From Eubacterium sp. (lineage in GTDB: Bacteria > Bacillota > Clostridia > Lachnospirales > Lachnospiraceae), in contig JAETSX010000003.1 of NCBI GenBank assembly GCA_021769425.1, forward strand, positions 69,678 through 133,677: a stretch of 64,000 nucleotides of DNA. The letters run 5' to 3'. The position numbers were made by a program, and so were the translations under genes. Numbering within the stretch: position 1 is the stretch's first letter; every line of letters begins with the position of its first letter. The notes under the pieces are model-generated. The model did not search any database. It was not told the DNA's origin and worked only from the letters and a program-made list of their open reading frames with translations. Below, one piece after another: positions 1 to 64,000 of this stretch.

Positions 1-143
1 ATAAGTTAAAATTGGATTTAACTTATATTGAAAACTATTCTTTTTGGCTGGATATGAAGCTGATGCTGATGACATTTAAAATTATCTTTCAGAAGGAAAA
101 CACAGAGGGCATTGATAAGAAGCAGAGAACAGCTGTAAAATAA
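1..143 (+). CDS. 3' end (last ~46 codons) of a bacterial sugar transferase (polyprenyl-phosphate sugar-1-phosphate transferase family); the 5' part lies outside the window
   Basis: Frame 3 reads KLKLDLTYIENYSFWLDMKLMLMTFKIIFQKENTEGIDKKQRTAVK, then TAA at 141-143. The YIxNxSxxLDxK tail is the conserved C-terminus of Bac_transf-type enzymes. Confidence 0.7.
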   Translation, partial: KLKLDLTYIENYSFWLDMKLMLMTFKIIFQKENTEGIDKKQRTAVK

Positions 144-154
144 GGAGAATCAGA

Positions 155-901
155 ATGGAAGATCAAGTAACCGTATCTGTGGTTATGCCGGCCTATAATG
201 CCGGAAAGTATATTGCACAGGCCATTGAGTCTGTGCTGTGTCAGGAGGTGCCTCTGGAGCTTCTGGTGATTGATGACTGTTCCGCTGACAATACGGCTGA
301 AATTGTAACCCGGTATGCACAGGATGAAAGAGTGGTATTAATCCGGAATAAGCAGAATCAGGGCGCTGCAAAGAGCCGGAATATAGGAATCCGCCGTGCC
401 CGGGGAACCTATCTTGCATTTCTGGATGCAGATGACTGGTGGCAGCAGGGCAAATTAAAGCTCCAGTGCCGGAAACTGCAGGAAACGGGTCTGGTGTTAT
501 GCTGTACCGGACGGGAGCTGATGAATGCAGACGGCTCGCCCAGAGGGAAAATCATAAGCGCGCCGGAAGTGATTACTTATGGGATGCTGCTCCGGACAAA
601 CAGCATTGCATGTTCTTCGGTTGTGATGCAGACCGAAGCGGCCAGGGAATTCTATATGAGCCATGACGAGCTGCATGAGGATTATATTTTATGGCTGAAG
701 GTTCTGAAAAAATACGGCAATGCCTGCGGAATTGCTGAGCCCATGCTGAAATCCAGAATGAGCCAGGGTGGCAAATCCAGAAATAAACTGAAATCGGCCC
801 GGATGCATTTTGGCGTATACCGCCTGATGGGGATTGGGCGGATTGCGTCCTGTTACTATTTTCTGATGTATATATTTCACGGCATCCGCAAATATATGTG
901 A
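155..901 (+). CDS. Family 2 glycosyltransferase
   Basis: VSVVMPAYNAGKYIAQAIESVLCQ...LLVIDDCSADNT...AFLDADDWW is the classic GT2 N-terminal fold with a DxD motif. GGAG lies upstream of the ATG. Confidence 0.85.
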   Translation: MEDQVTVSVVMPAYNAGKYIAQAIESVLCQEVPLELLVIDDCSADNTAEIVTRYAQDERVVLIRNKQNQGAAKSRNIGIRRARGTYLAFLDADDWWQQGKLKLQCRKLQETGLVLCCTGRELMNADGSPRGKIISAPEVITYGMLLRTNSIACSSVVMQTEAAREFYMSHDELHEDYILWLKVLKKYGNACGIAEPMLKSRMSQGGKSRNKLKSARMHFGVYRLMGIGRIASCYYFLMYIFHGIRKYM

Positions 902-988
902 AGGTTTAGGATCAGTGAGCAAAAAGATGCAGATGCGATCCGCAGTGAAACACGGACAGAACTGCAAATGGAAAGGTGAGGAGTATTT

Positions 989-1765
989 ATGAGAGAAAGA
1001 ATCAAGAACTTTTTCCGTTACCGTTTTCTGCTGGGAGAATTGGTAAAAAAAGGAATTAAACTGAAATACAGAAGATCCTATCTGGGAATTTTGTGGTCAT
1101 TGCTGGAGCCTTTGTTAACCACATGCGTACTGACAATTGTGTTCGGAACCCTTTTCGGCAACAGCGACCCTACGTTCCCGGTTTATATTTTAAGCGGGCG
1201 CCTGCTGTATTCCTTCTTTTCCCAGGGCACCACAGGGGCGCTGAAATCCATTCGGGCCAATGCGTCCATGATTAAGAAGGTGTATGTGCCGAAATATCTC
1301 TATCCTTTGTCCAGCGTCTTGTTTAATTATATTATATTTTTGATTTCCCTGGCAGTATTGATTGTGCTGGCTATGGCTTTTCGGGTGTTTCCGACCTTTT
1401 ATATCCTGTGGACGATCCCCTGTCTGCTGCTTTTGCTGCTGCTTTCTTATGGGGTGGGAATGATTCTGGCCACCATAGGAGTGTTTTTCAGGGATATGGA
1501 ATATCTTTGGAATGTATTGTTAATGCTGGTCATGTATACCTGCGCCATTTTTTATTTTCCGGAAAAGCTGTTAAAAAGCGGCTACGGCTGGATTTTAAAA
1601 TGGAATCCTCTGTACTGCATTATTGCCAATTTCAGGCATGCTGTATTCGGGGAACCAATGCACATGAAAATGTTTCTGTATGCCGCTGGATTCAGCGTTG
1701 CTTCCTTAATTTTGGGGCTGTTTGTCTTTTACAGGAAGCAGGATGAATTCATATTGCAGATATAG
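989..1765 (+). CDS. tagG: ABC-2 type polysaccharide/teichoic-acid export permease (TagG/Wzm-like)
   Basis: LGELVKKGIKLKYRRSYLGILWSLLEPLL opening, about 6 hydrophobic segments and an ATPase gene immediately downstream. The context includes tarIJ and TagF-family genes. Confidence 0.75.
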   Translation: MRERIKNFFRYRFLLGELVKKGIKLKYRRSYLGILWSLLEPLLTTCVLTIVFGTLFGNSDPTFPVYILSGRLLYSFFSQGTTGALKSIRANASMIKKVYVPKYLYPLSSVLFNYIIFLISLAVLIVLAMAFRVFPTFYILWTIPCLLLLLLLSYGVGMILATIGVFFRDMEYLWNVLLMLVMYTCAIFYFPEKLLKSGYGWILKWNPLYCIIANFRHAVFGEPMHMKMFLYAAGFSVASLILGLFVFYRKQDEFILQI

Positions 1766-1784
1766 AGGGAAAAGGAGAAAAAAA

Positions 1785-2522
1785 ATGGCGAAAGAAATAA
1801 TCCGGGCAGAGCATGTGGGCATGAAGTTCAACCTCAGCAAAGAAAAGGTGGACAGTCTGAAAGAATATGTAATCAAGTCCATAAAACGCCAGATGGAATA
1901 CAACGAATTCTGGGCCCTGAAGGATATTAATTTTACCCTGGAAAAAGGGGACCGTCTGGGGATTCTGGGCTTAAACGGGGCAGGAAAAAGCACCCTGCTG
2001 AAAGTGATTGCAGGAGTGTTTAAACCCACGGAAGGAAAAGTTTATAAAAAAGGGAAAATCGCCCCGCTGCTGGAATTGGGGGCAGGATTTGATATGCAGT
2101 ATACCGGTGCAGAAAATATTTATCTCTATGGAGCGGTACTGGGGTACAGCAAGAAATTTATAGATGAAAAATTTGATGAAATTGTAGCATTTTCGGAACT
2201 GAATAAGTTTATCGACGTTCCCCTGAAAAATTATTCCTCCGGCATGAAATCCAGGCTGGGATTTTCCATTGCCACGGTGGTGGCGCCGGAGATCCTGATA
2301 TTGGATGAAGTATTGTCGGTTGGAGACGCAAAGTTCCGAAAGAAAAGCGAAGGCAAAATCATGAGCATGTTTGACAAAGGCGTAACAGTGCTTTTTGTTT
2401 CCCATTCCCTGGAACAGGTCTGCCGTCTGTGCAATAAGGCGGTTATTCTGGATCACGGAACAATAAAATCCTTCGGCGGAATTGATGAGGTGGCGGAGGT
2501 TTACCGGAAGATGCTGGAGTAA
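1785..2522 (+). CDS. tagH: ABC transporter ATP-binding protein (TagH/Wzt-like, short form)
   Basis: Walker A GLNGAGKST, signature YSSGMKSRLGFS and Walker B ILILDEVLSVGD. The ORF is open from 1722, but ATG 1785 (MAKEII) follows GGAGA. Confidence 0.8.
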   Translation: MAKEIIRAEHVGMKFNLSKEKVDSLKEYVIKSIKRQMEYNEFWALKDINFTLEKGDRLGILGLNGAGKSTLLKVIAGVFKPTEGKVYKKGKIAPLLELGAGFDMQYTGAENIYLYGAVLGYSKKFIDEKFDEIVAFSELNKFIDVPLKNYSSGMKSRLGFSIATVVAPEILILDEVLSVGDAKFRKKSEGKIMSMFDKGVTVLFVSHSLEQVCRLCNKAVILDHGTIKSFGGIDEVAEVYRKMLE

Positions 2523-2574
2523 AGCGGCATTTGCAATAGGGCGTAAATTGTGATATATTGGTAAAAATTATGAA

Positions 2575-3615
2575 TTGACGATTACGGAGGAAGAAAAATT
2601 GAAGCTGATTATACAGATACCATGCTATAACGAGGCAGAAACACTGGAAATTGCCTTGAATGATCTGCCTAGGCAGATAGATGGAATCGACGAAATTGAA
2701 TATCTGATTATCAATGACGGCAGCAAGGACAACACCGTAGAGGTGGCAAGAAACTGGGGCGTAAACTATGTGGTGGATCTGAAACGGAATAAGGGGCTGG
2801 CCAAGGGATTTATGGCGGGACTGGACGCCTGCCTTAGAAATGGGGCGGACATTATCGTCAACACAGACGCCGATAACCAGTACTGCGCGGATGATATTGA
2901 GAAAATCGTCCGTCCCATACTGGAAGGGAAAACAGACATCGTCATTGGTGCAAGGCCGGTGGACGATACGGAGCACTGGTCTCCGTTAAAGAAAAAGCTG
3001 CAGCATTTCGGAAGCTGGGTGGTGCGCAAAGCCTCCCGCAGCGATATTCCCGATGCGCCCAGCGGTTTCAGGGCTTACAGCAGAGAAGCTGCCATGCGCC
3101 TGAATGTAGTCAATGAGTATACTTACACCTTAGAAACTATTGTTCAGGCCGGAAGAAGCAAGATTGCCATGGAATCCGTGCCCATCCGCACCAATGCGGA
3201 ACTGCGGCCTTCCCGGCTGTTCAGCAGCATGTTCGGCTATGTGAAGAAATCTATGCTCACAATTTTGAGGGCTTTTATGATGTACCGTCCCCTGATGGTC
3301 TTTTCCGTTATCGGCAGTATTATTTTTGCCGTGGGACTTGCCATCGGCATACGGTTTTTAGTATATTATTTCGGCGGAAACGGCGCAGGCCATATGCAGT
3401 CTTTGATTCTGGCCAGCACGCTGATGCTGTTGGGATTCCAGACCTTTATTGTAGGGCTTCTGGCAGATATTATCTCGGCTAACCGGAAAATATTGGAAGA
3501 TGTTCAATATCATGTCCGAAAACTGGATTTTGATCAAGCTGCGGAAAAAAAGAACGAGGCCAGGGACAGCGGGACTGCCCGGAAGCCGGATACAGATAAG
3601 AACATGGGAAAATAA
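2575..3615 (+). CDS. Membrane-anchored GT2, GtrB/CsbB/DPM1-like polyprenyl-phosphate glycosyltransferase
   Basis: IQIPCYNEAETL...LIINDGSKDNT...NTDADNQY catalytic domain, plus two C-terminal TM helices (LMVFSVIGSIIFAVGLAIGI, LILASTLMLLGFQTFIVGLLADII). The start is TTG and uncertain. Confidence 0.7.
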   Translation: MTITEEEKLKLIIQIPCYNEAETLEIALNDLPRQIDGIDEIEYLIINDGSKDNTVEVARNWGVNYVVDLKRNKGLAKGFMAGLDACLRNGADIIVNTDADNQYCADDIEKIVRPILEGKTDIVIGARPVDDTEHWSPLKKKLQHFGSWVVRKASRSDIPDAPSGFRAYSREAAMRLNVVNEYTYTLETIVQAGRSKIAMESVPIRTNAELRPSRLFSSMFGYVKKSMLTILRAFMMYRPLMVFSVIGSIIFAVGLAIGIRFLVYYFGGNGAGHMQSLILASTLMLLGFQTFIVGLLADIISANRKILEDVQYHVRKLDFDQAAEKKNEARDSGTARKPDTDKNMGK

Positions 3616-3782
3616 AGAAACGGCGCCGGGACTGCCGGAAGGCTGGATGCAGATAAGAACATGGAACAAGAATGAGGAAACGGCGCCGGGACTGCCGGAA
3701 GCCGGATGCAGATAGGAACATGGAACAAGAATGAGGAAACGGCGCCGGGACTGCCCGGAAGCCAGATGCAGAGATAGACACG
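3565..3782. repeat. Tandem repeat, about 3.5 copies of a 59-60 bp unit, starting inside the last codons of the GT2 gene
   Basis: The unit gaaacggcgccgggactgccggaagccggatgcagataagaacatggaacaagaatgag recurs at about 3617, 3677 and 3736. A diverged copy at 3565-3616 encodes the protein tail and stop. Confidence 0.9.
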
Positions 3783-3819
3783 AAAAATATAAGACAGAGA
3801 CAGTCAGGAGGGCTGAAAC

Positions 3820-4530
3820 ATGGTATACGGCGTAATTTTAGCAGGCGGCGTGGGCAGCCGCATGGGAAATGCAGAAAAGCCCAAGCAGTATCTCCAAATC
3901 GGCGAAAAGCCGATTATCATCCATACAGTGGAGAAAATGTATGTCCATCCGGAGATTGAAAAAGTTCTGGTATTATGTCCGGAACAGTGGGTATCCTATA
4001 CAAAAACCCTGTTGAAAAAGTACAGGCTTCCCACCGGGGAGATTGCTGTGCTCAAAGGCGGTTCCACCAGAAACGGAACTATAATGAATGCCATTTCCTA
4101 TATTGAGGAACAGGGAGATTTATCGGAGGATACGATTATTGTAACCCATGATTCAGTCAGGCCCTTTATCACTCACCGGATTATTTCAGAAAATGTGAAA
4201 TATGCCAGGAAATACGGGGCCTGCGATACAGTGATTTCCGCTACGGATACTATTGTGGAAAGCCGTGACGGAGAGGTGATCAGCGATATTCCGGATCGTT
4301 CCAAAATGTACCAGGGGCAGACTCCCCAGAGTTTTTGCGCACTCAAATTGAAAAACTTATATGAAAGCCTGAACGAAGAGGAAAGGAAAATTTTGACGGA
4401 TGCAGCCAAAATTTTTGCCATGAAAGGGGAAAAGGTTTATCTGGTTCAGGGGGAAGTTTCCAATATTAAAATCACCTATCCGTATGATCTGCGGGTAGCG
4501 GAAGCATTGATTAAAGAGGATAGAAAATAA
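3820..4530 (+). CDS. tarI: Ribitol-5-phosphate cytidylyltransferase (IspD/TarI family)
   Basis: VYGVILAGGVGSRMGNAEKPKQYLQIGEKPII cytidylyltransferase signature. It has a TAATG 1-nt overlap with a TarJ-like reductase gene. Confidence 0.8.
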   Translation: MVYGVILAGGVGSRMGNAEKPKQYLQIGEKPIIIHTVEKMYVHPEIEKVLVLCPEQWVSYTKTLLKKYRLPTGEIAVLKGGSTRNGTIMNAISYIEEQGDLSEDTIIVTHDSVRPFITHRIISENVKYARKYGACDTVISATDTIVESRDGEVISDIPDRSKMYQGQTPQSFCALKLKNLYESLNEEERKILTDAAKIFAMKGEKVYLVQGEVSNIKITYPYDLRVAEALIKEDRK

Positions 4531-5549
4531 TGTTAAATGCAGTGTATCGCTTAGTGGCGCCAAGAAGATTTGAAGTGGAATTTACGGAAATAGAATTGCG
4601 GAATGTGATCGTGCGGCCTACCCACCTGTCTATCTGCCGGGCAGATCAAAGATATTACCAGGGCACCCGTCCGGCGGAAGTTTTGGCAAAGAAACTGCCT
4701 ATGGCGCTGATTCATGAAGGAATCGGCCAGGTGGTCTATGATGAAACCGGAGAATATCAGACGGGCCAGCGGGTGGTAATGATCCCCAATACGCCCACAG
4801 AGCCGGATCCTGTCATTGCAGAAAATTATCTGCGCAGCAGCCGGTTCCGGGCCAGCGGGTTTGACGGATTTATGCAGGATTATGTGGAACTGGGACGGGA
4901 CAGGCTGGTGAGCCTTCCGACGGATATTGATTTACGGGTGGCGGCTTTTACAGAGCTGATTACGGTAAGCGTCCATGCCATCAGCAGATTTGACCGGATT
5001 GCCCACGGCAGACGCAGAAAGATAGGCATCTGGGGGGACGGCAACCTGGGATATATTACGGCTCTTTTATTCCATACCATGTTCCCGGACGTGAAGCTGT
5101 TTATTTTCGGCGTAGATGAAAATAAACTGGCGGATTTTGCTTTTGCAGAAGAAACCATTCTGGTCAAAGATATCCCAAAAGATCTGGAAGTGGACCATGC
5201 CTTTGAATGCGTAGGCGGAAACGGCGCCCAGATGGCCATCGATCAAATGATTGACCACATTGCGCCGGAAGGAACCATGGCCCTTTTGGGCGTGTCTGAG
5301 AATCATGTGCCAATCAATACCAGAATGGTGCTGGAAAAGGGCCTGCGCCTCTTTGGAAGCAGCAGAAGCGGCCGGGAGGATTTCGAACGGACCGTATCGC
5401 TGTTTGAGGAAAACCGGGAGTTGGTGGGCAATCTGCAGAACCTCATTGGAAGCGTTATTGAGGTGGGATCCATCGCTGATATGAAGGAAGCCTTTGAAAC
5501 GGATATCCGCAGGGCTTTTGGGAAGACAGTGATGGTCTGGAAGAACTAG
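4530..5549 (+). CDS. tarJ: Ribulose-5-phosphate reductase (Zn-dependent medium-chain dehydrogenase, TarJ-like)
   Basis: MLNAVYRLVAPRRFEV...RPTHLSICRADQRYYQGTR...LIHEGIG matches, from memory, the TarJ N-terminal pattern. The gene is coupled to tarI. Confidence 0.75.
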   Translation: MLNAVYRLVAPRRFEVEFTEIELRNVIVRPTHLSICRADQRYYQGTRPAEVLAKKLPMALIHEGIGQVVYDETGEYQTGQRVVMIPNTPTEPDPVIAENYLRSSRFRASGFDGFMQDYVELGRDRLVSLPTDIDLRVAAFTELITVSVHAISRFDRIAHGRRRKIGIWGDGNLGYITALLFHTMFPDVKLFIFGVDENKLADFAFAEETILVKDIPKDLEVDHAFECVGGNGAQMAIDQMIDHIAPEGTMALLGVSENHVPINTRMVLEKGLRLFGSSRSGREDFERTVSLFEENRELVGNLQNLIGSVIEVGSIADMKEAFETDIRRAFGKTVMVWKN

Positions 5550-5595
5550 TGGGGAGTAAGAATGCATAAGGATATAAGAAAAACAGCGTGAACAC

Positions 5596-6783
5596 ATGGA
5601 TAATAAAGCAGGAAAGAATATAATTCGGGGAATGATCAAGTTTTTGGTATACAAGGTTCTTTTTCCAGGCGTGTATGCCGCCGGAGCGCTTCGGAAAGTG
5701 AGAAAAGGAAAAACGATCTTCGTAGAACTTCACGGCAGTGCCTTAAGCGACAATTTTCGGCTTTTGAAAGAAGAGGCAGAGCAAAAACCAGGGTTTCAGA
5801 TCCGGGAATACTATCTGGATTTTCAGAAAGATTCTCTGTCTTATTACCGCAGATGCCTGGGGCTTTTGTGGGAGGCGTCAAATGCCCGGTATATTTTTCT
5901 CAATGATTCCTGCAATGTGCTGGGGGCTTTCAAAATGAGAAAAGGAAGCCGGATGATCCAGACCTGGCATGCCTGCGGCGCCTTTAAGAAGTGGGGATTC
6001 AGCGCAGCCGATCAGGAATACGGCGAGAGCCGTGAGGAACTTATGAAATATCCCTACCATCGGAATTATACTTTGGTGACTGTCAGCAGCCCGGAGGTGA
6101 TTTGGGCCTATCAGGATGCTTTTCAGGCGCCGGAGGCGGCAGTTCAGGCATTGGGAGTCAGCCGGACGGATGTTTATTTCCGCGAATCTTTCCGCCGGGA
6201 CGCTGAGCGGAAATATTTCAGACAGGTTCCCCAAGGGAACGGGAAAAAATGTATCCTGTATGTGCCCACATTCCGGGGAACCGGCGGGAAGGCAGACAGT
6301 CCGGGGATTTTGGACTATGCGTTTTTGAAACAGAAATTGGGACAGGATTATATCATCATTGAGAAACGCCATCCTTTTGTGAAAGAACCACTGAAATTGG
6401 AGGAATCCCTGAAAGATTTTGCCGTTGAGGACTGCGGATTGGAAATTGCAGAATTGCTCTGCATTGCGGATATCTGCGTAACAGATTATTCTTCTGTGGC
6501 GTTTGAATATTCATTGATGGAACGGCCGATGATATTTCTGGCCTATGATCTGGAAGAATATTTTGATAATCGGGGATTTTATTACGATTATCGGGAATTT
6601 GTGCCGGGTCCTGTGGTGAAAAACAGCGAAGAGCTTGCGGCGGCAGTCAGAAGCATCGGGGAGCAGCCGGAAGAAGCCAGGGAGAGAATTGCCGGGTTCC
6701 GGCAGAAATTTATGTCTTCCTGTGACGGACATGCCACAGAAAGAATCTGGCGGGAGATTGTGAAGCAGGACAACAGGAGCTGA
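5596..6783 (+). CDS. CDP-glycerol/CDP-ribitol polyol-phosphate transferase (TagB/TagF/TarL family)
   Basis: Motifs IQTWHACGAFKKWGF, LYVPTFRG, TDYSSVAFEY and CDGHATERI. Confidence 0.8.
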   Translation: MDNKAGKNIIRGMIKFLVYKVLFPGVYAAGALRKVRKGKTIFVELHGSALSDNFRLLKEEAEQKPGFQIREYYLDFQKDSLSYYRRCLGLLWEASNARYIFLNDSCNVLGAFKMRKGSRMIQTWHACGAFKKWGFSAADQEYGESREELMKYPYHRNYTLVTVSSPEVIWAYQDAFQAPEAAVQALGVSRTDVYFRESFRRDAERKYFRQVPQGNGKKCILYVPTFRGTGGKADSPGILDYAFLKQKLGQDYIIIEKRHPFVKEPLKLEESLKDFAVEDCGLEIAELLCIADICVTDYSSVAFEYSLMERPMIFLAYDLEEYFDNRGFYYDYREFVPGPVVKNSEELAAAVRSIGEQPEEARERIAGFRQKFMSSCDGHATERIWREIVKQDNRS

Positions 6784-6938
6784 ATGGCCGGCAGAATCCA
6801 TCGAATGACTGTCAGCAGGAATTGAATGGCCGGCAGAATCCATCGAATGACTGTCAGCAGGAATTGAATGGCCGGCAGAATCCATCGAATGACTGTCAGC
6901 AGGAATCGAATAGCCGGCAAAATCCATCGAATGTAAGG
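6781..6938. repeat. 42-bp tandem repeat: three perfect copies plus one degenerate partial copy, beginning exactly at the TGA stop of the upstream gene
   Basis: tgaatggccggcagaatccatcgaatgactgtcagcaggaat at 6781, 6823 and 6865, with a diverged copy at 6907-6938. Confidence 0.95.
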
Positions 6939-6951
6939 CAGGTTAGAAAGC

Positions 6952-8082
6952 ATGGGGAATAAGCTGAAAATAAGACAGGCATTGAAGGAATGCCTGAGAA
7001 AATTCATATTGCCTGTGGTATACCATATTTACTGCGTCCGGTATCCTGGCCCGGATCAGCGGCTTATCGTATTTGCCGACGCCCATCACAAGGAGTTTCC
7101 GGAGGATATGCGTCTGCTGAAAGAAGAAATGCAGCGGCGGGGGTACAAAGTTCAGGAACTGGTCCATGATTTTGCGGAAGTCAGCTTTGGGAAAAGCATA
7201 AAGGCGATGCTTTCCTTTCTAAAATATTACGCACAGGCAGGCCTGGTAGTGCTCTGTGATTACTACCTGCCTGTGATTTCCGTAAAAAAGCGGAAAGAAA
7301 CAAAAGTAATCCAGCTTTGGCATGCCTGCGGCGCCTATAAGAAATTTGGTTATGATGCCAGAGATGATTTGCTGTCAGTCAAGGATCAGAATATGTTCCG
7401 GAACTTTGATCTGGTTTCTGTCAGTTCTGAACACTGCAGAGTCGTGTATGCAGATGCCTTTCATCTTCCGTTGGAAAAAGTGCAGGCGTTGGGAGTCAGC
7501 CGGACGGATCGGTATTTTTCAGAATCATTTATGGAAGAATGCAGAAGCCGTTTTTTCAAAGAGTATCCTGAGGCGGCCGGCAGGAAAATTATCCTGTGGG
7601 CGCCTACCTTCCGTCACAATGCAGGGGAGGGAACGCTGTTTGGCGCAGAAGCCATAGACAGCCTTTGTGAAAAGCTTTCCGGGGAATGGTTTGTTATCCG
7701 GAAAGTTCATCCCCACCTGGAGAAAAAGATGGCGGCGTCTAACTGCAGAATTCCCACGGAACAGCTCTATGCGGCGGCGGATTTGCTGATTACCGATTAT
7801 TCTTCGGTAATTTTTGACTTTGCGCTGACAGGAAAGCCGATTCTGATTTATGCGCCGGATCGGACTCAATATGAAAAAGAACGGGGGTTTTACCTGGAGC
7901 TGGAGGAGCTTCCGGCACGGGTGGTCACAGATGGGGAGGAACTGGCAGAAGTAATTTCCCGGGGGGAATATAAAACGGCATCTGAGAAGTATGAGAAGTT
8001 TATAAAAAATCAGCTGCAGATGTGTGACGGACATGCCACCAGCCGGATTGCAGATTATATCGCAGATATGCAGGGCATGTGA
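6952..8082 (+). CDS. CDP-glycerol/ribitol polyol-phosphate transferase (TagF family)
   Basis: Motifs IQLWHACGAYKKFGY, LWAPTFRH, TDYSSVIFDF and CDGHATSRI. Confidence 0.8.
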   Translation: MGNKLKIRQALKECLRKFILPVVYHIYCVRYPGPDQRLIVFADAHHKEFPEDMRLLKEEMQRRGYKVQELVHDFAEVSFGKSIKAMLSFLKYYAQAGLVVLCDYYLPVISVKKRKETKVIQLWHACGAYKKFGYDARDDLLSVKDQNMFRNFDLVSVSSEHCRVVYADAFHLPLEKVQALGVSRTDRYFSESFMEECRSRFFKEYPEAAGRKIILWAPTFRHNAGEGTLFGAEAIDSLCEKLSGEWFVIRKVHPHLEKKMAASNCRIPTEQLYAAADLLITDYSSVIFDFALTGKPILIYAPDRTQYEKERGFYLELEELPARVVTDGEELAEVISRGEYKTASEKYEKFIKNQLQMCDGHATSRIADYIADMQGM

Positions 8083-8159
8083 AAACAGGAGAAGGAAACA
8101 GCTGCACGACCGGAATCGCATTTTTTACAGAAGCGGCGGCTGAGATGCAGGAGGAGAAA

Positions 8160-11100
8160 ATGTCAAAGGATAAAAAGAAACCGGGCCGGATTCCCACTCT
8201 TTCCATGATGAAAAAAATGAGATCAGGAACTTTAGAAGCTGAGGATCTGGAGTCCTTTCCGAAAAACAACAGATGGGCTTTTAATGCAGGAAGGACATTT
8301 GCAGGAAATCCCAAATATCTGTTCATCTACATCAATAAATACCGAAAGGATATTGACGCCTATTGGCTGTGCGACAATGAGGAAACCGTGGAATATATCC
8401 GAAAGCTGGGCTATAAAGCCTACACTTTTGTAGACGGGGAAGCACATCGGCTGGAAACCCAGACCGGTGTTTATGTAGTGGAACAGGTGAAGGAAAATAT
8501 TCCGGAGCGGATGTCAGAGGTAAAATATCTGAATCTGTATCATGGAGTGGGGTGCAAGTCCATAGAGCGGAGAGTGAATACTGGTTTTTTAAACGAGAGG
8601 ATTATCGGAAAATATATAAAATATAATCAGTTTTATAGTGACAGGCAACTATTTCTTGTGACATCTCCTTTGATGGAAAAGCACTTTATCTATCAGTGTG
8701 GTCTAAAAAAGAATCAGGTAGTTAGGGGGGGATATCCTCGCTGTATGTATCAGAAATATTGTGATAAAGTGGATACTTTTGATCATGATATCCGATCTAG
8801 AAAAGGACTTGAATCAGATACGAGGATTGTTGCTTATGTGCCGACTTATAGAGATAATGCGCCTCAAGGATTTATGAGTCTCGCAATTCCGAATATGGAA
8901 CGTTTGATTCAGAAGCTTGAGGAGAAAAATATGTTAATGATTTTCAAGATGCATCCCCTAATTCTGGAAGATTATGAGTATTTAAAGCTGAAGGAAAAAT
9001 ATCAGGATCATCCAAGGCTTTTGTTTTGGAATAACCAGGAAGATTTCTACGAGATATTTGAGGATATTGAGGTGGGAATTATAGATTATTCTTCTATTTT
9101 TTATGATATGCTGGCAGGAGGAACCAAATATTTTATTCGATATTTCTTTGATTATAAAGATGGAAAATCTTTTCGGGATATGGTATATGATTTAGAGGAA
9201 ATGACCTGCGGAAAAATGTGCAGAAATTTTGATTCTCTGTTAGAAGCGCTGGATTCCTACGAAGAGGATGACAAACAGGACAGAGAGAGAATTGAAAAAT
9301 TATTTTGGGAATATGACCATAAGGGCTCGATGGATGAGATTATCAATGCCGCCCTGGAATTTGAGCCGGAGCCGGAGCCGCTGCCCACTTTGTATACCTT
9401 TGATATTTTTGATACGTTAATTTCACGGAAGGTATTGGAGCCGGAAGGGATTTTCTACCAGGTAAAAGAGAGAATGGAAGTCTCTGAATTGGAGTTTCCA
9501 TCCTTTTTCATGCAGAATTATCCCCAGAAAAGGCAGGAGGCAGAGTCAAATGTCCGGGAATGGTACCGCAAAACCCTGGAACTGCGTCCGGATGCCAGAA
9601 GGGAAATCCATTTTGAAGAGATCTTTGAGCGGATGGCAAAAGTGTATCACCTGACAGAAGAACAGACGAATGCCCTGATGGAGTGGGAACTGGAGGCAGA
9701 GTATGAGAGCAGCATCCCCATTCCAAGGGCAGTTTCCTATGTAAAAGACTTGATACAGAAGAGAGAAACAGTCTGCCTGATCAGCGACATGTACCTGAGC
9801 CGGGAGTTTATACAGAAACTTCTTGTAAAAGCAGATCCGGCTCTGGGGGAACTTCCGTTGTTTCTGTCCAGTGAATACGGCGTACAGAAAAGCACGGGGT
9901 TATTGTACCTGGAAGTATACCGGAGTTTTGAGACCTATATGTTCGGCGCATGGATTCATCACGGAGATAACCGGAAGGCCGACGGGACTTTTGCAAAGAA
10001 ATTAAATATTACCACAGTGCTGAGAGAGCGTCCGGAATTTAATGAGTATGAATGGAAGCTTGCGTCCCAGATTGGAACCGGCGATGCCTTTAAGACAGCG
10101 GCGCTTTTGGCAAGATTCCGGGAAAGTAACGGAAAACGGAAAGACTATTATGCTTACGGACATATATCTATGTACTTTGTTCCCTATATCAGCTGGGTCC
10201 TGGGGCATGCCATAGAGCATGGGACGAAATGCCTGTATTTTATTTCCCGTGACGGCTATCAGCTGAAGCGGATTGCAGACAGAATTATAGAGAAGAAGAA
10301 TCTGCCTGTCCGGACCAAATATATCTACGGTTCCAGAAGGGCCTGGAGGATTCCTTCGCTGATTACAGAACTGGATAAGGAATTCTTCTCGAAATTCGGC
10401 AACTTTGTCAATATAAAATCTTATGATAAGATGCTGAATGCCCTTAATATGGAAGAAAAAGATTTCCAGCAGATTTTCCCTGATTTAGCCTATTTGAAAG
10501 ATGCAGGCGAGATCACGAAAGAAATCCGGGAGTCTTTGATTATCACATTTTCCAATTCAGAGCCTTATCGCCGGTATATTCTGGATAAGTCAGCCAGAGA
10601 TCGGGGGATTGTGTTGGACTATCTGCGGCAGGAAATTAATTTCGAAGAGAAATTTTCATTTGTGGAATATTGGGGCAGAGGGTATACCCAGGACTGTACC
10701 GCCCGTTTGCTGGAAGCGGCATGTGGGACGAAATGCCCGGCGCCTTTTTATTATATGAGAAGCATCTACAGCAGCGAGGAGAACCGGATTCGATATAATT
10801 TTACCACGGCGTCCAATTCTCTGATTTTTGTGGAGGCAATTTTTGCCAATATTCCCTACAAAAGCGTAGAGCGGTATCAGCCTGGGGAAAATGGAAAGAT
10901 TTTGCCGGTTCTTGAGCCTGCGGACTGCGATATGGAACTGTTTCATGCCATGGAACATCGGCTTTTGCAGTTCGTGGATGACTTTTACGGCCTTGAGCTT
11001 AAGGATGCGGAGAATCTGGAGAAAATGCTTCAGAAAGTGTCCGTTGAATATTTTGAGGAGCATCAGGAGGATGAGGTGTTTACCAGATGCCTTGCTCCGC

Positions 11101-12509
11101 TGATGGATTCCTATACCATGTATGACGCCAAAAGGGAGTATGCCCCGGCCTTTACCGACGAGATGGCGGACGGGCTGATCCGGGAGAATCCCAAGTCAGA
11201 TTATACCAGTTCCCTGGAAATGAGCCTGGCAAGATCGGAGAAGCGGTTGGCGGACAAGGTGAGATATATTGTGGAAGATGTGCCGGAACTTCGGCGGGAG
11301 GGGGATAAGAAAACGGCGAAAATTCTGGCAAGAAAGGAAGAAAACCTGCTGGCTCCCTATAAACTGCAGCGGCATAAATGGAAATCTCTGTATTTTCAGG
11401 CAACTTACCAGAAATATGCCATGCATCCCATAGAGAAAGGGAAAGTGATCATCTTTACCAACGATTCCCCCACGGATCGGGATGAGTACTGGAGTCTGGA
11501 ACAGGAATTGAAGAAGCTGGGGAACTTGAAGATTCTCCGGTATAAGAAAAGCGCTTTTTATGGAAAGGTTATCAAAGAGATGGCTACTGCAGAGTATGTT
11601 TTCATCAACCGCCATATTGAATTGATGAGCCTTTTAAAATTCCGAAAAGGCACCTATGTGGTTCAGTTGGGAGAGTATGCCTTTTCTCTGGAATGTTTCG
11701 GCAGGGGCATGCATTTCCCGGGATATTTGAAGGATTCCAGAGATTGGAATGACCGATTAATGAGAAACGATTATGATTTGATCTGCGCTGCTTCAGAGGC
11801 CATGAAGAAGATCTATGGGGCGTCATTTACTGTAAAAAGAAAGGGAATGGTTCAGGCAGTGGGAAGCTGCTGTACCGATATTTATTTTTCAGAAGAATTT
11901 CGGGAAGAAGCCAGAAAAAGCCTGGAGGAATTGTTTCCAGCGGCCAGGGGTAAGAAAATCATTGTGTATCTGCCCCAATACCGGCATCGGGTGAAGGGAT
12001 GCCGGGTGTTGGAATTTCTGGATATCCGGAAGCTGGAGAAGGCCCTTGGAAAAGAATATGTGATGGTGACGGATTACCGGACGCCTGTAGGAATGGACAG
12101 TTATCCCATGTCAGAGGATTTGCGGGAATTTTTCTGTGACGCAACCAATGAGATGAGCATCCGCCGGCTGATTGCAGCAGGAGATGTTTTTGTGGGAGAT
12201 TACAGGAATACTTTCTTCGAGTCATTTTTGCGGAGGAAGCCGGTGTTTCTAACGGCCGATGACTATGAGGAATACACCAGGGAGCGTGATTATAATTTTG
12301 CTTATGAAGAGATCTTATCGGCTCCGGTGATTGGGGACGCGGAAGATTTGATCTGGCAGCTCCGACATCTGGAAACTTATGATTACGGGCGCTTGGAACA
12401 GTTCTGTGAAAAGTATTTAGGCGCCTGCGACGGTCATGCGGCAGAACGTGTGCTGGGATTAAAAGAGGGATTAATGAGACAGAGGAAGAGATATGGATTG
12501 GAAGTTTAG
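8160..12509 (+). CDS. Giant multidomain protein: TagF-like module, HAD-like hydrolase module, about 450 aa unassigned, then a second (degenerate) TagF-like module
   Basis: N-terminal module: YLNLYHGVGCKSIE, AYVPTYRD, IDYSSIFYDM. Middle: TLYTFDIFDTLISRK (HAD DxDxT). C-terminal module: VVQLGEYAFSLECFG, VYLPQYRH, VGDYRNTFFE, CDGHAAERV. The ORF is open from GTG 8079; ATG 8145 or 8160 follows AGGAGGAG. Confidence 0.7.
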   Translation: MSKDKKKPGRIPTLSMMKKMRSGTLEAEDLESFPKNNRWAFNAGRTFAGNPKYLFIYINKYRKDIDAYWLCDNEETVEYIRKLGYKAYTFVDGEAHRLETQTGVYVVEQVKENIPERMSEVKYLNLYHGVGCKSIERRVNTGFLNERIIGKYIKYNQFYSDRQLFLVTSPLMEKHFIYQCGLKKNQVVRGGYPRCMYQKYCDKVDTFDHDIRSRKGLESDTRIVAYVPTYRDNAPQGFMSLAIPNMERLIQKLEEKNMLMIFKMHPLILEDYEYLKLKEKYQDHPRLLFWNNQEDFYEIFEDIEVGIIDYSSIFYDMLAGGTKYFIRYFFDYKDGKSFRDMVYDLEEMTCGKMCRNFDSLLEALDSYEEDDKQDRERIEKLFWEYDHKGSMDEIINAALEFEPEPEPLPTLYTFDIFDTLISRKVLEPEGIFYQVKERMEVSELEFPSFFMQNYPQKRQEAESNVREWYRKTLELRPDARREIHFEEIFERMAKVYHLTEEQTNALMEWELEAEYESSIPIPRAVSYVKDLIQKRETVCLISDMYLSREFIQKLLVKADPALGELPLFLSSEYGVQKSTGLLYLEVYRSFETYMFGAWIHHGDNRKADGTFAKKLNITTVLRERPEFNEYEWKLASQIGTGDAFKTAALLARFRESNGKRKDYYAYGHISMYFVPYISWVLGHAIEHGTKCLYFISRDGYQLKRIADRIIEKKNLPVRTKYIYGSRRAWRIPSLITELDKEFFSKFGNFVNIKSYDKMLNALNMEEKDFQQIFPDLAYLKDAGEITKEIRESLIITFSNSEPYRRYILDKSARDRGIVLDYLRQEINFEEKFSFVEYWGRGYTQDCTARLLEAACGTKCPAPFYYMRSIYSSEENRIRYNFTTASNSLIFVEAIFANIPYKSVERYQPGENGKILPVLEPADCDMELFHAMEHRLLQFVDDFYGLELKDAENLEKMLQKVSVEYFEEHQEDEVFTRCLAPLMDSYTMYDAKREYAPAFTDEMADGLIRENPKSDYTSSLEMSLARSEKRLADKVRYIVEDVPELRREGDKKTAKILARKEENLLAPYKLQRHKWKSLYFQATYQKYAMHPIEKGKVIIFTNDSPTDRDEYWSLEQELKKLGNLKILRYKKSAFYGKVIKEMATAEYVFINRHIELMSLLKFRKGTYVVQLGEYAFSLECFGRGMHFPGYLKDSRDWNDRLMRNDYDLICAASEAMKKIYGASFTVKRKGMVQAVGSCCTDIYFSEEFREEARKSLEELFPAARGKKIIVYLPQYRHRVKGCRVLEFLDIRKLEKALGKEYVMVTDYRTPVGMDSYPMSEDLREFFCDATNEMSIRRLIAAGDVFVGDYRNTFFESFLRRKPVFLTADDYEEYTRERDYNFAYEEILSAPVIGDAEDLIWQLRHLETYDYGRLEQFCEKYLGACDGHAAERVLGLKEGLMRQRKRYGLEV

Positions 12510-14259
12510 GTTAGAGGAAGCAAGAATTGAGGATTATATGCTGGTGTTGGGGGTGGCGGCGGAAGGCCCTTACGATGTAAAAGTACGCTCGCCCAAGGTG
12601 GTGGCAGTACTCAGGAAAACAGGGGATAACCGTAGATTTCCCATCAGTGTGAATTCGTATTTTCCGCTGGAGGATATGGATACCTGCATGGTGTATGCGG
12701 AGTATCCGGTGAATATAAGAAGCATATTTGTGGGAGGAACCAGGGAAGATATTGTGATCAGCTTTGATTTTATTTATGGGGATACGCATATCTGCAATAT
12801 TCCCCTGGAGCTGTCCCGTGCGCCTGAGGCGCTGGAGGCACAGGGGCTGTCATTCCGGCAGGACACGTCGGAACTGGTTCTTAAGGGGAAAGGAAGCGGG
12901 TCTGAATTTTTACAGAAAGCTTGGAAAACCTGCCAGGCAATCCTTGGGCCCATCCATCAGTTATTGACCCATGTGATAGCGGCGCTGCTGCTTCCCTGGT
13001 TTTTTCTGGATGCGGTGGCCTCCATTTTGTTTGATGTCAGTAAAACATATCCCAGGAATATGGGAAGCCAGTTCCACCGTTTTTTTGCCCATATCAGCTG
13101 GTACCATTCCAGATTCTGTAAATATGAATTTGGGTTGACCGGAATTAAGATGGGATTTGTGAAATTCTTTTTCCTTCTGGGGCATCTTTTACCCGTCAAA
13201 AAGAACCGGGTGTTCTTTTTGTCCAGCCGGCGGGATGATATGACAGGTAATTTTTCTTTTCTGTATGATAAGATGAAAAAGGAGCCTGTGGCGGATATGA
13301 AATGGGTATTGGAGCCCAGGGAAATTGCGGCTATGCCGTTAAAAAGCATGGCCAGAATCGGTTATTATGCAGCCACTTCCAGAGTAATTCTCATTGACGA
13401 CTACACACCGGTAATTTCCAGGCTGAAGCTTCGGAAAAGATCGAAGCTTATCCAGCTCTGGCATGCCTGCGGGGCTTTTAAGACTTTCGGATTCTCCCGT
13501 ACCGGCAAGCGGGGCGGCCCGAAACAGGACAGCCTGGATCACAGGGATTATGATTATGCCATTGTAAGCTCCTCGGAGATCCGGCAGTTCTATGCAGAAG
13601 GGTTCGGGATTGCCCTGGATAAGGTGGTTGCCACCGGGGTTCCCCGGACGGATGTGTTTTTTGACAAACAATATAAAAAAGATATTGTGGAGAAGCTGCA
13701 GCAGCAGTATCCTGTCATAAAGGGCAAGAAAGTGATTTTATTTGCGCCCACTTTCCGGGGATACGGGAAGCTGTCAGCCGACTATCCCAAAAGCCAGTTT
13801 GATCCGGTGGAATTTATGGAGCAGATTCCGGAGGATTATGTGCTGATTATCAAGCACCATCCCTTTGTGGCAATGGAATATGAGATTGAAAAAAAGTGGC
13901 GGGATCGGATTCTGGATTTGTCCGCAGAGTCGGAAATCAACGATCTGCTGTTTGTGACGGATCTTCTGATTACCGATTATTCTTCTGTGGTATTTGAAGC
14001 GGCATTGCTCAATATTCCGATGCTGATGTATGCCTTTGATTTAAGGCAGTACATTGCGGGCAGGGATTTTTATTATGATTATGAATTTTTTGTGCCGGGC
14101 AAAATTGTGGAAAGCTTTCCGGCCCTGGTGGAAGCGGTGTGCAAAGAAGATTATGAAGCGGAGAAGCTGGCGCAGTTTCGGACTAGATTTTTCGATGATT
14201 TAGACGGAAAGTCCACGGAAAGAGTAGTGAAATTGATTTATGGCCTGATTCAGTCTTAG
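12493..14259 (+). CDS. TagF-family polyol-phosphate transferase with an extra ~300-aa N-terminal region containing hydrophobic segments
   Basis: Motifs IQLWHACGAFKTFGF, LFAPTFRG and TDYSSVVFEA. It overlaps the upstream gene by 17 nt. Confidence 0.75.
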   Translation: MDWKFRLEEARIEDYMLVLGVAAEGPYDVKVRSPKVVAVLRKTGDNRRFPISVNSYFPLEDMDTCMVYAEYPVNIRSIFVGGTREDIVISFDFIYGDTHICNIPLELSRAPEALEAQGLSFRQDTSELVLKGKGSGSEFLQKAWKTCQAILGPIHQLLTHVIAALLLPWFFLDAVASILFDVSKTYPRNMGSQFHRFFAHISWYHSRFCKYEFGLTGIKMGFVKFFFLLGHLLPVKKNRVFFLSSRRDDMTGNFSFLYDKMKKEPVADMKWVLEPREIAAMPLKSMARIGYYAATSRVILIDDYTPVISRLKLRKRSKLIQLWHACGAFKTFGFSRTGKRGGPKQDSLDHRDYDYAIVSSSEIRQFYAEGFGIALDKVVATGVPRTDVFFDKQYKKDIVEKLQQQYPVIKGKKVILFAPTFRGYGKLSADYPKSQFDPVEFMEQIPEDYVLIIKHHPFVAMEYEIEKKWRDRILDLSAESEINDLLFVTDLLITDYSSVVFEAALLNIPMLMYAFDLRQYIAGRDFYYDYEFFVPGKIVESFPALVEAVCKEDYEAEKLAQFRTRFFDDLDGKSTERVVKLIYGLIQS

Positions 14260-14280
14260 GCCGATGGAGGATATAAAACC

Positions 14281-16146
14281 ATGGAACGTGTGAGAGAAAT
14301 TTTTTCTTCCGATAAATATAACAGAATTATTTTATTTGTGGTATTGCTGCTGGGATTTTTGGTTCTGGGGCTTCCGCTGACAGTGACTTATATTACAGAC
14401 GAAACAGGGACGATGGCCAATGCCGCTTTTCTGGCTGGGATGGATTGGTCAGTGTTTATCGACAAGACGGGGGGATACTATTATAAATACGGGCAGGCGC
14501 TTTTCTGGTATCCCATTTTTGCATTGGTGAAGGATTCTTTTCTCATATACAAATTGATTATGGCGGAGAACGCCGTTTTTCTGAGCCTGGAGGGGGTGTG
14601 CATTTATCAGATCCTCCGGAAACACTTGAAGGTGGAGAGCAAGGTTCAGTGTATGCTGGCATCCGCGGTTACGGCGATTACTCCTGCGGCAGCGCTGTAC
14701 AGCCTTTTTGCCCGGGCGGATGTTGTGCTGGTGGCATTTTCTGTCTATGTGCTGTATTTTCTGATGGAAGCCTGGAGCAGCCGGAATGATCGGAAGAAAC
14801 ATGCAGTCAATACTTTTTTGTCTGTGCTGTGTACGGTGTATATCTCCATGTGCCACAGCAGAGGCATTGTATGGGTGATTGCAGTGACCATGGTAGTTTT
14901 GGTGATGCATTTCTTTACCAGGGAAAAGATGGTGAATTACTGGGTTTACGGCGGTTCTTTGATTGGATTGATGGGAATTGACCGGATTTTAACCAGGTTT
15001 TTTAAGTCAAATATCTGGGGGGATAATATCAGGCATGCTACGGCAGAGAGTTTTGATTTCGAGAAATTGGGCGGAATTTTTACCGGGGACGGCATTAAGA
15101 CCATGGTGAAGCTGGGAATGGGATGGATTTTTAATTTCATGACCAGTTCCATGGGGCTGGCAATTGCGGGAATATTTGCCGCTCTGGCAGTTATCCTGCT
15201 GTTTGTACGAAGGAAAACAGAGATAAAGCCGGAAGAAGCAATTCTGTGCGGCTATGGTTTTTTGATATTTGCAGGTTCTATGGCGCTGGGCATGCTCTTT
15301 TTCTTTCCCCATGTTTTCAAGAATTACTATGAGGGCTCTGCGTCCCGGGTGGATCGGCTGGTGTACGACAGGTATCTGGCCGGCAGCATTGGGATTGCAG
15401 TTTTAATGGGTATTTATTTTTTTGTTTACCGGAAAGATATTTTTCAGAAAGTAAGCCGTATTGTTTTGGCGGCGCTGGCAGTGTTTGTTTTATTTTTCTA
15501 TAAAAAATTTATCAGTATTTATATGGATCATAAGGAATTTTCTATCCGCAACAGCATTGCATCCAATCTATTTGTGGATAACGGCTTTCCCGGGAATGAT
15601 GCGTCGAAATATGACAATATGTCGGGGGGCCTGTTTTATGGCGGTCTGTTTGCGGCGGCCGTATTGATTCTGTTTCTTTTTGCAGCCTACCTGTCCTGGC
15701 GGGAGTGTGCTCTGGCGGGAATGTGCGCAGTGTTTGCCGTAAGCCTTGGGGTGAATTATGCAAAGATGCGCCTGGCCTGTGATATCAACGTAAGGGCGAA
15801 GGTTCAGGATTTGCAGGATTATGTGCCGCAGATTCGGGAGGCGCCGGAAGAATTCCGCTATGTCTATGTGGATAATAGCGCAAAACGGATGAAGCCTCTG
15901 CAGTTGATTTTTAAAGAGTTTCAGGTGTATGTCCGTAACAGTTTTCCGGAGGGGGAGGCAGGAAACTATTTTATAATCTCTCTGCCGGATGAATTCAATA
16001 AGAAGATAGACAGAAGCGATTGCTACCAGTTTGCAGATTTTGATTATCTCAATGCGAAGTATTATGTGATTTATGTAAAAGGAGAAAAACTGCGTCGGGA
16101 ACTGGAACAAATGGGCCTGGAGTTGGTGAAATTAGGAACAGGCTGA
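14281..16146 (+). CDS. Large polytopic membrane protein, possibly a GT-C-type (ArnT/PMT/YfhO-like) extracytoplasmic glycosyltransferase
   Basis: More than 10 hydrophobic segments, an acidic motif YITDETG just after TM1, and a soluble C-terminal ~130 aa. No family motif recognised with certainty. Confidence 0.35.
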   Translation: MERVREIFSSDKYNRIILFVVLLLGFLVLGLPLTVTYITDETGTMANAAFLAGMDWSVFIDKTGGYYYKYGQALFWYPIFALVKDSFLIYKLIMAENAVFLSLEGVCIYQILRKHLKVESKVQCMLASAVTAITPAAALYSLFARADVVLVAFSVYVLYFLMEAWSSRNDRKKHAVNTFLSVLCTVYISMCHSRGIVWVIAVTMVVLVMHFFTREKMVNYWVYGGSLIGLMGIDRILTRFFKSNIWGDNIRHATAESFDFEKLGGIFTGDGIKTMVKLGMGWIFNFMTSSMGLAIAGIFAALAVILLFVRRKTEIKPEEAILCGYGFLIFAGSMALGMLFFFPHVFKNYYEGSASRVDRLVYDRYLAGSIGIAVLMGIYFFVYRKDIFQKVSRIVLAALAVFVLFFYKKFISIYMDHKEFSIRNSIASNLFVDNGFPGNDASKYDNMSGGLFYGGLFAAAVLILFLFAAYLSWRECALAGMCAVFAVSLGVNYAKMRLACDINVRAKVQDLQDYVPQIREAPEEFRYVYVDNSAKRMKPLQLIFKEFQVYVRNSFPEGEAGNYFIISLPDEFNKKIDRSDCYQFADFDYLNAKYYVIYVKGEKLRRELEQMGLELVKLGTG

Positions 16147-16181
16147 TAGAAAAACAAAGGAGTTACGAAAGGAGAACCGTT

Positions 16182-19100
16182 ATGAAAAGGAAAATGGCAC
16201 TGCTTTTGCTCGCAGTTTTTATGGGGACAAGTGCCATAGAGCCATCCCTGGCTCTGTATGGGGCTGATATGCAGGATGGGAGAATAGCTTCAGAAGATGC
16301 CGGGCGTTTGGCGCTGCCTGGAAGAGAGGAGACAGAGGATTTCGGGAACTTGGAACAAGCTGGGGAAGAGAGTATAGGGGAGACCGGGAGTTTGGAACAA
16401 CCAGGAAAAGAGGGAGCGGAGGAAACCGGGAGCCTGGAACAAGCAGGGAAAGAGAATACAGGGAAGACCGGGAGTTTGGAACAACCAGGAAAAGAGGGAG
16501 CGGAGGAAACCGGGAACTTGAGACTGACAGAGGAGACAGCAGGGGAAAAAGTTCTGGAATTGGAACAGAAGGAAGAAAAAGCTGCGGCGCCCACCACAAT
16601 TACCATCGGCGCCAATGGATATGAAGCCAGCAGAGCAGGGCTACAGAAAGCCTTTGATTTTATCCAGGAACAGAATAAGAAGGGGAACAAGTCCATCTAT
16701 ACCGTGTCTGTTCCCGCCGGTACATATAACATTGATTCCCCGTTATATCTTTACAGCAATACCCATCTTGCCCTTGCGCCTGGAGCCGTGATGAAAAATA
16801 CCGGGGTCGGAACATCACTGCTGCGGCTGGGGAGGAATGGGGAAGTTTATTCCGGCGCCAGCGGATTTATGAATATCACCATTGAAGGCGGTACTTGGAC
16901 AGCGGAGTTAAGGGATGGTTCTTCCCTGCTCCGTATGGCCCATGCCAGAAATGTGGTGATTAAAAATGCAGTGTTCCAGGATGTGAAAAATGAGCACCAT
17001 ATCGAAGTGGCAGGAATTGATGGGTTTACTGTGACAGGCTGCACTTTCAGCGGTTATGTAAAGACGATAGAAAGCGATGAACTGCTGATGGAGGCGCTGG
17101 AAATTGATATTTTGGGGGGAGAAAAATTCTTCCCGGGATATGAGAAGTATGATTATACTCCTATGAAAAATGTCACCGTTTCCAACAATGTGTTCAAGAA
17201 TCTGTTTCGGGGCGTTGGAACTCATTCCCTGGTACGGGGCAGTTATTTTGAGAATATAAAAATACAGAACAACCGGTTTGAGAATATTGCGGATTATGCT
17301 GTGCTGGCCACAAATTATCGTAACAGTTCCATTGCGGGAAATACTATGGTAAATGTGGGGGCCGGAATTTACTTTTGCAATATCCAGACCCTGGGCCGGA
17401 TGGTAACGCCTACGCCGGCGCTGAAGTTTAATACGGATACCCAATCCAGGATAGAGAAAAATGCCATTACTTTAAAAGCCGTGAATCAGACTGTCAACCG
17501 ATGCGGGATCCGCGCAGAGGGAGACGAAGGAAATTATATAATCCGCAACCTTACCATAACCGGCAATACCGTTAATGCGGCCACCGGGGGCCATGGAATT
17601 CTTGGAAATTATATGAAAGACTGTACCATAACCGGCAATGGGGTAACCGGAGGAAATACTCTGTCCAAAGATTACAAAGGAATCCGGATTACTAATTCTG
17701 CAAATGTTCCGATTAGCGGCAACACCGTAAAAAATATGTCGGATCACGGAATCACAGTTACCGATAAAAGTCCAAACTGCCCGATTGAGAAAAATATTGT
17801 TTCCGGCAATAAAGGGGCTGGAATTATCGTTACGGAGGGCAGCAGCGGATGTCCGATCAGCGGAAACCAAAGCAGCAGCAATAAAGGAGCCGGGATTTCT
17901 GTTTCAGGGGGCGGCGGATGCCCGATCAGCGGAAACCAAAGCAGCAGCAATAAGGGAGCCGGGATTTCCGTTGCAGCCAGCGACGGGTGCCCGATCAGCG
18001 GAAATCAGAGCAGCAGCAATAAAGGAACCGGAATTTCCGTTACAGGGAGCAACGGATGTTCAATCAGCGGGAACCGGGTCAGCGCAAATAAGGGGAGCGG
18101 AATATCCGCCAGCGGAAGCTCTGTTCCTATGGCAGTCAGCAAAAATACCGTGGAGAAGAACAGCAAGTACGGAATTTCCATTGGAAAAGGGAACGGATAT
18201 TCTGTTGCAGACAATGGCAGGGTTTCCGAAAACGGCAAACATGGTATCTATTTTTCGAAATGTTCTAATGTGGAGGCAGTGAGAAATAAGGTAACCTCCA
18301 ATAAGAAAAGCGGGATTGTCATGTCAGGCGTAACAGGCGGCAGAGTGGAATCTAATTCTGCTGTCAACAGCAATAAGGAAAGCGGAATTATCATGACCGG
18401 CATAACCGGAGGCAAAGTGGCGTCTAATGCCAGTATCAGCAGCAATAAGGAAAACGGGATCACCATAAGCAAGAGTTCTGATATTGAAGTCAGCGGCAAT
18501 GCCAAAATAAAAGGCAATCAGCGGGTGGGAATTTCCGTGACGGGAAAAAGCGTTAAAAATATTGTGGTTTCGGGGAACAAAGTTTCTGCCAGCGGCATTC
18601 ACGGGCTTACCGTGAGCGGGGAATCCACAGCGCAGATCGCCGGCAATTCCATTGGCAGCAACAAGAAGTACGGCATCAGCATCAGTGAAAAGAGCGTGAA
18701 CTGCCGTATTACTGGCAATACCATCAATAAGAACCGGAAAGGCGGTATTCTGATTGCCGGAAAATGCAGCAGCAATCAGGTTGAGAAGAATACGGTGAAA
18801 TACAATAAAGGCCATGGAATTGCCGTAAGTTCTTCCAACAAAGTTAAAATTGCAGAGAATATTGCCGTCAGCCATAATCAGGGCAATGGAATTCTTTTGA
18901 GCGGTGCGTCCAACAATGCCAAAATCAGTAAAAATATTGTCTCTGTCAATAAAGAGCACGGGATTAACCTGTATGACAAATCCGTGAAAGCTGAAATTAT
19001 GGAAAATACCCTCCGCAAGAATGGGAAAAACGGTATTTTTATCTGCGGAAAATCCAAGGCAAGTGTTCTGAAGAAAAATAATTTTACAGCGAATAAAGGA

Positions 19101-19382
19101 ATTAATATCCAGATTGAAACGGGCAGCCGGGCTCCGGTAAAAGATATGGGGCATCTGACCGTGGGAAAGCTTACCTCTAAGGAAACACAGCTTACTGGGA
19201 AAGGAACCAGGGAACTTAAGATTGTAGTGAAGGTTAAGGGGAAAAATATCGGCAAGGGGACAGTGAAGAAAGATGAGACTTACAGCATTAAGATCAAGAA
19301 GCAGAAAAAGGGTACGGCTGTAACAGTGATTATGGTGGATAAGCAGAAGAATCAGATGCAGAAAGAGATAAAGGTGAAGTGA
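16182..19382 (+). CDS. Secreted right-handed parallel beta-helix (PbH1/CASH) repeat protein with an acidic N-terminal repeat region and a basic Ig-like C-terminus
   Basis: Signal peptide MKRKMALLLLAVFMGTSA, then TGSLEQPGKEGAEETG repeats. About 30 repeats of 22-23 aa follow, of the type ISGNxxSSNKGAGISV. No LPXTG, SLH or choline-binding motif seen. Confidence 0.7.
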   Translation: MKRKMALLLLAVFMGTSAIEPSLALYGADMQDGRIASEDAGRLALPGREETEDFGNLEQAGEESIGETGSLEQPGKEGAEETGSLEQAGKENTGKTGSLEQPGKEGAEETGNLRLTEETAGEKVLELEQKEEKAAAPTTITIGANGYEASRAGLQKAFDFIQEQNKKGNKSIYTVSVPAGTYNIDSPLYLYSNTHLALAPGAVMKNTGVGTSLLRLGRNGEVYSGASGFMNITIEGGTWTAELRDGSSLLRMAHARNVVIKNAVFQDVKNEHHIEVAGIDGFTVTGCTFSGYVKTIESDELLMEALEIDILGGEKFFPGYEKYDYTPMKNVTVSNNVFKNLFRGVGTHSLVRGSYFENIKIQNNRFENIADYAVLATNYRNSSIAGNTMVNVGAGIYFCNIQTLGRMVTPTPALKFNTDTQSRIEKNAITLKAVNQTVNRCGIRAEGDEGNYIIRNLTITGNTVNAATGGHGILGNYMKDCTITGNGVTGGNTLSKDYKGIRITNSANVPISGNTVKNMSDHGITVTDKSPNCPIEKNIVSGNKGAGIIVTEGSSGCPISGNQSSSNKGAGISVSGGGGCPISGNQSSSNKGAGISVAASDGCPISGNQSSSNKGTGISVTGSNGCSISGNRVSANKGSGISASGSSVPMAVSKNTVEKNSKYGISIGKGNGYSVADNGRVSENGKHGIYFSKCSNVEAVRNKVTSNKKSGIVMSGVTGGRVESNSAVNSNKESGIIMTGITGGKVASNASISSNKENGITISKSSDIEVSGNAKIKGNQRVGISVTGKSVKNIVVSGNKVSASGIHGLTVSGESTAQIAGNSIGSNKKYGISISEKSVNCRITGNTINKNRKGGILIAGKCSSNQVEKNTVKYNKGHGIAVSSSNKVKIAENIAVSHNQGNGILLSGASNNAKISKNIVSVNKEHGINLYDKSVKAEIMENTLRKNGKNGIFICGKSKASVLKKNNFTANKGINIQIETGSRAPVKDMGHLTVGKLTSKETQLTGKGTRELKIVVKVKGKNIGKGTVKKDETYSIKIKKQKKGTAVTVIMVDKQKNQMQKEIKVK
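16381..16515 (+). repeat. In-frame 84-bp-period duplication (51 bp identical) inside the beta-helix gene
   Basis: agaccgggagtttggaacaaccaggaaaagagggagcggaggaaaccggga occurs at 16381 and 16465. Confidence 0.9.
17853..18128 (+). repeat. In-frame 69-bp tandem repeats (3 near-identical copies plus degenerate copies) inside the beta-helix gene
   Basis: ccgatcagcggaaaccaaagcagcagcaataaaggagccgggatttc recurs at 17853, 17922 and 17991. The period is 69 bp, equal to 23 aa or one helix rung. Confidence 0.9.
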
Positions 19383-19395
19383 CTTTAGAAACGAT

Positions 19396-19447
19396 AATCC
19401 CCCGATTGTAGCAAGATACAGTCGGGGGATTGGCTGTTTCTTTATTC
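19396..19447 (+). terminator. Rho-independent terminator of the beta-helix gene
   Basis: 10-bp stem aatcccccga/tcgggggatt (19396-19431) followed by a T-rich tail. Confidence 0.7.
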
Positions 19448-19715
19448 AGTTCCTAAAGGTAAAATTTTTTCAGCCGCGGAGGAAGGATTTATCAGTGAGA
19501 TGCATGAAAATTTATGTTGCTTGGAAACACTGTCAGCATATGGTCTGTTCGGAGGTACGCGATTGAGCGTGTCCTTGCTGGGACACACTCTGGCATAAAA
19601 AGGTTCCTATTGAAAAAGGATGATCACAACAACTTACATTGGCTCAATACTTTAACATAGAGGCTTTTGGGTGAATCAACTTTTGAAAATGGGGAAACTC
19701 AAAGGAAATTGCATA

Positions 19716-19744
19716 TTGCAAAGAAAATCCGCATATGCTATAAT
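19716..19744 (+). promoter_or_regulatory. Sigma-A-type promoter for the candidate antitoxin sRNA
   Basis: TTGCAA (19716-19721), a 17-nt spacer, then TATAAT (19739-19744). Confidence 0.65.
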
Positions 19745-19750
19745 TGCCGT

Positions 19751-19840
19751 AGGCAAAAAGTTATAGCGTTCCAATATGAACGAAGAAACGAATCCCCGAA
19801 CCGTAGTAGCGTACAGTCCGGGGATTCTTCTTTTCTTTTA
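19751..19840 (+). ncRNA. Candidate type I antitoxin sRNA (RNA II-like), about 90 nt
   Basis: It runs from the promoter above to hairpin 19790-19827 plus ttcttttctttt. Its 5' segment 19755-19781 is complementary to the toxin mRNA start region. Confidence 0.55.
19790..19840. terminator. Bidirectional terminator shared by the convergent toxin mRNA and sRNA
   Basis: 9-bp GC-rich stem gaatccccg/cggggattc, with T-runs after it on the + strand and a gtttcttcgtt run on the - strand. Confidence 0.6.
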
Positions 19841-19865
19841 TACTGGCAAAGCGCCCAGTAGGTTA

Positions 19866-19961
19866 TTAGTTGTCCTTGTGGTCACTGTCTAACCATTTGA
19901 TGATGTAGTGGCAGGCTACACCAGCCGCAACAGCGACTAAAAAAGTTATAACGTATTCCAA
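19866..19961 (-). CDS. 31-aa hydrophobic peptide, candidate Fst/PepA1-like type I toxin (absent from the ORF track)
   Basis: TTG start 8 nt after GAGGAGG. The product is MEYVITFLVAVAAGVACHYIIKWLDSDHKDN, followed by TAA TAA: a single TM helix with a charged acidic tail. Confidence 0.6.
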   Translation of the reverse strand: MEYVITFLVAVAAGVACHYIIKWLDSDHKDN

Positions 19962-20008
19962 TATAAACACCTCCTCCCGTTGCCGGGTATCGGTTGGACA
20001 ACATGAAC

Positions 20009-20037
20009 ATTATATCTCATTTTCAGAGTGTCAGCAA
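20009..20037 (-). promoter_or_regulatory. Sigma-A-type promoter for the toxin mRNA
   Basis: On the minus strand, TTGCTG (20037-20032), a 17-nt spacer, then TATAAT (20014-20009). Confidence 0.6.
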
Positions 20038-20124
20038 TAATTGACATTCTTTTTTATGTTCTGCAGCAAAATTAAATAAAAAATAGGAAAAGTACCTTTC
20101 AAAGCTATTCTTTATTTCCTCCGG

Positions 20125-20153
20125 TTGCCAAGTATAATATTTCGTGCTATAAT
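20125..20153 (+). promoter_or_regulatory. Sigma-A-type promoter for the 20181 operon
   Basis: TTGCCA (20125-20130), a 17-nt spacer, then TATAAT (20148-20153), 27 nt before the ATG. Confidence 0.65.
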
Positions 20154-20180
20154 CCAAAATATGTTTGTGAGGAAAATACC

Positions 20181-22256
20181 ATGAAATGGATTAAAATATT
20201 AAAAAAGAAATTTTCCCTGAAAGCAGCCGCAGTATTGCTGTGCGGAATCATCTTTTCCTTGTCCTGCGGCGCGATGTGGGTCAGCAGGTCCTTCAATCTG
20301 GATTGTTTTTATGATATTGGGAAGGTATATGATATTGGTTACTTGCCGTGTATTACACCGGAGCTGGGAGCGGTTTACCAGGGAGAAGGGAGAAAGGTAG
20401 GAATTACAGAAGATATGGCCTGCAAGACTTTTGTAATAGAAGGCGCTGTGCAGCAATGGAGGACATTGGTTCTGGAATTAGAGGATATGAATCAAGAGGG
20501 TATGGAGTGGCAGTTGGAATTTTACGATAATGCAGGCGCTCTAATGGGAACTCAGCGGGCCGTTCTTACTCCTGGGAGGAATATTGTAGGACTTGGAGAG
20601 CAAACATTCAGCCAGATGAAGGTTTGGATTTATAACTGCGCAGGGAGTACGTTTTCAATTCAGAAAATGCAGTTTCTGGAAGGTACTCAGGTGACAGACG
20701 CCAGTGAGTACCGAAAAGTGGTATTGCTTTTTTTCCTGATTTATCTCATTTTGATCGGGGTAGCAGTAAAGTTATGCAAAAGATATGGTGGACAAAGAAC
20801 AAATAATTATATCCTCATTTCCAAGCTGCAGGATATTTACCTTAAAATTGGAAATTTAATACCGGGGTTGGAACAGATTCCGGGCAAATATCTTTCAGCA
20901 GGCAGGAGATTGCTGTTTTTGGGTATGCTTTATTATATGCTGGTAATTAATAATAAAGATACTTACTTCAAAACAAGCTATTTTCCCAGGCACATCCTGG
21001 TGTTTGGCCTGTTTCTTTTGGGCATTGCTGTTTTGTCCAAAGAAGGAAAATTGCGGAAACAGAATTGGCGTTTGCCTTATATGAAAATCTGGGCAGTGCT
21101 TTGGATTATGATATGCGTTTCGGATTTTATAGTGAAAAAACGTTTTACCGGATGGGGCTGGCTGATGTTGCTTGCGGCAGGATTTCTCTTTTTTATCTGG
21201 CAGAATATGAACAATCCCAAAGTACTTTTTCTGGATTTGCTCAGAGCTATTGAATATTTTTCACTGCTGAACCTGATTTTTTGCTTTATAGCCAGGCCGA
21301 AGCTGGAATGGTATTCTTATTGCGGAATTGCCTGGAACCCGAATATTTATATTCAATATTTGATGCCCATGTGCGTAGTGTCTCTGGCGGAAATTCTGGA
21401 ATGGATTGAGAAGGACAAACGGGGAAAAGGCTGGCTCTTTCATCTTACCATGGTAATTGCTGCCTGCTATTTGGATTGGCTGTCCCAGTCCCGGACGGGA
21501 TTAGCGGCAATTGCAGTTGTACTTTTGTTCTTTTTGGTCACAGTTCTGTTTTTGCTGGGGCAGAAGAAGCATAGGAAGAAATGTTGGAAAGCTATTGTGG
21601 CCTGTACCATCCTGGTAGTGCCGATTTCTTTTGCGTGCGGTTGGGCTATCCAGAATATCCCCCAGAAGCTGGGGACACAGGTGATCTTTCCGAGGGATGA
21701 TTACAAACTGGAAGTGAAAATGCCCTCGTTAACATTGAAAGCGGAAGCAGGCATTTTAGAGAATATCAAAAACAGCCGAGCGGTGAGAAAAATCCTGACT
21801 TCCAGCGATATAGAAACGTTTACCAATGGAAGAAATCTCTACTGGGACGCTTACCTTCGGAATATGAATCTATGGGGGCATCCGTATCAGTTGGAAATCT
21901 GGGGAGGTGGAAGAGGGGAACACAGCGGATTTATTATTATTGCGTACCGGTATGGCGTATTTACCCTTGTGCCGTATCTTCTGTATCTTGGTTTAACGTT
22001 TTGGTATGCCTGGAAATATTTAAGATATAAGGGAAAAGAACAGATTTACCGGTTTTATCCCATTGGAATTACAGTGGGGATGCTGTGCATGCTGTTGGTG
22101 GAAAACGTAGAACGGCCCTTTTATTCGGTAAGCTGCCTGGCCTTTTATCTGCTTCCCGGCGTGTTTATGCTGGGGCAGCAATGGAAAGAGGAAACGAAAC
22201 CGGAATGTACTGAAACCGGAATGTGTGGAACACCAAAAGATTTCCTGAAAGATTAG
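20181..22256 (+). CDS. Polytopic membrane protein, O-antigen ligase/polymerase-like (Wzy_C-type), with an N-terminal anchored extracytoplasmic domain of ~150 aa
   Basis: TM1, a soluble segment and more than 10 TMs. The loop SQSRTGLAAIAVVLLFFL resembles the Wzy_C core. It is a paralogue of the next gene. Confidence 0.5.
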   Translation: MKWIKILKKKFSLKAAAVLLCGIIFSLSCGAMWVSRSFNLDCFYDIGKVYDIGYLPCITPELGAVYQGEGRKVGITEDMACKTFVIEGAVQQWRTLVLELEDMNQEGMEWQLEFYDNAGALMGTQRAVLTPGRNIVGLGEQTFSQMKVWIYNCAGSTFSIQKMQFLEGTQVTDASEYRKVVLLFFLIYLILIGVAVKLCKRYGGQRTNNYILISKLQDIYLKIGNLIPGLEQIPGKYLSAGRRLLFLGMLYYMLVINNKDTYFKTSYFPRHILVFGLFLLGIAVLSKEGKLRKQNWRLPYMKIWAVLWIMICVSDFIVKKRFTGWGWLMLLAAGFLFFIWQNMNNPKVLFLDLLRAIEYFSLLNLIFCFIARPKLEWYSYCGIAWNPNIYIQYLMPMCVVSLAEILEWIEKDKRGKGWLFHLTMVIAACYLDWLSQSRTGLAAIAVVLLFFLVTVLFLLGQKKHRKKCWKAIVACTILVVPISFACGWAIQNIPQKLGTQVIFPRDDYKLEVKMPSLTLKAEAGILENIKNSRAVRKILTSSDIETFTNGRNLYWDAYLRNMNLWGHPYQLEIWGGGRGEHSGFIIIAYRYGVFTLVPYLLYLGLTFWYAWKYLRYKGKEQIYRFYPIGITVGMLCMLLVENVERPFYSVSCLAFYLLPGVFMLGQQWKEETKPECTETGMCGTPKDFLKD

Positions 22257-22269
22257 CAGCAGGACAGGA

Positions 22270-24396
22270 ATGATTGGAAGAGGCAGGAGAAAAGCAGGAA
22301 TTGAAATGCAGGAAGAGAATAATAGAACTACCAGCTACAAAAGAATAAAGGTGTTTACCATACTGCTGACCGGCCTTCTGCTTTGTTATTCAGCAGTGAT
22401 GATGCATATCGGCGGCTCTTTTAATATCCGTGAATTGCTGTCATCCGGCAGGGTTTATGACTTTACCAGAGAAGATTTGCAGTCTTCCAGTCCAAACTGG
22501 CAGTACAGCGAGGAAGAGCAGGGCTATCGGATCCAGAAAAATAAAGCCCTGAAGAAATGGAAAATTGGGAAAAAATCGGTAGGATGGGAGTTTCTCTATC
22601 TGACCGTGAGAGAAATGTCAGCAGAAACCATGGATATCCGTATTATTTACTATAATAAAGCGGGGCAAAAGGTGACAGAACAGCCCCATATGCTGACAGA
22701 AGGAGAGAATATTATTATCCTCCAATATCCCGGCGAAGAGCTGTACCGTATGGGAATCCGGATTTACGGAGCCAAAGGTCAGTTTCTCTCCATACAGTCT
22801 ATGCAGCTTCGGGAAAATGCCCTGGGATTCTCGATCCGGAGATTTGGGAAACTGATGGCAGTTTCCTATCTGGGGTTTCTGGCAGTTCTGGCAGTTTTCT
22901 GGCGGATCCGGAAGCGATATTTGGATATATTCATAAGCGCTGACGGAACTGTGAAGCAAAAACAGCATAATAAGGAAAATTGTGCTAAGACTCTGCAGGG
23001 AAGAGATCTTTCCGTTTATCAAGAGAAGAAGAATAGGGGAAATTGTACAGAAGCGCTGCAGGAAATCTATCAAATCTTAATCGAAGATGTCTGCAGATGG
23101 GTGCACCAAAGGACCGTGCCAAGGGGCCGTGAAGTCAGCCGGAAACTATTGTGGTGTTTCCTGTTTCTATGGATGACAGCGGCCAATGTCCTGGGATGGT
23201 GCACCGATGGACAGGCGCATCGGTATTATATGCTGTCTCTCAGCCTGATTTTTCTGATGATAGCGGTATTGGCCTGGGAACGTCCCCTTTGCTGTCTGAA
23301 CTGGAGCAATCCCCTGTGTTTGGCCTGGCTGTGGCTGTGGGTTGGGACACTGCTGTCTGATGTGTTTGTGGTTTCCAATTATAAATGGCATGGAATACCC
23401 ATGCTCTTGGCCTGCGGGATACTGATATTCATATGGAATAATATGAAGTATCCGGAAAAATTAATGGATGAGATGCTGTGGGCGCTGGAAATAGATTTCG
23501 GAATTGCTATACTGTTTTGCATGCTGTTCCGCACCAAAAAGCTGGCGGTCCGCTATAACGGAATTTTCCCGGATTCTCAGCAGTTTTCTATGTATGCGGC
23601 CATGATGCTTGCAGTTTTTCTGGCGGAAATCGGAAAGCTGCCGGGGCAAAAGAATTTGTTCAGAAAAAGTATTCCCAAGGTCACAGGAGCGGCGCTTTCT
23701 CTGTTTTTTTTGCAGCGGGCAGGCAGCAGAAGCGGTTTTGCAGCGGCGGCAGTATTGCTGAGTATTTTTGTAATCTGGAATATTTACAATCGAAAAAACT
23801 GGCTCAACCAATGGAAAATTTTGGCAGCTTGCGGCTGTAAGGCGGGAATCATTGCAGTTTTATGTGTCTGTATTGTGCATGTGTCTACAAAATATCTGCC
23901 GGGCACGTTGGGGACAGAATTGAATTTTGAGCAGGAACATCTGGTCAGCAGCCTGGAGCCAGAACAGATGGCAGAGTTTAACGCATTGCAGCCAGGTTTG
24001 ATGGATGGGGTTCATTCTGTGAAAGATATAGATTACGGCATGTATTGGAAGAATTATATCCGGCGCTTTGGGCTTACCGGAAGCAGCCAAAAGATTAAGC
24101 TGCGCCAGGAAGCCATTCCTTCTGATAATACGTACATTCAGATGATGTACCGGTACGGAATATTCATCCTGATTCCTTTTTTACTCCTGCAGATGTGCCT
24201 GATCTGGAATGGAGCGAAGCGTCTCAAAAGGGGAACCGGGGAAGATGTCTGGATGTTTATGACGGGAGCCGTTTTTCTCTGTTTTTGCTTTGCGGCAGAC
24301 GCAGATGTGCCGGCAGGCCATCCTCTGTGGTTTTGCTATTACGCAGGCATGGGATATTGGTTCGGCAGTTTTGAGAAAGCGCTGGGAATGTATTAG
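22270..24396 (+). CDS. Paralogous O-antigen ligase/polymerase-like membrane protein
   Basis: Same architecture as the previous gene, with QRAGSRSGFAAAAVLLSIFVIW in the equivalent loop. An alternative start is ATG 22306. Confidence 0.5.
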   Translation: MIGRGRRKAGIEMQEENNRTTSYKRIKVFTILLTGLLLCYSAVMMHIGGSFNIRELLSSGRVYDFTREDLQSSSPNWQYSEEEQGYRIQKNKALKKWKIGKKSVGWEFLYLTVREMSAETMDIRIIYYNKAGQKVTEQPHMLTEGENIIILQYPGEELYRMGIRIYGAKGQFLSIQSMQLRENALGFSIRRFGKLMAVSYLGFLAVLAVFWRIRKRYLDIFISADGTVKQKQHNKENCAKTLQGRDLSVYQEKKNRGNCTEALQEIYQILIEDVCRWVHQRTVPRGREVSRKLLWCFLFLWMTAANVLGWCTDGQAHRYYMLSLSLIFLMIAVLAWERPLCCLNWSNPLCLAWLWLWVGTLLSDVFVVSNYKWHGIPMLLACGILIFIWNNMKYPEKLMDEMLWALEIDFGIAILFCMLFRTKKLAVRYNGIFPDSQQFSMYAAMMLAVFLAEIGKLPGQKNLFRKSIPKVTGAALSLFFLQRAGSRSGFAAAAVLLSIFVIWNIYNRKNWLNQWKILAACGCKAGIIAVLCVCIVHVSTKYLPGTLGTELNFEQEHLVSSLEPEQMAEFNALQPGLMDGVHSVKDIDYGMYWKNYIRRFGLTGSSQKIKLRQEAIPSDNTYIQMMYRYGIFILIPFLLLQMCLIWNGAKRLKRGTGEDVWMFMTGAVFLCFCFAADADVPAGHPLWFCYYAGMGYWFGSFEKALGMY

Positions 24397-24615
24397 TTCA
24401 GCCTGGGATTTTGCACTTGCTGCAAAGTCCGTGAGAATGTGTAGATTGAGCCAGGAATCCAGCCCCTTGCTGAAAGCAAACGTTAGACGGGCTGGATTCG
24501 GTAACAGTAAGGTGAAAGCTGAACTGCTGCCAGGGAATAAGCAGAACATTACGGAAGCCTTGTCATTTCGCAGCAGCGGACAGACAGAGCTGGGAAGAGT
24601 GAAAGGGAAGCAGAT

Positions 24616-25551
24616 ATGCAGAAACAATCAATGGAACGAATGAAGAAAGCGGGAAAAATCATTGGAAAAGTTATTTCCATATTGTCAATTGTATTTATTA
24701 TTTATGCCATATGGAAGCTGGGGTTTGACTTTCAATCCATCCAAAACTGGTATTCGTTTCTTGCAGTGTCGCTGGTCTGCGTTATTGTAAAATGCGCGAC
24801 GGTGTATCTCTCCGGCATGGCATGGGCCCGCTGGCTTCGTTTTTTTGCCGGCAGAACCATTAATCGGCGGGAGGCGGTCTGTGTTTACGCAAAAGCGAAT
24901 ATCGGTAAATATCTGCCCGGAAATGTGATGCATTATGTAGAGCGGAATCTTTTTGCCACAAATCTTGGCATCAGCCAGAAAAAACTGGCTGTAAGCACCA
25001 TATGCGAAGTGATTGGCCTGGTGTTGGTGGCGTTTCTGCTGGCGGTCAGCGTGTCAGCCGGGCAGCTTGCAGAATCCATTCGGCTGATTTTCGGAGAATC
25101 TTATGCCCGTCTGATTTTGAGTGCGATAGCAGTTGGAATTGTGCTGGTTCTGGCGGCGTTTTTTGTTCTGCGGAAAAAAATTGCAGCCCAGCTTAAAGAA
25201 TACAGCCTGAAAGAATTTGGCAAAACCCTGGCAGAAACAATGGTGTTGTATGGGATCGTGTTGGTTGCCCTGGGTCTGATTATGGTGGCGCTTTATGCCT
25301 ACATGGGCGGAGAAATCACCTGGCAGAACGGCTCTTTGATAGTATCCGGATATGTGATTGCCTGGGTGCTGGGATTTGTAATTCCCGGGGCTTCCGGCGG
25401 AATCGGCGTCCGGGAGCTGGTGATTACAGTGCTTCTGGGCAGCGTGGTGGGGGCGGAGACAGTCCTGACATTATCTGTCATACATCGATTAATTACGATT
25501 GTGGGAGATTTTTTGGCATATTTGGTTATGCTTATAATAAGAAAGGTTTAA
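24616..25551 (+). CDS. Flippase-like membrane protein (UPF0104 / LPG-synthase TM-domain family)
   Basis: 8 TM segments, NIGKYLPGNVMHYVERN, and PGASGGIGVRE, which is typical of this family. Confidence 0.6.
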   Translation: MQKQSMERMKKAGKIIGKVISILSIVFIIYAIWKLGFDFQSIQNWYSFLAVSLVCVIVKCATVYLSGMAWARWLRFFAGRTINRREAVCVYAKANIGKYLPGNVMHYVERNLFATNLGISQKKLAVSTICEVIGLVLVAFLLAVSVSAGQLAESIRLIFGESYARLILSAIAVGIVLVLAAFFVLRKKIAAQLKEYSLKEFGKTLAETMVLYGIVLVALGLIMVALYAYMGGEITWQNGSLIVSGYVIAWVLGFVIPGASGGIGVRELVITVLLGSVVGAETVLTLSVIHRLITIVGDFLAYLVMLIIRKV

Positions 25552-25588
25552 AGAAAAGGCCAGCCTGTTTACTCAGGGAACGCACAGA

Positions 25589-27886
25589 ATGGAGGAAAGT
25601 ATGAGAGATCTGGTAATTGCTGTAACAGCAGCAAGCTACAGCGGAAATAAAGGCGCGGCTGCCATGCTGCAAAGCTCCATCAGCCAGTTGCAGGAAAGAT
25701 ATGGAGAGCGGCTGAATATAAATTTGATGTCAGTGTATCCGGGGGAAGACAGAAAACAGGTTCCCTATGATTTTGTGAAAATTGTGCCTGCAAAGCCGGA
25801 GCAGCTTGTATTTTTTGCCTTTCCTATGGCAATTCTGCACCGGATGTTCCGTTGGTGCGGACCCATTCGCAAATTGCTGGAAAAAAATAAAATCATCAAA
25901 GCCTACCGGAATACGGATCTGGTCATTGACGAGGCAGGAATTTCCTTTGTGGACAGCCGGGGATTTGTGATGAACACTTATGCATTTATCTGCGCGGCGG
26001 TGCCCCTTCTGGTGGGAACTCCGGTGGTAAAGTATTCCCAGGCTATGGGAACTTTCCATAATCCCTGGAATCGGTTCCTGGCAAAATGGATTTTGCCCAA
26101 GTTAAAACTGATTTGCGCCCGGGGCCAGGGCACCTATGACAATCTGAAAGAAATTGGAATTACAGAAAATGTAAAATTATGTGCGGACGGCGCATTTACC
26201 ATGAAAGATGACCAGGCATGTCAGGAAAAAGTCAGGGAGAGATGCGGGAAAGATCCATTTTTCCAGAAAGATGTGGTGGGTCTGTCCATCAGTTCTGTTG
26301 TACTGAAAAAATGCACCAAAATGGGCATTGATTATCAGAAAATCATGGTGGATTTTATTGCGTATCTGAATCAGAAGGGATATGGGGTTCTGATGATTGC
26401 CAATGCAGCCAGAATCAACAGCGAAAAGCCCAGAAATAATGATTTGATGATTGGTGACGCTATTTTTGGAAGCCTTTCCGATCAGACAAAGGTTCGGTGG
26501 TATCATGAAGAGATGGACGCCGAGGAGATTCGGGAGTATATCAGCCATTGTAAATATCTGGTGGCTTCCCGGTTCCATGCCATGATTGGCGCTTTGGAGA
26601 AAAAAGTGCCGGTGCTTCTGATTGGCTGGAGCCATAAATATCAGGAAGTGCTGGATATGTTTGAACTGGGCCAGTATGCGGCGGATTTCTCCAATCTGAA
26701 TATGGACAGCCTGAAGGAGAGTTTTGAGAATTTTGAAAAGGATGAAGCAGTGATTCGGGAGAAGCTAGAGAAAAACCATCGGCAGGTGATGGAAAGCTCC
26801 CGCCGGAATATTCAGTATATCGGAGAAGTGATAGATGAGATATTAAAACGGCCCCGTCGGACGCCAAAGCTGTTGGACTATAATAATCCGGAGTATTATG
26901 TGGGAGAATATGTTGCTTTGCGTAAGGGATATGCCAAAGAACAGGGAATTCGTGATTATGCAGCTTCCGGCGGTATGGTGACCGCTTTATTGTGCAATAT
27001 GCTGAAGCATGGAGATATTGACGGCGCCTGGGTCACCCGGACCGATTTTGTCAATGACGAATTGACTTATAAAACTTATATTGCCACAACGGAGCAGGAA
27101 ATCCGGGAGGCGTCTTCCAGCGTATATATGTCCATTCCGCTGCTAAAGCATATCGATCTTCTGGAGCAGTTTCCAGGAAAGGCAGCAGTTGTGATGACAC
27201 CCTGCATGATGCATGGACTGGAACAGATCCTGCGGAAACGGCCGGAATTAAGAGAAAAGGTGGTTTTAAAACTGGGGCTGTACTGCAGCGGAGGACACGA
27301 TAAAAGAGCTACGACCCTTTCCATGGAAAAAGCGGGCGTCAGCCCAAAAGGCGCCAAACGATTGTATTACAGAAGGGGCCACTGGCGGGGCATGTCTTCC
27401 GTGGTATATCAAAATGGAGAAGAAAAAACATTTTCTTATGCCAAATTAGTCTGTGCCTATAAAAATGCCTATTTCTTCGAAAGAGCCAGCTGTATGCGCT
27501 GTCATGACCATTTTGCAAAGAGTGCGGACATCAGTTTTGGAGATATCTGGCTGAAAGAGATGAAAAAAGTGAGCATTAAGCATACCAGCTGTGTGATCCG
27601 CAATCAGAAGGCACTGGAATACTTTAATCAGGCTGTGGCGGACGGGGCGCTGGAGGCTTCCCATATCAGCGGAAAAGATATGGTCAGAAGCCAGAAACGT
27701 GCACTGGTCTTTAAATACCGCTGTGCCGAAACGTCAGGAAAACGGAAATGGAACCATAAGCTGGCATATTACCTTGCGGAAAAGAACCGGAAGTTCTCGA
27801 TGGAGAAGCCGGAGAAACTGGAGAAAGCGCCTTCCTGGTTTATTTATTATTATATGTGCTTTATCCGGGTTCTGCTGAGCTTTTAG
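25589..27886 (+). CDS. Fusion protein: polysaccharide pyruvyl transferase (WcaK/CsaB-like) N-terminal domain plus FrhB/FdhB-like (coenzyme F420 hydrogenase beta C-terminal family) domain
   Basis: N-terminal domain: SYSGNKGAAAML...ASRFHAMIGALEKKVPVLLIGWSHK. C-terminal domain: ASGGMVTALLCNMLKHGDIDGAWV...CMRCHDHFAKSADISFGDIW. Confidence 0.6.
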   Translation: MEESMRDLVIAVTAASYSGNKGAAAMLQSSISQLQERYGERLNINLMSVYPGEDRKQVPYDFVKIVPAKPEQLVFFAFPMAILHRMFRWCGPIRKLLEKNKIIKAYRNTDLVIDEAGISFVDSRGFVMNTYAFICAAVPLLVGTPVVKYSQAMGTFHNPWNRFLAKWILPKLKLICARGQGTYDNLKEIGITENVKLCADGAFTMKDDQACQEKVRERCGKDPFFQKDVVGLSISSVVLKKCTKMGIDYQKIMVDFIAYLNQKGYGVLMIANAARINSEKPRNNDLMIGDAIFGSLSDQTKVRWYHEEMDAEEIREYISHCKYLVASRFHAMIGALEKKVPVLLIGWSHKYQEVLDMFELGQYAADFSNLNMDSLKESFENFEKDEAVIREKLEKNHRQVMESSRRNIQYIGEVIDEILKRPRRTPKLLDYNNPEYYVGEYVALRKGYAKEQGIRDYAASGGMVTALLCNMLKHGDIDGAWVTRTDFVNDELTYKTYIATTEQEIREASSSVYMSIPLLKHIDLLEQFPGKAAVVMTPCMMHGLEQILRKRPELREKVVLKLGLYCSGGHDKRATTLSMEKAGVSPKGAKRLYYRRGHWRGMSSVVYQNGEEKTFSYAKLVCAYKNAYFFERASCMRCHDHFAKSADISFGDIWLKEMKKVSIKHTSCVIRNQKALEYFNQAVADGALEASHISGKDMVRSQKRALVFKYRCAETSGKRKWNHKLAYYLAEKNRKFSMEKPEKLEKAPSWFIYYYMCFIRVLLSF

Positions 27887-27975
27887 CGGAAGTGAGTTCG
27901 TTACCGTTGGCAGCCAGTCAGGCTGGGGACTGTAACAAACTGTGGCTTTTGCGGTATCAGTAAGTGGCTTTGGGC

Positions 27976-28004
27976 TTGCGAATCCTTATCATTTGGGCTA
28001 TAAT
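27976..28004 (+). promoter_or_regulatory. Sigma-A-type promoter with a ~230-nt leader before ugd
   Basis: TTGCGA (27976-27981), a 17-nt spacer, then TATAAT (27999-28004). Confidence 0.6.
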
Positions 28005-28239
28005 ATGGAAAGCGTGTAGAATTTTAGCAGAAAAAGACAAGTCTGATTTCCAGCCGGATGGAGAACTTGGAATTCGGAAAAAGATAAAAAAGACAGCAGG
28101 TTGTGCGATTTTACGATAGGCACAGCTATACCCGTGAGCGAAATCATTTGCCGACAGATCTTTCACAGCTTTGAGAAAAAAGCAAATGAGTATGCTCGTG
28201 AGTATAAAACAGGGATGAAATACAATTGGAGGAAAAATA

Positions 28240-29424
28240 ATGAAAATTGCAGTAGCAGGGACCGGTTACGTAGGATTATCCATGGCAGTATTGTTGTCAC
28301 AGCATCACGAGGTGTACGCAGTGGATATTGTGCCGGAAAAAGTAGAGATGCTGAATCATAAAAAATCTCCTATCGTAGATAAGGAGATAGAAGAATACCT
28401 GTCAGGCAAAGAACTGAGCCTGACAGCTACATTGGATGGGGAGGAAGCTTACCGCAAGGCGGAATTTGTGATCATTTCCACTCCCACTAATTATGATCCC
28501 AGGAAAAATTATTTTGACACATCTTCTGTGGAAAAAGTTATAGAATTGGTATTGAAAGTAAATCCTGACTGTACTATGGTGGTGAAATCTACCGTTCCCG
28601 TAGGATTTACAAAATCTATGCAGGACAGGTATCAGACAAAAAACATCCTGTTTTCACCGGAATTTCTGCGGGAAGGAAGAGCCTTGTATGACAATTTGTA
28701 TCCTTCCAGGATTATCGTAGGTTCTCCGGCGGGGGATGAAGCTATGGCAGAGAAAGCCAGGATTTTTGCGGGACTGTTAAAAGAAGGGGCTATCAAAGAA
28801 GAAATTCCCACTCTTTTTACCAATCTGACAGAAGCAGAAGCGATTAAACTGTTTGCCAATACCTATCTGGCGCTGCGTGTAGCGTATTTCAACGAGTTAG
28901 ACACATATGCAGAAATGAGGGGCCTGGATTCCAAACAGATTATTGAAGGCGTGGGTTTGGACCCGAGAATTGGAAATCACTATAACAATCCATCCTTTGG
29001 GTACGGCGGTTACTGTCTGCCCAAAGACACCAAGCAGCTTCTGGCCAATTATGACCATGTGCCGAATAATATTATCGGAGCAATCGTAGATGCCAACCGG
29101 ACCCGAAAAGACTTTATTGCAGAACGCATTATGGAGCGTAATCCCAGAACAGTTGGGGTATACCGTCTGACTATGAAATCGGATTCCGATAATTTCCGCC
29201 AGTCCTCCATTCAGGGGGTTATGAAGCGGCTGAAAGCAAAAGGTGTGGAAGTAATTGTATATGAACCCACCATGAAAGAAGAAGAATTCTTCCGCAGCAA
29301 AGTGTACCGGGATTTGCAGGAATTTAAGCAGAAAAGCGATGTCATCATTGTAAATCGTTGGGACGATAAGCTGGAAGATGTGAAAGAAAAAGTATATACC
29401 CGAGATTTGTGGGGAAGGGATTAG
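28240..29424 (+). CDS. ugd: UDP-glucose 6-dehydrogenase
   Basis: [19 protein letters not shown] Rossmann start, the catalytic region [11 protein letters not shown], and a 394-aa HasB-type length. Confidence 0.85.
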
Positions 29425-29505
29425 AGAATTTGTGGGGAAAGTGGATTATACTTTAAAGTATATACCCGAGAATTGTAAGGATGAAAGTAGAAAGAGGACA
29501 AAAGT

Positions 29506-31359
29506 GTGAGAACAATAGTAGACAGCAATCAGATTCTGATAAAAAGGATATTTCTGATTCTTTATGATATCATAGCGGTAGTAGTCGCCAGCCTGATGGC
29601 GCTGTTCATTCGTTTTGAAGGAAACTATGCCTCAATTCCGCGGGGTTACATTACCCAGAGTTTGAAATACGTTCCGGTGGTGATTGTGGCAACTCTGATT
29701 ATATTTTACTGTTTCCGGCTCTACAGCAGCCTGTGGACTTTTGCCGGAGCGCCGGAACTAATTAATATTACCTTTGCCTGCGGATTATCCGCAGTAGTCC
29801 AGATGGCTGTAGTTGTGCTTTTTTCCATAAATATGCCCAGAAGTTTTTATTTTCTATATGGGGTTTCTCTGTGGATTCTGGTATTTTTAAGCCGGTTTTC
29901 CTATCGTGGAATCCGTACCCTGATCAAACGGCAGGCAAGCGGAGCGGCAACATCCAGAGTGATGATTGTAGGGGCAGGAGCGGCAGGTAACCTGCTGGTG
30001 AAAGAGATACGCAACAGCAACCATGTGAGCAAACGGGTGATTTGTATTGTGGATGATGATAAGTCCAAGGAGGGCAGTTACCTTCACGGTGTGAAAGTCA
30101 TGGGGAACCGGCAGAATATTCCGGAATTGGTAAAGAGGTATCGGATAGACGAGATTATTATTGCCATGCCTTCTGCCCCTGCTAAATCTATCAAGGCTGT
30201 TCTGGACGTCTGCAAAGAGACGGGATGCGATCTGAAGCGTCTGCCCGGAGTGTATCAGCTGGTAAACGGCGAGGTAGGCATCAGCAAATTAAAGGAAGTA
30301 GACGTGAACGATTTGCTGGGCCGGGAGCCTGTGAAAGTCAATCTGTCCACAATTATGGATTATGTGTCTGGCAAAGTGGTGTTGGTAACTGGCGGAGGCG
30401 GCTCCATCGGAAGCGAGATCTGCCGGCAGGTGGCGGAGCATCATCCGAAAATGCTGGTGCTGGTGGATATTTATGAGAATACCACATATGATATTCAAAA
30501 TGAGCTGAAAAATAAGTATCCGGAATTGAATCTGGTGGTATTAATTGCTTCTGTCCGTAATACCAAACGAATGGATATGATATTTGAGACCTACCGGCCG
30601 GATATTGTATATCATGCCGCTGCTCATAAACATGTGCCTCTGATGGAGGACAGCCCTAACGAGGCAGTGAAAAATAATGTCCTGGGCACCTGGAAGGTAG
30701 TGCAGGCAGCAGATGAGTGGAAGGTAAAACGGTTTGTGATGATTTCCACAGACAAAGCGGTTAATCCTACCAATATCATGGGAGCCACCAAGCGGATCTG
30801 CGAGATGATTATTCAGACTTATAATAACCGATCCCGCACAGAATTTGTGGCAGTGCGTTTTGGAAATGTGTTAGGAAGCAACGGCAGCGTGATCCCCTTA
30901 TTCAAAAAACAAATCGAGCAGGGAGGGCCTGTTACGGTGACGCATCCGGATATCATCCGATATTTTATGACTATTCCTGAGGCAGTTTCCCTGGTGCTTC
31001 AGGCAGGAGCCTATGCCAAAGGCGGAGAGATTTTCGTGCTGGATATGGGAGAGCCTGTGAAGATTGCGGATTTGGCCAGGAACTTGATTCTGTTGTCCGG
31101 CCATAAGCCGGGAGAGGATATTCAGATTGTTTATACTGGTCTGCGGCCGGGAGAGAAGCTTTATGAAGAAATGCTGATGCATGAGGAAGGGCTGCAGGAG
31201 ACGGCAAATAAGTTGATTCATATTGGAAAGCCCATCAAAATGGATGAAGATAATTTCCTGATGCAGCTGGAGAATCTGAAGGATTATGTTGTGCAGGAGC
31301 CGGACGATATCCGGAAATGGGTGCAGGAGATTGTGCCTACGTATCATCCGAAGGAATAG
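29506..31359 (+). CDS. Membrane-anchored nucleotide-sugar 4,6-dehydratase (CapD/PglF/WbpM family)
   Basis: 4 N-terminal TMs, two Rossmann motifs (VMIVGAGAAGN, VLVTGGGGSIGSE) and ISTDKAVNPTNIMGATKR. GTG start. Confidence 0.8.
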   Translation: MRTIVDSNQILIKRIFLILYDIIAVVVASLMALFIRFEGNYASIPRGYITQSLKYVPVVIVATLIIFYCFRLYSSLWTFAGAPELINITFACGLSAVVQMAVVVLFSINMPRSFYFLYGVSLWILVFLSRFSYRGIRTLIKRQASGAATSRVMIVGAGAAGNLLVKEIRNSNHVSKRVICIVDDDKSKEGSYLHGVKVMGNRQNIPELVKRYRIDEIIIAMPSAPAKSIKAVLDVCKETGCDLKRLPGVYQLVNGEVGISKLKEVDVNDLLGREPVKVNLSTIMDYVSGKVVLVTGGGGSIGSEICRQVAEHHPKMLVLVDIYENTTYDIQNELKNKYPELNLVVLIASVRNTKRMDMIFETYRPDIVYHAAAHKHVPLMEDSPNEAVKNNVLGTWKVVQAADEWKVKRFVMISTDKAVNPTNIMGATKRICEMIIQTYNNRSRTEFVAVRFGNVLGSNGSVIPLFKKQIEQGGPVTVTHPDIIRYFMTIPEAVSLVLQAGAYAKGGEIFVLDMGEPVKIADLARNLILLSGHKPGEDIQIVYTGLRPGEKLYEEMLMHEEGLQETANKLIHIGKPIKMDEDNFLMQLENLKDYVVQEPDDIRKWVQEIVPTYHPKE

Positions 31360-31380
31360 TATGAATTCTGAAATATGAAA

Positions 31381-31476
31381 GGGGCTGTCGGAAATGAGAT
31401 TTACAAACAATATATAGTCTGAATCCCAAAAATTTCAGCTATATATTGTGGAAAATTTCCATTTCCTGACAGTTCC
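31381..31476. repeat. Nested imperfect palindrome immediately after the dehydratase gene, at the left edge of the island
   Basis: Inner arms caatatatagtctgaa (31408-31423) and ttcagctatatattg (31434-31448). Outer arms ggctgtcggaaatgagattt and aaatttccatttcctgacagttcc. Confidence 0.6.
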
Positions 31477-31592
31477 TTTGTCATATAGTCAATTTATAAT
31501 TAGGAGTTTATTATACAGCATGTATTGTGTATGATGGGAGTAAAATGACATCCTGAAACGATATATTGAAAGAAACGGAGGTGGAGTGACGT

Positions 31593-33200
31593 ATGAAGCC
31601 ATTGCCAATTGGGGTAGATGATTTTGAAAAGCTTATCACAAAAAATTATTATTATGTTGATAAGACATTGTTTATAAAAGAATTGTTGGATAAACGCGGC
31701 ACGGTGAATTTGTTTACCCGTCCAAGACGTTTTGGAAAGACGTTGAATTTAAGCATGCTTCGCTATTATTTTGAAAATACAGGAGTTGAGGAAAAGAACC
31801 GGAAGAATAGGGAACTTTTCTCAGGTCTTGCTATCGAAAAAGCAGGAGAAGCATACATGAAAGAAGTGTGCTGTTATCCAGTTATTATGGTAACCCTTAC
31901 ATCTGCAAAGCAGAGAGTATATCAAGAGGCTATGGTCTGTCTGCAAGAAGCATTGGCAGAGGAATATGCCAGACATGAAAAACAGGTGGAGGGAAAACTT
32001 AAAAATCAAGGAGATTGGCAAAAGTATATGCGTATCCGAGAACAGTGCGGGGAAGATACAGATTATCTGACCAGCCTTGCGTTCCTGTCTAAATGTTTGT
32101 ATCAGGTGTATCAAAAGAAAATCATTATATTGATTGATGAGTATGACGTTCCTTTGGAAAATGCATATTTTGCGGGATTTTATGAAGAAATGGTGAGTTT
32201 CATTCGTTCCCTGTTTGAATCAGCGTTAAAAACGAATCCCTATCTTGAATTTGCAGTGGCAACCGGTTGTCTGAGAGTATCCAAAGAATATATTTTTACC
32301 GGGCTGAATAATCTGAGGGTTTATTCTGTTTTAAATGAGAATTATCAGGAATATTTTGGGTTTACAAAGGGAGAGGTTCAGGATATGCTGGAATATTATG
32401 GTCGGGTGAAAAATCTTCCAGTTATACAGGAATGGTACGACGGATATTGTTTTGGAAGTGCAGAGGTTTATAATCCATGGAGTATTTTGAATCATATGGA
32501 GGATATTCTTACAAATCAGGAGGCGTTTCCCGTACCGTATTGGGCCAATACCAGTTCCAATAGTGTAGTGCGGGATTTGGTGGAAAAATTAGGCGATGAT
32601 ACAGGAATGCTTCAGGAACAATTGGAATGTCTGATGAATGGCGGAACCATTGAAAAGGCGGTTCGTGAAGATATCACATATGACGCCGTATACGATCATG
32701 AGGATAATCTGTGGAATTTCCTGTTTTTTACCGGGTATTTGAAGAAAGTATCGGTTCGGCAGGAAGGAAATGTCCCATACGTCACTCTGGCAGTTCCCAA
32801 CCGGGAAGTCTCGTATATTTATCAGTATTCTATCCATAGCTGGTTTGATAAGAAGCAAAAGAATTTTGATATGCTGCCTTTTTATACGGCTCTGGAAGAG
32901 GGTGACACGGATAAAATGGAAGAAGAAATTTCCGGATTCCTGGAGCAGACGATCAGCTATTTTGACTATGGGGAAAGCTATTATCATGGATTTTTGGCAG
33001 GATTGCTGCAGCGGAATGGAAAATACCGTATTCTTTCTAACCGGGAGGCCGGATTGGGCCGGGCGGATCTGATCTTGAAAACGCCCAGAATCCGCAAAGG
33101 GCGGGCGGTGATACTGGAATTAAAAGCTGTAAAAAGGTTCCAGGACATGGAAAAAGGCTGCCGGGAGGCGCTTATGCAGATAGAAAAAAAAGAAATTTAA
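31593..33200 (+). CDS. P-loop ATPase (predicted AAA-ATPase, PF09820-type) fused to a PD-(D/E)XK nuclease-like domain; the C-terminus is cut short at an A8 tract
   Basis: MKPLPIGVDDFEKLITKNYYYVDKTLFIKELL...RPRRFGKT (Walker A), ILIDEYD (Walker B) and the C-terminal GRADLIL...VILELK. The -1 frame after A8 (33184-33191) continues with EELQQEGYENIMGYGLCFYRKECIV. Confidence 0.75.
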   Translation: MKPLPIGVDDFEKLITKNYYYVDKTLFIKELLDKRGTVNLFTRPRRFGKTLNLSMLRYYFENTGVEEKNRKNRELFSGLAIEKAGEAYMKEVCCYPVIMVTLTSAKQRVYQEAMVCLQEALAEEYARHEKQVEGKLKNQGDWQKYMRIREQCGEDTDYLTSLAFLSKCLYQVYQKKIIILIDEYDVPLENAYFAGFYEEMVSFIRSLFESALKTNPYLEFAVATGCLRVSKEYIFTGLNNLRVYSVLNENYQEYFGFTKGEVQDMLEYYGRVKNLPVIQEWYDGYCFGSAEVYNPWSILNHMEDILTNQEAFPVPYWANTSSNSVVRDLVEKLGDDTGMLQEQLECLMNGGTIEKAVREDITYDAVYDHEDNLWNFLFFTGYLKKVSVRQEGNVPYVTLAVPNREVSYIYQYSIHSWFDKKQKNFDMLPFYTALEEGDTDKMEEEISGFLEQTISYFDYGESYYHGFLAGLLQRNGKYRILSNREAGLGRADLILKTPRIRKGRAVILELKAVKRFQDMEKGCREALMQIEKKEI

Positions 33201-33280
33201 AGAGGAACTGCAGCAGGAAGGGTATGAGAATATTATGGGGTATGGATTGTGTTTTTACCGGAAGGAGTGTATAGTTAGAA

Positions 33281-34390
33281 ATGGGGAGACTCAATAAAAA
33301 TAATTTTCAAGAAAATTTATCGCGCTTTACAGAGTTAGGAGATTCCATACATGGCAATTCTATGGAGGAAATGGAACAAAAGCTCAATGAAATGGAAAGT
33401 GTCTTTCAGCAGTATGCTGGAGAATGGGAGATAATGGATAAATTTCCAATAGAGAAAATGGCCGATGGCATGTGCAAACTGGGGCAGAAATATTATAAAT
33501 CAGAACGGTATTGGGATGCGCTGTTTTGGTGTAGGCAGGCAGGGGTGTATTATAATATGGCATTTGGGCAGCAATCGTTTGCAGCTGCTGAATGTAACGT
33601 ATGGCTTGGAATGATATGCTATGAGTTGGGAAATTACACAGAGTCTCTAAAATGGTGTATGGATGCCCTGCTTATGAGAGAAAATCTGCAAAACAGCGGG
33701 TTTCAGGATAATTTGCAGATTTATTTTACAATAGCCAGAAATTATATCATGAAAGGATATTATATGGCAGCGGAAGAGCTGTTCATGAGAATATATGAGA
33801 ATACAGAGGATAAAGATTACCACTCAGAAATTTTCCGGAATATGGGAATTCTCTGTGATAAGCAGGGGGACAATCGGAATGCACTGACCTGGTTTATGAA
33901 GGCGGTAAAAATCAAAGAGGAATTATATGGGCAGGGAAGTTTAGAGGCTGCTGGATTGTACAACAGCTTAGGGATTATTTATTGCAATATAAAAAAGTAT
34001 GCGGAAGCAGAAGAGTATTTGATGCGTTCTTTGGAGATTAAGGAAGAACAGCTTTCGTCAAATAGCATTTCATTGTCCAACACCTATCATCAGTTGGGGA
34101 ATCTGGAAGCATCCAGAGAACAATTTGCCAAAGCATTGGAATGGCATGAAAAATCATTAAACATTCGCATATCGGCGCTGGATGCCGGGCATCCCCTGAT
34201 TGCAGATACTTTTTTGTCAATAGGCGGAATTTATATCAGAGCGGGAGATTATGTGAAAGCGCTGGATTATAATAAAAGATCCTTGGAGATCTACATACAG
34301 AGTCTTGGAAGAGATCATAAACATACAAAATCGGTGATGAATAATGTGAAAATGCTGGAAATGCAGCTGCAAATAGATAAGGGGGAATAA
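33281..34390 (+). CDS. Tetratricopeptide (TPR_12-like) repeat protein
   Basis: About 7 repeats of the type AxxYxxLGxxYxxxGxYxxAxxYxxxxLxI, for example NTYHQLGNLEASREQFAKALEWHEKSLNI. Confidence 0.75.
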   Translation: MGRLNKNNFQENLSRFTELGDSIHGNSMEEMEQKLNEMESVFQQYAGEWEIMDKFPIEKMADGMCKLGQKYYKSERYWDALFWCRQAGVYYNMAFGQQSFAAAECNVWLGMICYELGNYTESLKWCMDALLMRENLQNSGFQDNLQIYFTIARNYIMKGYYMAAEELFMRIYENTEDKDYHSEIFRNMGILCDKQGDNRNALTWFMKAVKIKEELYGQGSLEAAGLYNSLGIIYCNIKKYAEAEEYLMRSLEIKEEQLSSNSISLSNTYHQLGNLEASREQFAKALEWHEKSLNIRISALDAGHPLIADTFLSIGGIYIRAGDYVKALDYNKRSLEIYIQSLGRDHKHTKSVMNNVKMLEMQLQIDKGE

Positions 34391-34391
34391 T

Positions 34392-34727
34392 ATGAAAACA
34401 AATATGGTTTTGTCATTTTGCAATTTACAGGATGAAAGCGAATTAGAATCAGCGTTGGATGAATTGGAAGGAATCAATTACGAGAAAATCAACTCAAAGG
34501 GTTTTGACGGGGTGGAAATGATTATGTATGTTTTATCAATTGGAGGAGGCGTAGTCGTTACACAGCTTGCAAAGATTATCATTACCCTGATCAAGAAAAA
34601 TGATAATCTGCGGATAAAAATCGGAGATGTGGAAATAAGCGGCTATTCGCCTGATGTAATTCCAAAAATATTAGATTCCGCCATTGAATATCACAGGAAG
34701 AAGATGGAAATTGAAAATGACGGTTGA
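34392..34727 (+). CDS. Small (111 aa) protein with a Gly-rich hydrophobic core; resembles effector-associated constant-component (EACC1-like) proteins
   Basis: ESELESALDEL helix, GFDGVEMIMYVLSIGGGVVVTQLAKIIITLI, then LRIKIGDVEISGYSPDVIPKIL. It starts 1 nt after the TPR gene stop. The resemblance is from memory only. Confidence 0.4.
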   Translation: MKTNMVLSFCNLQDESELESALDELEGINYEKINSKGFDGVEMIMYVLSIGGGVVVTQLAKIIITLIKKNDNLRIKIGDVEISGYSPDVIPKILDSAIEYHRKKMEIENDG

Positions 34728-35826
34728 TTCTTATTTGAAAATTACAAGGGATAAGTTTACATATGCGGAAGAACAGATGAAGCCGATGTTTGAGAATTTA
34801 GCGAGACAGTTAGGGCTTAAGGTAGTCTGTGTTGCGATTAAGAGCAGTAAGGCAAGGATAGAATTTATAGAGTTGGACGGGTGCTTTTATATTATCTGGG
34901 ATTTGAATTATTGGAAGGTATTTGAACGTCATTTGCGCTACAGACGCAAATTGGATGCTAAAGATATGGATGATGAACAGGCAAAGGGAATCTTGTGGGA
35001 TATGGCGTTAAATTTATTTGATTTTTTCAGAAAATATTTTCCTACGGTTGGCAATGCAAGCTATAAGTTTTCCCGTACCTGTTGGATCAATGGTTACGTA
35101 GAGCCAGAAGAATATGATTATTCGGACACAGTGCTGAATGAAACTCTTTTTATTTGCAAGATGTATACGTTTGTACATGAGATACATCATCTGTATTTTG
35201 TTTTAAATTCAGAAGCCAGAAGAAACGTGGAAGAAAATATACGGCATGCATTGAGAAAATGTGAAGAACAGGTTTATAAGGAAGCCGTCAGCTGGAGGGA
35301 GCATTTCAGCACTTACCATACGCAGAAAGAAGTTGAGGAAGCGCTTCACCAGTTAATATGGGGAGATGCTCCAATTTATGACGAACTGTTATCAGATGCA
35401 GCTGCTTTTTATCAGACTTGTTATATTTATTTCACGGGTTCCGGGAAGGATGCGGAGAGTGATTGGGGAATGTTTGTTCCGAAAGTCAGAAATAGTATTT
35501 TTGAGATTCGATCTTATAGCCTTATGCTGAAAACATTGATTCAGGTTGTCAGTGATTTGGAGAACCGATCAGATGTATCAACTGAGACTGTCATAAAAGA
35601 GCACCATGAACATTCCAGGCGCATTCTTTTGCGGGAGTTTGCAATGAAGTTTATCGAAATTGATCAATTGCGCTTAATACTTTCAACTTTAGATTTGGAG
35701 CAGGTTTTGGCTGCTTATAATTTGGATATTGTTCCGCCTTTCAGGAAAAGTTATTATGAGTTTGTTCTGCCTTATTTTGAGAAATTTGCAAATGAGGTTA
35801 TGATTCCGATTTTGTACAGTGTATAG
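34717..35826 (+). CDS. Hypothetical protein with a single HExxH motif (putative Zn-metallopeptidase-like effector)
   Basis: FVHEIHHLYF at about residue 160. It overlaps the small ORF by 11 nt. The ORF is open from 34684. No other family recognised. Confidence 0.4.
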   Translation: MTVDSYLKITRDKFTYAEEQMKPMFENLARQLGLKVVCVAIKSSKARIEFIELDGCFYIIWDLNYWKVFERHLRYRRKLDAKDMDDEQAKGILWDMALNLFDFFRKYFPTVGNASYKFSRTCWINGYVEPEEYDYSDTVLNETLFICKMYTFVHEIHHLYFVLNSEARRNVEENIRHALRKCEEQVYKEAVSWREHFSTYHTQKEVEEALHQLIWGDAPIYDELLSDAAAFYQTCYIYFTGSGKDAESDWGMFVPKVRNSIFEIRSYSLMLKTLIQVVSDLENRSDVSTETVIKEHHEHSRRILLREFAMKFIEIDQLRLILSTLDLEQVLAAYNLDIVPPFRKSYYEFVLPYFEKFANEVMIPILYSV

Positions 35827-35844
35827 GAAATTTTTAATTAGCAT

Positions 35845-35873
35845 TTGCATTTCCTGAGAAATTGTAGTACAAT
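35845..35873 (+). promoter_or_regulatory. Sigma-A-type promoter for the downstream glycan operon
   Basis: TTGCAT (35845-35850), a 17-nt spacer, then TACAAT (35868-35873). Confidence 0.55.
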
Positions 35874-35923
35874 AGGAAACAATGTATAAGTCTATAGAGT
35901 ATCTTGCATGACAGGAGGAGAAT

Positions 35924-37114
35924 ATGAAACAGCATATTTTTCTTTCCTCGCCCCACATGAGCGAAGAAGGATATGAACAGAAATATATCAAGGAAGCATT
36001 TGACACCAACTGGATTGCGCCTCTTGGCAAGAATGTAACAGAATTTGAAAAAGAAATGACAGCGAAGCTTGGAGCAGGAAAGGCAGTAGCCCTTTCCTCG
36101 GGAACGGCCGCTATACATATGGCGTTAAAAGCAATCGGAGTAAGTCAGGGCGATATCGTATTTTGCCAGTCCCTGACTTTTTCTGCTACCGCAAATCCGA
36201 TTGTTTATGAGAAGGCAATGCCGGTGTTTATAGACAGTGACAATGAAACCTGGAATATGGATCCGAAAGCATTAGAGCTTGCGTTTGAGAAATATGAGAA
36301 GCAGGGAAAGCGTCCGAAAGCAGTTATGGTGGTGCACCTCTATGGTATTTGCGCCCATATTGATGAAATTTCAGAGATATGCCGGAACCATCAGGTACCC
36401 CTCATTGAAGATGCTGCGGAAAGCCTGGGAACTACATATCATGGAAAATATACAGGAACTTTCGGGGATTATGGAATTATCAGCTTTAATGGGAATAAAA
36501 TTATAACAAGTTCCGGCGGAGGCATGCTGCTGGTGAATACACAGGATGCGGAAGAGAAAGCAAAGAAAGTCCTTTACTGGGCTACCCAGGCGCGGGAGCC
36601 TGCCCGCTGGTATCAACATACGGAAATTGGATATAATTATCGTATGAGCAATATTGTAGCAGGTATCGGCAGAGGGCAGTTAAAAGTTTTGGATCAGCGT
36701 GTGGAGAAGAAGCGCTACATTTATGAATATTATCGGAAACATCTTGGCGATTTGCCGGGAATTCATTTTATGCCTATGATGGAAAATACCAGAAGCAACT
36801 GTTGGCTTACGTCTGTCCAGTTGGATGCGGACTGCAAGGTGAAGCCGCTTGATATCATGTTGGCTTTAGAGGAAGATGATGTGGAGAGCCGGCCGATTTG
36901 GAAGCCAATGCATTTGCAGCCTGTGTTTGCAGAGTGTGATTTTGTTACGTTGGTGGAAGAACTGCAAGTGGTAGACGAAAAAACAGGAGCAGATAACAGT
37001 GTCAGCGGGCAGATTTTTGAACATGGGGTTTGCATGCCAAGTGACAGCAAGATGAAGGATGAGGATTTAGAACGGGTATGTAGTGTGGTTAAAAAACAGT
37101 GGGAGCGGAAATGA
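35924..37114 (+). CDS. DegT/DnrJ/EryC1/StrS-family sugar aminotransferase (PglE-like)
   Basis: MKQHIFLSSPHMSEEGYEQKYIKEAFDTNWIAPLG..., and the PLP-lysine region ISFNGNKIITSSGGGML. Confidence 0.8.
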   Translation: MKQHIFLSSPHMSEEGYEQKYIKEAFDTNWIAPLGKNVTEFEKEMTAKLGAGKAVALSSGTAAIHMALKAIGVSQGDIVFCQSLTFSATANPIVYEKAMPVFIDSDNETWNMDPKALELAFEKYEKQGKRPKAVMVVHLYGICAHIDEISEICRNHQVPLIEDAAESLGTTYHGKYTGTFGDYGIISFNGNKIITSSGGGMLLVNTQDAEEKAKKVLYWATQAREPARWYQHTEIGYNYRMSNIVAGIGRGQLKVLDQRVEKKRYIYEYYRKHLGDLPGIHFMPMMENTRSNCWLTSVQLDADCKVKPLDIMLALEEDDVESRPIWKPMHLQPVFAECDFVTLVEELQVVDEKTGADNSVSGQIFEHGVCMPSDSKMKDEDLERVCSVVKKQWERK

Positions 37115-38373
37115 AGAAAATTCTAATATTTGGTGCCGGAGGAGTTGGTAGAGAAGTACAGTGGCTGATAGAACGTATTAATCAGAAAAGTCCTGTTTGG
37201 CAGATAGAAGGATATTTGGATGATGGTGCAGAGTCTGGAACAGAAGTAAATGGTTATAAAGTTCTGGGAGGGATTGATGAACTTAGAAAATATGATAATT
37301 CTATATCAGTGGTTTGTGCAGTTGGTTCTTCAAGAGTAAGAGAAAAAATAATAGCAAAGATAAAGCAGATAGGACAATATCAATTCCCAAATTTGATTGA
37401 TCCAGATGTACAGAATTCTCAGTTTTTATCTATGGGAGAAGGAAACATAGTATGTGCAGGTAATATTCTTACGGTGAATATTACAATGGAAGATTTTGTG
37501 TTTTTGAATTTGTCATGTACAGTAGGACATGATGCAGTTTTGGAGTCCTTTGTAACAGTTTATCCAGGAGTAAATATTTCAGGATGTACGTTGATAAAAA
37601 AAGGTGTAGAGCTTGGGGCAGGAAGTAAAATTATCCAAGGAAAAGTAATTGGAGAGAATGCGATTGTAGGAGCAGGGGCGGTGGTAGTGCGTGATTTGCC
37701 GCCAGATTGTACTGCTGTTGGTATGCCGGCAAAACCTGTAAAATTTTTTGGGGGATATAAAACACTCTTTATAGTGGGAGCAAGCGGACATGGAAAAGTG
37801 GTTTTAGATCTTGCTCAGAAAATTGGAATTTATAGCGATATCTGTTTTTTGGATGATAATCAAGCTTTAATTGAAAAGCACAAGTTAGTGATTGGAACGA
37901 GTGATTTTCCATTCGAATTTAATAGAAAAGCTGATGTAATTGTTGCTACTGGAGATTCAAATGTTAGAAAGAAAATTCAGGAGAAATATGAAAAAAGTAA
38001 GGTGAATCTTGTAACGTTGATTCATCCGGAAGCCGTGCTTCCAGACGAATTGCTTCAGATTGGAAAAGGTTCTGTAATTATGGCAGGAGCGGTTATTCAA
38101 ACAGGTACTGAGATCGGAAAGGGTGTAATTGTAAATACATCGGCTTCTATAGATCATGAGTGTAAAATCGGTAATTTTTCACATATTTCAGTAGGTAGCC
38201 ATCTGGCGGGCAATGTAGAAATTGGTGAAAATACCTGGATTGGAATTGGTGCGATAGTGAATAATAATGTACATATTTGTGAAAATGTGATAGTTGGGGC
38301 TGGAACAGTAGTTGTGAAAGATATAGTAGAAAGCGGTACGTATGTAGGAGTGCCAGCTAAAAGAATAAAATAA
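37111..38373 (+). CDS. Tandem fusion of two complete NeuD/PglD-type sugar N-acetyltransferase modules
   Basis: Module 1: KILIFGAGGVGREV...GYLDD...TVGHDAVL plus hexapeptide repeats. Module 2: LFIVGASGHGKVV...FLDDN...SIDHECKI plus hexapeptide repeats. ATGA overlap with the aminotransferase gene. Confidence 0.75.
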   Translation: MKKILIFGAGGVGREVQWLIERINQKSPVWQIEGYLDDGAESGTEVNGYKVLGGIDELRKYDNSISVVCAVGSSRVREKIIAKIKQIGQYQFPNLIDPDVQNSQFLSMGEGNIVCAGNILTVNITMEDFVFLNLSCTVGHDAVLESFVTVYPGVNISGCTLIKKGVELGAGSKIIQGKVIGENAIVGAGAVVVRDLPPDCTAVGMPAKPVKFFGGYKTLFIVGASGHGKVVLDLAQKIGIYSDICFLDDNQALIEKHKLVIGTSDFPFEFNRKADVIVATGDSNVRKKIQEKYEKSKVNLVTLIHPEAVLPDELLQIGKGSVIMAGAVIQTGTEIGKGVIVNTSASIDHECKIGNFSHISVGSHLAGNVEIGENTWIGIGAIVNNNVHICENVIVGAGTVVVKDIVESGTYVGVPAKRIK

Positions 38374-38393
38374 TATAGAAAATGGGAAAACAT

Positions 38394-38999
38394 ATGTATA
38401 GAAAAATTTTTAAACGTTGGGTGGATTTTATTTTATCTTTATTTGCAATTATAATTTTGAGTCCTGTCTTATTAGTTTTGAGCATTTTGGTAGAAAGAAA
38501 ATTGGGCAGACCGGTTTTATTCAAACAAGAGCGTCCGGGAAAAAATGAAAGAATTTTTAAAATGTATAAATTCCGTACTATGACAAACACAAGAGATAAA
38601 AAAGGAAATCTTTTGCCGGATGAGAAGAGACTTACCACTTTTGGTAAGAAATTGAGAAGTACAAGTTTGGATGAATTACCAGAGTTAATTAATATATTAA
38701 AAGGTGACATGAGTATTGTGGGACCCAGGCCGTTATTGGTAAAATATTTACCACTGTATAATAAAAAGCAGAAAAGGCGCCACGAGGTTCGGCCGGGAAT
38801 TACTGGGTTGGCCCAAATAAACGGACGTAATGCAATAAGTTGGGAACAGAAATTTGAGTGGGATGTGAAGTATGTGGAAAATATTACTTTTTTAGGAGAC
38901 TTAAAGATAATTTTGGATACGGTTAAGACAGTATTGAGACATGAAGGGATCAATAGTGAAGATTCTGCTACTATGGAAGAATTTCGGGGAACTCTATAA
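38394..38999 (+). CDS. Small monotopic phosphoglycosyl transferase (PglC/WbaP C-terminal type), the initiating enzyme
   Basis: [27 protein letters not shown]...[21 protein letters not shown]...[21 protein letters not shown]. The ORF is open from 38382. Confidence 0.85.
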
Positions 39000-39062
39000 T
39001 TTATCAAAATATACGTTAAGATAACGGAAAACGAATAATAGAAATAGATTGGGGATAAATTA

Positions 39063-40151
39063 ATGCGTATTTTAGTGCTTGCAAATTCTGACATTGGTTT
39101 ATATAAATTTCGAAAAGAATTATTGAAAAGATTACTTTTAAAACATGAACTCTATATTGCGTTACCAGAGGGGGAATATATAGAGAAGATGAAAGAAATG
39201 GGTGCGGTTTTTTATCCCGTCATAATGAACCGGAGAGGTAAAAATATTTTTCAAGAGTTCAATGTAGTTAGCAGGTATTTTAGTGTGATTCGAAAGGTAA
39301 AGCCGGATATGGTTTTAACATATACAGTAAAACCTAATATATATGGTGGGTGGATTTGTCAGTTGTTGCATGTTCCATATATTGCTAATATTACAGGGTT
39401 AGGAACAGCAATAGAAAATGAAAATATCCTTAGTAAAATATTGGTGTTTTGTTATAAATGGGCATTGAAAAAAGCAGTATGTATATTCTTTCAAAATACA
39501 AGTAATAGAAGTTTTTTCGCACGTAATGGATTAAAAAAATCAAATATTAAGATTCTCCCTGGATCGGGAGTAAATTTAAAAGAGTATTGTTATGAGGATT
39601 ATCCTGATCCGGAGGATGAAACTGTTTTTTTGTTTATTGGACGAATTATGCGTGATAAAGGTGTTGTAGAATTAGTGGAGGCAGTAAAAAGATTACAGAA
39701 ACGGTATAACAATATAAAAGTTCAGTTGGTAGGATTTTGTGAAGAGGATTTTAAAAATGAATTAGAGAGAATAAATGTAACGAAATACGTGGAACTTTGC
39801 GGACAACAGGAAGATGTTCGTTCTTTTATTAAGAAAAGCCATGTGATTGTTTTGCCAAGTTATCATGAGGGTATGGCGAATGTGTTGCTAGAAGGAGCTG
39901 CTTGTGGTAGGCCTATTTTAGCGTCAAATGTGCCTGGATGTAAAGAAACTTTTGATGAGGGAATTTCAGGATTTGGATTTAAAGCTAAAAATTCTAAAGA
40001 TTTAGAGAAAGTCATGGAAAAATTTATAAATCTAGATTATGAGAAAAAAGTTGAAATGGGTAAGGCAGGAAGAAAAAAAATGGAAAGAGAATTTAATAGG
40101 GATATTGTAGTAAAGATGTATGAGAAGGAAATAGAGCGCTTTACACATTAA
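39063..40151 (+). CDS. GT4 (GT-B fold) glycosyltransferase, PglA-like
   Basis: [21 protein letters not shown] opening, and the EX7E region [25 protein letters not shown]. Confidence 0.75.
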
Positions 40152-40173
40152 TAGGTCGAATGGAGGTATAAGT

Positions 40174-41484
40174 GTGTCATTATATGAACAGATTATAAAT
40201 CAAGAAGAAAGAATTTCGCTAGTAGGTTTAGGGTATGTGGGAATGCCTATCGCAGTGGCCTTTTCAAAAAAGGCAGATGTCATAGGATTTGACCTAAATA
40301 AAGAAAAGATAAAGCTATATCAAGAAGGAGTCGATCCTACAAAAGAGGTGGGGGATGAAGAAATAAAAAAGTGTACAGTGAAGTTTACTGCAGACGAAAA
40401 GATGCTTCAGGAGGCCAAGTTCCATATTGTGGCCGTCCCTACACCAGTGAAAAGTGATCATACACCTGATTTATCTCCCGTAGAAGGCGCCAGCAGAATT
40501 TTGGGCAGAAACCTTACAAAGGGTTCTATTGTTGTATATGAATCAACAGTGTATCCGGGAGTAACAGAAGAAATCTGTGTACCGATATTAGAAGAAGAGT
40601 CTGGGTTAATCTGTGGAAAGGATTTTAAAATTGGTTATTCCCCTGAGAGGATTAATCCGGGAGATAAAGTACACAGGTTAGAAACAATTACTAAGATTGT
40701 GTCCGGAATGGATGCAGAAACTTTGAATGAAATTGCTAATGTTTATCGGCTTGTGGTTGAAGCAGGAGTATATGAAGCAGAGAGTATAAAAGTTGCAGAA
40801 GCGGCGAAAGTTATTGAAAATAGCCAAAGAGATATTAATATTGCATTTATGAACGAGTTATCTATTATTTTCAATAAGATGGGAATTGATACGAAATCTG
40901 TTTTAAAAGCTGCCGGTACAAAGTGGAATTTTTTGAATTTTCAGCCGGGGTTGGTAGGAGGACATTGTATTGGCGTTGATCCTTATTATTTGACATATAA
41001 AGCAGAACAATTAGGATATCATAGCCAAATTATTCTGTCAGGGCGTCGTATCAATGATGATATGGGCAAATATGTTGCAGAGAATTTGGTAAAGAGTCTG
41101 ATTAAACAAGATAAGAATGTAAAAAATGCAAAGGTTGCAATTCTAGGTTTTACATTTAAAGAGAATTGTCCAGATACAAGAAATACGAAAGTGATCGACA
41201 TTGTAAATGAATTGAAAGAATATGGAATAGGGCCTCTTGTAGTAGATCCGCAGGCAGATGCAGCAGAAGCCGATAGTTTATACGGTATCCAGTTCGAAGA
41301 ACTAGAAGATTTACATGATTTGGATGCAATTATTCTTGCAGTTGCACATAAGGAATTTGAAGAATTGCCTTTAGCTAAGTTAAATAGTCTGTATACGAAT
41401 GAAAAAAGAATACTTTTAGATATAAAAGGAATTCTGGAACGTAAAAAATTTGAAGAAGCAGGTTATATTTATTGGAGGTTGTAA
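40174..41484 (+). CDS. UDP-N-acetyl-hexosamine 6-dehydrogenase (TviB/WbpO-like nucleotide-sugar dehydrogenase)
   Basis: [26 protein letters not shown] and [18 protein letters not shown] start after GGAGGT. An epimerase gene follows. Confidence 0.75.
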
Positions 41485-41485
41485 G

Positions 41486-42460
41486 ATGAGTTATAGTAAT
41501 ATAGAATTTCCTGAAGGAAGTTTGTTTTTAGTCACAGGCGGAGCAGGATTTATTGGTTCTAATCTCTGTGAGGCAATTTTGTCCATGGGTTATAAAGTAA
41601 GATGTCTGGATAATCTTTCCACTGGAAAACAGGAGAATGTGGATTTATTTATAGGAAATCCGGATTATTCCTTTATTAAAGGAGATATCACGGAGCTTGA
41701 GACTTGCATGGAGGCCTGTAAAGGTGTAGATTTCGTACTAAATCAGGCAGCTTGGGGAAGTGTTCCTAGAAGTATAGAGATGCCGTTATATTATGAAGAA
41801 GTAAATATTAAAGGGACACTTAATATGATGGAGGCAGCGAGACAAAATAATGTGAAAAAATTTGTATATGCGTCCAGTTCTTCTGTGTATGGGGATCATC
41901 CGGTTCTGCCTAAAAAAGAGGGGCAAGAAGGGAATTTACTGTCTCCGTATGCCTTAACAAAGCGTGTAGGGGAGGAGTATGGAAAACTTTATTATAAGTT
42001 ATATGGTTTAGATACCTATGGCATGCGCTATTTTAATGTTTTTGGCAGAAGGCAGGATCCAGATGGCGCTTATGCAGCTGTGATACCGAAATTCTTGAAA
42101 TTATTATTAAATGATGAATCGCCGACCATTAATGGCGATGGAAAACAGTCGCGGGATTTTACCTATATTGATAATGTGATAGAAGCTAATTTGAAGGCAT
42201 GCAAGGCATCTCATGAGGCAGGTGGACAGGCATTTAATATTGCTTACGGCGGAAGGGAATATCTGATAGATTTATATTATGATATGTGTGATATATTAGG
42301 AAAAAAAATTGAACCTAAATTTGGACCTGATCGAGCAGGGGATATTAAGCATTCTAATGCGGATATATCGAAAGCAAGAGAATTGCTTGGGTATGATCCT
42401 AAATATAATTTTGCAGAAGGACTTCAATTGGCGATTGAATGGTATAAGGAAAATCTTTAA
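41486..42460 (+). CDS. UDP-GlcNAc(A) 4-epimerase (TviC/WbpP-like SDR)
   Basis: LFLVTGGAGFIGSNLCEA, the catalytic SPYALTKRV (YxxxK), and ATG 41486 after GGAGG. The ORF is open from 41450. Confidence 0.75.
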   Translation: MSYSNIEFPEGSLFLVTGGAGFIGSNLCEAILSMGYKVRCLDNLSTGKQENVDLFIGNPDYSFIKGDITELETCMEACKGVDFVLNQAAWGSVPRSIEMPLYYEEVNIKGTLNMMEAARQNNVKKFVYASSSSVYGDHPVLPKKEGQEGNLLSPYALTKRVGEEYGKLYYKLYGLDTYGMRYFNVFGRRQDPDGAYAAVIPKFLKLLLNDESPTINGDGKQSRDFTYIDNVIEANLKACKASHEAGGQAFNIAYGGREYLIDLYYDMCDILGKKIEPKFGPDRAGDIKHSNADISKARELLGYDPKYNFAEGLQLAIEWYKENL

Positions 42461-42570
42461 AATTTTATTGAGAATTTTAAAGATTATTTTTGTTAGAGTC
42501 ATTACTTAGAAGGTTTGGTGAATATATTGGAGAATTACAAAAAATAGAAAATTCTGAAAGGTGGATTTAT

Positions 42571-43500
42571 ATGGAAATCGACAAGAGTAAAATATGTTTT
42601 GTTAGTGCTAAAGCGAAAAATGATGAGTATTTTGACGGAGTAGCTAAAATGGGATATCATATCCTTATTCCATACAAAGATTGGAATATTGTAATGCGTT
42701 GTTTACGTGAAGCATGGTTTAGATTAAAATTACCTAAAAGATCAATATGGTATAATTCGAAAATTTCTAAAATTGATGCGGATATGTTTATAGTTAAAGA
42801 TCCTCTTATAGTACCAGAGTTTTTAGTCTGGATGAAAAGGAATCATCCTCAAAGCAGGATTATTTTAAATTATAACAATAGGGCGGCTATGTCGATTAAT
42901 CCAGATAAAATTAGTAATAAAGTAGCTGAAAAGTGGTCATATGATAAAGATGATTGCGAAAAATATGATATGAATTTAAAACATGGATCATATATGGATA
43001 TATATAGGATAAAAAAATTAGGCCGTCCGGTCATAGATGTTTTATATTTGGGCAGAGATAAAGGGCGTGCAAATATGCTATTTGATTTAAAAAGTCAGCT
43101 TGAACATATGGGATTGAAAACATATTTTCATATATGTGCTGATAGAAAATTTCTGCGATATAAAAAACCATATTATAAGCCGCTCTTACCGTATAAAGAT
43201 TATCTTAGACTAATGAGAAAAAGCAAAGCGATTTTAAATATAGTTCAACCGGGTCAGACAAGCATTACAATGAGAGAGTATGAAGCGGTATTTAATAATG
43301 TTAAATGTATTACAAACAATCCGGCTATTAAAGAATTTGAATTATATCATCCTAGTAGGTATTTTATTTTAGGTATTGATGATATGAAGCAAATACATGA
43401 ATTTTTTAAAACAGAATTTGTGCCAGTAGAAGAAGAAAAATTAGCAGAGTATAAATTTGATGCGATGGTTGTGCAATTTTTGAATGGAGAGACGAGTTAA
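42571..43500 (+). CDS. Hypothetical protein, possibly a GT-B-like glycosyltransferase
   Basis: The only hint is the C-terminal TMREYEAVFNNVKCITNN, which resembles the GT-B nucleotide-binding helix. ATG 42571 follows AAAGGTGG. Confidence 0.25.
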   Translation: MEIDKSKICFVSAKAKNDEYFDGVAKMGYHILIPYKDWNIVMRCLREAWFRLKLPKRSIWYNSKISKIDADMFIVKDPLIVPEFLVWMKRNHPQSRIILNYNNRAAMSINPDKISNKVAEKWSYDKDDCEKYDMNLKHGSYMDIYRIKKLGRPVIDVLYLGRDKGRANMLFDLKSQLEHMGLKTYFHICADRKFLRYKKPYYKPLLPYKDYLRLMRKSKAILNIVQPGQTSITMREYEAVFNNVKCITNNPAIKEFELYHPSRYFILGIDDMKQIHEFFKTEFVPVEEEKLAEYKFDAMVVQFLNGETS

Positions 43501-43529
43501 CTAAAGATTGTAATAAGCAAGGGATAATT

Positions 43530-44636
43530 ATGGGTTTTTTAATAATAATTTTTTTGTGTGTTTTAGCATGTTTAAATCCAAGATCGAAAATTGTATCATG
43601 TATGATTTTGGCATTTATGTGGATTCTTTACGGATTTAATACGTATTCAGGAGATTTTATGGCATATGAGAATGTCTATAATAATCTATGGAATATCGGG
43701 TTAATGCACTATGAACCAGGATTTTCTATAATAATGGCTGTATGTAGAAACTTAGGCATGTCATTTATTATGTTTCGCGTTGTATTGGCACTAATTTTTG
43801 TTTGTCTTTTATATGTTGTGATAAAAAAATATACACAATATTGTGCTTTGGCATTAGCGCTTTATTTAGTTTTTCCGTTTCCTTATTTTATATCGGTCTT
43901 GCGAGGAGGAATGGCATCGCTAATAATTTTATATTCAATTGATTTTTTGCGTGAAGGGAATCAAAGAAGAGGCATCTTTAAATTTATATTGGGTGTGATG
44001 GTTGCAACATTATTTCATTATACTTCTATATTTTATCTGATTCTTTTATTTGCCAGGAAAGAAATAGATGTGAAAAAAATAGGTTGTATGTTAGGTATAG
44101 TATTTTTTGTAACCTTGTTGTGGAGTCGGCTAGATATTAACGGCATACTTGCTTTTTTTATTGATAGGGAGAAAACATTACAGTGGTTTTCTCAGCAGAC
44201 TTTTGTAAACAACATGCTAAATGTAAAGGGGGTTTTAAGTAATTTTTTAATAATTTTTGGTAATATCTATTTTTCCAGGATAATTAAGGAAAATAATATA
44301 ATGCAAAGGGAAGTTTGTGAATTTGGGGATATATGGTTATCAGAATTTGCATATAATAGTAATGTTTTAATGTTGTTGTTAACACCATTTTTATTTTTTC
44401 GAAATGTGGTTCTTAGGTTCATATGGGAATTGCAGGCTATCAATATTATAGCAGCTGTAAATGCAATTAAGATGTTAGATGAGAGTCGAAAAATAAAAAA
44501 AGGAAGAGTTGTATCAATTATAGGGCTTATTTCTGCTGAATGGATCATCGGCTTGTTTTTTTATATCGTTGGACTAGCAGGTACAGATAATTCAATGTTG
44601 GAATTATTAAAGAATAATCTCTTTCATTTAATTTAA
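43530..44636 (+). CDS. EpsG-family polysaccharide polymerase (Wzy-type)
   Basis: About 10 TMs and the FMAYENVYNN...HYEPGF pattern typical of EpsG/Wzy proteins. Confidence 0.6.
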   Translation: MGFLIIIFLCVLACLNPRSKIVSCMILAFMWILYGFNTYSGDFMAYENVYNNLWNIGLMHYEPGFSIIMAVCRNLGMSFIMFRVVLALIFVCLLYVVIKKYTQYCALALALYLVFPFPYFISVLRGGMASLIILYSIDFLREGNQRRGIFKFILGVMVATLFHYTSIFYLILLFARKEIDVKKIGCMLGIVFFVTLLWSRLDINGILAFFIDREKTLQWFSQQTFVNNMLNVKGVLSNFLIIFGNIYFSRIIKENNIMQREVCEFGDIWLSEFAYNSNVLMLLLTPFLFFRNVVLRFIWELQAINIIAAVNAIKMLDESRKIKKGRVVSIIGLISAEWIIGLFFYIVGLAGTDNSMLELLKNNLFHLI

Positions 44637-44655
44637 ACATTAAGAGGTTTAGAGT

Positions 44656-46134
44656 ATGGTAAAAGTTACTAAAAAAGAATTTATTAATAGTTCTTTATGG
44701 AAGATAATCGAACAGTTTTCTACAAAGGGGATATCGCTACTCTTTTCTATTATTCTTACTAGATTGTTATCACCTAGTTCGTATGGTTTGATTGCATTAA
44801 CAGCTGTGTTTACAAATCTTTCTGATATTTTAATAGATGGTGGGTTTAGCACTGCTTTAATCAGAAAAAAAGAAGTGGATGATTGTGATTTTTCATGTGT
44901 TTTGGTTGTTAGTCTTTCAATCGCTACAGTTTTATATATTGTAATGTTTATTTTGGCACCGACAATTTCTGTGTATTATAAAGAACCTCAGCTTACATCT
45001 GTCTTGCGGATCATAGGCCTGATGCTTTTTATTCAGGCGTTTTCAGCAGTAAGAACAGCAATAGTGAATCGTAATATGCAGTTTAAATTGTTATTTCGTT
45101 GCAACCTTCTTGGTACTGTGGTATCGGGAATTATCGGTGTGATTGCAGCTAGCTTGGGATTAGGTGTTTGGGCTTTGGTATTACAACGGTTATTGCAACT
45201 GGCATTATCAATTTTATTTTTGGCCCTGAAAATGAACTTTAAAATAAAATTTCATTTTGATTTTATACGCTTGAAGGAAATAATGAAATTTAGTATAGGA
45301 GTGGTAGGAGCATCGTTAATTAACTATTTAAGCAGCAGTTTTTATAGTTTGTTAGTTGGAAAAAAGTATTCGGTAATTGATTTAGGATATTCCGATAAGG
45401 GTGCCCAATTACCGACACAGGTGTCTTTATATACGTTTGGAGCAATGTCCAGCGTTTTACTGCCAACTTTGGCATCTTATCAATCAGATATTCCTACAGT
45501 AAAAAAGGTAGTGCGGAAAGTGTTTCAAATGACAAGCTATTTGATAGCTCCAATGATGGTAGGTCTTGCACTTGTTTCAGAGGAAGTAATTGTCATTTTA
45601 TTTACAGATAATTGGCTTCCGGCTGTTCCGATTATGCAGGCAAATTGTTTGTACTATTTAGCGACGCCATTTATGCTGATTAGTGTACAGGTTTTTTATG
45701 CCTTAGGGTATAGCAGGTCGAGAGTGAAAACCGAATTGGTACGTATGGTATTTCAGGTAGTTGGGGTAACTACTTTTGGACTTATAATCGGTTGTAATAT
45801 TGGACAGTTGGCCTGGGTTATTGCGGTTGTAGCTGTACTATCGGCTATAGTAACTTTTTTAGAAGTTAGGACAATGATTGGATATAAAATAGTTGAATGT
45901 TTAAATGATATATATTTGCCAATTCTAGCAGCGATCGGAATGGGAATAGTAATAATCGTAATCGACAGGGAAATCATAACGAGATTTTCTTTTGAGTCTA
46001 ATATCTTGTCCCTGTTGCTTAAAGCAACATGTGGAGGTATAACTTATTTGATCCTTTCTATTATTTTTAAAATTAATGGATTCGATGAGATGAAATATAT
46101 ATTTGACAACGTAAAAAGGAGAAAAAATGAGTAA
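44656..46134 (+). CDS. wzx: Wzx-type oligosaccharide flippase (Polysacc_synt / MOP family)
   Basis: FSTKGISLLFSIILTRLLSPSSYGLIALT opening and about 12-14 TMs. Confidence 0.75.
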   Translation: MVKVTKKEFINSSLWKIIEQFSTKGISLLFSIILTRLLSPSSYGLIALTAVFTNLSDILIDGGFSTALIRKKEVDDCDFSCVLVVSLSIATVLYIVMFILAPTISVYYKEPQLTSVLRIIGLMLFIQAFSAVRTAIVNRNMQFKLLFRCNLLGTVVSGIIGVIAASLGLGVWALVLQRLLQLALSILFLALKMNFKIKFHFDFIRLKEIMKFSIGVVGASLINYLSSSFYSLLVGKKYSVIDLGYSDKGAQLPTQVSLYTFGAMSSVLLPTLASYQSDIPTVKKVVRKVFQMTSYLIAPMMVGLALVSEEVIVILFTDNWLPAVPIMQANCLYYLATPFMLISVQVFYALGYSRSRVKTELVRMVFQVVGVTTFGLIIGCNIGQLAWVIAVVAVLSAIVTFLEVRTMIGYKIVECLNDIYLPILAAIGMGIVIIVIDREIITRFSFESNILSLLLKATCGGITYLILSIIFKINGFDEMKYIFDNVKRRKNE

Positions 46135-47284
46135 CATCTTATGCGTATATGAAGAGGAAATGATAACTGTTAGTATTTTGAGAGAAATATTTGAAAAAAT
46201 GTTCTCTGAAACGTCTATAAGATATGATTTTAAGGCTGGAAGATCAATTTTACCAGAAGATATAGACGAGGCAAATGTATTGTTTTTAATTCGTTCTCAA
46301 GATTTTCTTTCGCGAAAATTAGTGGAGAAAGCCCAAAAGAGTGGTTGTTTTGTTGCTTTATTTATCGATGATGACCTGTTTTCTTTGCCTAAGGATATGC
46401 CGTCTATACCATGGAGAAAGAAAGTATTACAGAAAAATTTGGAGCATGCAGATATGTTACTATCTTCTAGTCCTTATATATGTAAATTATATGAAGAAAA
46501 AACAAGACAAAGGCGAAGTGCAAATCTTCCGACGATTGTATCAGAAGAGGAACTTGCCCTTGCTTTAAGGAAACGTGAAAAAAAGGATTGTGTAAAATTG
46601 GTATATGCAGCAGGAAAGGGGCATGAGGAGTTTTTCATGAAGCATATTTATCCTATACTTCCAGAGCTAGACAGAAAATATGGGAAACAAATATCGATAA
46701 CTTTTGTAGGGGTACGTCCTGAAATATGTCAGGAAGATTATCTATTCGAGGTAAATTATATTAAATGTATGCCTCTGAAAAAATACAGGCAGTTTATGAG
46801 AGAGATGAATTATGATATAGGCCTTGCCCCTCTGGAAAATAATTCTTTTAACAAATGTAAATATTTTAACAAATATATTGAATATTCCTTGGTAGGGGTT
46901 ATAGGGATTTATAGCAAGTGCAAGCCATATACTTACGTGATTAAAGAGGAGAAAAATGGTTTTTTTGCTGATGATAATGAGGAAAGCTGGCTAAATGCAA
47001 TTTGTAAAGCCATAGATTCTGAAGAGTTAAGAAAGCGTTGTTTGGTAAATGCCATAAATCAGTTGCGGTCAGAGTTTAATCCTCTAAAGGTTCGAGAAGA
47101 TTTTTTACGTAATATGCCGGAAGTATTTAGAAAAAAGGAAAGTGGTTGGAGATGTAATACTCTGTTTAGAGCTCATGTTGTGAATAAATTATACCGATTG
47201 GCTGATACAATTTATCTATTTATGTTTTACTTGAGGCGGATAGGAATAATTGGTGTTTTCAAAAGGCTACAAGAGTGCAAATAA
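46127..47284 (+). CDS. Putative glycosyltransferase, tandem paralogue 1
   Basis: NKCKYFNKYIEYSLVGVIGIYSK...EEKNGFFADDNEESWLNAICKAID resembles a GT-B C-terminal domain. It has a hydrophobic C-terminal helix. Confidence 0.35.
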   Translation: MSNILCVYEEEMITVSILREIFEKMFSETSIRYDFKAGRSILPEDIDEANVLFLIRSQDFLSRKLVEKAQKSGCFVALFIDDDLFSLPKDMPSIPWRKKVLQKNLEHADMLLSSSPYICKLYEEKTRQRRSANLPTIVSEEELALALRKREKKDCVKLVYAAGKGHEEFFMKHIYPILPELDRKYGKQISITFVGVRPEICQEDYLFEVNYIKCMPLKKYRQFMREMNYDIGLAPLENNSFNKCKYFNKYIEYSLVGVIGIYSKCKPYTYVIKEEKNGFFADDNEESWLNAICKAIDSEELRKRCLVNAINQLRSEFNPLKVREDFLRNMPEVFRKKESGWRCNTLFRAHVVNKLYRLADTIYLFMFYLRRIGIIGVFKRLQECK

Positions 47285-47353
47285 AAATATAGTGTGAAAG
47301 GAATTTACTTTTAGTGGGTTTAAATGTTTTAATCTTAAAGGTAGGGATAAAAA

Positions 47354-48544
47354 ATGAGCAATTTGTTATGTATCTATAAAAGAGAAATTCCAAGTGTTGG
47401 CATTTTAAGGAATATGTTTCAAGAGTTATTTGTATCAACTTCAGTAAAGTGTATTTTTAAGATGAGCAAAGCGGTTATGCGGAAGGATGTGGATAAGGCA
47501 GATGTTTTATTGCTAATAAGGCCTCAAGATGTACTTTCACTGAAAATTGCTGAAAAAGCAAAAAAAGTTGGCTGTTTTGTTATCTTTTATATGGATGATG
47601 ATATTTTTTTATTACCTGAAACATTACCTTCTATTCCTTGGAGAATAAAGGCATTGAAATATAGCTTAGACCTGTCTGATATAATTTTATCTTCCAGTCC
47701 ACGTATTTGTGCCAAATATAAAAGGATGACAAGAGAAAATCGCAGTGGGATTCTCCATACAGTTGTTTCTGAGGAAGAGTTAGCGCTTGTCCCGGAAAAG
47801 GAACAAGGCTGTAAATGTGTGAAATTAGTTTATGCAGCGGGCAGTAGCCATGAAGAACTTTTTATGAAATATATTTTTCCCATTTTATCTATCTTAGATA
47901 AGAAATATGGCAGGCAGATATCATTATCTTTTGTCGGGATACATCCGCAAATAGATTTGGATGAGTTTTCTTTTGAAGTGAATTTTTACAAGGGTTTGCC
48001 CTTGATGGAATACAGAAAGTTTATGAGGGAAAAAAACTTTGATATAGGACTGTCTCCCATAAAAAATGATTCTTTTAGCAAATGTAAATATTTTAATAAA
48101 TATATAGAGTATACGTTGGTTGGTATTACAGGAGTTTATAGTAATTGTGAACCGTATACGTATGTGATAAAAGATGGTGAAAATGGTTTTCTGGCTGATG
48201 CGACGGAAGAAAGCTGGCTCAATGCAATATGTAAGGCGATAGATCAAGAGAAAGTAAGAAATCAATGTTTAAAGAATGCACTATATCAATTAAAGTCGGA
48301 GTTTAATGATGATAAAATCAGGGATGAGCTTTTACAGAATGTTCCGGAACTAAAGAAAAAAAGTAAAAAAGAGAGTAGATGTTCATCGTTATTTTTTGCG
48401 CATGTTTTGTATCATATTTTTAGTTTAGCAGATATAATTTATTTAGGGGTATTTTATATGATGCGAATTGGCTGGAGCGGGGTAGTGCAAAAAGTAAAAG
48501 ATCATATACTTGATAATAAAATTAATCAAAAAATTTCTATATAA
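47354..48544 (+). CDS. Putative glycosyltransferase, tandem paralogue 2
   Basis: Collinear with the previous ORF: MSNLLCIYKREIPSVGILRNMF vs MSNILCVYEEEMITVSILREIF, and SKCKYFNKYIEYTLVGITGVYS. Confidence 0.35.
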   Translation: MSNLLCIYKREIPSVGILRNMFQELFVSTSVKCIFKMSKAVMRKDVDKADVLLLIRPQDVLSLKIAEKAKKVGCFVIFYMDDDIFLLPETLPSIPWRIKALKYSLDLSDIILSSSPRICAKYKRMTRENRSGILHTVVSEEELALVPEKEQGCKCVKLVYAAGSSHEELFMKYIFPILSILDKKYGRQISLSFVGIHPQIDLDEFSFEVNFYKGLPLMEYRKFMREKNFDIGLSPIKNDSFSKCKYFNKYIEYTLVGITGVYSNCEPYTYVIKDGENGFLADATEESWLNAICKAIDQEKVRNQCLKNALYQLKSEFNDDKIRDELLQNVPELKKKSKKESRCSSLFFAHVLYHIFSLADIIYLGVFYMMRIGWSGVVQKVKDHILDNKINQKISI

Positions 48545-48553
48545 TCAAAAAGT

Positions 48554-48583
48554 TGCTGCTTGCTAGAAATTAGGCAAGCAGCA
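48554..48583. terminator. Hairpin between convergent operons (bidirectional terminator candidate)
   Basis: 10-bp perfect stem tgctgcttgc/gcaagcagca with a 10-nt loop. Confidence 0.55.
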
Positions 48584-48609
48584 GTATTAATTAAACAATA
48601 CAGCGTTAG

Positions 48610-50013
48610 TTAAACAAAAACAATGAATCCCAGTACATTACTATTCTGTTCATTAGCCAAAGTTAATTCATTAGCTATCTCTTCATAAATAGACTGTCCT
48701 TTTTGTTCGATGAAAAGAAGGTTTCCAATTTCTGTTCCCTCCTTCAGAGATTCCACATTATAATATATACTTTCTCCATCTTTTACTTTTACATTTTGAT
48801 TGGATAATTCTTGTTTCAAAATGTTTAATGTTTCTGTATCTGCATTCTCATATTCACTACCTGTCATATAAATATTTTCAATTCCCTGTTGTTTGCAGGA
48901 AAGAGCAATATTTGCGGCTGCTACACTTATTTGTTGTTTTGGCGTTAAGTACTTTTTTTTGCGGTTTTTTAGGGATAATAATTTATCATCTATTACGGAC
49001 AAAAAGGCTCTCTTTTTGGGTGGAATATACACTTCTCCAAAAAGACGTGCTTTATAGATTGTACGAATTTCTTCTGAATTCTGGAGTTTTGATGCAAACA
49101 TCATTTTGCAGGCTATCCAGATACACAGAATAATAATACCCAAAAAAGCCCCCATAATTACATATTTCAAATTTAATCCTGGTTTTAAGATTTGTAAATC
49201 AGCTGTATTAGCATTCGATTTCTGCTCTTCTTCTAAATAAGCCAATTGCTGTTCATTCATATTTGCTTTCAAATTATTAAGTTGAGCAGCAAATGTTGCA
49301 ATATTTCCGGAAATCTGATTTTTTCTGTCTATCAATGTATTATCTACAATTACTTTTTGTGACTCCATCAACAATTTTAATTTATGTGCGCCTATCTCCT
49401 GAAATTCAGTTTCTTTTTTTTGAAGTTGCTTTTTAATAATTTTTGTTATGGAGCTTATTTTCTTTTCGTCTGGATAGGTTACCCTGATTAAAATGGAATT
49501 TTGACTTTGAGTGACTGACCATAATTCGTTAAGGCTTGCCTGGTTTACCGATAATTTTCCTTCTTCTATAACTATACTGCTTAATTCTCCGCTCTGAATA
49601 TAATTACAGTACATTGTAATTAAGTCGTTAGAATAATCATTTTTGTTTTCTTCTGTAAAGTTAAAGGTATAATCGGAATCTACATAGTACTGTAATTCTG
49701 TTATTGGCTTTTCATAAAGATTCATTTGCATCAAAGGAGAGGATGATAGATAATTTTTGTATTCGTCTATGCGGGCCATCAAAATTTTTACATTGTTTAT
49801 TTGCTGCATTTCAGTTTCAGACAGTTCTATGTCTTTTTCTAAATTAACATTTTTAGCTTCACGATATTTTCGGTTGTCACTTAAATATTTTATGCCGCTG
49901 AGTATCAAAGCAAATATTATGCCAAAGCATAATATTTGACGCCAGCTCAAAAGGATTTTCCAGAACAATTCTATTAGATTCATTTCATCGTTTTTCATCG
50001 GATGTGTTTCCAT
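48610..50013 (-). CDS. Wzz/chain-length-determinant-like protein with a C-terminal cytoplasmic domain lacking a P-loop
   Basis: MNLIELFWKILLSWRQILCFGIIFALILSG (Wzz N-terminus), a coiled periplasmic-type segment, and a second TM YVIMGAFLGIIILCIWIACKMMF. A ~150-aa tail follows. ATG 50013 follows GGAGGT. Confidence 0.55.
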   Translation of the reverse strand: METHPMKNDEMNLIELFWKILLSWRQILCFGIIFALILSGIKYLSDNRKYREAKNVNLEKDIELSETEMQQINNVKILMARIDEYKNYLSSSPLMQMNLYEKPITELQYYVDSDYTFNFTEENKNDYSNDLITMYCNYIQSGELSSIVIEEGKLSVNQASLNELWSVTQSQNSILIRVTYPDEKKISSITKIIKKQLQKKETEFQEIGAHKLKLLMESQKVIVDNTLIDRKNQISGNIATFAAQLNNLKANMNEQQLAYLEEEQKSNANTADLQILKPGLNLKYVIMGAFLGIIILCIWIACKMMFASKLQNSEEIRTIYKARLFGEVYIPPKKRAFLSVIDDKLLSLKNRKKKYLTPKQQISVAAANIALSCKQQGIENIYMTGSEYENADTETLNILKQELSNQNVKVKDGESIYYNVESLKEGTEIGNLLFIEQKGQSIYEEIANELTLANEQNSNVLGFIVFV

Positions 50014-50073
50014 TAATATTACCTCCATACATGTCATATTTAGTGTTTGTATCTAATATTTGTTTATAAATAT

Positions 50074-50245
50074 AATCACACAAACGTTACATCACGCATT
50101 AAGCAACATTTGTGTGATTGCTATATTTACTTTCTTTTGTATTTGATACTAATTTTAGAGATACAAAAGAAACAGCAAGTGATTTTGTTGTTTGTGCAAC
50201 AATTTATTAGTTTATAAGAAATCTCTAACAAACTAATAAATTGTT
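50074..50245. promoter_or_regulatory. Three consecutive perfect stem-loops in the GNAT-to-Wzz-like intergenic region
   Basis: Stems of 11 bp (50074-84/50109-19), 12 bp (50131-42/50161-72) and 16 bp (50198-213/50230-45). Confidence 0.6.
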
Positions 50246-50253
50246 AAATAGTT

Positions 50254-50766
50254 TCAATCTAAACATAGTGAATTACGGGTTATTTCTATATTGAACATAT
50301 CGTCTTGCTCGCCAACGATGGAAAAGCCTACGCGCTGATCCACCTTGATAATTCTTCCATTAGATTTTAATATTTCTCCTTTAATTTTATTTAGCTTTAA
50401 TACTTCAAAGCCAAATAGGCAAACTGCTTTCGTGGCTTCCGTTCCAATTCCTTTTTCAGGAGCTTTTTCCTTATCAACGACAACTCTCCCAAATTCTGAA
50501 ATTTTGTTCTCCCAATCAATATCGTATAGAGCTATTGCGCCAATAAATTCTTTTGGCTTATCTTTTTTCACAATTTTAAACATAATGTCGTTTTCTTTTT
50601 TTAAATATGACTCAAACCATATGTCTTGATCTTCTTTTTTGATTTCCTGGTGGGTTGCAAAATATTCTTTTTCTTGGTTTCGAAGCAAACGAAGAAGTTC
50701 AATATCTTCTTTTTCTAATGGTTTTAGGCGAATTCTTTTAAAATCGAACTCAAATTCATGTTTCAT
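50254..50766 (-). CDS. GNAT-family N-acyltransferase (RimJ/RimL-like)
   Basis: IGAIALYDIDWENKISEFGRVVVDKEKAPEKGIGTEATKAVCLFGFEVLKLNKI is a GNAT core. Confidence 0.65.
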   Translation of the reverse strand: MKHEFEFDFKRIRLKPLEKEDIELLRLLRNQEKEYFATHQEIKKEDQDIWFESYLKKENDIMFKIVKKDKPKEFIGAIALYDIDWENKISEFGRVVVDKEKAPEKGIGTEATKAVCLFGFEVLKLNKIKGEILKSNGRIIKVDQRVGFSIVGEQDDMFNIEITRNSLCLD

Positions 50767-50788
50767 TTTATATTTACCTTTCTAACAT

Positions 50789-51181
50789 TTAAGGCAGCTT
50801 TACTAGTGCTTCGCCCTCAATAACAATTCCATTTTTTGTACTTTTAATTGTTGTTAATAATTTAGCCTTATTGTTTTCTAATAGTTCTACTAATTCAACA
50901 CGGATTTTTAAGTATTCTCCTATATAAACTGGCCGTTTAAATTTTAAATTTTGCTGCATATATATTGTTCCGTTTCCTGGAAATTTTGTTCCGATGATTG
51001 TTGAAATATAAGAAGCACTTAACATTCCATGGGCGATTCTTTGCCCAAAGATACTTTCCTTTGCATAGGTATTGTCCATATGCAAGGGGTTATAATCACC
51101 TGAAAGTTCTGCAAATTTTTCAATATCATCAGAACTTATCTGTTTGTCCATTTCAAAATATTGACCTATTTGAAATCCCAT
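50789..51181 (-). CDS. MaoC-like hot-dog (R)-specific enoyl-CoA hydratase
   Basis: The hydratase motif GDYNPLHMDNTYAKESIFGQRIAHGML. Confidence 0.7.
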   Translation of the reverse strand: MGFQIGQYFEMDKQISSDDIEKFAELSGDYNPLHMDNTYAKESIFGQRIAHGMLSASYISTIIGTKFPGNGTIYMQQNLKFKRPVYIGEYLKIRVELVELLENNKAKLLTTIKSTKNGIVIEGEALVKLP

Positions 51182-51213
51182 TTCTTACTCCTTGTAACAA
51201 ATTATTATATTAT

Positions 51214-52350
51214 TTAATTTTTCTCAATAAATTTTATTACTTCATCACAGATTTTTTGTATATCTTCATATGTTAAATAAAGATTCATTGGTAGAGAAAG
51301 GGTGTGTTCACTTACATAATCAGAAAATGGGCATGTACCTTTTGCGTAATTATACATAGCGTAATTGATATTACTTGAATAGTGAACTCCTGGGAATATT
51401 TCCGCAGCATTTAAAGCAAGCATTAATTCATTACGATTTTCTACGCAAATCTGAAATAAATGATAAGAACTTTCACAACCGTTTTCAATTGGAACTAATT
51501 TTATTTTTTCTTTATATTTTTCAAATCTTTCTGTGTACCAATGTGCTAACTGGCGTCTATACGCATTGTCACGGTCTAAATATTTTAATTGCACTAACCC
51601 AATTGCAGCCATAATTGAGTTTCCATGGCCCTTTTCACCGACATATTCAACATCATATTTCCATTTATAATTTCCCATATTCTGTGTACGTGCATAAGTA
51701 TCCTTATTAATTCCTAACCATGCTTTTTTACGAACAATTTCATCAAATTTTCCATTTTTAAAACAGATCATCCCGCTATCAGCAGTTGGAAGATTCTTTA
51801 CAGCTTGAAAAGAATATACAACCACTTCTGCATCACCTCCAGGAATTTCTCCTTTGTATCGGGTTCCTGCCATATGTGCAGCGTCTAAAATTAATTTTAA
51901 ATTATTTTGTTTACAAATATTAACAATTTCATGATAATGTCCCATATTACCTCCAAGGCCTACATACATCACAGCACGGGTTCTATCTGTGATATGGGCT
52001 GATACGGATTCAGGAGTTAAGCACATAGTTTCATCAATATCTGCGAATACAGCTTTCATATGGGACTTCAAAATGGCGTGGTTAGAAGACACAAAAGTAA
52101 TTGGTGTAGTAATGATCTCATCTTCATCTGCCCAATTATATTGTTCTTTTAGAATGTCTATTGCCATATACAGTCCTATGGTAGAAGAATTTAAATAATG
52201 TGCAAAGGGAAGTCCCGTATATGCTTTCCAAGCATTTTCGAATTCAATTGTTTTAAACCCCAATCCAGTCCAACCGACCTCTAAACATTCTTTAATCTGT
52301 TCTAAACATTCATCAACCTCATACTTTGCTTTAAATAATTGAATTGCCAT
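51214..52350 (-). CDS. DegT/DnrJ/EryC1/StrS-family nucleotide-sugar aminotransferase
   Basis: The PLP-lysine region VVYSFQAVKNLPTADSGM, and DAAHMAGTRYKG. Confidence 0.75.
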   Translation of the reverse strand: MAIQLFKAKYEVDECLEQIKECLEVGWTGLGFKTIEFENAWKAYTGLPFAHYLNSSTIGLYMAIDILKEQYNWADEDEIITTPITFVSSNHAILKSHMKAVFADIDETMCLTPESVSAHITDRTRAVMYVGLGGNMGHYHEIVNICKQNNLKLILDAAHMAGTRYKGEIPGGDAEVVVYSFQAVKNLPTADSGMICFKNGKFDEIVRKKAWLGINKDTYARTQNMGNYKWKYDVEYVGEKGHGNSIMAAIGLVQLKYLDRDNAYRRQLAHWYTERFEKYKEKIKLVPIENGCESSYHLFQICVENRNELMLALNAAEIFPGVHYSSNINYAMYNYAKGTCPFSDYVSEHTLSLPMNLYLTYEDIQKICDEVIKFIEKN

Positions 52351-52377
52351 TTTTATTCCTCCTAGTAAAAGTTTTCA

Positions 52378-53265
52378 TTAATATATAAGTTTACCATTAG
52401 CCACATTTAACAAATGTTGACCATATGGTGATTTTCCATATCTATGAGCCGATAACAATAAATTTTCTTTATCAATCCAACCCTTTTGGTAGGCAATTTC
52501 TTCCGGTGCTGAGATCTTAATCCCTTGACGTTTTTCGATCATTTGAACAAAATTTGATGCTCCGATTAAACTATCCATTGTTCCTGTATCAAGCCAGGCA
52601 AATCCACGCCCTAAGACAATGCCTTTTAATGCGCCATGCTGCAAATATAAGTCATTGAGTGTAGTGATTTCTAATTCTCCACGGGCAGATGGTTTTACTT
52701 GCTTTGCAAAATTTGTTACCCGGTTATCATAAAAATATAACCCAGTAATACAATAATTGCTTTTAGGATATTTGGGTTTCTCTTCCACAGATACAACTTG
52801 ATTTGTTTTTTCATTAAATTCCATAATTCCAAATCGTTCTGGGTCATTGACATAATAACCAAATATAGTTGCATTTCCTTTTTCTGCGTTTTGGACGGCT
52901 TTTAGAAGTTTGTCTTTTAATCCGCTGCCATAGAAGATATTGTCACCTAAAATTAATGAACAAGTGTCATTTCCTATGAAATTCTCCCCTAATAAGAATG
53001 CTTGAGCCAAGCCATCAGGAGAAGGCTGCGCTTTATAGGATAGAGAGATGCCATATTGGTTACCGTCACCTAACAAATTTTGAAAGTTAGGAAGATCTGT
53101 TGGTGTTGAGATTATTAAAATATCTTTTATGCCTGCTAACATTAATGTTGACAAAGGATAGTAGATCATTGGTTTGTCATATACCGGTAAAAGTTGTTTT
53201 GAAGTTACCATTGTCAATGGATAAAGCCTTGTACCTGCTCCACCAGCTAAAATAATTCCTTTCAT
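52378..53265 (-). CDS. rmlA: Glucose-1-phosphate thymidylyltransferase
   Basis: [46 protein letters not shown] is near-canonical RmlA. Confidence 0.9.
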
Positions 53266-53538
53266 CTAAAACCTCCTTATTTCCTAAATTAAGTCCTTTA
53301 AATCACGACATCGTTTGAATTTTGGTGTTATTTAAAAATTAGGCCAAATTATATAAAATTATCTTATTTATGAAGTTGTAATGAAATCTATTATTTCTTA
53401 ATACTACCATTTTCCATAGAACAAATCAAGTGATTTTTATTTCATATTAAATGTTGCATTGCAAGCAGTTTAAAGAAAAAATAAATTTATTAAAAATATT
53501 TAAAAGTAATTACACAGTATTATAGGGATATGTTAAAG

Positions 53539-55238
53539 TGTACCCTTTGTCAAGTACAAAAAGTTTTTGTATTGGTCAATACTGCCATGTTCACATGCTA
53601 GTGCTGCTTGCAGCTCTTAACTACCCGTTTGTATATCCGGCAGGTGGTGTCAAAGCCACCGCAGGTGAGGCAAAGTTGGTGCCTTAACACCGCCTGCCGG
53701 ATATGCCATCTAATCGTTGTTTGATGGCAGCTATTGGGGCTGGTTCCTCTATTACTTCCAAAGGATATTCACTTGCCATAATATAAATGTAATACTCATT
53801 TGATGACAGCCTAGCAAGCTGCCATTGGTAACGGTTATTGCTATAGCACTCTATCCAATCATCAATGACTGCCTTTACATTAGGGAAATCCCTGCTCCCA
53901 GACAGGTCAACCTCATCTTTTATGTGGTCGAAAAAACTCTCCTGCGGTGCATTGTCCCAGCAGTTGCCTTTCCTGGACATGGACTGCCTGAGCTGTGTAT
54001 TCCTAACAATCTGTATGAACTGGCAGCTTGTGTAATGGTATTCCTGGTCGCTGTGGATGATGGTTTCCGCACTGAGTAATATCCCATGCTCCCGAACCAG
54101 GGCATGCACATTCTCCAGGACAAAATCTATTTCAAGCGACTCGCTGACCCCTGTATGCAAGGACCTACTTCGTGAAAGCATCCAGGATGGTAGACAGATA
54201 GCAGAATGTGCCATGATACGGAACATAGGTAATGTTTGTCAGGAGTGCTTTTCTTGCACAGTGTGCCTCAAACTCCCTGTTCAGCAGGTTTCCGGCAACA
54301 TTGTTCGTCTGAAGTGCCTTCGCCATCCTGCGGTAAGGGTTTGCTTTCCTAATTGGACAGAACAGCCTATATTTGTCCATAAGGTGCCGTATTTTTTTAC
54401 GTTCATCCGCACGGGCGGATCGCTCTGGAGGAGACGCATATAAATGCTCCTTGCTTCTTTCTGATAGCCGCGGAAACAGTATGCTTCCAGCACCAGTGCA
54501 AAATCCGCCCTGTCTTTTTTCTTACGTGCCTGCTTGGCTTCTTCCACTTTTAGCCAGCTGTAGTACCCTGATCTGGATATCGCGGCGATCTCACAGAGAA
54601 GCGAAACGCTCAACTCATTTTCATGCTGGGAAATCACTTTTCGTATAACCTCGAATTTTACGCCTGTTTTTCCCATGACTACATCCCCCGTTTTGGCAAA
54701 CTGCCCGTATTCATAATTTTTTACAAACTCCATTTTCTGCCGGAGGTAAAGCAGCCCATGCTGCATCAGTTCCACTGCCTGATCCTTTGGGATTGAGGAG
54801 TAGTGTGTGAAATGGGGCCTGCGTTTCCTACTGGGCGCATTGCCCTCATGCAGCCCTTCGGGGGATCCTTCCTCTTTTCTGATATGGTCCCGTATGGCCT
54901 GCACACACCGTTTCCTGAGCGCATCAACATCTTACCCAAGATCCGTAAGGCTCCTTGGCGGGTACTGGACTGCCTGGTAGCGTTTCCAGAACTCTTTTTT
55001 GAATTCCAGCGTAAAACGTATTGTACTTTCAGAAATTCTGTATGTGTAAGGGTTTAATTGAAAAATGTTTATCTGCTGTTTGGTAAACTTGCTATGGTTG
55101 CGTGTCACTGCGGTTGTCCCTCCATATTAACTAAATGCAAAGTCACTGTCTAATATTTAGGATTCCCATAAATCTTCTGTCTATTACTTGGGAGTTCCTA
55201 TGATTTACACAAACTTTGTGTCAAGTTTTATGGGTACG
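53539..55238 (-). mobile_element. IS3-family insertion sequence, decayed copy; boundaries approximate
   Basis: Imperfect terminal inverted repeats: TGTACCCTTTGTCAAGTACAAAAAGTTT at 53539, and the reverse complement of aaactttgtgtcaagttttatgggtac ending at about 55237. OrfA/orfB-type genes lie inside. Confidence 0.55.
53684..55108 (-). pseudogene. IS3-family transposase orfA/orfB, inactivated
   Basis: DDE core HSDQEYHYTS...SMSRKGNCWDNAPQESFF and an A7 slippery run at 54392-54398, which is expected for the family. Lesions: in-frame TAA at 54932-54934, in-frame TAG at 54165-54167, and a likely 1-nt insertion in the cccc run at 54148-54151. Confidence 0.7.
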
Positions 55239-55420
55239 TTTTATGTAAATTATCTATATACTAGAGTCGAATCAGGTTAAATTTTAGTATTTTATATAGA
55301 TAATTTTATGATAGATGATTGAACCATACAAGGGGCTTTTAAATATAATTCCAAAAGTCAATGAAATTATACTTCATCCAAGTTTAAAAAATTATGTTTA
55401 CCTGAAGTTAACAATTTTTC

Positions 55421-55450
55421 TTGACAAAGTAAGGGGGGGGGGGGTAAACT
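55421..55450 (+). promoter_or_regulatory. Promoter whose -35/-10 spacer consists mostly of a G12 tract
   Basis: TTGACA (55421-55426), an 18-nt spacer aagtaa+G12, then TAAACT (55445-55450). GGGAGG and ATG 55474 lie downstream. Confidence 0.6.
55433..55444. repeat. Homopolymeric G12 tract
   Basis: 12 consecutive G read directly, in an otherwise AT-rich region. Confidence 0.95.
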
Positions 55451-55473
55451 AATAAAAAATCTAGGGAGGTAGT

Positions 55474-55731
55474 ATGGTGTATTTTTTTAGAGGCGTTATG
55501 CAAGATATTCTTGTGAAGAAAAAAACGAATGAAGAAGCAAGCGTCAGGAGGAATAAATGGGAGTGTTTTAGAAATGTTTTAGCGGCATCTTCAAAAAAAA
55601 ATATTGTTTGGCTTATGTTATTTTCTTTGCTGCTGTCTACTTGTTTTTTTACCTATATAAATGCATTCATAAATAAAATTATGCCCAGAGACGAACTTAT
55701 GGTTACAAAACAGGGAAGAGTGGAATTATGA
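55474..55731 (+). CDS. Small membrane-anchored protein (85 aa); possibly the detached N-terminus of the next gene
   Basis: A single TM (IVWLMLFSLLLSTCFFTYINAFI), with an RBS upstream. No homology recognised. Confidence 0.35.
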   Translation: MVYFFRGVMQDILVKKKTNEEASVRRNKWECFRNVLAASSKKNIVWLMLFSLLLSTCFFTYINAFINKIMPRDELMVTKQGRVEL

Positions 55732-55744
55732 GAATAATGTAATT

Positions 55745-57469
55745 TTGGGCAAAACTAAGGGAAGTTCGATTGCGATACCAATAGTGAGGGCTCCCAATGG
55801 GGGGATCAGCGTTTGGTGTCAGGCATCTTCAGGGGAAATAAATGTTGGCGTGGGCGGAGAAGTAAAACATTATGAACTGTATTCAGAAGAGGGAGCCTAT
55901 ATACAGATTACGCCCTTTGAAGACAGTTTTATTTCCGTATTGGTTACAATAGTGGTCTATTCTATTCTGGCATGCCTTGTAATGATTTTACTGATTCTTG
56001 GGGTAAGTTTTTTTCAATATATATGTGTTAATTTTAAGGAGCCTCAATATGAATATTGGATGTTGGTGCTGGTGTTATTCATAGGTACTTATTTATTTGA
56101 TGTTATTTGGTATAGGAGAGGGATTGTGAATTTTAATGCCTTTGGGGATCAGCCATATTATTGGGAGAAGGGAGGAGCGTTTGCTCAGATAGGCATCACC
56201 AGGGAAATGATTGTTGAGGAATTGAAATCAATTGCATGTTTTAGAGGATACGGTAATTTTTTGCCAAGTTTTATTGCACAGTTTATTGGAAATAGGTTTC
56301 ATGTGGATGCTTATATTATTTATTTTCTGTTTCCGTCTTTAACGAATGCTGTGTTGTTTGGCTATATCCTTCCAAAGATTTATGAAATCTTTCATGGAAA
56401 AAAGGTTTTTAGGTGGCAGATTTTAATGGCGCTATGCGGTTTTATGATTTTGTATAAAGGGCAATTGGTAGGTCTATTAGGAGATTTTTATGGCTTAACT
56501 CTTTATTTGGCGGGAACGTTATATGCAATATTGATTTTTAGAACGGGAGATAGGAAATATGCTGTTGTCAGCGGTGCATGTTTCTCATTATGTTTAACGA
56601 TACGGACTAGTTATTTAATAGGAGTTGTGTTGTTTATAGTTTTAATGGTGATTATGACAGTGCTAAATTTCACGGGAAAATTACAGCGTAATAATATTTA
56701 TATGATGGGTGAAATGTCAGGAAAATGTGCTGCAGGAATAATTGCTGCGTTTACGGCATCGTTCTTGTGTGTATGTATCCCTCAGGTGTATATTAATGGA
56801 CTGCAGGGGCATAGAGGGCTTTTTGCTTATGATAAAGATGGGGCATATGGAACACAATCTACCACATTGTTGGAGCAGTCGGCGGATTATGCTTTAAGAG
56901 GATATCTAGCAGGCTATCCCTATAGCATCTATGATAAACAAATCCATTCTATCAGACAGGAGGCAGGATATCGGGATGATAAAGAAATGACGATGGCGCA
57001 GTGTTTTGATGCATATGCCAAAAGCCCGGTAGATACATTGGCGGCTATATTAAAAAGGGCTTTTGCAATGGTGGATGCCAAAACTAATATAATATTACCT
57101 GATGAAAGATGGTATACGCACACAAAATACTATATATTTAGCACCATAAATTATGTTTTTATTGCAGCAGCGTTATTTACTTTTTTAAATAAACGATTAA
57201 GACGGTTATTGTATAAAAAAGCGGAACTACTTTTTTGGGGAGTGATTCTAATAGGGCCTATAGCTCCGCTATTGGCGGCAAAGGTGGAGTGGAGAGAAGC
57301 GATAGTTGGATATCTTTTTTATATAAGCTATGTGTGCGCGTTTTGTTTTACGGGAAGTATTTATGATGAAGAGAAGAAAAGGGCAATAAGAGAGAGTAAT
57401 TTTCTTCCGTTTTTAACATGTACAGTATTAATCTTTCATACAGTTTCGCTTACTATGTATCATTATTAA
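55745..57469 (+). CDS. Large polytopic membrane protein, candidate GT-C-type transferase of the decoration module
   Basis: More than 12 hydrophobic segments. The only available start is TTG or another non-ATG codon before the first TM. Its position is equivalent to ArnT/GtrC-type genes. Confidence 0.35.
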   Translation: MGKTKGSSIAIPIVRAPNGGISVWCQASSGEINVGVGGEVKHYELYSEEGAYIQITPFEDSFISVLVTIVVYSILACLVMILLILGVSFFQYICVNFKEPQYEYWMLVLVLFIGTYLFDVIWYRRGIVNFNAFGDQPYYWEKGGAFAQIGITREMIVEELKSIACFRGYGNFLPSFIAQFIGNRFHVDAYIIYFLFPSLTNAVLFGYILPKIYEIFHGKKVFRWQILMALCGFMILYKGQLVGLLGDFYGLTLYLAGTLYAILIFRTGDRKYAVVSGACFSLCLTIRTSYLIGVVLFIVLMVIMTVLNFTGKLQRNNIYMMGEMSGKCAAGIIAAFTASFLCVCIPQVYINGLQGHRGLFAYDKDGAYGTQSTTLLEQSADYALRGYLAGYPYSIYDKQIHSIRQEAGYRDDKEMTMAQCFDAYAKSPVDTLAAILKRAFAMVDAKTNIILPDERWYTHTKYYIFSTINYVFIAAALFTFLNKRLRRLLYKKAELLFWGVILIGPIAPLLAAKVEWREAIVGYLFYISYVCAFCFTGSIYDEEKKRAIRESNFLPFLTCTVLIFHTVSLTMYHY

Positions 57470-57527
57470 ATGAAAAAGTTTGACGGATTTTAAATATTGC
57501 CATCTTATCAGAGAAGGAGAAAGAGGA

Positions 57528-58655
57528 ATGGTTCCATTTAATGTACCGCCCTATTTGGGGTCTGAATTAGATTATATAAAGGATGTTGTGAGGGAGCGCA
57601 AGATATGCGGGGATGGCGCCTATACGAAAAAGTGCAATGCCTGGTTGGAAGAGCATACTGGGACGAAAAAGGCTTTGCTTACCACTTCTTGTACACATGC
57701 CACGGAGATGGCTGCGTTACTCTGCAAAGTTGGGCCGGGAGATGAAGTCATAATGCCATCGTATACCTTCGTGTCTACGGCAGATGCATTTGTCCTTCGG
57801 GGAGCAACGGTGGTTTTTGTGGACATCAGGCCAGATACGATGAATATTGACGAAACATTGATAGAAGCTGCCATTACAGATAAAACTAAGGCGATTGTGC
57901 CAGTTCATTATGCAGGTGTGTCATGCGAGATGGATGTTATTATGAAAATTGCAGAACGATATCATTTATTTGTAATCGAAGACGCTGCGCAGGGGCTCAT
58001 GAGCACATATAAAGGAAAAGCGCTTGGCGCTATAGGAGATTTTGGCTGCTACAGCTTTCATGAAACGAAAAACCTTTCTATGGGGGAAGGCGGGGCGTTG
58101 CTTATAAAAAATGAAAAGGATATTGAAACGGCGGAAATTATACGCGAAAAGGGAACGAATCGCAGTAAATTTTTTCGAGGGCAAATTGATAAGTATACAT
58201 GGGTGGAACAGGGCTCATCGTATTTGCCAAGCGAGCTTAATGCGGCATATCTTTATGCTCAGCTGGAAAGAGGAAATGAAATGATTAATAACCGAGTTGC
58301 AAGCTGGAACAATTACTATGAGGAACTGAAACCATTGGCGGATGCAGGGAAAATAGATCTTCCAACGATACCTAAGGAGTGTACCCATAATGGGCATATG
58401 TTTTATATTAAAACAAAGAATCTTAAGGAACGTTCCGAGTTTCTTTCATTCATGAGGGAGAATAATGTTGGATGCGTATTCCATTACATACCGCTTCACA
58501 CATCGCCGGCGGGTAAAAGATATGGGCGATTTGTGGGTGAGGACAAGTATACCACAAAAGAAAGTGAACGTCTTGTAAGATTGCCTATGTACTATGGATT
58601 AAAAAAAGAAGATTGCCAGAAAGTGTGTGAGAAAGTGAAGGATTTTTATAAGTAG
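57528..58655 (+). CDS. wecE: dTDP-4-amino-4,6-dideoxygalactose transaminase
   Basis: MVPFNVPPYLGSELDYI...GDEVIMPSYTFVSTADAFVLRGATVVFVDIRPDTMNIDETLIEAAITDKTKAIVPVHYAGV...IIREKGTNRSKFFRGQIDKYTW is nearly collinear with E. coli WecE as I recall it. Confidence 0.8.
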   Translation: MVPFNVPPYLGSELDYIKDVVRERKICGDGAYTKKCNAWLEEHTGTKKALLTTSCTHATEMAALLCKVGPGDEVIMPSYTFVSTADAFVLRGATVVFVDIRPDTMNIDETLIEAAITDKTKAIVPVHYAGVSCEMDVIMKIAERYHLFVIEDAAQGLMSTYKGKALGAIGDFGCYSFHETKNLSMGEGGALLIKNEKDIETAEIIREKGTNRSKFFRGQIDKYTWVEQGSSYLPSELNAAYLYAQLERGNEMINNRVASWNNYYEELKPLADAGKIDLPTIPKECTHNGHMFYIKTKNLKERSEFLSFMRENNVGCVFHYIPLHTSPAGKRYGRFVGEDKYTTKESERLVRLPMYYGLKKEDCQKVCEKVKDFYK

Positions 58656-59009
58656 ATGATGAAACAAGAGAGGATAAAAGTGTACATTGAATTGCACATA
58701 TTGCTCTTGATTTATTCTTTAGGTGCAGTATGTTCGAAATATGCGGGGCAAAATGAATTTTTGTCCGGCGGGTTTATATTTTATTATGGATTAGTGCTGC
58801 TCGACTTAGCCATATATGCAATTGCTTGGCAGCAGATATTGAAAAAACTGCCTTTAGTAACAGCTTATGCAAATAAGGCTGTTACAATTATCTGGGGGTT
58901 ACTGTGGGGAACGTTGATTTTTAAAGAGAAAGTGACTGTTTGGAATATTATTGGAGCAATTATAATAGTAGTTGGGATATATCTGGTGGTGATGGAAGAT
59001 GCGGGATGA
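58656..59009 (+). CDS. Small 4-TM EamA/SMR-like protein (ArnE-like flippase subunit)
   Basis: 117 aa with 4 hydrophobic segments. It is paired with a second gene of similar size that overlaps it by 11 nt. Confidence 0.55.
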   Translation: MMKQERIKVYIELHILLLIYSLGAVCSKYAGQNEFLSGGFIFYYGLVLLDLAIYAIAWQQILKKLPLVTAYANKAVTIIWGLLWGTLIFKEKVTVWNIIGAIIIVVGIYLVVMEDAG

Positions 59010-59346
59010 TTTGGGATATGTGGTTATATTTCTGGCAGCAGTTTTAATGTCATCTATATCACAAATTTTATTAAAAAAAAGTGCGGAACAAGAATGTGAA
59101 AGTAGGATAAAAGAATATCTGAATATTCCTGTTATCGTAGCGTATGGATTGTTATTCTGTTCATCGCTTGTTATAGTTCTGGCTTATAGAGGGGTTCCAT
59201 TGAATATGGGACCCGTATTGGAAGCGACAGGATATATATGGGTTTCGATTTTAGGTGTGATATTTTTAAAAGAACATATTAAAGGGAAGAAAATATTGGG
59301 TTTAATAGTAATTATAATAGGAATATTTATTTTTAATATATCATAG
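58999..59346 (+). CDS. Small 4-TM EamA/SMR-like protein (ArnF-like flippase subunit)
   Basis: 115 aa with 4 hydrophobic segments, overlapping the previous gene. Confidence 0.55.
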   Translation: MRDDLGYVVIFLAAVLMSSISQILLKKSAEQECESRIKEYLNIPVIVAYGLLFCSSLVIVLAYRGVPLNMGPVLEATGYIWVSILGVIFLKEHIKGKKILGLIVIIIGIFIFNIS

Positions 59347-59355
59347 GAGAAAAGG

Positions 59356-60291
59356 ATGAAATTACTAAGTTTTGTTATACCTTGTTATAGAAGTGAAAAA
59401 ACGATAGAAAAAGTTATTGATGAAATTATTTTTGTTGTTGGAAAAAGGGCAGAGTATGATTATGAAATAATAGCAGTAAACGATTGCTCGCCGGACAATG
59501 TATATGAAGTGCTTAAGAATTGCGCCTTGCAAAACTCCAAGATTAAAATTGTTAATTTAGCAAGAAATGTTGGAAAGCATGCTGCGGTTATGGCTGGATA
59601 CGCATTTGTTAATGGTGAGTATATTATTAATTTAGATGATGATTTTCAATGTCCTGTATATGAGCTATGGAATCTTCTCGCTCCCCTTTTAGCGAATGAT
59701 GCAGATATTGCTACTGCGGAATATAAAATAAAGAAAGAATCAATATTGAAACGTTTTGGCAGTAATGTGAACCTTTGGTTTTCAGAACGGATGTTGGATA
59801 AGCCTAAAGGCATTCGTTTTGAAAATTTTAGTGCTATGAAAAGGTTTGTTTGTGAAGAAGTTAAGAATTATAAAAATCCATATCCTTATTTAGAGGGGCT
59901 TTTAATGGGGGTTTCTAAGCAAATTGTTACTGTGCCTATGGAAAATCGAAAACGAGCGGATGACAATATTTCAGGATTTACTATGATTAAATCAATATCG
60001 TTGTTTGTAAATGGATTGACAACATTTTCAACTAAGCCTCTTAGAATAGCCTCTTTTATAGGGTTTTTATTTGCTGTTATAGGATTTGTTTATGGTGTAG
60101 CTATTGTTATTCAAAAATTAGTAAATCCGGATGTGCTTTTAGGGTACAGTTCTATTATGGCAGTTATTATTTTTTCTAGTGGAATTATGATGATGATACT
60201 TGGGATGATTGGGGAGTATGTGGGGCGTATCTATATAAGCCTTAATAATTCACCGCCCCAATATGTGATTAAAGAAAAGATTAATTTATAA
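59356..60291 (+). CDS. ArnC/GtrB-like GT2 polyprenyl-phosphate sugar transferase
   Basis: LSFVIPCYRSEKTIEKVI...IIAVNDCSPDN...NLARNVGKHAAVMAGYAFVNGEYIINLDDDFQCP, plus two C-terminal TMs. Confidence 0.7.
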   Translation: MKLLSFVIPCYRSEKTIEKVIDEIIFVVGKRAEYDYEIIAVNDCSPDNVYEVLKNCALQNSKIKIVNLARNVGKHAAVMAGYAFVNGEYIINLDDDFQCPVYELWNLLAPLLANDADIATAEYKIKKESILKRFGSNVNLWFSERMLDKPKGIRFENFSAMKRFVCEEVKNYKNPYPYLEGLLMGVSKQIVTVPMENRKRADDNISGFTMIKSISLFVNGLTTFSTKPLRIASFIGFLFAVIGFVYGVAIVIQKLVNPDVLLGYSSIMAVIIFSSGIMMMILGMIGEYVGRIYISLNNSPPQYVIKEKINL

Positions 60292-60484
60292 TGGTTTCAA
60301 TAAAGGGAAAATAGAAATTTGATTATCTTGCGATATGGTGTTTTTTGACATTTTCAATGGATATAGATTGAAAAGGAATTTTGTCGTTGGAGAATAAAAT
60401 AATATGCAAAATCATTATGTTGTAGGAAATGAGTTTTCAGAAAACGAAGGTGTATATTTAAAAACGGAATAGGAGAAAGCGGAT

Positions 60485-61405
60485 ATGAATGTTACGTCAT
60501 TTGTGGATAATAATTATAGATATATCAGGAGTTTTATAAATAGGGATTATGGTGTTTTGGCAGAGCAGATAAAGAAAGAAAAAAATATTTTATCTTATTA
60601 TGAGGAAAAGGATGATTTGTTAGTAGGATATAGAATTGAAAAAAATAATTCAGTGAGCAATATATATGGATTTGATTGTTATGTAGTCAGGTTCTATTTT
60701 GCGAACGTATCTACATTGCACAATGAATATCAGGAAATGCTATATCAGAATTTGCTAAAGAATTTAAAGAAAGAAATGGAAAAGAGGAATGGATACTATA
60801 ACTTGCGGATTCCTACTCATATGGTTGATATGGTAAAAGCGTTTAATGGGGTGTTTGAAAAACCTATTTTTTGTGGAGGAACAGTTGAAGAATTTATATT
60901 TAATAAACAGGTTGGTCAGAGTAATAGAAACCAATTAAATATATTTGAAGCGGAGCGAAGATATTTACAGAACAATAAAGAATTATTACTTAAGATGACG
61001 TATGAGTCATTTGCGACTTACCAAGGTCAATATCATATTTCAGGCGTGACAGAATATCAGGCTGGAAAAATATATGAGAACTGGATTAACGATAGTCTGA
61101 GTGGCGAATCAGGGGATAAGATTATTGTGGCAGAATTTGAGAACCGACCAATCGGCTTTGTAACCATTGGGGAAGATGATTTTTCAGTTGAAGGGATATT
61201 GTCTGCCGTTTCTAGTGAGAATAGGCAATTAGGGGCATATAGGTCAATGATTACGTATATTATAAATTATGCGTATTTAAGAGGAAAAGCATTTATTACA
61301 AGTACACAGTTCGATAATTTTATCGTACAGGGAACTTGGAATTCATTAGGATTACGGCCTTTTTACTCCATATATAATATGCATTTAGATTATCGAAAAA
61401 TTTGA
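60485..61405 (+). CDS. GNAT-fold acyltransferase with an N-terminal extension, possibly a WecD-like dTDP-fucosamine acetyltransferase
   Basis: C-terminal IIVAEFENRPIGFVTIGEDD...RQLGAYRSMITYIINYAYLRGKAFITSTQ is a GNAT core. The gene sits in a wecE context. Confidence 0.4.
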   Translation: MNVTSFVDNNYRYIRSFINRDYGVLAEQIKKEKNILSYYEEKDDLLVGYRIEKNNSVSNIYGFDCYVVRFYFANVSTLHNEYQEMLYQNLLKNLKKEMEKRNGYYNLRIPTHMVDMVKAFNGVFEKPIFCGGTVEEFIFNKQVGQSNRNQLNIFEAERRYLQNNKELLLKMTYESFATYQGQYHISGVTEYQAGKIYENWINDSLSGESGDKIIVAEFENRPIGFVTIGEDDFSVEGILSAVSSENRQLGAYRSMITYIINYAYLRGKAFITSTQFDNFIVQGTWNSLGLRPFYSIYNMHLDYRKI

Positions 61406-61540
61406 TGATCATAGAGTCCCTTTTTAAAGTAAGCGTAAAATAAACTGACGGAGGAGACTGTAAAAAATTTTGTATCTATGAATTTTAGACTTTTCCGATA
61501 AGAAGTTAGTAAGCGCTTAATAAAATAGCGGATATGCAAA

Positions 61541-61595
61541 ATCTCGCAGTTCCTATACAATAGTGATAAGAACTGCGAGATATTTCTATTTTATA
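61541..61595 (+). terminator. Hairpin plus T-rich tail, a terminator candidate (may belong to the IS66 end region)
   Basis: 12-bp perfect stem atctcgcagttc/gaactgcgagat (61541-61581), then atttctatttta. Confidence 0.5.
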
Positions 61596-61624
61596 CTTGC
61601 CAGATGCAAGCGTTTTACTCTATA

Positions 61625-63247
61625 TTACATTGTGCCAGAACAATTCACAATAACATTCGGATCCCAAGGGGCTAACTTTGCAAGTGCGGTATCCGTCATT
61701 TTAGTGCATGGCAGATTTTGTAATAGATATTTCAAATACTTGTAAATGTTCAGGTTATGTGCTTTGGCCATTTCAACCATTGTATATACCGTCGCACTTG
61801 CTTCCGCTCCTTTCGGCGTATCACTAAACAGCCAATTCTTACGGCCTAAAGTAAAGGGGCGGATGGAATTCTCTGACAGGTTATTAGAAAAACTACAACG
61901 TCCATCTTCTAAATATGTCATGGACAGTTCTTTATGATTTTGGGCATAGTTCACCGCTTTCTCAAAGCGCGTTCCTTTTTTAGGAGTCTGCTGTGGGAGC
62001 CATGTCCAAAAAGCATCCAGCACGGGTTTCTCTTTTTGGAGCCGGTATTCCTTCAGCTGTTCATAGGCATGTCCTTTCTGCTGTGACTGCATTTCATATT
62101 CGAACAGTCTGTTACAGCACTGGACTGCCTGGGCTGCCGGATTGCTGTAATCCAGTTCTTTCACTTTGGGGACTGTTTCCACAAAATATCTGCGCAGATG
62201 CGCTGGGCAGCAGCAACGTTTGATATCTGGCAGATTATTATATCCCTGATAACCATCTGTCTCAAGGTAGCCTTTAAATCCTCTCAAGAATTCCTCAGCA
62301 TTAAATTTTGCCCTGGTTTCCGTATACTTATAGAGAAGAATCGGAGGCAGCCCATCTTCTCCTGTATGGAAAAGCCACATATATGAGTCCGTTTCCGCTT
62401 TACGCCCTGGCTCTTTTAAAACCTGGACCCTGGTCTCATCGGCCATAAGGAACTGGCATTTCAAAAGTTCCCGATGGAAATGATCATACAGCGGGCTGAG
62501 ATAATTTCAGGAACAGTGGATGCTCCAGTTTGCCAGTGTTGCCCTTGAGAGGGTGATGCCCATCTGTTTCCAGTCCTGTTCCTGACGGTATAATGGCATG
62601 GCATTGGCATATTTTTGATACATCATCCATGCAACCACGGAGGCTGACGCGTAACTATGGGGAATCAGCGCCTCCGGTACATTCGCTTTTACAAACTGGA
62701 TGTTCCGGGCCATAGCAGACGCAGTGGAGCATTTCGGACATTTTGCTGTTTCCCGGTAGATATTGACGACTTCCCCTTTCGCCGGAGTAAAACGGAACTC
62801 CAGACGGACGAATTCCTTCCCAATGACTTTCATTTCAGTGCCGCAATCTGGGCAATGTTTCTGCTCTTCAGAAAGCGGGAGCGCCTCATCCCTGGATGGG
62901 ACTCCTTTGAAAATTTCATCACCGGTACGTTTGGCATGGCGTGTATGTTCTTTGACAATGGCCGTTTCTGATCCTTGTGACTCATCCATCGGCTGCGCTT
63001 CCTGTTCCGCTTCATTAAACAGGCTTAACTGCCCTTTGTTATTCTTTGATTTTTCGCTGGAAGTGCCGAAGAGCTTCCCTGTAAGATACTCTACCTGCTC
63101 ACGAAGTCCCGTAATTGTAGAATTGCATTCTTCTACTGTGCCACGAAGAGACATGATCAGTTCGTTCTGGCTGCTTATCATCATATTTAATTGGCTGATC
63201 ATATCTTTCTGCTCCATGATCTTGGAGTCTTTTGCATCCTTCGCCAT
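61625..63247 (-). pseudogene. tnpC: IS66 transposase TnpC interrupted by one in-frame TGA
   Basis: The two ORFs (62507-63247 and 61625-62464) are in the same frame: ...ANWSIHCS TGA NYLSPLYDHFHRELLKCQFLMADETRVQVL. Zn-finger CPDCG...CPKCS and a DDE_Tnp_IS66 core are present. Confidence 0.8.
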
Positions 63248-63366
63248 ATGTTTTCTGCCCCTTTTCTGATACTTCTATTTTACCATAAAACGCTCTTGAA
63301 AAGAAGCAGAAAACGCAGTGTTTTCAAGGATTGCAGCAATGTTTGGCTAACCTCTGCCAAAGCATT

Positions 63367-63744
63367 TTATGTAGCTTGTTCTGAAGGACTGTCATCTGCA
63401 ACATCGGAAATCCGGAATGCTTTTGGCTGTTCAATCTCAAGTCCTGACATCAGCCAGTCGAATTGCTGCCAGGTAAGTGACCTTACCTCTTCGGAATTCC
63501 GGGGCCAGCGGAACCGGCCCGGTACCTCCATCCGTTTATAGAGAAGTAAAAAACCATCTCCCTCCCAGAGAAGTGCCTTGATCCTGTCGCATCTTTTCCC
63601 ACAGAACAGATATAGGGCACTGCGCCTTGGGTCCATATGGAGCTTATCCTGCACAATAGCGCAAAGACCATCAATTGCACGTCTCATATCTGTATAGCCA
63701 CAGACGATATTGATTTCATCCGCAGCGGTAATGTCGCCTAACAT
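63367..63744 (-). CDS. tnpB: IS66 Orf2 (TnpB)
   Basis: INIVCGYTDMRRAIDGLCAIVQDKL...LYLFCGKRCDRIKALLWEGDGFLLLYKRME is the canonical IS66 TnpB. Confidence 0.9.
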   Translation of the reverse strand: MLGDITAADEINIVCGYTDMRRAIDGLCAIVQDKLHMDPRRSALYLFCGKRCDRIKALLWEGDGFLLLYKRMEVPGRFRWPRNSEEVRSLTWQQFDWLMSGLEIEQPKAFRISDVADDSPSEQAT

Positions 63745-63956
63745 AATGTTCTCCCCAGGGTTCGGAGCACTTGTTCAAGAAAACGGGCATCTGTTCCCTG
63801 CGGTATCCGGATGGTAACTCCTGACATAAACAGTTCGATTACTGGAATCCCAGATAAAACTGAAGCAGAATAAGGAATGGATTCAGAAATGGATTCAGCT
63901 TCCAACCTGGGAGCCGATGGCTCCTGGAAATTAATTTTCACAATCTCCTGTTTCAT
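63738..63956 (-). CDS. tnpA: IS66 Orf1 (TnpA)
   Basis: 72 aa, overlaps tnpB by 7 nt, with the typical C-terminal VTIRIPQGTDARFLEQVLRTL. Confidence 0.7.
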   Translation of the reverse strand: MKQEIVKINFQEPSAPRLEAESISESIPYSASVLSGIPVIELFMSGVTIRIPQGTDARFLEQVLRTLGRTLC

Positions 63957-64000
63957 AGGATTCCTGCCATGAACAGCAGAAGGGATATCGGAACCTCCTT

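Follow-up and report, generated by a model that had tools for sequence, protein, structure and literature searches.

In the analysed window, the whole stretch of 64,000 nucleotides, a gene for a giant protein of 1,449 aa probably encodes a Bcs3-type polymerase for wall teichoic acid (WTA), in which a catalytically dead TagF module at the C terminus would have a role in tethering, membrane docking or processivity. The catalytic part of the protein matches the Hib capsule polymerase Bcs3, and the C-terminal module has kept the fold of TarL and TagF and lost both catalytic histidines.

Gene and locus

The reading frame at 8079..12509 on the forward strand is continuous and has no internal stop. 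GTG 8079, from which the mechanical frame was counted, is merely the earliest possible start. The likely start is ATG 8160, which has an AGGAGG ribosome-binding site 7 nt before it, and the gene (8160..12509, forward strand) then encodes a four-module protein of 1,449 aa. Residues are numbered here with the Met of ATG 8160 as 1. The motif strings quoted in the preliminary description were each located in this protein or in the neighbouring paralogues.

As judged from the annotation of its neighbours, the gene lies within a complete ribitol-type WTA locus, all on the forward strand. A TagG/TagH-type ABC-2 exporter, permease and ATPase, is encoded at 989..2522. At 3820..5549 follow tarI, encoding a D-ribitol-5-phosphate cytidylyltransferase (NCBIfam score 358.8 bits, cut-off 166), and a tarJ-like gene for a zinc alcohol dehydrogenase, and their products together would supply CDP-ribitol. 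Two short TagF/TarL-like paralogues of 395 and 376 aa (5596..8082) have intact WHACGAF/YK and K-x-H-P motifs. A third, TarL-like paralogue of 588 aa (12493..14259) also has both His intact, and its start overlaps the stop of the giant gene by 17 nt. The locus further contains glycosyltransferase genes, and a strong terminator was found at 19395-19432.

Bcs3-type catalytic core

In a PDB sequence search the Bcs3 chains 8a0c and 9h50 matched aa 34-1037 over about 1,000 residues (E 1.9e-195), and this region is identified by sequence as a full-length Bcs3 homologue with the module order CroT-CrpP-CriT. The layout TagF-HAD-unknown-TagF given in the preliminary description is replaced accordingly, as aa 34-1037 correspond to the entire Bcs3 homologue. 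Pfam found two Glyphos_transf (PF04464) stretches in the giant protein; neither Pfam nor NCBIfam searches recognised CrpP or CriT, which were recognised only by the PDB sequence search. The catalytic residues that were shown or proposed for Bcs3 (PMC10299916) are kept in 121 homologues.

The CroT-like module (aa 34-400; 8259..9359, forward strand) is a TagF-like GT-B domain according to Pfam, the PDB sequence match and the Bcs3 study (PMC10299916). Its residues H128, G131, K133 and H265 correspond to Bcs3 H96, G99, K101 and H233 and are invariant in 121/121 sequences. H128 lies in YLNLYHGVGCK (aa 123-133), so the N-terminal module does keep its His as described earlier, and G131 is assigned as the ribitol-type Gly. 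The module is predicted to be a CDP-ribitol:ribose ribitol-5-phosphate transferase with H128 as putative base. It had been proposed to be an active primase or polymerase; it does look active, with its catalytic residues invariant, but as a CroT and not as a generic primase.

The middle module (aa 405-625; 9372..10034, forward strand) had been described as phosphatase-like, and both the PDB sequence match and its invariant residues identify it as the HAD-type ribose-5-phosphate phosphatase CrpP. D415 corresponds to the nucleophile D386 of Bcs3 and K577 to K548 (motif III Lys). Both are invariant, and likewise S542, D603 and D608. The HAD motif in FDIFDTLISRK (aa 414-424) reads D415-I-F-D418-T419, i.e. 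DxxDT, and not DxDxT as stated before; the Bcs3 HAD domain retains just the first Asp of the canonical DxD (PMC10299916).

The segment of about 450 aa that could not be assigned earlier is, by its match to Bcs3, CriT (aa 626-1037; 10035..11270, forward strand), the predicted PRPP-dependent ribofuranosyl-5-phosphate transferase, for which a structure has been solved. R697/D698 and S725/R726/R730 correspond to Bcs3 R679/D680 and S707/R708/R712, and E836, T843 and E892 to E818, T825 and E874. These catalytic residues are invariant except at position 836, which is E in 107 and D in 14 homologues.

Loss of catalytic residues in the C-terminal module

The C-terminal module (aa 1088-1449; 11421..12506, forward strand) scored 118.9 bits against PF04464 when searched alone, with a gathering score of 22.1. 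At the position of TarL W299-H300 (TagF W443-H444), where active enzymes have W-H, it has G1171-E1172 (codons 11670..11675, forward strand) in the string VVQLGEYAFSLE (aa 1167-1178). The three neighbouring paralogues carry MIQTWHACGAFK, LIQLWHACGAFK and VIQLWHACGAYK at this site, each with the intact motif WHACGAxK, and the absence of the WH-motif His from the giant protein's C module was thus confirmed. This alignment was backed by phmmer against TarL (8va1), by a profile of the 107-sequence C-module family and by hmmalign. The family profile matched the three window paralogues with E values of 1e-57 to 1e-77, the closest being the 395-aa protein (1e-77). Profile-profile alignment of the C module with the protein's own N module covered only the C-terminal Rossmann half (probability 96.7%), and therefore the W-H equivalence is based on TarL and the window paralogues.

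The second His is lost as well. TarL H433 (K-M-H-P) aligns to T1308 in 'DYRTP' of the C module, the codons R1307-T1308 (12078..12083, forward strand) standing at the position of TarL M432-H433 (TagF H584), and no consensus residue occupies this site in the C-module family. The preliminary description had missed this second loss. In place of the polyol-binding loop A-x-G-A-F-K, where GAF is typical for ribitol and PL for glycerol, the C module has YAFSLE, and the loop is not conserved in the family. In TarL, the H300N and H433A variants both have negligible activity (PMC10901376).

Among the 107 clusters the first-His position is E, D, R, K, S, Q, N or P. A conserved catalytic His elsewhere in the module would have argued for activity, but no column with more than 30% His was found across the 107 members. 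The lack of His is common to essentially all of these homologous clusters and is thus not due to chance. The PxYR, DY and CDGHA motifs are retained as described before, in LPQYRH (aa 1271-1276), GDY (aa 1346-1348) and CDGHA (aa 1423-1427). The C module therefore has the hallmarks of a pseudo-enzyme and, as judged from sequence and model, can probably no longer transfer polyol-phosphate.

Fold, selection and distribution

An AF2 model of the linker helix with the C module (pLDDT 90.5, pTM 0.89) showed a long helix followed by a full GT-B fold. The best Foldseek matches were TarL (E 3e-21) and TagF (TM 0.71), with TM values in the range 0.66-0.72. The dN/dS was 0.07-0.09 for the C module and 0.04-0.06 for the catalytic domains. 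With the predicted fold kept, the catalytic residues lost and purifying selection in place, which is the working definition of a pseudoenzyme used here, the earlier proposal of a pseudo-enzyme module holds.

The fusion of core and C module was present in 52 of 80 GTDB species loci, from several families of Clostridia, as a single reading frame, and no frameshifts or stops were found in the module in these 52 species-level genomes. Some variants of 1,830-1,880 aa contain a tandem duplicate of the C module, both copies being His-less. There are also core-only homologues (about 1,030 aa) that have no SH3b and no TagF module, which indicates that the C module is not universally required. A separate pseudo-TagF gene was looked for beside the core-only genes and none was found. 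The fusion is therefore no artefact of assembly or gene calling, and the earlier concern that separate genes had been mis-assembled is not borne out. Another TagF-like frame within 10 kb was detected in 19 of 32 fused loci (those having at least 6 kb on each flank) as compared to 5 of 16 core-only loci; this is not the pattern expected if a separate TagF-like gene compensated for a missing fused module. Staphylococcus simiae appeared as fused in the tblastn table, but in fact has two genes, one TarL-like (584 aa) and, behind it, one core-only (1,060 aa).

Linker helix and the position of SH3b

CriT is joined to the C module by a long basic helix (aa 1038-1087; 11271..11420, forward strand), whose length of about 45 to 60 residues depends on the model, e.g. 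approximately aa 1028-1087 in an 824-aa model. It aligns with the alpha4 region of TarL, has a net charge of +6 and contains an invariant Y1083. Although basic, the helix has a weak hydrophobic moment (0.1-0.4 over aa 1040-1087), and a classic monotopic amphipathic anchor is therefore unsupported. In 91 of the 107 members, the catalytic domains are more acidic than the C module.

In Bcs3 the SH3b domain follows directly after CriT HB-3, is required for activity and tethers the growing chain, while some published Bcs3 homologues also lack it. No SH3b (DUF5776) domain was found in the giant protein with Pfam, the sole match being PF04464, and the helix and pseudo-TagF module fill the position of the SH3b domain and the C-terminal membrane helices of Bcs3. 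The two domains share this place directly after CriT, but are otherwise unrelated, SH3b being a beta-barrel of about 80 aa and the C module a GT-B domain of about 360 aa for which binding is inferred. When CriT was modelled together with the helix and the C module (AF2, 824 aa), the pLDDT was 90.7 and the pTM 0.60, the latter giving no confident geometry of the C module relative to the catalytic basket.

Proposed role of the C-terminal module

We propose that the giant gene codes for a Gram-positive counterpart of the multi-enzyme polymerase Bcs3. With PRPP as donor, CriT would attach ribofuranose-5-phosphate to the ribitol at the end of the chain, after which CrpP would remove the 5-phosphate and CroT would add ribitol-5-phosphate from the CDP-ribitol made by the adjacent TarI and TarJ. 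The predicted product, suggested by homology and context, is a poly(ribosyl-ribitol-phosphate) WTA that would be exported via the adjacent TagGH transporter. The C module, a TarL-derived and non-catalytic GT-B domain, would take the place of SH3b and the membrane helices, hold the anionic chain or the lipid-linked primer and retain the enzyme near the membrane, and such tethering could lead to long-chain, processive synthesis. As the module is conserved in spite of the loss of both catalytic His, its function is most likely binding or tethering and not catalysis. The acceptor-binding role suggested in the preliminary description, widened to acceptor or polymer binding, is kept as the best reading, and the role of a ruler also put forward there would be speculative.

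A related effect is known for Cps7A/CpsA of Actinobacillus pleuropneumoniae, an active TagF-like transition transferase with Y94 at the first-His position, as catalytically inactive Cps7A mutants still stimulate long-chain synthesis by the polymerase (PMC11666461). Cps7A resembles the C module in being a PF04464 protein with a long electropositive helix whose presence, not activity, stimulates long-chain capsule synthesis, but it is a separate, catalytically active, Gram-negative protein, whereas the C module is dead and covalently fused. A non-catalytic GT-B partner is also found in the streptococcal O-GlcNAc transferase, in which GtfB recognises the acceptor for the active GtfA, although GtfB belongs to a different family, acts on a serine-rich protein substrate and is a separate subunit.

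The conserved residues would also allow the C module to be a non-catalytic nucleotide binder that holds CDP-ribitol or CMP and regulates or feeds the neighbouring active sites, which we consider unlikely. The cytidine and ribose pocket of TarL is retained, with P395 as the invariant P1272, R398 as R1275 (79/107), D472-Y473 as D1347-Y1348 and the ribose-binding Glu of DYSSxxxE as E1354 (104/107), and the family-specific R1335 (103/107) is A, E or N in active enzymes. However, these pocket residues are fold determinants of the whole family, the alpha-phosphate contact H433 is gone, some subgroups also lack the Arg of P-x-x-R ('YLPKA--') and have DC for DY, and tandem duplication would be expected of a binding domain or spacer more than of a sensor. 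Nearly all near-invariant C-module residues, P1272 and E1354 included, are also conserved in active TarL-like enzymes, so that conservation alone cannot separate polymer binding, nucleotide binding and fold maintenance. The aromatics F280 and Y285 of the proposed TarL acceptor groove are not conserved (H1152 and S1157).

A protein-protein scaffold, pairing with the active TarL-like enzymes of the locus or forming homo-oligomers via the helix and so joining primases and polymerase, likewise has a low probability. It would agree with the closeness of the module to the neighbouring paralogues (E 1e-77 for the 395-aa one), the overlap of the giant gene with the 588-aa TarL-like gene, the tetramer of TarL and the TagF dimer formed via the equivalent helix region, and the existence of proteins of about 800 aa in which a His-less module is coupled to an active TarL-like module. 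Nevertheless, of the 32 fused loci whose flanks both extended to 6 kb or more, 13 had no other TagF-like gene nearby, and the TarL tetramer is held by an N-terminal Ig-like domain that is missing here.

It is very unlikely that the C module has remained catalytic by way of non-canonical chemistry, e.g. as a primase with E1172 as general base. E or D is present at the first-His site in 43 of 107 members including the window protein, Cps7A is active with a Tyr there, and the relative P0042 has a fully canonical TagF module at the same place behind the core. Against this, the remaining members have R, K, S, Q, N or P, Cps7A retains the second His while the giant protein's C module has neither, the W and the polyol-binding loop are gone, donor motifs are lost in subgroups, and either His substitution leaves TarL essentially dead. 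Sequence evolution is faster in the module than in the catalytic domains (mean identity 30% vs about 50%; near-invariant columns 6% vs 18-25%) and core-only homologues occur, but a decaying relic of a past fusion with no present function is strongly disfavoured and hardly credible in view of the low dN/dS, the intact frames in 52 species-level genomes, the confidently predicted fold and the duplication in some lineages.

Relation to known polymerases and significance

The giant protein shares with Bcs3 the three enzymes in one chain, the catalytic residues with the ribitol Gly, and adjacent genes for CDP-ribitol synthesis. It differs in having a helix and a His-less GT-B domain instead of SH3b and the C-terminal amphipathic helix bundle, and in its Gram-positive WTA locus with TagGH, Bcs3 belonging to a group 2 capsule locus. 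With TarL/TagF (PDB 8va1, 3l7i-m; PF04464) the C module shares a GT-B fold after a long helix and the residues R290, G358, D363, P395, R398, D472-Y473, the ribose-binding Glu and G549 (TarL numbering); it lacks W299-H300, H433, the GAF loop and the N-terminal Ig-like domain, and is fused behind another polymerase.

The Bcs3 study left open whether Gram-positive homologues occur in WTA clusters, and noted that the polymerases for complex WTA were unidentified (PMC10299916). The giant gene places a Bcs3-type polymerase inside an apparently complete ribitol-type WTA locus. In a large group of gut Clostridia, the essential SH3b tether would seem to have been replaced by the polymerase fold of the family itself, in a catalytically dead copy. 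Should the C module govern tethering or chain length, it would give a handle on processivity in teichoic-acid and capsule polymerases, and may aid the enzyme-based synthesis of defined ribosyl-ribitol-phosphate chains in vitro.

Common commensals may bear a surface polymer like that of Hib: if the reading is true, Clostridia that are abundant in the gut, e.g. Anaerobutyricum hallii and Lachnospiraceae, would display a ribosyl-ribitol-phosphate teichoic acid resembling the Hib capsule. Such a polymer could then be a source, among commensals, of anti-PRP antibodies that arise naturally by cross-reaction, an idea that goes back to older literature; a literature search on PRP cross-reactivity found no usable primary source.

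Related modules in other proteins

Tentatively, the His-less TagF module might be an accessory domain that is widespread in polyol-phosphate polymerases of Gram-positive bacteria and has not been described so far. Literature searches gave no relevant description of an inactive or pseudo TagF-like domain. Such an accessory domain would occur after Bcs3-type cores and as tandem copies, and may also follow plain TarL-like enzymes. It would tether the chain or the primer and thereby determine processivity or chain length. In the tandem proteins of about 800 aa, the second modules scored higher with the pseudo profile than with the active profile in 9 of 10 cases, with modest margins, and the active profile was favoured in P0122. 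Cultured carriers include Petralouisia muris, Anaerobutyricum hallii DSM 3353, Anaerofustis stercorihominis and Coprococcus ammoniilyticus.

The gene and its locus

The reading frame at 8079-12509 on the plus strand contained no internal stop according to ORF calling, and all motif strings quoted in the preliminary description were found in it, in agreement with the single polypeptide proposed there. GTG at 8079 is merely the first possible start; ATG at 8160, located 7 nt 3' of AGGAGG, gives a product of 1,449 aa, from which residues are numbered here. The motifs are YLNLYHGVGCK (aa 123-133), FDIFDTLISRK (aa 414-424), VVQLGEYAFSLE (aa 1167-1178), LPQYRH (aa 1271-1276), GDY (aa 1346-1348) and CDGHA (aa 1423-1427). 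Pfam matched PF04464 in two places, aa 40-397 and the final 390 aa, the latter stretch alone scoring 118.9 bits, and gave no convincing domain for the segment between the two matches. The three neighbouring TagF paralogues all carry the WH motif ascribed to them, in the form xIQxWHACGA(F/Y)K.

The gene belongs to a co-directional run from 155 to 19382 that is ended by a terminator with a 16-bp stem at 19395-19432. Also found in this cluster were a GT2 glycosyltransferase, a polyprenyl-phosphate glycosyltransferase-like GT2 (2575-3615), TagG/TagH-type ABC exporter genes, tarI for D-ribitol-5-phosphate cytidylyltransferase (358.8 bits against a cut-off of 166), a tarJ-like dehydrogenase, two short TarL-like genes and a 588-aa TarL-like gene, whose ATG overlaps the stop of the big gene by 17 nt. 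The polyprenyl-phosphate GT2 and a 621-aa PMT_2-like multi-pass membrane protein (14281-16146) flank the polymerase genes, a pairing typical of extracytoplasmic teichoic acid glycosylation. The product of the last gene in the cluster (16182-19382), a beta-helix protein of 1,066 aa, contains seven Beta_helix/NosD repeats and a Big_6 domain and may be a secreted protein that binds or degrades glycans. Gene order was identical in the nearest genomes, which were mouse-gut Lachnospiraceae MAGs (91% identity) and Petralouisia muris (88%).

The core is a Bcs3-type polymerase

Residues 34-1037 aligned end to end with the Bcs3 chains 8a0c and 9h50 (E 1.9e-195, PDB sequence search). Bcs3 is the capsule polymerase of Haemophilus influenzae type b and consists of five regions: CroT, a TagF-like ribitol-5-phosphate transferase (1-373), CrpP, a HAD-like phosphatase (374-591), CriT, a PRPP-dependent ribofuranosyl-5-phosphate transferase with a new GT fold (592-1036), a polymer-binding SH3b domain (1037-1115) and a predicted amphipathic helix bundle (1116-1215) (Cifuente et al. 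2023, PMC10299916). Based on this alignment, the approximately 450 aa that had been left unassigned correspond to CriT. The HAD module recognised earlier was matched to CrpP, but its motif reads D-I-F-D-T and not DxDxT as claimed; CrpP keeps only the first Asp of the canonical DxD (PMC10299916).

All residues mutated or named by the Bcs3 authors (PMC10299916) are kept in the window protein and show little or no variation across an alignment of 121 sequences (the query plus 120 homologues). These are H96, G99, K101 and H233 of CroT (window H128, G131, K133 and H265), D386 and K548 of CrpP (D415 and K577), and R679/D680, S707/R708/R712, E818, T825 and E874 of CriT (R697/D698, S725/R726/R730, E836, T843 and E892). 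H128 and H265 of the N-terminal module were present in 121/121 sequences, and G131 is the Gly that marks ribitol-phosphate, not glycerol-phosphate, donors. Both the Bcs3 core and the fact that Gram-positive bacteria have homologues were published before.

The C-terminal module lacks both essential histidines

The remaining part of the protein is a TagF/TarL-like module (C module, aa 1088-1449) preceded by a long helix (aa 1038-1087). By sequence it is TarL-derived and no copy of CroT, since its closest match was TarL (8va1, E 5.5e-24), followed by TagF, and a profile of the 107-member family matched the three window paralogues over their full length (E 1e-57 to 1e-77). In TarL, H300 is the base and is stacked on W299, H433 touches the alpha-phosphate, the loop G303-A304-F305 binds ribitol, and P395 and a Glu bind cytidine and ribose; H300N and H433A left negligible activity (Li et al. 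2024, PMC10901376). The ribose-binding Glu is called E497 in the text of PMC10901376, but the Glu of DYSSLIYE is E479 in the deposited 8va1 sequence; likewise, the title of PDB 3l7m gives 'H548A' for TagF, although both the chain and PMC11666461 number this residue H584.

In the alignment, G1171-E1172 stand opposite W299-H300, which bears out the reported loss of the WH motif. The loss of one His was, however, an incomplete account: H433 is replaced by T1308, and both essential His are therefore absent. YAFSLE stands in place of the GAF loop. The nucleotide pocket survives in part, with P395, R398, D472-Y473 and the ribose-binding Glu corresponding to P1272, R1275, D1347-Y1348 and E1354.

Searching 5.8 billion proteins with a threshold of E <= 1e-10 yielded 447 homologues. 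The best 120 clusters of these comprised 106 four-module proteins, with the core and a C module (1,424-1,880 aa), and 14 core-only proteins (1,025-1,079 aa), for example in Clostridium botulinum. Opposite the catalytic His, the C modules have E (26), D (17), R (12), K (11), S (8) or others, and no column of the 107-member family contained His in more than 30% of members. Some subgroups also lack the Arg of P-x-x-R ('YLPKA') and have DC in place of DY. One exception was P0042 (1,438 aa), a homologue in which a Bcs3-type core is joined to a fully canonical C-terminal TagF module (LWHGPGAFK, KWHP, PTYR, TDYSS). As this module occupies the same place, P0042 demonstrates that this position can accommodate an active TagF module; going by its motifs it is apparently active, and would represent either an independent fusion or the ancestral state.

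The C module is maintained and widespread

The C module is no relic. When the window protein was compared with three close relatives, dN/dS was 0.07-0.09 for the C module and 0.04-0.06 for the three enzymes. Given an alignment of 24 sequences, AlphaFold2 predicted a helix of 46 residues and, after it, a complete GT-B fold (pLDDT 90.5, pTM 0.89), for which the best Foldseek matches were TarL (E 3e-21, TM 0.66) and TagF (TM 0.71), and next Cps3D and Bcs3-CroT. The C module evolves faster than the enzymes (mean identity 30% versus about 50%, near-invariant columns 6% versus 18-25%), as is typical of a binding or structural domain.

The fusion was present as one ORF in 52 of 80 species-representative GTDB loci, in keeping with the single polypeptide described, and cultured carriers include Petralouisia muris, Anaerobutyricum hallii DSM 3353, Anaerofustis stercorihominis and Coprococcus ammoniilyticus. 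A mis-assembly of separate ORFs is ruled out by this distribution and because no separate pseudo-TagF gene was found beside the core-only genes in the 80 loci. In Staphylococcus simiae CCUG 51256, tarI, tarJ and a 584-aa TarL-like gene lie immediately before the gene for a core-only Bcs3 homologue of 1,060 aa. Variants of 1,830-1,880 aa (P0039, P0082, P0095, P0109 and P0115) carry two tandem His-less TagF modules after the core, and so does a 1,882-aa ORF of C. ammoniilyticus. As P0039 alone has 1,774 member sequences, this two-module form is common in public data.

Likely role of the C module

The C module takes the place of the SH3b domain and helix bundle of Bcs3. No SH3b domain was detectable in the window protein with Pfam, and some Bcs3 homologues lack one according to the Bcs3 authors (PMC10299916). 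A direct precedent for a non-catalytic role is the TagF-like Cps7A, which has a long electropositive helix and spurs its polymerase to long chains even if catalytically inactivated (PMC11666461). The helix before the C module is also basic (net charge +6, family mean +3), and in 91 of 107 members the C module was less acidic than the catalytic domains. The helix aligns with the alpha4 membrane helix of TarL, whose R191 and F199 face K1075 and the invariant Y1083, respectively. By inference from these points, we favour a role in tethering, membrane docking or processivity. Against tethering or docking, however, the hydrophobic moment of the helix is weak and the aromatics of the TarL acceptor groove are not kept.

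With lower probability, the C module may instead be a nucleotide-binding domain or scaffold; almost all of its near-invariant residues are also kept in active enzymes, with only Y1083, R1335, G1346 and C1423 being specific to it. A TagF-like enzyme can work without the first His, as Cps7A does (PMC11666461); in Cps7A, however, the second His is kept, whereas the C module has lost it. The two-domain AlphaFold2 model (aa 626-1449; pLDDT 90.7, pTM 0.60) gave two confident bodies on a continuous helix of about 60 residues, their mutual orientation being undefined.

His-less modules in other TarL-like proteins

A profile search of 1.84 billion representatives also detected proteins of approximately 790-860 aa (including P0122-P0135, P0140, P0152, P0154 and P0155), in which a TagF-like module lacking both His comes after an intact TarL-like module (WHGCGAFK, K-H-H-P). 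One such tandem gene (819-aa ORF, 8542..11000 of locus L005) lies directly upstream of a fused Bcs3-like gene. This pairing of intact and His-less modules suggests that polyol-phosphate polymerases recurrently carry a dead TagF module as an appendage. The literature searched contained no account of a His-less TagF/TarL module joined to Bcs3-type polymerases, or of any pseudo-TagF domain. The finding is relevant to the teichoic-acid and capsule field. It would gain importance if chain tethering or length turned out to be under the control of the C module, or if abundant gut commensals were shown to bear the predicted Hib-like polymer.

Other features of the window

A 765-aa fusion at 25589-27886 combines a polysaccharide pyruvyl transferase with FrhB/FdhB-like N- and C-terminal domains. 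Another glycan locus, separate from the first, lies at approximately 28200-62000; it has markedly lower GC (0.31-0.38 versus about 0.45-0.48) and may have been horizontally acquired. It encodes two UDP-sugar dehydrogenases, a Polysacc_synt_2 dehydratase, a DegT aminotransferase, a PglD-like acetyltransferase and a Wzx-type flippase, and the genes change direction at about 48.6-55 kb. Inserted between polysaccharide genes, at 31593-33200, is a gene for a predicted AAA-ATPase_like and PDDEXK_9 nuclease-family protein.

Follow-up and report, generated by a model that had tools for sequence, protein, structure and literature searches.

A candidate Fst/par-type toxin-antitoxin cassette with covarying antisense pairing in gut Lachnospiraceae and their mobile elements

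INTRODUCTION

In the par(pAD1) locus of Enterococcus faecalis, convergent promoters drive two RNAs (RNA I and RNA II) toward a shared bidirectional terminator, whose loop in RNA I carries a YUNR U-turn motif that initiates pairing. The antisense RNA spares the open reading frame (ORF) and pairs with the translation-initiation region (TIR) through two separated direct repeats, DRa and DRb, over the Shine-Dalgarno sequence (SD) and the start codon. The toxin mRNA has a 5' structure that buries the SD (5'-SL) and a helix between its 5' end and the 3' region of the ORF (5'-UH) (PMC7472228). Fst itself is a peptide of about 31 to 33 residues with a transmembrane (TM) helix, a W/V-L-D/E junction, and a charged tail. 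The signature of the Fst/Ldr superfamily includes a length of about 30 residues, a single hydrophobic TM helix, and P/D/S/T-XXX-G(C) inside that helix (PMC7472228, PMC2887945), and the Pro of PXXXG is essential for the toxicity of Fst(pAD1) and Lpt (PMC7472228).

[quoted passage not shown] Fozo et al. reportedly described, in 2010, an Fst-like sequence from Clostridium bolteae. In Staphylococcus aureus, the SprA1/SprA1AS pair belongs to the Fst family, and its peptide, PepA1, has a PXXXGC motif and a basic tail. SprA1AS overlaps SprA1 at the 3' end, and the functional interaction takes place outside the overlap, at the 5' TIR (PMC8594479). In Enterobacteria, a Trp separates the TM helix of the Ldr peptides from their charged tail (PMC7472228), and the Ldr/Rdl systems have hok/sok-type control, with a leader ORF and an antisense RNA on the 5' side.

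Here, we describe a 320-bp cassette that lies between two cell-surface glycan genes in a window of 64,000 nucleotides from Eubacterium sp. (contig JAETSX010000003.1) and that comprises a gene for a membrane peptide of 31 residues and, convergent with it, one for a small RNA. An initial annotation of this DNA had interpreted the cassette as a par/Fst-like module, and that interpretation is supported by conserved architecture, covariation, cognate specificity, and an in-register alignment with Fst.

RESULTS

Layout and conservation of the cassette

The initial annotation had listed two convergent promoters, an SD located 8 nt upstream of a 31-codon minus-strand ORF running from TTG 19961 to TAA 19866, a hairpin with T-runs on both strands, and a repeat. 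Direct reading of the sequence located every one of these where it had been placed, and the principal features are as follows.

20032 to 20037, minus strand: -35 hexamer TTGCTG of the putative toxin promoter (sequence read; 3/6 match)
20009 to 20014, minus strand: -10 hexamer TATAAT of the same promoter (sequence read; 17-nt spacer to the -35 hexamer)
19780 to 20002, minus strand: predicted toxin mRNA (RNA I analogue), about 223 nt, with conserved 5' GUUGUCC
19970 to 19976, minus strand: SD GAGGAGG, partly sequestered in a 5' untranslated region (UTR) stem (CCC/GGG, ACC/GGU)
19866 to 19961, minus strand: putative toxin ORF, TTG start, 31 codons plus TAA, encoding MEYVITFLVAVAAGVACHYIIKWLDSDHKDN
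19716 to 19744, plus strand: putative antitoxin promoter TTGCAA-17-TGcTATAAT (scan match 10/12 plus TG)
19751 to 19840, plus strand: predicted antitoxin RNA (RNA II analogue), about 90 nt, with a start placed 7 nt after the -10 hexamer
19790 to 19827, both strands: shared bidirectional terminator hairpin, with compensatory changes at 8 pairs

The promoter scan omitted the minus-strand promoter because its -35 hexamer matches at just three of six positions. The same promoter type (TTGCTG, TTGTCG, or TTGCCG-17-TATAAT) recurred in five related loci (L038, L043, L067, L071, and L073), and a -10 hexamer with at least five of six matches, at an equal distance from the 5' UTR, was present in 67 of 74 relatives. 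The conserved GUUGUCC starts at the seventh nucleotide past the last base of the -10 hexamer, with six bases between. An SD was found in 71 of the 74 relatives. The 31-codon reading was favored over a 34-codon ORF starting at GTG because 63 of 74 relatives have an ATG aligned with the TTG of the window. Coding constraint was evident among the relatives' ORFs as synonymous codon turnover at L24, D25, C17, and A16.

On the plus strand, the promoter has an extended -10 TG at positions 19736 and 19737; the element TGCTATAAT was present in 63, and a -35 hexamer TTG[CAT]AA in 52, of about 70 relatives. The predicted antitoxin RNA folds with nucleotides 1 to 16 unpaired and ends in a hairpin and U-run. 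Read on the minus strand, this terminator hairpin has 16 pairs, 8 of them G-C, followed by the tail GTTTCTTCGT; on the plus strand it folds with the tail UUCUUUUCUUUU, and the two G.U pairs of the toxin strand become two C.A mismatches. T-rich tails flank it on each side, as had been claimed. The predicted antisense RNA does not reach the stop codon at 19866, and it overlaps the toxin mRNA at the 3' hairpin only. Inspected by eye, the terminator loop (CGCUAC in the window, with CUGCAA as a common variant) showed no obvious YUNR U-turn, unlike the loop of par(pAD1).

Promoter-like matches alone were not above background in the scan (3 found versus 2.2 expected), and terminator-like matches were (6 found versus 1.1 expected). 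The gene upstream of the cassette has its own terminator, at 19395 to 19432, which is similar to the cassette hairpin. A nucleotide profile of the family matched the window with an nhmmer E-value of 4.8e-96, and homology was bounded by the two promoters, extending from 19701 to 20023, or to 20055 in relatives with the same -35 type. The initial annotation had allowed for a repeat and ORF conserved in no relative; both were kept in about 70 of 74 related loci, as was the whole layout of two promoters, SD, ORF, shared hairpin, and repeat.

Fold of the toxin mRNA

The predicted fold of the toxin mRNA had an energy of -83.1 kcal/mol (z = -6.15), and compensatory changes were found at 16 of its 51 consensus pairs. 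Three elements of the fold are listed here.

19996 to 20002, minus strand: 5' end GUUGUCC, the 5' arm of a long-distance helix, pairing with 19869 to 19875
19869 to 19875, minus strand: GGACAAC, the 3' arm of that helix (third base of Lys29 followed by the codons for Asp30 and Asn31)
19841 to 19860, minus strand: small 3' UTR hairpin between stop codon and terminator, with compensatory changes at three pairs

The helix joining the 5' end to the end of the ORF was paired at seven of seven positions in 47 of 50 sequences and occurred in three complementary variants overall, including the compensatory pairs GUUGCUC/GAGCAAC and GUUGUCU/AGACAAC. Around the SD, the predicted consensus structure contains pairs 9-11/33-35 and 16-18/26-28.

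Pairing of the antisense RNA with the toxin start region

The interacting segments are two copies of one repeat.

19940 to 19970, minus strand: predicted interaction site in the toxin TIR (repeat copy 1), starting at the last SD base and ending at the first base of codon 8
19755 to 19782, plus strand: predicted antitoxin interaction site (repeat copy 2), at the antisense RNA's 5' end, which is unstructured in the fold

The repeat that had been noted between 19755-19781 and 19940-19968 resolved into two blocks, one of 15 nt at 93% identity and one of 13 nt at 92%, with a 2-nt indel between them. The complementarity that had been proposed for the plus-strand RNA across the start codon to codon 8 was borne out by RNAduplex, which gave -31.7 kcal/mol, compared with -8.1 ± 2.3 kcal/mol in 1,000 shuffles, the best of which reached -16.4. 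The duplex is about 28 bp long, with a conserved bulge of 1 to 2 nt after codon 2. RNAcofold, which had been suggested for predicting the duplex, returned a 61-bp duplex over the terminator overlap when given the full RNAs (ddG of about -61 kcal/mol) and did not return the TIR duplex; the TIR interaction was assessed by RNAduplex because the terminator and TIR duplexes together form a pseudoknot in a nested model.

The two repeat copies covaried. In the repeat alignment, 94.6% of 1,475 cells paired, and changes on both sides were found at 20 of 26 intermolecular pairs, in 187 cells, although the cells come from closely related loci, so that such cell counts over-count events. The covariation score was 0.429, versus 0.166 in shuffles (0 of 500 reached 0.429) and 0.05 to 0.10 in slid controls; in the MAFFT alignment (A2), rows with a TTG start were off by one column, which works against the structure and makes the covariation figures conservative. 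Such covariation could also arise if two DNA repeats evolved in concert. The non-Watson-Crick cells comprised 112 G.U and 80 unpaired cells, and the G.U excess argues for constraint at the RNA level. Cognate duplexes averaged -33.9 ± 3.1 kcal/mol, compared with -19.2 ± 6.4 kcal/mol for noncognate ones, and the cognate partner was unsurpassed in 41 of 57. Where several copies of the cassette occurred inside one genome, their computed duplexes were mutually orthogonal. The TTG start of the window was mirrored in its repeat copy (ATATTGGAA), and the same held for two related loci, L002 and L062.

Peptide family and relationship to Fst

A search with the peptide, extended to 41 residues by in-frame upstream translation, found 160 homologues of MEYVITFLVAVAAGVACHYIIKWLDSDHKDN in the protein collection. 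The family also had at least 398 matches in species-representative genomes, nearly all of them Lachnospiraceae, and viral contigs yielded a further 100 confirmed relatives. Across homologues, the core AAGVACHYIIKWLD was near-invariant, and the invariant residues were F7, A13, G14, V15, C17, H18, Y19, I21, K22, W23, L24, and D25. Residues 3 to 21 (YVITFLVAVAAGVACHYII) of the 31 are hydrophobic and would form one TM helix. W23 was present without exception in an alignment of 22 sequences and in all 60 unique ORFs, with LD[SG]D.KDN[KE] after it. At the first position of the XXXXG motif, the window peptide has Ala, as do 51 of 60 ORFs, the other 9 having Thr; the residue there was Ser in one homologue (P0047) and Thr in the inovirus copy. 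The literature searched contained no instance of the peptide core HYIIKWL.

The layout of the cassette agreed with the descriptions of par and of Fst/Ldr systems (PMC7472228) and with T1TAdb (PMC8594479). It shares with par(pAD1) the convergent promoters, the shared bidirectional terminator, a predicted antisense RNA that spares the ORF and pairs with the TIR by way of direct repeats, and, in the predicted fold, the 5' structure burying the SD and the helix between the 5' end and the ORF 3' region (PMC7472228). The peptide resembles Fst, in register, in length, TM helix, W/V-L-D/E junction, and charged tail. The window clade differs from par(pAD1) in its hosts, which are Clostridia (Lachnospiraceae); in having one bipartite block of about 28 bp from the last SD base in place of the separated DRa and DRb; and in an AXXXG motif (with T or S in some members) in place of PXXXG, together with an invariant C-H-Y that begins three residues past the Gly. 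The Cys of that motif recalls the Cys near Gly in PepA1, which likewise has a W-L junction, and is nonadjacent, three residues past G14. The Trp between helix and charged tail is also a feature of Ldr, although Ldr/Rdl control and antisense placement are of the different kind described above.

Aligned by hhalign with Fst, FstEF0409, and the SpF66 peptide, the profile of the window peptide gave a probability of 93% (E = 2.9e-7), with A10 opposite Pro, G14 opposite Gly, and W23 opposite Trp; this E-value is pairwise, and TM composition inflates such scores. Subject to the same two limits, BLASTP gave 36% identity to the SpF66-encoded peptide. The curated Fst profiles, a search of which the initial annotation had proposed, did not recover the clade: the window peptide and three relatives had no match to Pfam PF13955 or NCBIfam NF033608 at E ≤ 10. 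As controls, Fst (34.7 bits) and FstEF0409 (36.3 bits) exceeded the NF033608 cut-off of 26, whereas the tested Fst sequences themselves fell below the Pfam cut-off. Sequence searches of Pfam, NCBIfam, PHROGs, and PDB gave no significant match for the peptide, and the solved Fst and PepA1 structures in PDB were not matched.

The best database match to the toxin mRNA was Rfam RF02442 (SpF66_sRNA), from Streptococcus rather than Lachnospiraceae. Full-length matches scored 26.5 bits for the window, where the match spans 19780 to 20001, and 31.0 and 27.3 bits for L081 and L042, all three of these divergent members being below the gathering threshold of 42 bits. The SpF66 consensus encodes ...IIADVIAGIILYFVCKWLDGKE, itself a weak match to NF033608 (18.9 bits), and shares with the window peptide the KWLD junction and the xXXXG spacing. 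Read from its sequence, this consensus seems to specify an Fst-type peptide of pneumococcus, which would make SpF66 an Fst RNA I, and the predicted peptide is consistent with the "DXXXG S. pneumoniae clade" of PMC7472228. A literature search on the name SpF66 returned malaria-vaccine papers only.

Several other matches were rejected. PHROG holins (E = 0.17 to 0.27) and the C. difficile type I toxin model NF047374 (E = 0.09; 13 bits versus a cut-off of 60) were regarded as noise, the latter toxins also being longer than the 31 residues of the window peptide, and Rfam matches to RsaJ, the His leader, and the Thr leader were driven by terminator hairpins.

Mobility and genomic context

The genome loci analyzed were the 80 best scoring of at least 398 and were closely related to each other. 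Their carriers include Eubacterium sp. 14-2 (L076), Mediterraneibacter agrestimuris DSM 111629 (L008), and the Lachnospiraceae isolates 50-23, 47-T17, and 29-84 (L017, L019, and L074). All 80 had different flanks, and none had those of the window. The initial annotation had described a chromosomal Fst-like TA embedded in a glycan locus; the location is literally true, and the synteny is not conserved. Cassette contexts were unrelated and included inoviruses, a plasmid, prophage DNA, and varied chromosomal sites. An intact cassette was found in Inoviridae Bajarodino virus 15, and the 2.4-kb plasmid pRGI00989 carried a match with an nhmmer E-value of 1.2e-27 covering profile positions 6 to 286 of about 314. 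The cassette of L002 was 94% identical to that of the window and lay at a different site, which points to recent transfer.

DISCUSSION

We interpret the cassette as a type I TA system of the Fst/par (RNA I/RNA II) kind, a reading to which we assign a probability of roughly 0.8. Judged by sequence, its relatives are a large unannotated branch of the known Fst/par family, carried by gut Lachnospiraceae, their filamentous phages, and small plasmids. We infer transcription from both promoters, as we do the relative stabilities of the two RNAs. The minus strand would yield an mRNA of about 220 nt for the single-helix membrane peptide, and this mRNA would be poorly translatable through its own fold, with its 5' end paired to the end of the ORF and the SD partly buried. 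The plus strand would yield the antisense RNA of about 90 nt from a near-consensus promoter, and both RNAs would converge on one hairpin terminator, where they would be fully complementary. Control would be by translational block: the free 5' end of the antisense RNA would bind the toxin mRNA over the stretch that runs from the final SD base to codon 8 and prevent ribosome loading. Upon loss of the cassette or its carrier element, or with less antisense synthesis, the peptide would be made and would damage the membrane. The biological role is most likely, on this reasoning, element maintenance or addiction.

An alternative is that the peptide is a nontoxic regulatory or accessory membrane peptide, in which case the cassette would be a cis-antisense-regulated small gene and no addiction module. 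The Ala in place of the PXXXG Pro reported as essential in Fst and Lpt (PMC7472228) and the silence of the curated Fst models would fit this view, and toxicity is a property that we infer. The layered repression predicted here, however, combining a sequestered SD, a 5'-3' lock, and an antisense RNA that covers the start codon and has a near-consensus promoter, is typical of genes for harmful products; the cassette is carried by a 2.4-kb plasmid, inoviruses, and prophages and moves among unrelated chromosomal sites; and the peptide is similar to Fst-family toxins in register. We consider a nontoxic role quite unlikely.

Given the weak -35 hexamer and the TTG start, predicted toxin output from the window copy may be very low, and the family could be genuine type I TA while this copy is silent or decaying and without current function. 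The -35 hexamer escaped the scan, and most relatives start with ATG, yet the window peptide has all of the invariant residues intact, its cognate duplex lies inside the family range, and its second repeat copy has changed together with the TTG start. The same promoter type and the TTG start also recur in other intact loci, and the near-identical cassette of L002 speaks for recent transfer rather than decay; a silent copy is very unlikely. That the features are unrelated, with the hairpin serving as a flanking-gene terminator, the repeat a neutral duplication, and the ORF spurious, is effectively refuted, despite promoter-like hexamers at background frequency and an upstream terminator similar to the hairpin, by the terminator that the upstream gene already has, the conservation of the entire 320-bp unit in hundreds of unrelated contexts, the coding constraint on the ORF, and the covariation of the repeat copies with compensatory and wobble changes.

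Returning to the Fst/par reading, a possible but doubtful extension, to be taken as a whole, is that the Lachnospiraceae KWLD cassettes are mobile, self-contained 320-bp units with reprogrammable specificity and a three-way switch in the mRNA. Covariation between codons 1 to 8 and the antisense 5' end would then create orthogonal addiction or exclusion modules, even within one genome, and translation could be timed by the mRNA 5' end, whose sequence is complementary to the 5' UTR hairpin loop (GGCAAC) as well as to the ORF end. To our knowledge, no Fst system has been described with control logic of this kind. If this joint reading is true, then one gut community would hold many orthogonal modules.

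The cassette leaves the understanding of how Fst-type systems work unchanged. Its relevance lies in the near invisibility of type I TA systems to annotation pipelines, since the Pfam, NCBIfam, and Rfam thresholds exclude an entire clade, with members at hundreds of loci of Lachnospiraceae from the gut, in about 100 viral contigs, in inoviruses, and on a small plasmid. An Rfam or NCBIfam family could be built from the model of the two RNAs and their interaction that covariation supports, and the cassette could serve as a marker of mobile DNA in metagenomes from the gut. It may likewise supply parts for counter-selection or plasmid stabilization in genetically difficult Clostridia, a use to which Peltier et al., in 2020 and judging by their title (cited in PMC8594479), reportedly put C. 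difficile type I toxins. In public records, members of the family are labeled at best "hypothetical protein" or "toxin."

Anatomy of the cassette

The 320-bp cassette represents what appears to be an unannotated, large clade of Fst/par-type type I toxin-antitoxin systems, a reading supported by its par layout, by covariation between its two RNAs, and by a peptide in register with Fst. Reading of the sequence at 19300-20500 recovered every element where the initial annotation, which had proposed such a module, had placed it:

Elements of the cassette (window positions)
19716-19744, + strand: antitoxin promoter TTGCAA-17-TATAAT, with a TG extended -10; promoter scan score, 10/12
19755-19781 and 19940-19968: direct repeat, retrieved as two blocks (93% and 92% identity) with a 2-nt indel between them
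19790-19827, both strands: shared GC-rich hairpin; 16 pairs on the - strand, then GTTTCTTCGT; the + strand fold ends in UUCUUUUCUUUU
19961-19866, - strand: putative toxin ORF, TTG to TAA, with GAGGAGG 8 nt upstream
20037-20009, - strand: toxin promoter TTGCTG-17-TATAAT, read in the sequence

The toxin promoter was missing from the promoter scan because its -35 matches at only 3 of 6 positions, and promoter-like hexamers by themselves showed no excess over background (3 found versus 2.2 expected). Pairing of the antisense 5' end with the toxin translation-initiation region (TIR) was predicted at -31.7 kcal/mol, compared with -8.1 ± 2.3 kcal/mol in shuffled sequences.

Conservation and genomic contexts

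In a comparison of 74 toxin-oriented regions from related genome loci, the order of elements was the same from the toxin promoter through the antisense promoter. The toxin -10 matched at ≥5 of 6 positions in 67 of the 74 regions, mostly as TGnTATAAT; the 5' UTR of the relatives opens with GUUGUCC at the 7th nucleotide past the last -10 base and contains GGGAGGAGG in 71 of 74 regions; and the start codons were ATG (63 regions), TTG (5 regions), and GTG (3 regions). The ORF is followed in the relatives by a small 3' UTR hairpin, the GC-rich hairpin, and then the second copy of the initiation region, and the antisense promoter carries TGCTATAAT in 63 of ~70 regions and a -35 of TTG[CAT]AA in 52 of ~70. 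The ORF and the repeat copy thus recur in related loci, a conservation on which the initial annotation had made its proposal depend. A profile built from the 74 regions found exactly one full copy in the window (19707-20019; E, 4.8e-96). BLASTN homology ended at both promoters (19701-20023), reaching 20055 in loci with the same -35 type, and outside the cassette the window matched none of 80 loci; the unit is therefore a 320-bp cassette in unrelated contexts.

The module had been described as embedded in a glycan locus. The neighboring genes, encoding a glycerophosphotransferase, a beta-helix protein, and a polysaccharide pyruvyl transferase, fit this description, but the association is not conserved, the 80 loci having no matching flanks. 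A 94%-identical cassette (locus L002) has different genomic surroundings. An intact, unannotated cassette with the peptide MDIIATFLMTVTAGVICHIVCKWLDRHDKGNK was found in Bajarodino virus 15 (Inoviridae, 8.5 kb, rodent feces), and the 2.4-kb plasmid pRGI00989 contains a profile match (E, 1.2e-27; positions 6-286 of ~314).

Two cassettes lie in tandem in locus L040 (~2590-3250), and several metagenome-assembled genomes (MAGs) hold two copies on separate contigs (L012/L029, L020/L070, and L030/L065); Fst-A and Fst-B of S. pneumoniae are also in tandem (PMC2887945). In L083-L087, the loci of protein homologue P0070, the cassette has SMI1_KNR4/SUKH immunity-protein genes on one side and a fucose isomerase/FGGY kinase pair on the other. 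In S. pneumoniae, the Fst loci adjoin the fucose regulator gene fcsR (PMC2887945), and chromosomal Fst loci have been linked to sugar metabolism (PMC7472228); the shared fucose-gene neighborhood may be a coincidence.

Coding constraint on the putative toxin ORF

When padded to 41 residues, the ORF matched 160 proteins in a homology search (E down to 3e-14). Homologues called from the true start are 31 to 34 residues long, with the common residues F7, A13, G14, V15, C17, H18, Y19, I21, K22, W23, L24, and D25. Their public names are "hypothetical protein," apart from one "MAG TPA: toxin [Caudoviricetes sp.]" and one "cytochrome oxidase subunit [Bacteriophage sp.]." At least 398 peptide-encoding stretches were found in species-representative genomes, nearly all of them from Lachnospiraceae; carriers included Roseburia, Dorea, Acetatifactor, Mediterraneibacter, Blautia, Eisenbergiella, Eubacterium sp. 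14-2, and many mouse-gut MAGs. In IMG/VR, 100 relatives were confirmed, on contigs of 3.5 to 119 kb. The ORF is under coding constraint: across relatives, L24 is encoded by TTA, CTT, CTA, and CTG, and synonymous codons are exchanged at D25, C17, and A16.

Codons 14 to 23 (19893-19922) are near-invariant including third positions, with CAC, TAC, and TGG in 60/60 sequences and ATC in 59/60 and 57/60, and they overlap a hairpin predicted within the ORF (alignment columns 81-88 with 96-103). This invariance may reflect an added RNA-level constraint or a sampling bias from keeping the best 80 loci.

Predicted pairing between the antisense RNA and the toxin mRNA

The first eight codons differ between loci, and the downstream repeat copy changes along with them; the unusual TTG start of the window has its counterpart in the repeat copy (ATATTGGAA), as it does in L002 and L062. 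Covariation was assessed by joining each TIR to the reverse complement of its repeat copy, giving 57 distinct pairs and 26 proposed intermolecular base pairs. A standard pair occurred in 94.6% of cells, versus 81.2% after shuffling and 36 to 52% with the partners slid; both sides had changed at 20 of the 26 pairs (187 cells), versus 10.1 pairs (46.5 cells) in shuffled sets; and the covariation score was 0.429, versus 0.166 when shuffled (0/500 as high) and 0.05 to 0.10 when slid. Cell counts over-count events because the loci are related and are the best-scoring 80 of at least 398, so that more weight belongs to the number of distinct pair types (60 versus 41.7) and to the slid controls. The non-Watson-Crick cells comprised 112 G.U and 80 unpaired, an excess of G.U that fits selection for RNA pairing rather than for DNA identity. 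A bulge of 1 to 2 nt after codon 2 was conserved.

Mean duplex energies were -33.9 ± 3.1 kcal/mol for cognate and -19.2 ± 6.4 kcal/mol for noncognate partners, and for 41 of 57 toxins no antisense paired better than the cognate one. Two copies in one genome or locus were mutually orthogonal in predicted pairing (cognate, -29 to -39 kcal/mol; cross, -8 to -27 kcal/mol). The proposal that the antisense RNA is complementary to the toxin initiation region was thus borne out by duplex energy, covariation, and cognate specificity, and covariation supports a probable RNA-RNA interaction between the antisense 5' end and the TIR. For the full RNAs, RNAcofold returned a 61-bp terminator-overlap duplex, which a nested model cannot draw together with the TIR duplex.

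Predicted structure of the toxin mRNA

The predicted 223-nt toxin RNA folded at -83.1 kcal/mol (z = -6.15). RNAalifold of 50 members gave 51 pairs, 16 with compensatory changes, including pairs in the terminator, the 3' UTR hairpin, and the SD-enclosing stems CCC/GGG and ACC/GGU. The 5' GUUGUCC pairs with GGACAAC, formed by the last base of the Lys29 codon and the last two codons; all 7 pairs were kept in 47 of 50 sequences, with the in-step variants GUUGCUC/GAGCAAC in 9 sequences (tail KSN in place of KDN) and GUUGUCU/AGACAAC in 1. Two pairs of the terminator hairpin are G.U on the toxin strand and hence C.A mismatches on the antisense strand, so that the toxin RNA terminator would be more stable than its antisense counterpart.

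The small hairpin between the stop codon and the terminator (19841-19860) has three compensatory pairs across the family. In the segment 19979-20002 (- strand), the mRNA 5' end GUUGUC has two complementary partners, the ORF end GGACAAC and the 5' UTR hairpin loop GGCAAC. Each of them covaries with it among family members, and the arrangement may act as an alternative-pairing switch.

Relation to Fst and par

The par locus is described as having convergent promoters, direct repeats, a bidirectional terminator, a 5'-SL, and a 5'-UH (PMC7472228). The cassette has the same layout, and the SD stems and 5'-3' helix of its toxin mRNA correspond to the 5'-SL and 5'-UH of RNA I. The Fst/Ldr signature comprises a conserved Trp between the TM helix and the charged tail plus a P/D/S/T-XXX-G(C) motif (PMC7472228). 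The Trp, Gly, spacing, and tail of the peptide are in register with those of Fst and FstEF0409 (sequences from PMC8147318) and of the peptide encoded by SpF66 (Rfam RF02442, SpF66_sRNA); hhalign against these three gave 93% probability (E, 2.9e-7), and BLASTP against the SpF66 peptide gave 36% identity. The first motif position is Ala in the window, Thr in 9/60 ORFs and the inovirus copy, and Ser in homologue P0047. Pro at this position is reportedly essential for Fst and Lpt toxicity (PMC7472228), and toxicity of the peptide is therefore not to be assumed.

The HMM search with Fst profiles suggested in the initial annotation gave no match: neither Pfam PF13955 nor NCBIfam NF033608 detected the peptide family. 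Both control Fst sequences scored under the Pfam cutoff and passed NF033608 (34.7 and 36.3 bits; cutoff, 26). In Rfam, RF02442 was the one reproducible full-length match, at subthreshold scores of 26.5, 31.0, and 27.3 bits for three divergent members (gathering score, 42). Its consensus, as read here, holds an ORF ending ...IIADVIAGIILYFVCKWLDGKE, which weakly matched NF033608 (18.9 bits) and is consistent with what PMC7472228 calls the "DXXXG S. pneumoniae clade." SpF66 is thus probably an Fst-type toxin mRNA, an identity for which no statement was found in the literature. Fst-like sequences from Clostridiales had been reported by Fozo et al. (2010), who showed one from Clostridium bolteae; an earlier glimpse of the clade is therefore possible.

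Proposed mechanism

Both promoters would fire, and the antisense promoter is taken as the stronger because it is near consensus, versus the weak -35 of the toxin promoter. A duplex running from the last SD base to codon 8 would block 30S binding, and the 5'-3' helix and SD stems would keep free toxin mRNA poorly translatable. The putative toxin would be toxic to the membrane. The cassette would most likely serve to maintain the DNA that carries it; its occurrence on a 2.4-kb plasmid, in inoviruses, and in prophages and its movement between unrelated chromosomal sites fit an addiction or selfish element, while a role in stress response or phage exclusion is possible. The cassette is mechanistically not surprising; the clade is useful for annotation and as a well-constrained RNA model.

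Neighboring features

Upstream of the cassette, 19440-19700 (~260 bp of the 0.8-kb spacer) had no match in any fetched locus, and its sole assignable feature was a weak promoter-like site (19536-19509, - strand). The terminator hairpin of the upstream beta-helix gene (19395-19443) is 71% identical over 48 nt to the cassette hairpin and tail (19791-19838) and weakly matches the family profile in both orientations (E, 8e-5 and 3e-4). This hairpin may be left over from another cassette or mark a site favored for insertion. Downstream, the gene at 20181 encodes a 691-residue membrane protein that, like its 708-residue neighbor, had no Pfam match; a strong promoter-like site precedes it (20125-20153, TTGCCA-17-TATAAT with TG, 11/12).

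A palindrome directly after the antisense -10 (19745-19755, TGCCGTAGGCA) changes in step from TGCC-N4-GGCA to TGTC-N4-GACA in L023, L029, L032, L038, L039, L043-L046, L067, and L069; it could be a 5' hairpin, if transcription starts earlier than predicted, or a protein-binding site. An inverted repeat with a T-run on the + strand (20025-20050) overlaps the toxin -35, and its arms covary in relatives of the same promoter type (GTCGG/CCGAC in L043, GTCGA/TCGAC in L067, and ATCA/TGAT in L071); it could be an operator or an outer terminator/insulator against read-through into the downstream gene.

Follow-up and report, generated by a model that had tools for sequence, protein, structure and literature searches.

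In a 64,000-nucleotide window of Eubacterium sp. DNA, which is the whole stretch that was analysed, ORF2, ORF3 and ORF4 (33281-35826) form a three-gene cassette that is self-contained and horizontally mobile, and that was inserted at a variable site, the CapD|PglE junction, in a Lachnospiraceae surface-glycan locus. All features given with window coordinates are on the + strand. By analogy with known protease-effector defence modules, we consider that the cassette may be a metalloprotease-gated variant of the membrane-toxin type, a reading to which we assign a probability of about 45%.

Extent and mobility of the cassette

Four ORFs (31593-33200, 33281-34390, 34392-34727 and 34684/34717-35826) are wedged between a CapD/PglF-like dehydratase gene and PglE/PglD/PglC-like genes. 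Profile searches matched the flanking gene products to CapD/Polysacc_synt_2 (2e-123) and DegT/PglE-like (1.8e-91), with a doubled PglD_N+hexapeptide protein and a Bac_transf/PglC-like protein further out. The ORFs, motifs, flanks, hexamers and palindrome described in an earlier note on this DNA were all present in the window. That note also considered ORF1-ORF4 to be non-glycan cargo inside a glycan locus. This reading is supported because CapD directly adjoins PglE in related metagenome loci, empty junctions being found in L042 (48 nt), L059 (18 nt), L048 and L043; in L041 other cargo occupies the same junction. A long imperfect palindrome between the capD stop codon and ORF1 (31378..31479) lies outside the cassette and delimits the non-glycan insert on its left side, where the earlier note had placed it. 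The predicted hairpin is strong (-47.1 kcal/mol; z = -10 for the RNA fold versus 200 shuffles) and unique within the window, and region 31374-31591 is not common to L017. The downstream glycan genes had been credited with their own promoter. Promoter-like hexamers (TTGCAT-17-TACAAT, 35845..35873) do precede the PglE-like gene, and a promoter scan identified an overlapping TTTGCA-18-TACAAT with 9/12 matches, but these hexamers are weak evidence since such matches are frequent in this AT-rich stretch (26 found versus 16.9 ± 4 expected).

The boundary of the cassette was defined empirically by nucleotide homology with a copy in L018, another MAG. In a blastn comparison, window positions 33302-34389 and 34379-35828 matched L018 positions 6510-9112 at 80-83% identity and nothing matched outside, placing the mobile unit at 33302..35828. 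The L018 copy is situated between ctpB and uvrB-uvrA, with terminator-like hairpins on both sides. Thus the co-occurrence of ORF2-ORF4 away from glycan genes, which the earlier note had suggested checking, was observed in L018/L011, and in L018 the three genes are together without ORF1. Purifying selection acts on ORF2, ORF3 and ORF4 (dN/dS of 0.12-0.14, 0.14-0.20 and 0.09-0.10, respectively), indicating that they are more than chance ORFs. The cassette is rare, occurs at unrelated genome sites and has decayed repeatedly and independently: an IS is found in place of ORF2/ORF3 in L017, the TPR gene has a 414-bp deletion in L015 and ORF4 is split in L009. Costly cargo for defence or toxin functions typically decays in this way.

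Because a glycan operon surrounds the genes, and transcription may read through into pglE, an alternative is that they are not conflict genes but have an accessory function in the cell envelope or in making or exporting surface glycans. The proximity of the L018 copy to ftsEX, a pcsB-like gene and ctpB, and of the L029 copy to glycosyltransferase and MatE genes, would fit such a role. However, copies of the cassette are also found outside glycan loci, sister loci in which CapD directly abuts PglE manage without it, and a Pfam search found no sugar-metabolism domain. Together with the patchy, rare distribution and repeated decay in close relatives, these findings make an accessory function extremely improbable.

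ORF1 and the four-gene model

ORF1 (31593..33297) is a frameshifted DUF1703-type gene. The ATPase and PD-(D/E)XK-like motifs noticed earlier, RPRRFGKT (aa 43), ILIDEYD (aa 179) and GRADLIL...ILELK (aa 489/507), were borne out by Pfam matches to AAA-ATPase_like (PF09820, 3.5e-48) and to the PDDEXK_9 nuclease family (PF08011, 1.3e-11), the latter match covering only profile positions 2-76 of 105. The listed ORF1 stops at 33200, whereas translation in the +1 frame carries on as KEELQQEGYENIMGYGLCFYRKECIVRNGETQ to a stop at 33297, overlapping the ORF2 ATG by 17 nt. Alignment with L015, L001 and L017 located the frameshift in a homopolymer (33184..33191) that is A8 in the window versus A7 in the 97%-identical relative L015; the one extra A is either a genuine mutation or a sequencing error. 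A full-length 566-aa homologue is carried by L017. Thus, while the tight same-strand packing described in the earlier note (spacings of 81, 1 and -11 nt) is real, the 81-nt spacing between ORF1 and ORF2 is a product of the ORF1 frameshift.

The earlier note combined the four genes into one NTP-dependent conflict system in which ORF1 would be an ATPase-nuclease, ORF2 a TPR sensor, ORF3 a constant component and ORF4 a variable effector. The packing of the genes, including the overlap of an intact ORF1 with the ORF2 start, would be compatible with such a system, as would the ORF1-ORF2-ORF3-ORF4 order, which the closest relatives (L001-L008 and L015) retain, and the finding that a scan of the ORF1-ORF4 stretch identified no terminator-like site between genes. 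However, ORF1 was not found in any of the 10 other distinct contexts in which the ORF3/ORF4 pair occurs, L018 with its 80-83% identical TPR-ORF3-ORF4 cassette among them. Moreover, the ORF1-ORF2 junction varies among relatives (in L001 a ~440-bp spacer containing a 55-aa ORF separates the two genes), ORF1 has roughly double the dS of its neighbours (1.41 versus 0.56-0.73), and sister locus L059 contains a degraded DUF1703 copy at another position. DUF1703 genes are known as stand-alone, multi-copy and horizontally moving genes (PMC6387759). As ORF1 is absent from the other contexts, frameshifted and divergent, and as a DUF1703 copy is degraded at another position in L059, it is not part of the recurring unit and evidence for an NTPase-dependent architecture or a nuclease output is absent. 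We consider the four-gene system very unlikely and conclude that ORF1 is an independent, frameshifted passenger, unrelated to the cassette, of a gene type that also lodges in surface-glycan loci.

The ORF3/ORF4 pair and its partners

A small hydrophobic ORF of 99-139 aa abuts or overlaps the start of the HExxH gene in 11/11 distinct contexts. These small proteins share homology (E = 2.5e-5 in hhalign for the ORF3 clade versus the distant small proteins), and each contains one hydrophobic stretch. ORF3 and ORF4 are the invariant, translationally coupled core of the cassette. This strict pairing agrees with the earlier assignment of ORF3 as a small constant component. In contrast, the variable effector is not ORF4, which is instead the small protein's constant partner; it is the third gene that varies, encoding a TPR protein, a 272-aa protein or a GTPase-like protein, or being missing altogether. 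By analogy with EACC1-caspase, ORF3 would be the likelier effector of the two. Neighbouring genes related to defence or toxin-antitoxin functions were, by simple count, found in only about 3/11 contexts: in L025 the Type I R-M genes hsdMSR lie upstream and VbhA/Fic genes downstream, in L021 there are SIR2+kinase, HD-CE and DUF4062-ClpX-ZnF genes, and in L010 HD/HD_assoc genes. ParAB genes near the pair in L022 are a further conflict-type surrounding.

ORF2 (33281..34390) encodes a 369-aa, kinesin-light-chain-like all-TPR protein, confirming the TPR assignment of the earlier note (six TPR_12 stretches in Pfam, 4.1e-57; KLC/consensus TPR matches in the PDB to 4e-35). ORF2 moved together with ORF3 and ORF4 to the ctpB|uvrB site in L018 and was deleted or replaced in L015 and L017. 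We propose that this first gene of the mobile cassette encodes a sensor or adaptor; as most of the distant HExxH-family members have no TPR gene, a sensor role would be clade-specific at best.

ORF4 (34717..35826; 369 aa) was assigned the ATG at 34717 as its start, in agreement with its homologues. The protein had no match in Pfam, NCBIfam, PADLOC or PHROG, and PADLOC models matched none of the cassette proteins. By profile searches with ORF3 and ORF4, both families are undescribed in Pfam, NCBIfam and PADLOC, in line with the undescribed system suspected in the earlier note. ORF4 is the founding member of a small HExxH family (27 clusters among 1.84 billion (1.84e9) representatives). Its HEIHH sequence (35176..35190), already recognized as an HExxH motif, is on a long helix (138-163), and H154, E155 and H158 are invariant in alignments of 24 and of 32 diverse members. 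A further motif, W61-D62-x-x-Y-W66, lies where strand 3 ends (34897..34914) and is invariant in the family, W61, D62 and W66 being invariant columns of alignment A2. The ExxxD motif E223-L-L-S-D227 (35383..35397), at the start of a separate helix (222-241) 65 residues C-terminal of HExxH, has E223 and D227 near-invariant in A2 and invariant in A5. Thus, across members at about 15-25% identity, HExxH is invariant and ExxxD near-invariant. The medium-confidence AF2 model (pTM 0.70, pLDDT 60) begins with a three-stranded sheet followed by helices, and has the canonical gluzincin order of sheet, HExxH helix and later helix with ExxxD. We propose that ORF4 is a zincin/gluzincin-like metallopeptidase that processes ORF3, with the ExxxD motif as a candidate third zinc ligand, as in gluzincins.

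Alternatively, ORF4 might not be a peptidase, in which case HExxH/ExxxD would be structural or serve some other metal-dependent activity, and the function of the pair would be non-proteolytic. HExxH motifs also occur in non-peptidase metalloenzymes. Consistent with this alternative, a Foldseek search of the ORF4 model against the PDB and BFVD identified no zincin and no other fold, no curated peptidase model matched the family (Peptidase_M78 was sub-threshold, E = 0.036, in 2/24 members), and AF2 confidence was only moderate. However, the H, E, H and W-D-W residues are the sole invariant ones across about 15% identity, HExxH lies mid-way along a long helix after a small β-sheet, and the conserved ExxxD is on a later helix in the canonical gluzincin arrangement. 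A non-proteolytic ORF4 therefore seems quite unlikely. Structural modelling, another check proposed in the earlier note, gave a ferredoxin-like model for ORF3 (pLDDT 83.7).

A proposed cleavage-activated mechanism

ORF3 (34392..34727) is a 111-aa mini-protein encoded 5' of the HExxH gene and preceded by a strong SD sequence (AGGGGG). The Gly-rich hydrophobic core seen earlier corresponds to VEMIMYVLSIGGGVVVTQLAKIIITLIK (34512..34595), a buried segment with a central GGG patch whose Kyte-Doolittle 19-residue maximum is 1.77, compared to 1.75-2.43 for all family members and 1.71 for bona fide KrEACC1. Immediately 5' of this segment, S35, G37 and D39 of the S35-K-G-F-D39-G40 loop (34494..34511) are invariant in alignment A4, and we infer that the loop is a candidate cleavage or hinge site. 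AF2 predicted a soluble, ferredoxin-like α+β fold (order β-α-β-β-α-β-α) in which the hydrophobic segment is split between a strand and a helix, making membrane activity of ORF3 a conjecture.

EACC1 is the ~114-aa product of a 5' gene with a Gly-patched hydrophobic helix, the small-residue patch being central in the TM helix (PMC7159879). It is cut near residue 49 by the protease encoded by the 3' gene, producing a pore-forming C-terminal fragment (bioRxiv 10.1101/2025.11.14.688446). ORF3 is similar in size, gene order and its Gly-patched hydrophobic helix, but sequence homology is not demonstrable: ORF3 and ten relatives did not match Pfam EACC1 even at E <= 10, whereas the KrEACC1 control did, and the profile-profile match was not significant (probability 5.7%, P = 0.0067). 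Aligned to three genuine EACC1 proteins, ORF3 is nevertheless collinear across 80 columns, and its D39 falls opposite D49. Within the hhalign match, which is not significant as a whole, the S35-G40 loop is paired with Q48-D49-W-G of KrEACC1, a region that Evans et al. modelled as the cleavage site (bioRxiv 10.1101/2025.11.14.688446). We propose by analogy that ORF3 is a latent membrane-active effector with an EACC1-like organisation.

Instead of a protease-licensed pore former, ORF4 and ORF3 could also make up a regulatory or toxin-antitoxin-like pair. In one version ORF4 itself would be the toxic protease, inhibited or tethered to the membrane by ORF3; in another, ORF4 would cut ORF3 as a signal relay, as in ImmA/ImmR, CapP/CapH or anti-sigma processing. 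Regulators of this kind, in which an HExxH peptidase has a small partner, are known from mobile elements and from defence operons. ImmA/IrrE is one example. CapP-CapH is another (cited in PMC13228613). The weak M78 matches of two family members, an ECF sigma gene that follows the pair at a distance of about 1.2 kb in L019/L020 and the tight gene overlap, also typical of toxin-antitoxin pairs, point in the same direction. However, profile searches detected no HTH or DNA-binding signature in ORF3, the ORF3 model is ferredoxin-like with a hydrophobic core segment, the M78 matches are sub-threshold and confined to 2/24 members, and the sigma-factor link is in a single context. We regard a regulatory pair as unlikely, though deserving of consideration.

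Our preferred reading, the metalloprotease-gated membrane toxin, is modelled on the EACC1-caspase, Pepco-trypsin and gasdermin-protease modules, from which we propose a cleavage-activated membrane mechanism. The TPR protein would bind an invader- or stress-derived protein or peptide, and this binding would release or activate ORF4. ORF4 would then cut ORF3 near the conserved S35-G37-D39 loop, and the freed C-terminal fragment, containing the hydrophobic segment and β-strands, would oligomerise in the membrane. The result would be cell arrest or death (abortive infection), giving the cassette a putative anti-phage role. The four-gene make-up of the conflict system suggested in the earlier note does not hold, whereas for the ORF2-ORF4 cassette the most plausible role is still one in conflict or defence.

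Boundaries and mobility of the insert

The four same-strand ORFs singled out in the earlier note were present as described, between the gene for a CapD/PglF-like dehydratase and those for a DegT/PglE-like aminotransferase, a doubled PglD-like acetyltransferase and a PglC-like sugar transferase. ORF1 (31593–33200, + strand) matched the Pfam families AAA-ATPase_like (3.5e-48) and PDDEXK_9 (1.3e-11). ORF2 (33281–34390, + strand) consists entirely of TPR repeats, with six TPR_12 stretches (4e-57), and is nearest to kinesin-light-chain-type TPR solenoids. ORF3 (34392–34727, + strand) encodes 111 aa, and ORF4 (+ strand, from an ATG at 34717 to 35826) encodes 369 aa.

The same note considered these genes to be wedged into the glycan locus, which was correct. 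In related glycan loci CapD is followed directly by PglE, with gaps of 18 nt (L059), 48 nt (L042), 323 nt (L043) and 474 nt (L048), and in another related locus (L041, 1491–3901) the junction holds other, glycan-related cargo, a DltA-like adenylating enzyme (ligase) and a formyltransferase-like gene. The insert is therefore real, and the CapD/PglE junction serves as a landing site whose content varies, a hot spot at which these loci diversify. Among the surrounding glycan genes, the PglD-like acetyltransferase (37099–38373) is a tandem duplication of two PglD_N plus left-handed beta-helix units (424 aa) that is kept in relatives (422 aa in L001), and 25589–27886 encodes a 765-aa fusion of a polysaccharide pyruvyl transferase with FrhB/FdhB-like (F420 hydrogenase beta-subunit) N- and C-terminal domains.

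The palindrome reported at the left edge proved to be a near-perfect and very stable 102-nt hairpin between capD and ORF1 (31378–31479; −47.1 kcal/mol, z = −10). It occurs once in the window and is not conserved in L017, a related locus from a GTDB Lachnospiraceae MAG. Because a clear T-run is absent, this hairpin may not be a simple terminator but the scar of an insertion, a MITE-like element or an attenuator. An Rfam search of 31200–36100 returned nothing. The TTGCAT-17-TACAAT hexamers proposed as a promoter for the downstream glycan genes are present, although promoter-like sites here barely exceed background. We also considered GC content as a marker of the insert boundary. The island has a GC fraction of 0.37–0.42 and the upstream region 0.44–0.47, but the downstream glycan genes are lower still (0.29–0.37), and composition therefore does not delimit the insert.

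ORF1 contains the Walker A, Walker B and D/ExK strings quoted from the first reading of the sequence, and its two domains, AAA-ATPase_like (PF09820) at the N terminus and PDDEXK_9 (PF08011) at the C terminus, follow the canonical order of DUF1703 proteins. Proteins of this architecture form a widespread, stand-alone, multi-copy and horizontally moving family (PMC6387759). The window copy differs in being frameshifted. Its PDDEXK_9 match ends at profile position 76 of 105, and the lost C terminus, KEELQQEGYENIMGYGLCFYRKECIVRNGETQ*, can be read in the +1 frame up to 33297, which restores the end of the domain. Alignment showed a run of eight A residues at 33184–33191 in the window and a run of seven, or an interrupted run, in the related loci L015, L001 and L017. 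The extra A causes a +1 frameshift that takes the last 31 codons off the DUF1703 gene. In L015, which is 97% identical, the run has seven A residues and the DUF1703 frame is intact, and L017 carries a full-length 566-aa homologue. A sequencing error could explain the frameshift, as could inactivation in the recent past or phase variation at a slippage-prone run. As a consequence, the 81-nt spacing between ORF1 and ORF2, which had been taken as part of the operon's close packing, is an artefact; an intact ORF1 would overlap the start of ORF2.

A dN/dS of 0.065 indicated that ORF1 was under purifying selection in the past. Its dS relative to L017 (1.41) exceeds those of CapD (0.73), ORF4 (0.61) and PglE (0.56), and this divergence points to a history differing from that of its neighbours. 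In L059, where the CapD/PglE junction is empty, PglE and PglD are separated by a degraded DUF1703 gene (7682–8533) that has lost an internal segment; DUF1703 genes have therefore entered these loci repeatedly and at more than one point. ORF1 is missing from 10 of 11 contexts in which the ORF3–ORF4 pair was found. We conclude that ORF1 is a separate, damaged gene and no part of the system.

Close homologues of ORF4 are only a handful, and their contigs (L001–L008) repeat the arrangement of the window; a locus search with a narrow family alignment matched only two GTDB genomes. Homologues of ORF3 led to a different context, confirmed in the GTDB MAG L018, where the gene order is ftsE-ftsX-pcsB-like-ctpB, then TPR, small and HExxH genes, then uvrB-uvrA-mreB, and where neither ORF1 nor glycan genes are present. 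By blastn, L018 shares exactly 33302–35828 with the window (80–83% identity) and nothing beyond. On its 5′ side the L018 cassette is bordered by the ctpB terminator and an AT-rich leader of about 240 bp, and on its 3′ side by its own hairpin-T-run. Thus ORF2–ORF4 co-occur independently of glycan genes, and they are the real unit.

All three genes are under purifying selection (dN/dS of 0.09–0.20), and the cassette has decayed independently in three close relatives. In L017 (MAG MGBC123049) a 494-aa transposase-like ORF of an IS element (6118–7602, minus strand) replaces ORF2 and ORF3, and ORF4 is 5′-truncated, making this locus a natural knock-out of the cassette. L015, a strain with 97% nucleotide identity, has a 414-bp deletion within the TPR gene (around 1566–2257, equivalent to window 33553–33966) and retains intact ORF3 and ORF4, a natural variant without the proposed sensor. 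In L009, ORF4 is split. A tblastn search of plasmid and phage collections with ORF4 gave no match.

The ORF3–ORF4 pair

The core of the cassette is the ORF3–ORF4 pair. An ORF of 99–139 aa lies immediately 5′ of the HExxH gene in 11 of 11 distinct contexts examined. The two genes are at most 4 nt apart and, at the other extreme, overlap by 38 nt. By hhalign, these small upstream proteins are homologues of ORF3 (E = 2.5e-5, probability 75%). The third gene differs. A TPR gene lies upstream in the clade of the window (the window, L001, L018 and L009), no third gene is found in L010, a GTPase-like protein is encoded in L021, and a divergently transcribed TPR protein in L029. In one subclade (L019, 7183–8001, and L022, 7170–7520) a conserved protein of about 272 aa without a Pfam domain is encoded directly 3′ of the HExxH gene and may be an alternative third component, or sensor. 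Near the distant pair of L029 (1–5232, minus strand), both the TPR protein, which has 457 aa and a TM anchor, and a giant ORF annotated at 8125 aa are divergently transcribed.

The pair lies directly 3′ of a Type I R-M operon and 5′ of a VbhA/Fic pair in L025, between HD-domain genes in L010, next to parAB in L022, and within a SIR2-kinase/HD-CE/DUF4062-ClpX-zinc-finger cluster in L021. The remaining contexts are housekeeping or uninformative. These neighbourhoods are suggestive of a conflict role, if thinly so. The region around the L021 pair (1–9577) encodes a SIR2_2 and protein-kinase fusion, a 1396-aa HD-CE protein, a DUF4062 and ClpX-zinc-finger protein, a 395-aa TM and GTPase-like protein and several ORFans, and is a putative defence island.

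ORF4 belongs to a small family, with 27 clusters at 50% identity recovered from 1.84 billion representatives by an exhaustive HMM search. Among members at 15–25% identity, W61, D62, W66, H154, E155 and H158 are invariant and S43, K148, E223, D227 and A230 nearly so; the three HExxH residues (H154, E155 and H158) are invariant in both family alignments (24 and 32 sequences). The AF2 model of ORF4 has medium confidence (pLDDT 60, pTM 0.70) and consists of an N-terminal helix and a three-stranded sheet ending in W-D-x-x-Y-W, then the HExxH helix (138–163), then further helices. One of these, at 222–241, begins with an ExxxD motif (E223/D227, invariant or near-invariant) 65 residues after HExxH, and at the sequence level its E223 is a candidate third zinc ligand.

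In gluzincins such as thermolysin and neprilysin, the HExxH helix is followed by a downstream glutamate helix carrying ExxxD. ORF4 follows the arrangement that a gluzincin would be expected to show, with an HExxH helix after a small beta-sheet and ExxxD on a later helix, as in the thermolysin/neprilysin type and with M48-type spacing. It differs from gluzincins in showing no detectable profile or fold similarity to a MEROPS or Pfam family or a PDB entry, and in the invariant W-D-x-x-Y-W and long C-terminal helical region specific to its own family. ORF4 matched no Pfam, NCBIfam, PADLOC or PHROG family, and neither a caspase nor a cyclase domain was found in ORF4 and 23 relatives. Peptidase profile matches among the 24 family members were all sub-threshold (M78 in 2/24, E = 0.036; M50B in 1/24), the search of the family profile against PDB was empty, and Foldseek of the model against PDB and BFVD, a comparison limited by the model's medium confidence, gave no match at E < 0.1. 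A 611-aa member from the representative library (P0031) carries a helical N-terminal extension of about 260 aa on the HExxH domain. As a possible Rosetta-stone link it was uninformative, the extension having neither similarity to ORF2 nor a Pfam domain.

The assignment of ORF4 as a peptidase rests on motif conservation and topology, and we treat it as putative. The missing profile and fold matches would also suit an HExxH protein with a non-peptidase function; given the invariant H154, E155 and H158 and the gluzincin-like order of elements, we rate that reading as unlikely, though as one of the two main rivals of the function proposed below.

Members of the ORF3 family share a layout of a beta-strand, an acidic helix, a conserved S-x-G-x-D-type loop and one hydrophobic stretch (Kyte-Doolittle 19-residue maximum of 1.75–2.43), followed by a K-I/Y-x-D/G-x-E-I strand pair and a C-terminal helix. 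The AF2 model of ORF3, which is confident (pLDDT 83.7), is a small alpha+beta protein with the order b1-a1-b2-b3-a2-b4-a3, in which the hydrophobic stretch corresponds to b3, a GGG turn and a2. Foldseek of this model returned only generic ferredoxin-like, ACT or PII folds (E ~ 0.01), and the search of the family profile against PDB sequences gave nothing meaningful. ORF3 matched no Pfam, NCBIfam or PHROG family, and the PHROGs matches of ORF2 were of TPR type only. In PADLOC-DB v2.0, ORF2 matched as a generic TPR protein, ORF3 weakly matched PDC-S15 (E = 0.0035) and the ORF4 family matched nothing. We rejected the PDC-S15 match as chance because none of 10 relatives of ORF3 match it. Neither the ORF3 nor the ORF4 family is catalogued in PADLOC v2.

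Comparison with known conflict and protease systems

Classification as an NTP-dependent ternary conflict system (Kaur et al. 2020), suggested in the earlier note, did not hold. No core NTPase (MoxR, STAND or GTPase) is locked to the pair, ORF1 being absent from all contexts except one and a GTPase-like neighbour occurring in L021 only. Effector-associated domains (EADs), vWA, VMAP and the like had no Pfam match in any of ORF1–ORF4. What stood of that proposal is non-glycan, conflict-type cargo with a small constant component; its composition and logic were wrong because ORF1 is not part of the system and the HExxH protein is constant rather than variable.

The closest likeness on paper is to EACC1-caspase, a two-gene conflict system (Kaur, Burroughs, Iyer & Aravind 2020, PMC7159879). 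There the 5′ gene encodes EACC1, a small protein with a single hydrophobic/TM helix, a central Gly/small-residue patch and alpha+beta extensions, and the product of the 3′ gene fuses a caspase to variable domains, a cNMP cyclase being the alternative to the caspase-superfamily peptidase (PMC7159879). In a recent preprint, the caspase-like domain of KrAvs12 cleaves the 114-aa KrEACC1, with Asp49 as the modelled site; a C-terminal fragment of 7.1 kDa proved toxic, and cleaved KrEACC1 permeabilises liposomes (Evans et al. 2025, 10.1101/2025.11.14.688446). ORF3 is likewise a small 5′ gene product (111 aa; EACC1 is about 100–120 aa), and its hydrophobic segment (residues 41–68) has a central GGG and, in the AF2 model, alpha+beta elements on both sides. 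The Kyte-Doolittle 19-residue maximum is 1.77 for ORF3 and 1.71 for KrEACC1. In both systems the 3′ gene encodes a peptidase, putative in the case of ORF4, and the pair is constant while sensor parts vary. The differences are that ORF4 is an HExxH protein and not a caspase, that a sensor, where there is one, is encoded by a separate TPR gene here whereas it is fused to the protease there, that the cassette has no NTPase, and that our examples come from gut Firmicutes-type MAGs whereas EACC1 systems come from actinobacteria or multicellular taxa.

ORF3 and 10 relatives had no match to Pfam EACC1 (PF19953) at E ≤ 10, whereas the positive control KrEACC1, taken from the supplement of Evans et al., scored 2e-6. 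Streptomyces and Ralstonia plasmids yielded two further genuine EACC1 genes, both with a caspase gene next to them on the 3′ side. Profile-profile alignment (hhalign) of the ORF3 family with the three genuine EACC1 proteins gave 80 collinear columns (P = 0.0067) at a probability of only 5.7%, and in this non-significant alignment D39 of ORF3, in its conserved Asp loop, lies opposite D49 of EACC1, the region of the published cleavage site. Thus, ORF3 is EACC1-like on paper, in its length, the order of the two genes, its hydrophobic segment and its Gly patch, and is not classifiable as a member of EACC1. The preprint (10.1101/2025.11.14.688446) does not mention metalloproteases.

The logic proposed here, a latent membrane-active protein encoded next to its activating protease, is also that of bacterial gasdermin-protease and Pepco(Trypco)-trypsin/Avs modules, in which TPR and other repeat domains are frequently linked to the protease and serve as sensors. 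These modules are related to our pair neither in sequence nor in fold and depend on proteases of the serine or cysteine type. Gasdermin is much larger than ORF3, and the ORF3 model, unlike Pepco, is no beta-barrel former.

A different kind of function is represented by ImmA/IrrE-ImmR and CapP-CapH, in which a small partner protein is encoded together with an HExxH peptidase, in mobile or defence contexts. By this likeness, ORF3–ORF4 could be a regulatory or toxin-antitoxin-like protease/partner pair. In those systems, however, the partner is an HTH repressor, whereas profile searches found no HTH in ORF3 and 10 relatives and ORF3 has a hydrophobic segment; the similarity of the ORF4 family to Peptidase_M78 is sub-threshold and confined to the 2/24 members. 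We consider such a pair unlikely, if slightly less so than a non-peptidase role for ORF4.

Proposed function and significance

By analogy with the EACC1, gasdermin and Pepco modules, we propose that the mobile cassette of TPR protein, mini-protein and zincin-like protein is a protease-gated membrane-effector module, a reading to which we assign a probability of roughly 45%. A more specific proposal is that ORF3–ORF4 is an unrecognised anti-phage abortive-infection module in which a zincin-like family takes the place of the EACC1-type caspase. In it the ORF4 peptidase would license ORF3 as an EACC1-like pore-forming mini-protein, either a very remote homologue or a convergent one, and the trigger would come from stand-alone, exchangeable sensors such as the TPR protein. 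This proposal is doubtful, ranking behind the general one and ahead of the regulatory pair.

A recent proposal sees in protease-gated death effectors (gasdermin, Pepco, EACC1 and MBL) a dominant logic of bacterial immunity, and those characterised in the literature covered use serine or cysteine proteases throughout. If the more specific reading is true, prokaryotic immunity would gain its first membrane effector gated by a metalloprotease; a metalloprotease version with a separate TPR sensor would bring a third protease class to that logic and add two unannotated protein families to defence catalogues. The 2.5-kb cassette, or its 1.4-kb core, is compact and easily tested. Should the prediction fail, a rare conserved gene pair of unknown function remains. 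The locus also shows the CapD/PglE junction to be a point at which glycan loci of Lachnospiraceae take up unrelated cargo.

Follow-up and report, generated by a model that had tools for sequence, protein, structure and literature searches.

The window, the whole 64-kb stretch of DNA analysed here from the mouse-gut Lachnospiraceae bacterium Eubacterium sp., contains an uninterrupted run of 12 G residues in the spacer of a predicted promoter, directly upstream of a predicted operon for surface-glycan decoration. In sequences of the same strain the run is 11, 12 or 13 G long. We consider it probable, at roughly three chances in four, that G12 is a hypermutable repeat in the spacer of a sigma-A-type promoter and that it works as a contingency switch of the porA/fetA type with graded expression. 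Slipped-strand mispairing in replication would add or remove G residues, and the distance between the -35 and -10 hexamers would shift between 17 nt (G11), 18 nt (G12), and 19 nt (G13). A one-base change in the length of a promoter spacer is known to alter promoter strength. Transcription of the operon would be set stochastically and heritably, highest with G11, intermediate with G12, and low with G13, in the manner of a volume control. The dependence of transcription on G number, the reversibility, the switching rate, and the biochemical roles of the gene products are what we infer from the sequences. Surface-glycan modification, the predicted function of the operon, is a cargo typical of phase-variable loci.

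The G12 tract lies in the spacer of a predicted promoter

The predicted promoter is on the + strand and is sequentially composed of a -35 hexamer, a spacer, and a -10 hexamer. The -35 hexamer, TTGACA (55421–55426), is a perfect match to the consensus and is identical in the two sister-clade promoters, p1 and p2, described below. The 18-nt spacer (55427–55444) reads aagtaa followed by the G12 homopolymer (55433–55444), which is the variable element. The -10 hexamer, TAAACT (55445–55450), matches the consensus at four of six positions, including the key A2 and T6, and is invariant across all relatives. A Shine-Dalgarno (SD) sequence, GGGAGG (55464–55469), and the ATG at 55474 of the first gene complete the arrangement (55464–55476). 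In the same-strain contigs L030, L031, and L037, the intact 703-aa gene is called from the same ATG. Transcription would start near 55457, giving a leader of about 17 nt. The first-pass annotation had described the hexamers, the 18-nt spacer, GGGAGG, and the start codon in the same way, and the sequence agrees with it base for base.

The tract stands out from its surroundings. It is the sole run of G or C longer than 7 in the 64-kb window, where the next longest is one G7 and no run of C reaches 6. Runs of at least 12 G are expected 0.002 times in 64 kb if bases are independent and identically distributed and 0.01 times under a first-order Markov model. The intergenic DNA at 55058–55473, minus the tract, has a G+C content of 29%. 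These values bear out the earlier statement that a G12 run is unlikely by chance in such AT-rich DNA. With G12, the locus has the form of the promoter-spacer type of phase-variable locus, in which an uninterrupted homopolymer of at least about 8 nt separates the -35 and -10 elements.

A consensus scan returned the TTGACA/TAAACT pair as the top promoter-like match on the + strand of 54.8–62 kb, with 10 of 12 positions matching. Promoter-like matches in this interval are no more frequent than in shuffled sequence, so the hexamers alone are not evidence of a promoter. They are credible because they are kept in relatives and lie 23 nt ahead of a strong SD and ATG. The promoter is thus predicted from its consensus match together with its conservation.

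Other accounts of the region were considered. An Rfam scan of 54900–55900 returned no credible RNA family, which leaves a riboswitch or leader RNA without support. An outward promoter borne by an insertion sequence (IS) was rejected, since the ORFs of the nearby IS3 remnant stop at 54904, about 500 nt upstream, and relatives that lack the IS have the same promoter. The promoter, searched as an exact pattern with a gap of variable length, gave no match in two scans of JGI metagenome contigs, and the strains are absent from the JGI collection. A megablast search of the module against PLSDB plasmids also gave no match.

Tract length differs among sequences of the same strain

Contigs of the same strain, recognised by the same IS3 and IS66 flanks, were found by exact-protein look-up in the Logan assemblies of three sequencing runs. 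Look-ups with the 306-aa and 115-aa proteins of the window retrieved same-strain contigs only. The tract is G12 in the window and in SRR13008590 (spacer 18 nt), G11 in SRR13008598 (17 nt), and G13 in SRR13008591 (19 nt); all of these lengths are those of assembly consensus sequences, and the consensus of an Illumina metagenome at G11–G13 may err by one base. The G11 allele, which the first-pass annotation had named as the one that would give the optimal 17-nt spacer, therefore exists in SRR13008598. The annotation had also suggested that tract length would vary, and this coarse check in public assemblies, with three lengths in the same strain, agrees.

Between L033 and L034, from the G12 and G11 runs, a single G is the only difference across 11.1 kb, and L037 matches L030 at every base of the 3.46 kb compared outside the tract. 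The window differs from the contigs of SRR13008590 and SRR13008598 only by a 116-nt deletion, described below, besides the tract, which is one G longer than in SRR13008598. An A9 run (55593–55601) and a T7 run are invariant among the same-strain sequences, unlike the G tract. Tract length therefore differs between otherwise identical, clonal genomes, as judged by assembly consensus sequences, not read counts. A single-G change in otherwise identical DNA is the signature of a hypermutable repeat.

The three lengths would be misleading if the strain had one true length and G11, G12, and G13 were homopolymer errors in low-coverage Illumina metagenomes. In favour of such errors, Illumina platforms easily misread long G runs, the Logan contigs are de Bruijn assemblies that have had no polishing, and the three contigs with differing tracts were all produced in a single study. 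A literature search on the run accession gave no hit. Against such errors, the consensus of several reads normally gives the modal length, and the A9 and T7 runs in the same contigs never differ. The sister-clade tract described below is G10 in at least six assemblies, so assemblers treat such tracts consistently. Coding tracts of G6–G9 in a further clade, which are far less error-prone, vary between SNP-identical haplotypes from different studies. Taken together, we regard errors of this kind as a very improbable source of the variation. The existence of the tract is a separate matter: it is not an assembly artefact of the window record, because runs of G10–G13 are there in three same-strain Logan assemblies and at least six sister-clade assemblies. 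A poly-G dark-cycle or contig-end artefact was rejected, as the tract is internal and was seen again in independent assemblies.

The A9 run lies in the 5' part of the first gene and is interrupted (AAAGAAAAA) in the sister clade.

A sister clade keeps the promoter with a G10 tract

The closest genome in a collection of species representatives is that of the mouse-gut "Lachnospiraceae bacterium" MGBC000170 (locus L001), whose first gene shares 86% amino acid identity with that of the window. In this sister clade the promoter reads TTGACA-aaagtgtaa-G10-TAAACT, with a spacer of 19 nt, and is followed by AATAAAAAATC.AGGGAGG.AGTATG as in the window. An uninterrupted tract is thus kept at the homologous position in relatives, with a constant length that is ambiguous as to mutability. 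This conservation shows that the tract has been maintained.

The promoter occurs once in sister-clade genomes with a single copy of the first gene and twice where that gene is tandemly duplicated. The duplicated GT-C-like genes of L001 lie at 2930–5106 and 5549–7725, and L005 and L041 have the same arrangement. Each L001 copy stands behind its own identical TTGACA-N9-G10-TAAACT promoter. The promoter core is identical at both paralogues, in contrast to the more distal upstream DNA, which has diverged. The interval between the two L001 copies showed no terminator-like site. With such a duplication, two transferase specificities could be switched independently or in combination.

Two boxes upstream of the core are also conserved. 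The boxes, CCAAAAGTCAAT.AAATTAT... and AATTATGTTTAC (55351–55402, + strand), lie 20–70 nt before the -35 hexamer and are kept in the window, in L001 p1, and in L001 p2, in the midst of neighbouring DNA that has diverged. They are possible sites for a regulator such as an activator, or possibly part of a second, distal promoter, and in this respect count against the main reading. A TTTAAA-N18-TAAAAT match overlaps a conserved upstream box in L001 p1.

G10 was found in all sister-clade assemblies seen, at least six from at least five studies, and in both paralogue promoters. A further look-up with P0002 for sister-clade contigs added no assembly. The set comprises two isolates and the metagenomes ERR1145758, SRR12959761, SRR7227861, and DRR519811. 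The DRR519811 haplotype carries 42 SNPs in 16 kb and is still G10. This constancy speaks for a G10 that is either far less prone to mutation than G12 or held at a single length by selection. With its nominally poor 19-nt spacer, an invariant G10 fits selection for a fixed length, or low mutability, better than free switching. By inspection, no alternative -10 or -35 hexamer makes the sister-clade spacer 17 nt. The equation of 17 nt with the ON state is uncertain, because the sister clade is fixed at G10 and a 19-nt spacer.

The tract could alternatively be a fixed structural element, in which poly(dG).poly(dC) geometry or a bound factor is needed and changes of one base up or down are tolerated noise, not a switch. 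The invariance of G10 in all sister-clade assemblies and both paralogue promoters, despite the nominally poor spacer, would be expected of such an element. The window clade has three fewer non-G bases and two more G residues than the sister clade, and the total spacer is therefore nearly preserved, at 18 versus 19 nt, which also suits a fixed element. However, the four same-strain sequences have three lengths among them, without a further mutation in the 3.5–11 kb of the contig comparisons, and coding tracts of merely G7–G9 vary and knock out ORFs in a further clade. In addition, a one-base change of the spacer is known to alter promoter strength at fetA and porA. We consider a fixed element unlikely.

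Coding poly-G tracts vary in a KK002-like clade

A more distant Lachnospiraceae clade, referred to as KK002-like, carries a first gene that is 63% identical to that of the window. Here the operon is located within a longer transcription unit and is without a G-tract promoter. Poly-G tracts are found instead inside two genes of the loci L006–L014, wecE (at about 5685) and an upstream GT4 gene (at about 1135). The wecE gene is intact and in frame with G7, and split with G6, G8, or G9. The GT4 gene is intact and in frame with G9, and split with G10. An interrupted GGAAAGGGG allele is present in some KK002-like haplotypes and is presumably locked.

The variation is concentrated in the tracts. Within each of two haplotype sets (L007/L011/L013 and L008/L010/L012), there are no SNPs over 7.9 kb, and poly-G length is the only difference. 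In an alignment of the nine loci, all internal indels but one fall in the poly-G tracts. Since these coding tracts vary and break ORFs, tracts of this kind are mutable in these bacteria. The decoration operon family appears to have acquired poly-G switches by two routes, a promoter spacer and frameshift tracts. Two routes in one operon family speak for selection that favours stochastic expression of this decoration.

Predicted functions of the operon

The five genes downstream of the first gene are all on the + strand. The first of them (57528–58655) encodes a 375-aa WecE-type dTDP-4-amino-4,6-dideoxyhexose transaminase. It matches the NCBIfam equivalog NF008687 with 639.6 bits against a cutoff of 375 and TIGR02379 with 639.6 bits against 434.85, in addition to the Pfam family DegT_DnrJ_EryC1. 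The assignment as WecE is solid at the level of these profile matches. Two overlapping genes follow (58656–59346), encoding small proteins of 117 and 115 aa with four transmembrane (TM) helices each. The pair matches the SMR/EamA families and is ArnE/ArnF-like, with matches to ArnE at E-values of 8e-7 and 2e-5, which are weak and below the curated cutoffs; it constitutes a putative flippase.

The next gene (59356–60291) encodes a GT2 glycosyltransferase with two C-terminal hydrophobic helices that are visible in the sequence and are taken as TM helices. The protein matches Pfam PF00535 (E-value 4e-26) and resembles PgfS, ArnC, and GtrB, with NCBIfam matches to PgfS (1.5e-42) and ArnC (2.4e-36) that both fall under the equivalog cutoffs. 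It is a putative polyprenyl-phosphate sugar synthase. The last gene (60485–61405) encodes a 306-aa protein with a C-terminal GNAT-like domain, recognised by a match to Pfam Acetyltransf_1 that is below cutoff (E-value 0.004). Its resemblance to WecD is weak: the NCBIfam WecD match (E-value 9e-4) reaches 19 bits, under the cutoff of 219, and the protein does not qualify as a WecD-type N-acetyltransferase. It may instead be an N-acyltransferase of another type that acts on the amino sugar.

The most economical reading of these genes is a lipid-carrier-dependent, extracytoplasmic decoration of a glycan, similar to Arn and Gtr, in which the roles other than that of WecE are predicted from family resemblance. 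WecE, together with RmlA encoded upstream on the other strand, would make a dTDP-4-amino-4,6-dideoxyhexose of the Fuc4N or viosamine type, and the GNAT-like enzyme may acylate the amino sugar. The ArnC/GtrB-like GT2 would load the sugar onto polyprenyl phosphate, and the ArnE/F-like pair would flip the lipid-linked sugar across the membrane. Finally, the 703-aa GT-C-like protein encoded by the first gene would transfer the sugar to a cell-surface polymer. The suggestion of an amino-sugar decoration operon in the first-pass annotation is backed by the WecE equivalog, the ArnC/PgfS-like GT2, the ArnE-like small proteins, and the GT-C-like fold of the first protein.

The logic predicted here matches that of the Gtr, Arn (L-Ara4N), and CsbB/YfhO systems, in which a GT2 polyprenyl-phosphate synthase, a small flippase, and a polytopic GT-C protein act in decoration on the outside of the membrane. 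The operon of the window differs from these systems in its sugar, predicted to be a dTDP-4-amino-4,6-dideoxyhexose from the presence of WecE, and in a transferase that has no detectable sequence family. O-antigen glucosylation by Gtr in Salmonella is phase-variable as well; there, Dam and OxyR bring about epigenetic switching without a repeat.

The supply of the nucleotide sugar is encoded nearby. The RmlA gene, for dTDP-glucose supply, is located at 52378–53265 on the - strand, and its product matches TIGR01207 with 457 bits against a cutoff of 361. It belongs to a low-GC polysaccharide locus at about 38–53 kb of the window, whose gene order is common to the MGBC000170 relative: EpsG, a Wzx-type flippase, further genes, an acetyltransferase, a MaoC-like gene, DegT, and RmlA on the minus strand. 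In relatives, the intergenic DNA from rmlA to the promoter measures only about 390 nt. The window has a degenerate IS3-family element with fragmentary ORFs of 207 and 180 aa (53684–54904, - strand) between rmlA and the promoter region. An IS66-family element with a transposase split into 246 and 279 aa, plus TnpB (61625–63744, - strand), bounds the module downstream. In the sister clade, an rve fragment is present downstream of the module (L038, 17526–17888).

The first gene and its deletion in the window

The first gene (55474–57469, + strand) encodes a polytopic membrane protein, 703 aa long if intact, that is described here from its ORFs, an AlphaFold model, and a Foldseek search. The 693-aa and 703-aa forms of the protein gave no match in Pfam or NCBIfam and no credible match in a profile search against PDB sequences. 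The family is tiny, comprising 14 clusters among 5.8 billion proteins. An AlphaFold (AF2) model of the full-length member P0001 has a pLDDT of 73 and a pTM of 0.70. The top PDB matches of the model in Foldseek are all GT-C proteins, namely, EmbA (E-value 9e-4), EmbB, DPY19, AftA, ALG9, and PglB, with low TM-scores of 0.2–0.32. The model thus weakly suggests a GT-C-like fold.

In the window, the gene is split into an 85-aa ORF (55474–55731) and a 574-aa ORF (55745–57469). The split results from a 116-nt out-of-frame deletion between 55708 and 55709, which is found only in the window and is absent from the same-strain contigs. L030, L031, and L037 carry the intact 703-aa gene with the same IS flanks. 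The 85-aa fragment holds TM helix 1, which is missing from the 574-aa ORF; the latter begins at an internal TTG that has no SD. The transferase of the window is probably inactive regardless of tract length, and since the first gene is broken, the switch may have no phenotype in the window strain. Possibly the deletion arose recently and is confined to one isolate or metagenome-assembled genome.

The locus could accordingly be viewed as a decaying relic in the window genome, in which the tract still mutates and controls no phenotype; such a view overlaps the main explanation. It would account for the frameshifted transferase gene of the window, for a 574-aa remainder that has neither an SD nor TM helix 1, and for the IS remnants, degenerate IS3 and IS66, on both sides. 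However, sibling populations that share the IS flanks have an unbroken 703-aa gene, and the window itself retains all five genes downstream in intact form. We regard a relic as rather unlikely, although it deserves more weight than a fixed element or sequence errors.

For the G12 tract, a hypermutable promoter spacer remains the preferred reading. The first-pass annotation had proposed that the operon is expressed in a phase-variable way. This proposal is supported: the tract varies, the promoter is conserved in the sister clade, and coding tracts switch ORFs in the KK002-like clade. It is weakened by the broken first gene of the window and by the invariant G10 of the sister clade.

The first gene also varies in sequence. 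In L032, from SRR31732370, the GT-C gene (1–2101) is a mosaic when compared with L030, with 87–94% identity, and the genes from wecE to the GNAT-like gene are 99–100% identical. The GT-C gene looks like a recombining specificity cassette. The L032 contig starts just downstream of the expected position of the poly-G tract, where a heterogeneous tract could have broken the assembly.

Comparison with known phase-variable systems

Repeats that switch a surface structure by changing promoter spacing are known from the poly-A spacer of Mycoplasma hyorhinis vlp and the TA-repeat promoter of Haemophilus influenzae hifA/hifB. As in the window, a repeat in the core promoter changes the -35/-10 spacing in both systems; unlike in the window, A or TA is the repeat unit. 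At hif, two genes are under the control of a divergent promoter, whereas the tract of the window appears to serve the + strand operon only, because the IS3 remnant now separates it from rmlA. The work on the hif promoter is a reference given in PMC11868660.

In Neisseria, poly-C or poly-G located between the -10 and -35 elements of fetA and porA controls expression (PMC5320596). The tracts of porA (poly-G), fetA/frpB (poly-C), and also opc resemble that of the window in that a G/C tract of about 10–14 nt lies between the -35 and -10 elements. Tract length at porA and fetA sets the spacing and the graded level of transcription, and differs between strains (PMC5320596). The systems differ in host and cargo, the window host being a Gram-positive-type anaerobic gut commensal and its cargo a multi-gene glycan operon, not one outer-membrane protein. 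Surface-glycan genes are the classic cargo of poly-G tracts in Campylobacter (PMC8355987). In Campylobacter jejuni, tracts of G8–G13 are concentrated in such genes, those for the capsule, LOS, and flagellar glycosylation. The majority of the Campylobacter tracts lie within genes, in contrast to the promoter spacer of the window, and their frameshift ON/OFF switching is like that of the wecE and GT4 tracts of the KK002-like clade.

The mechanism is a textbook one, familiar from pathogens, and the host and setting are new. Full-text literature searches returned no paper on repeat-mediated phase variation in Lachnospiraceae, nor at the level of Clostridia or Firmicutes. Phase variation in gut commensals is known mainly through invertible promoters (Bacteroides, Clostridioides) and methylation. 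We tentatively suggest, at slightly less than even odds, that poly-G repeats constitute a general, undescribed phase-variation system for surface-glycan decoration in gut Lachnospiraceae, with duplicated switchable GT-C paralogues and a recombining cassette. If so, the same operon would repeatedly have come under stochastic control, by a promoter-spacer tract, by duplicated GT-C paralogues with G10 promoters, and by frameshift tracts in wecE and the GT4 gene. Commensals would then possess a repertoire of contingency loci like that of Campylobacter and Neisseria, which would shape recognition by IgA and phages in the gut. Secretory IgA and phages probably target the decorated surface glycan. 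If the switch is confirmed, poly-G length could be read from metagenomes as a marker of commensal surface state. Annotation pipelines would also need caution, as OFF alleles would be called pseudogenes.

Start site of the first gene in the sister clade

The sister clade and the window differ at the start of the first gene, as seen when L001 5603–5650 is compared with window 55474–55500. In the sister clade, the SD and ATG open a mini-ORF of five codons (MMFLF*). The 693-aa ORF has a GTG start 41 nt downstream of the SD and ATG, without an obvious SD of its own. A GTG start or a leader-peptide arrangement is a candidate explanation for the sister clade. The window clade differs by 2 nt within a T-rich stretch, which brings the SD and ATG in frame and gives rise to the 703-aa product.
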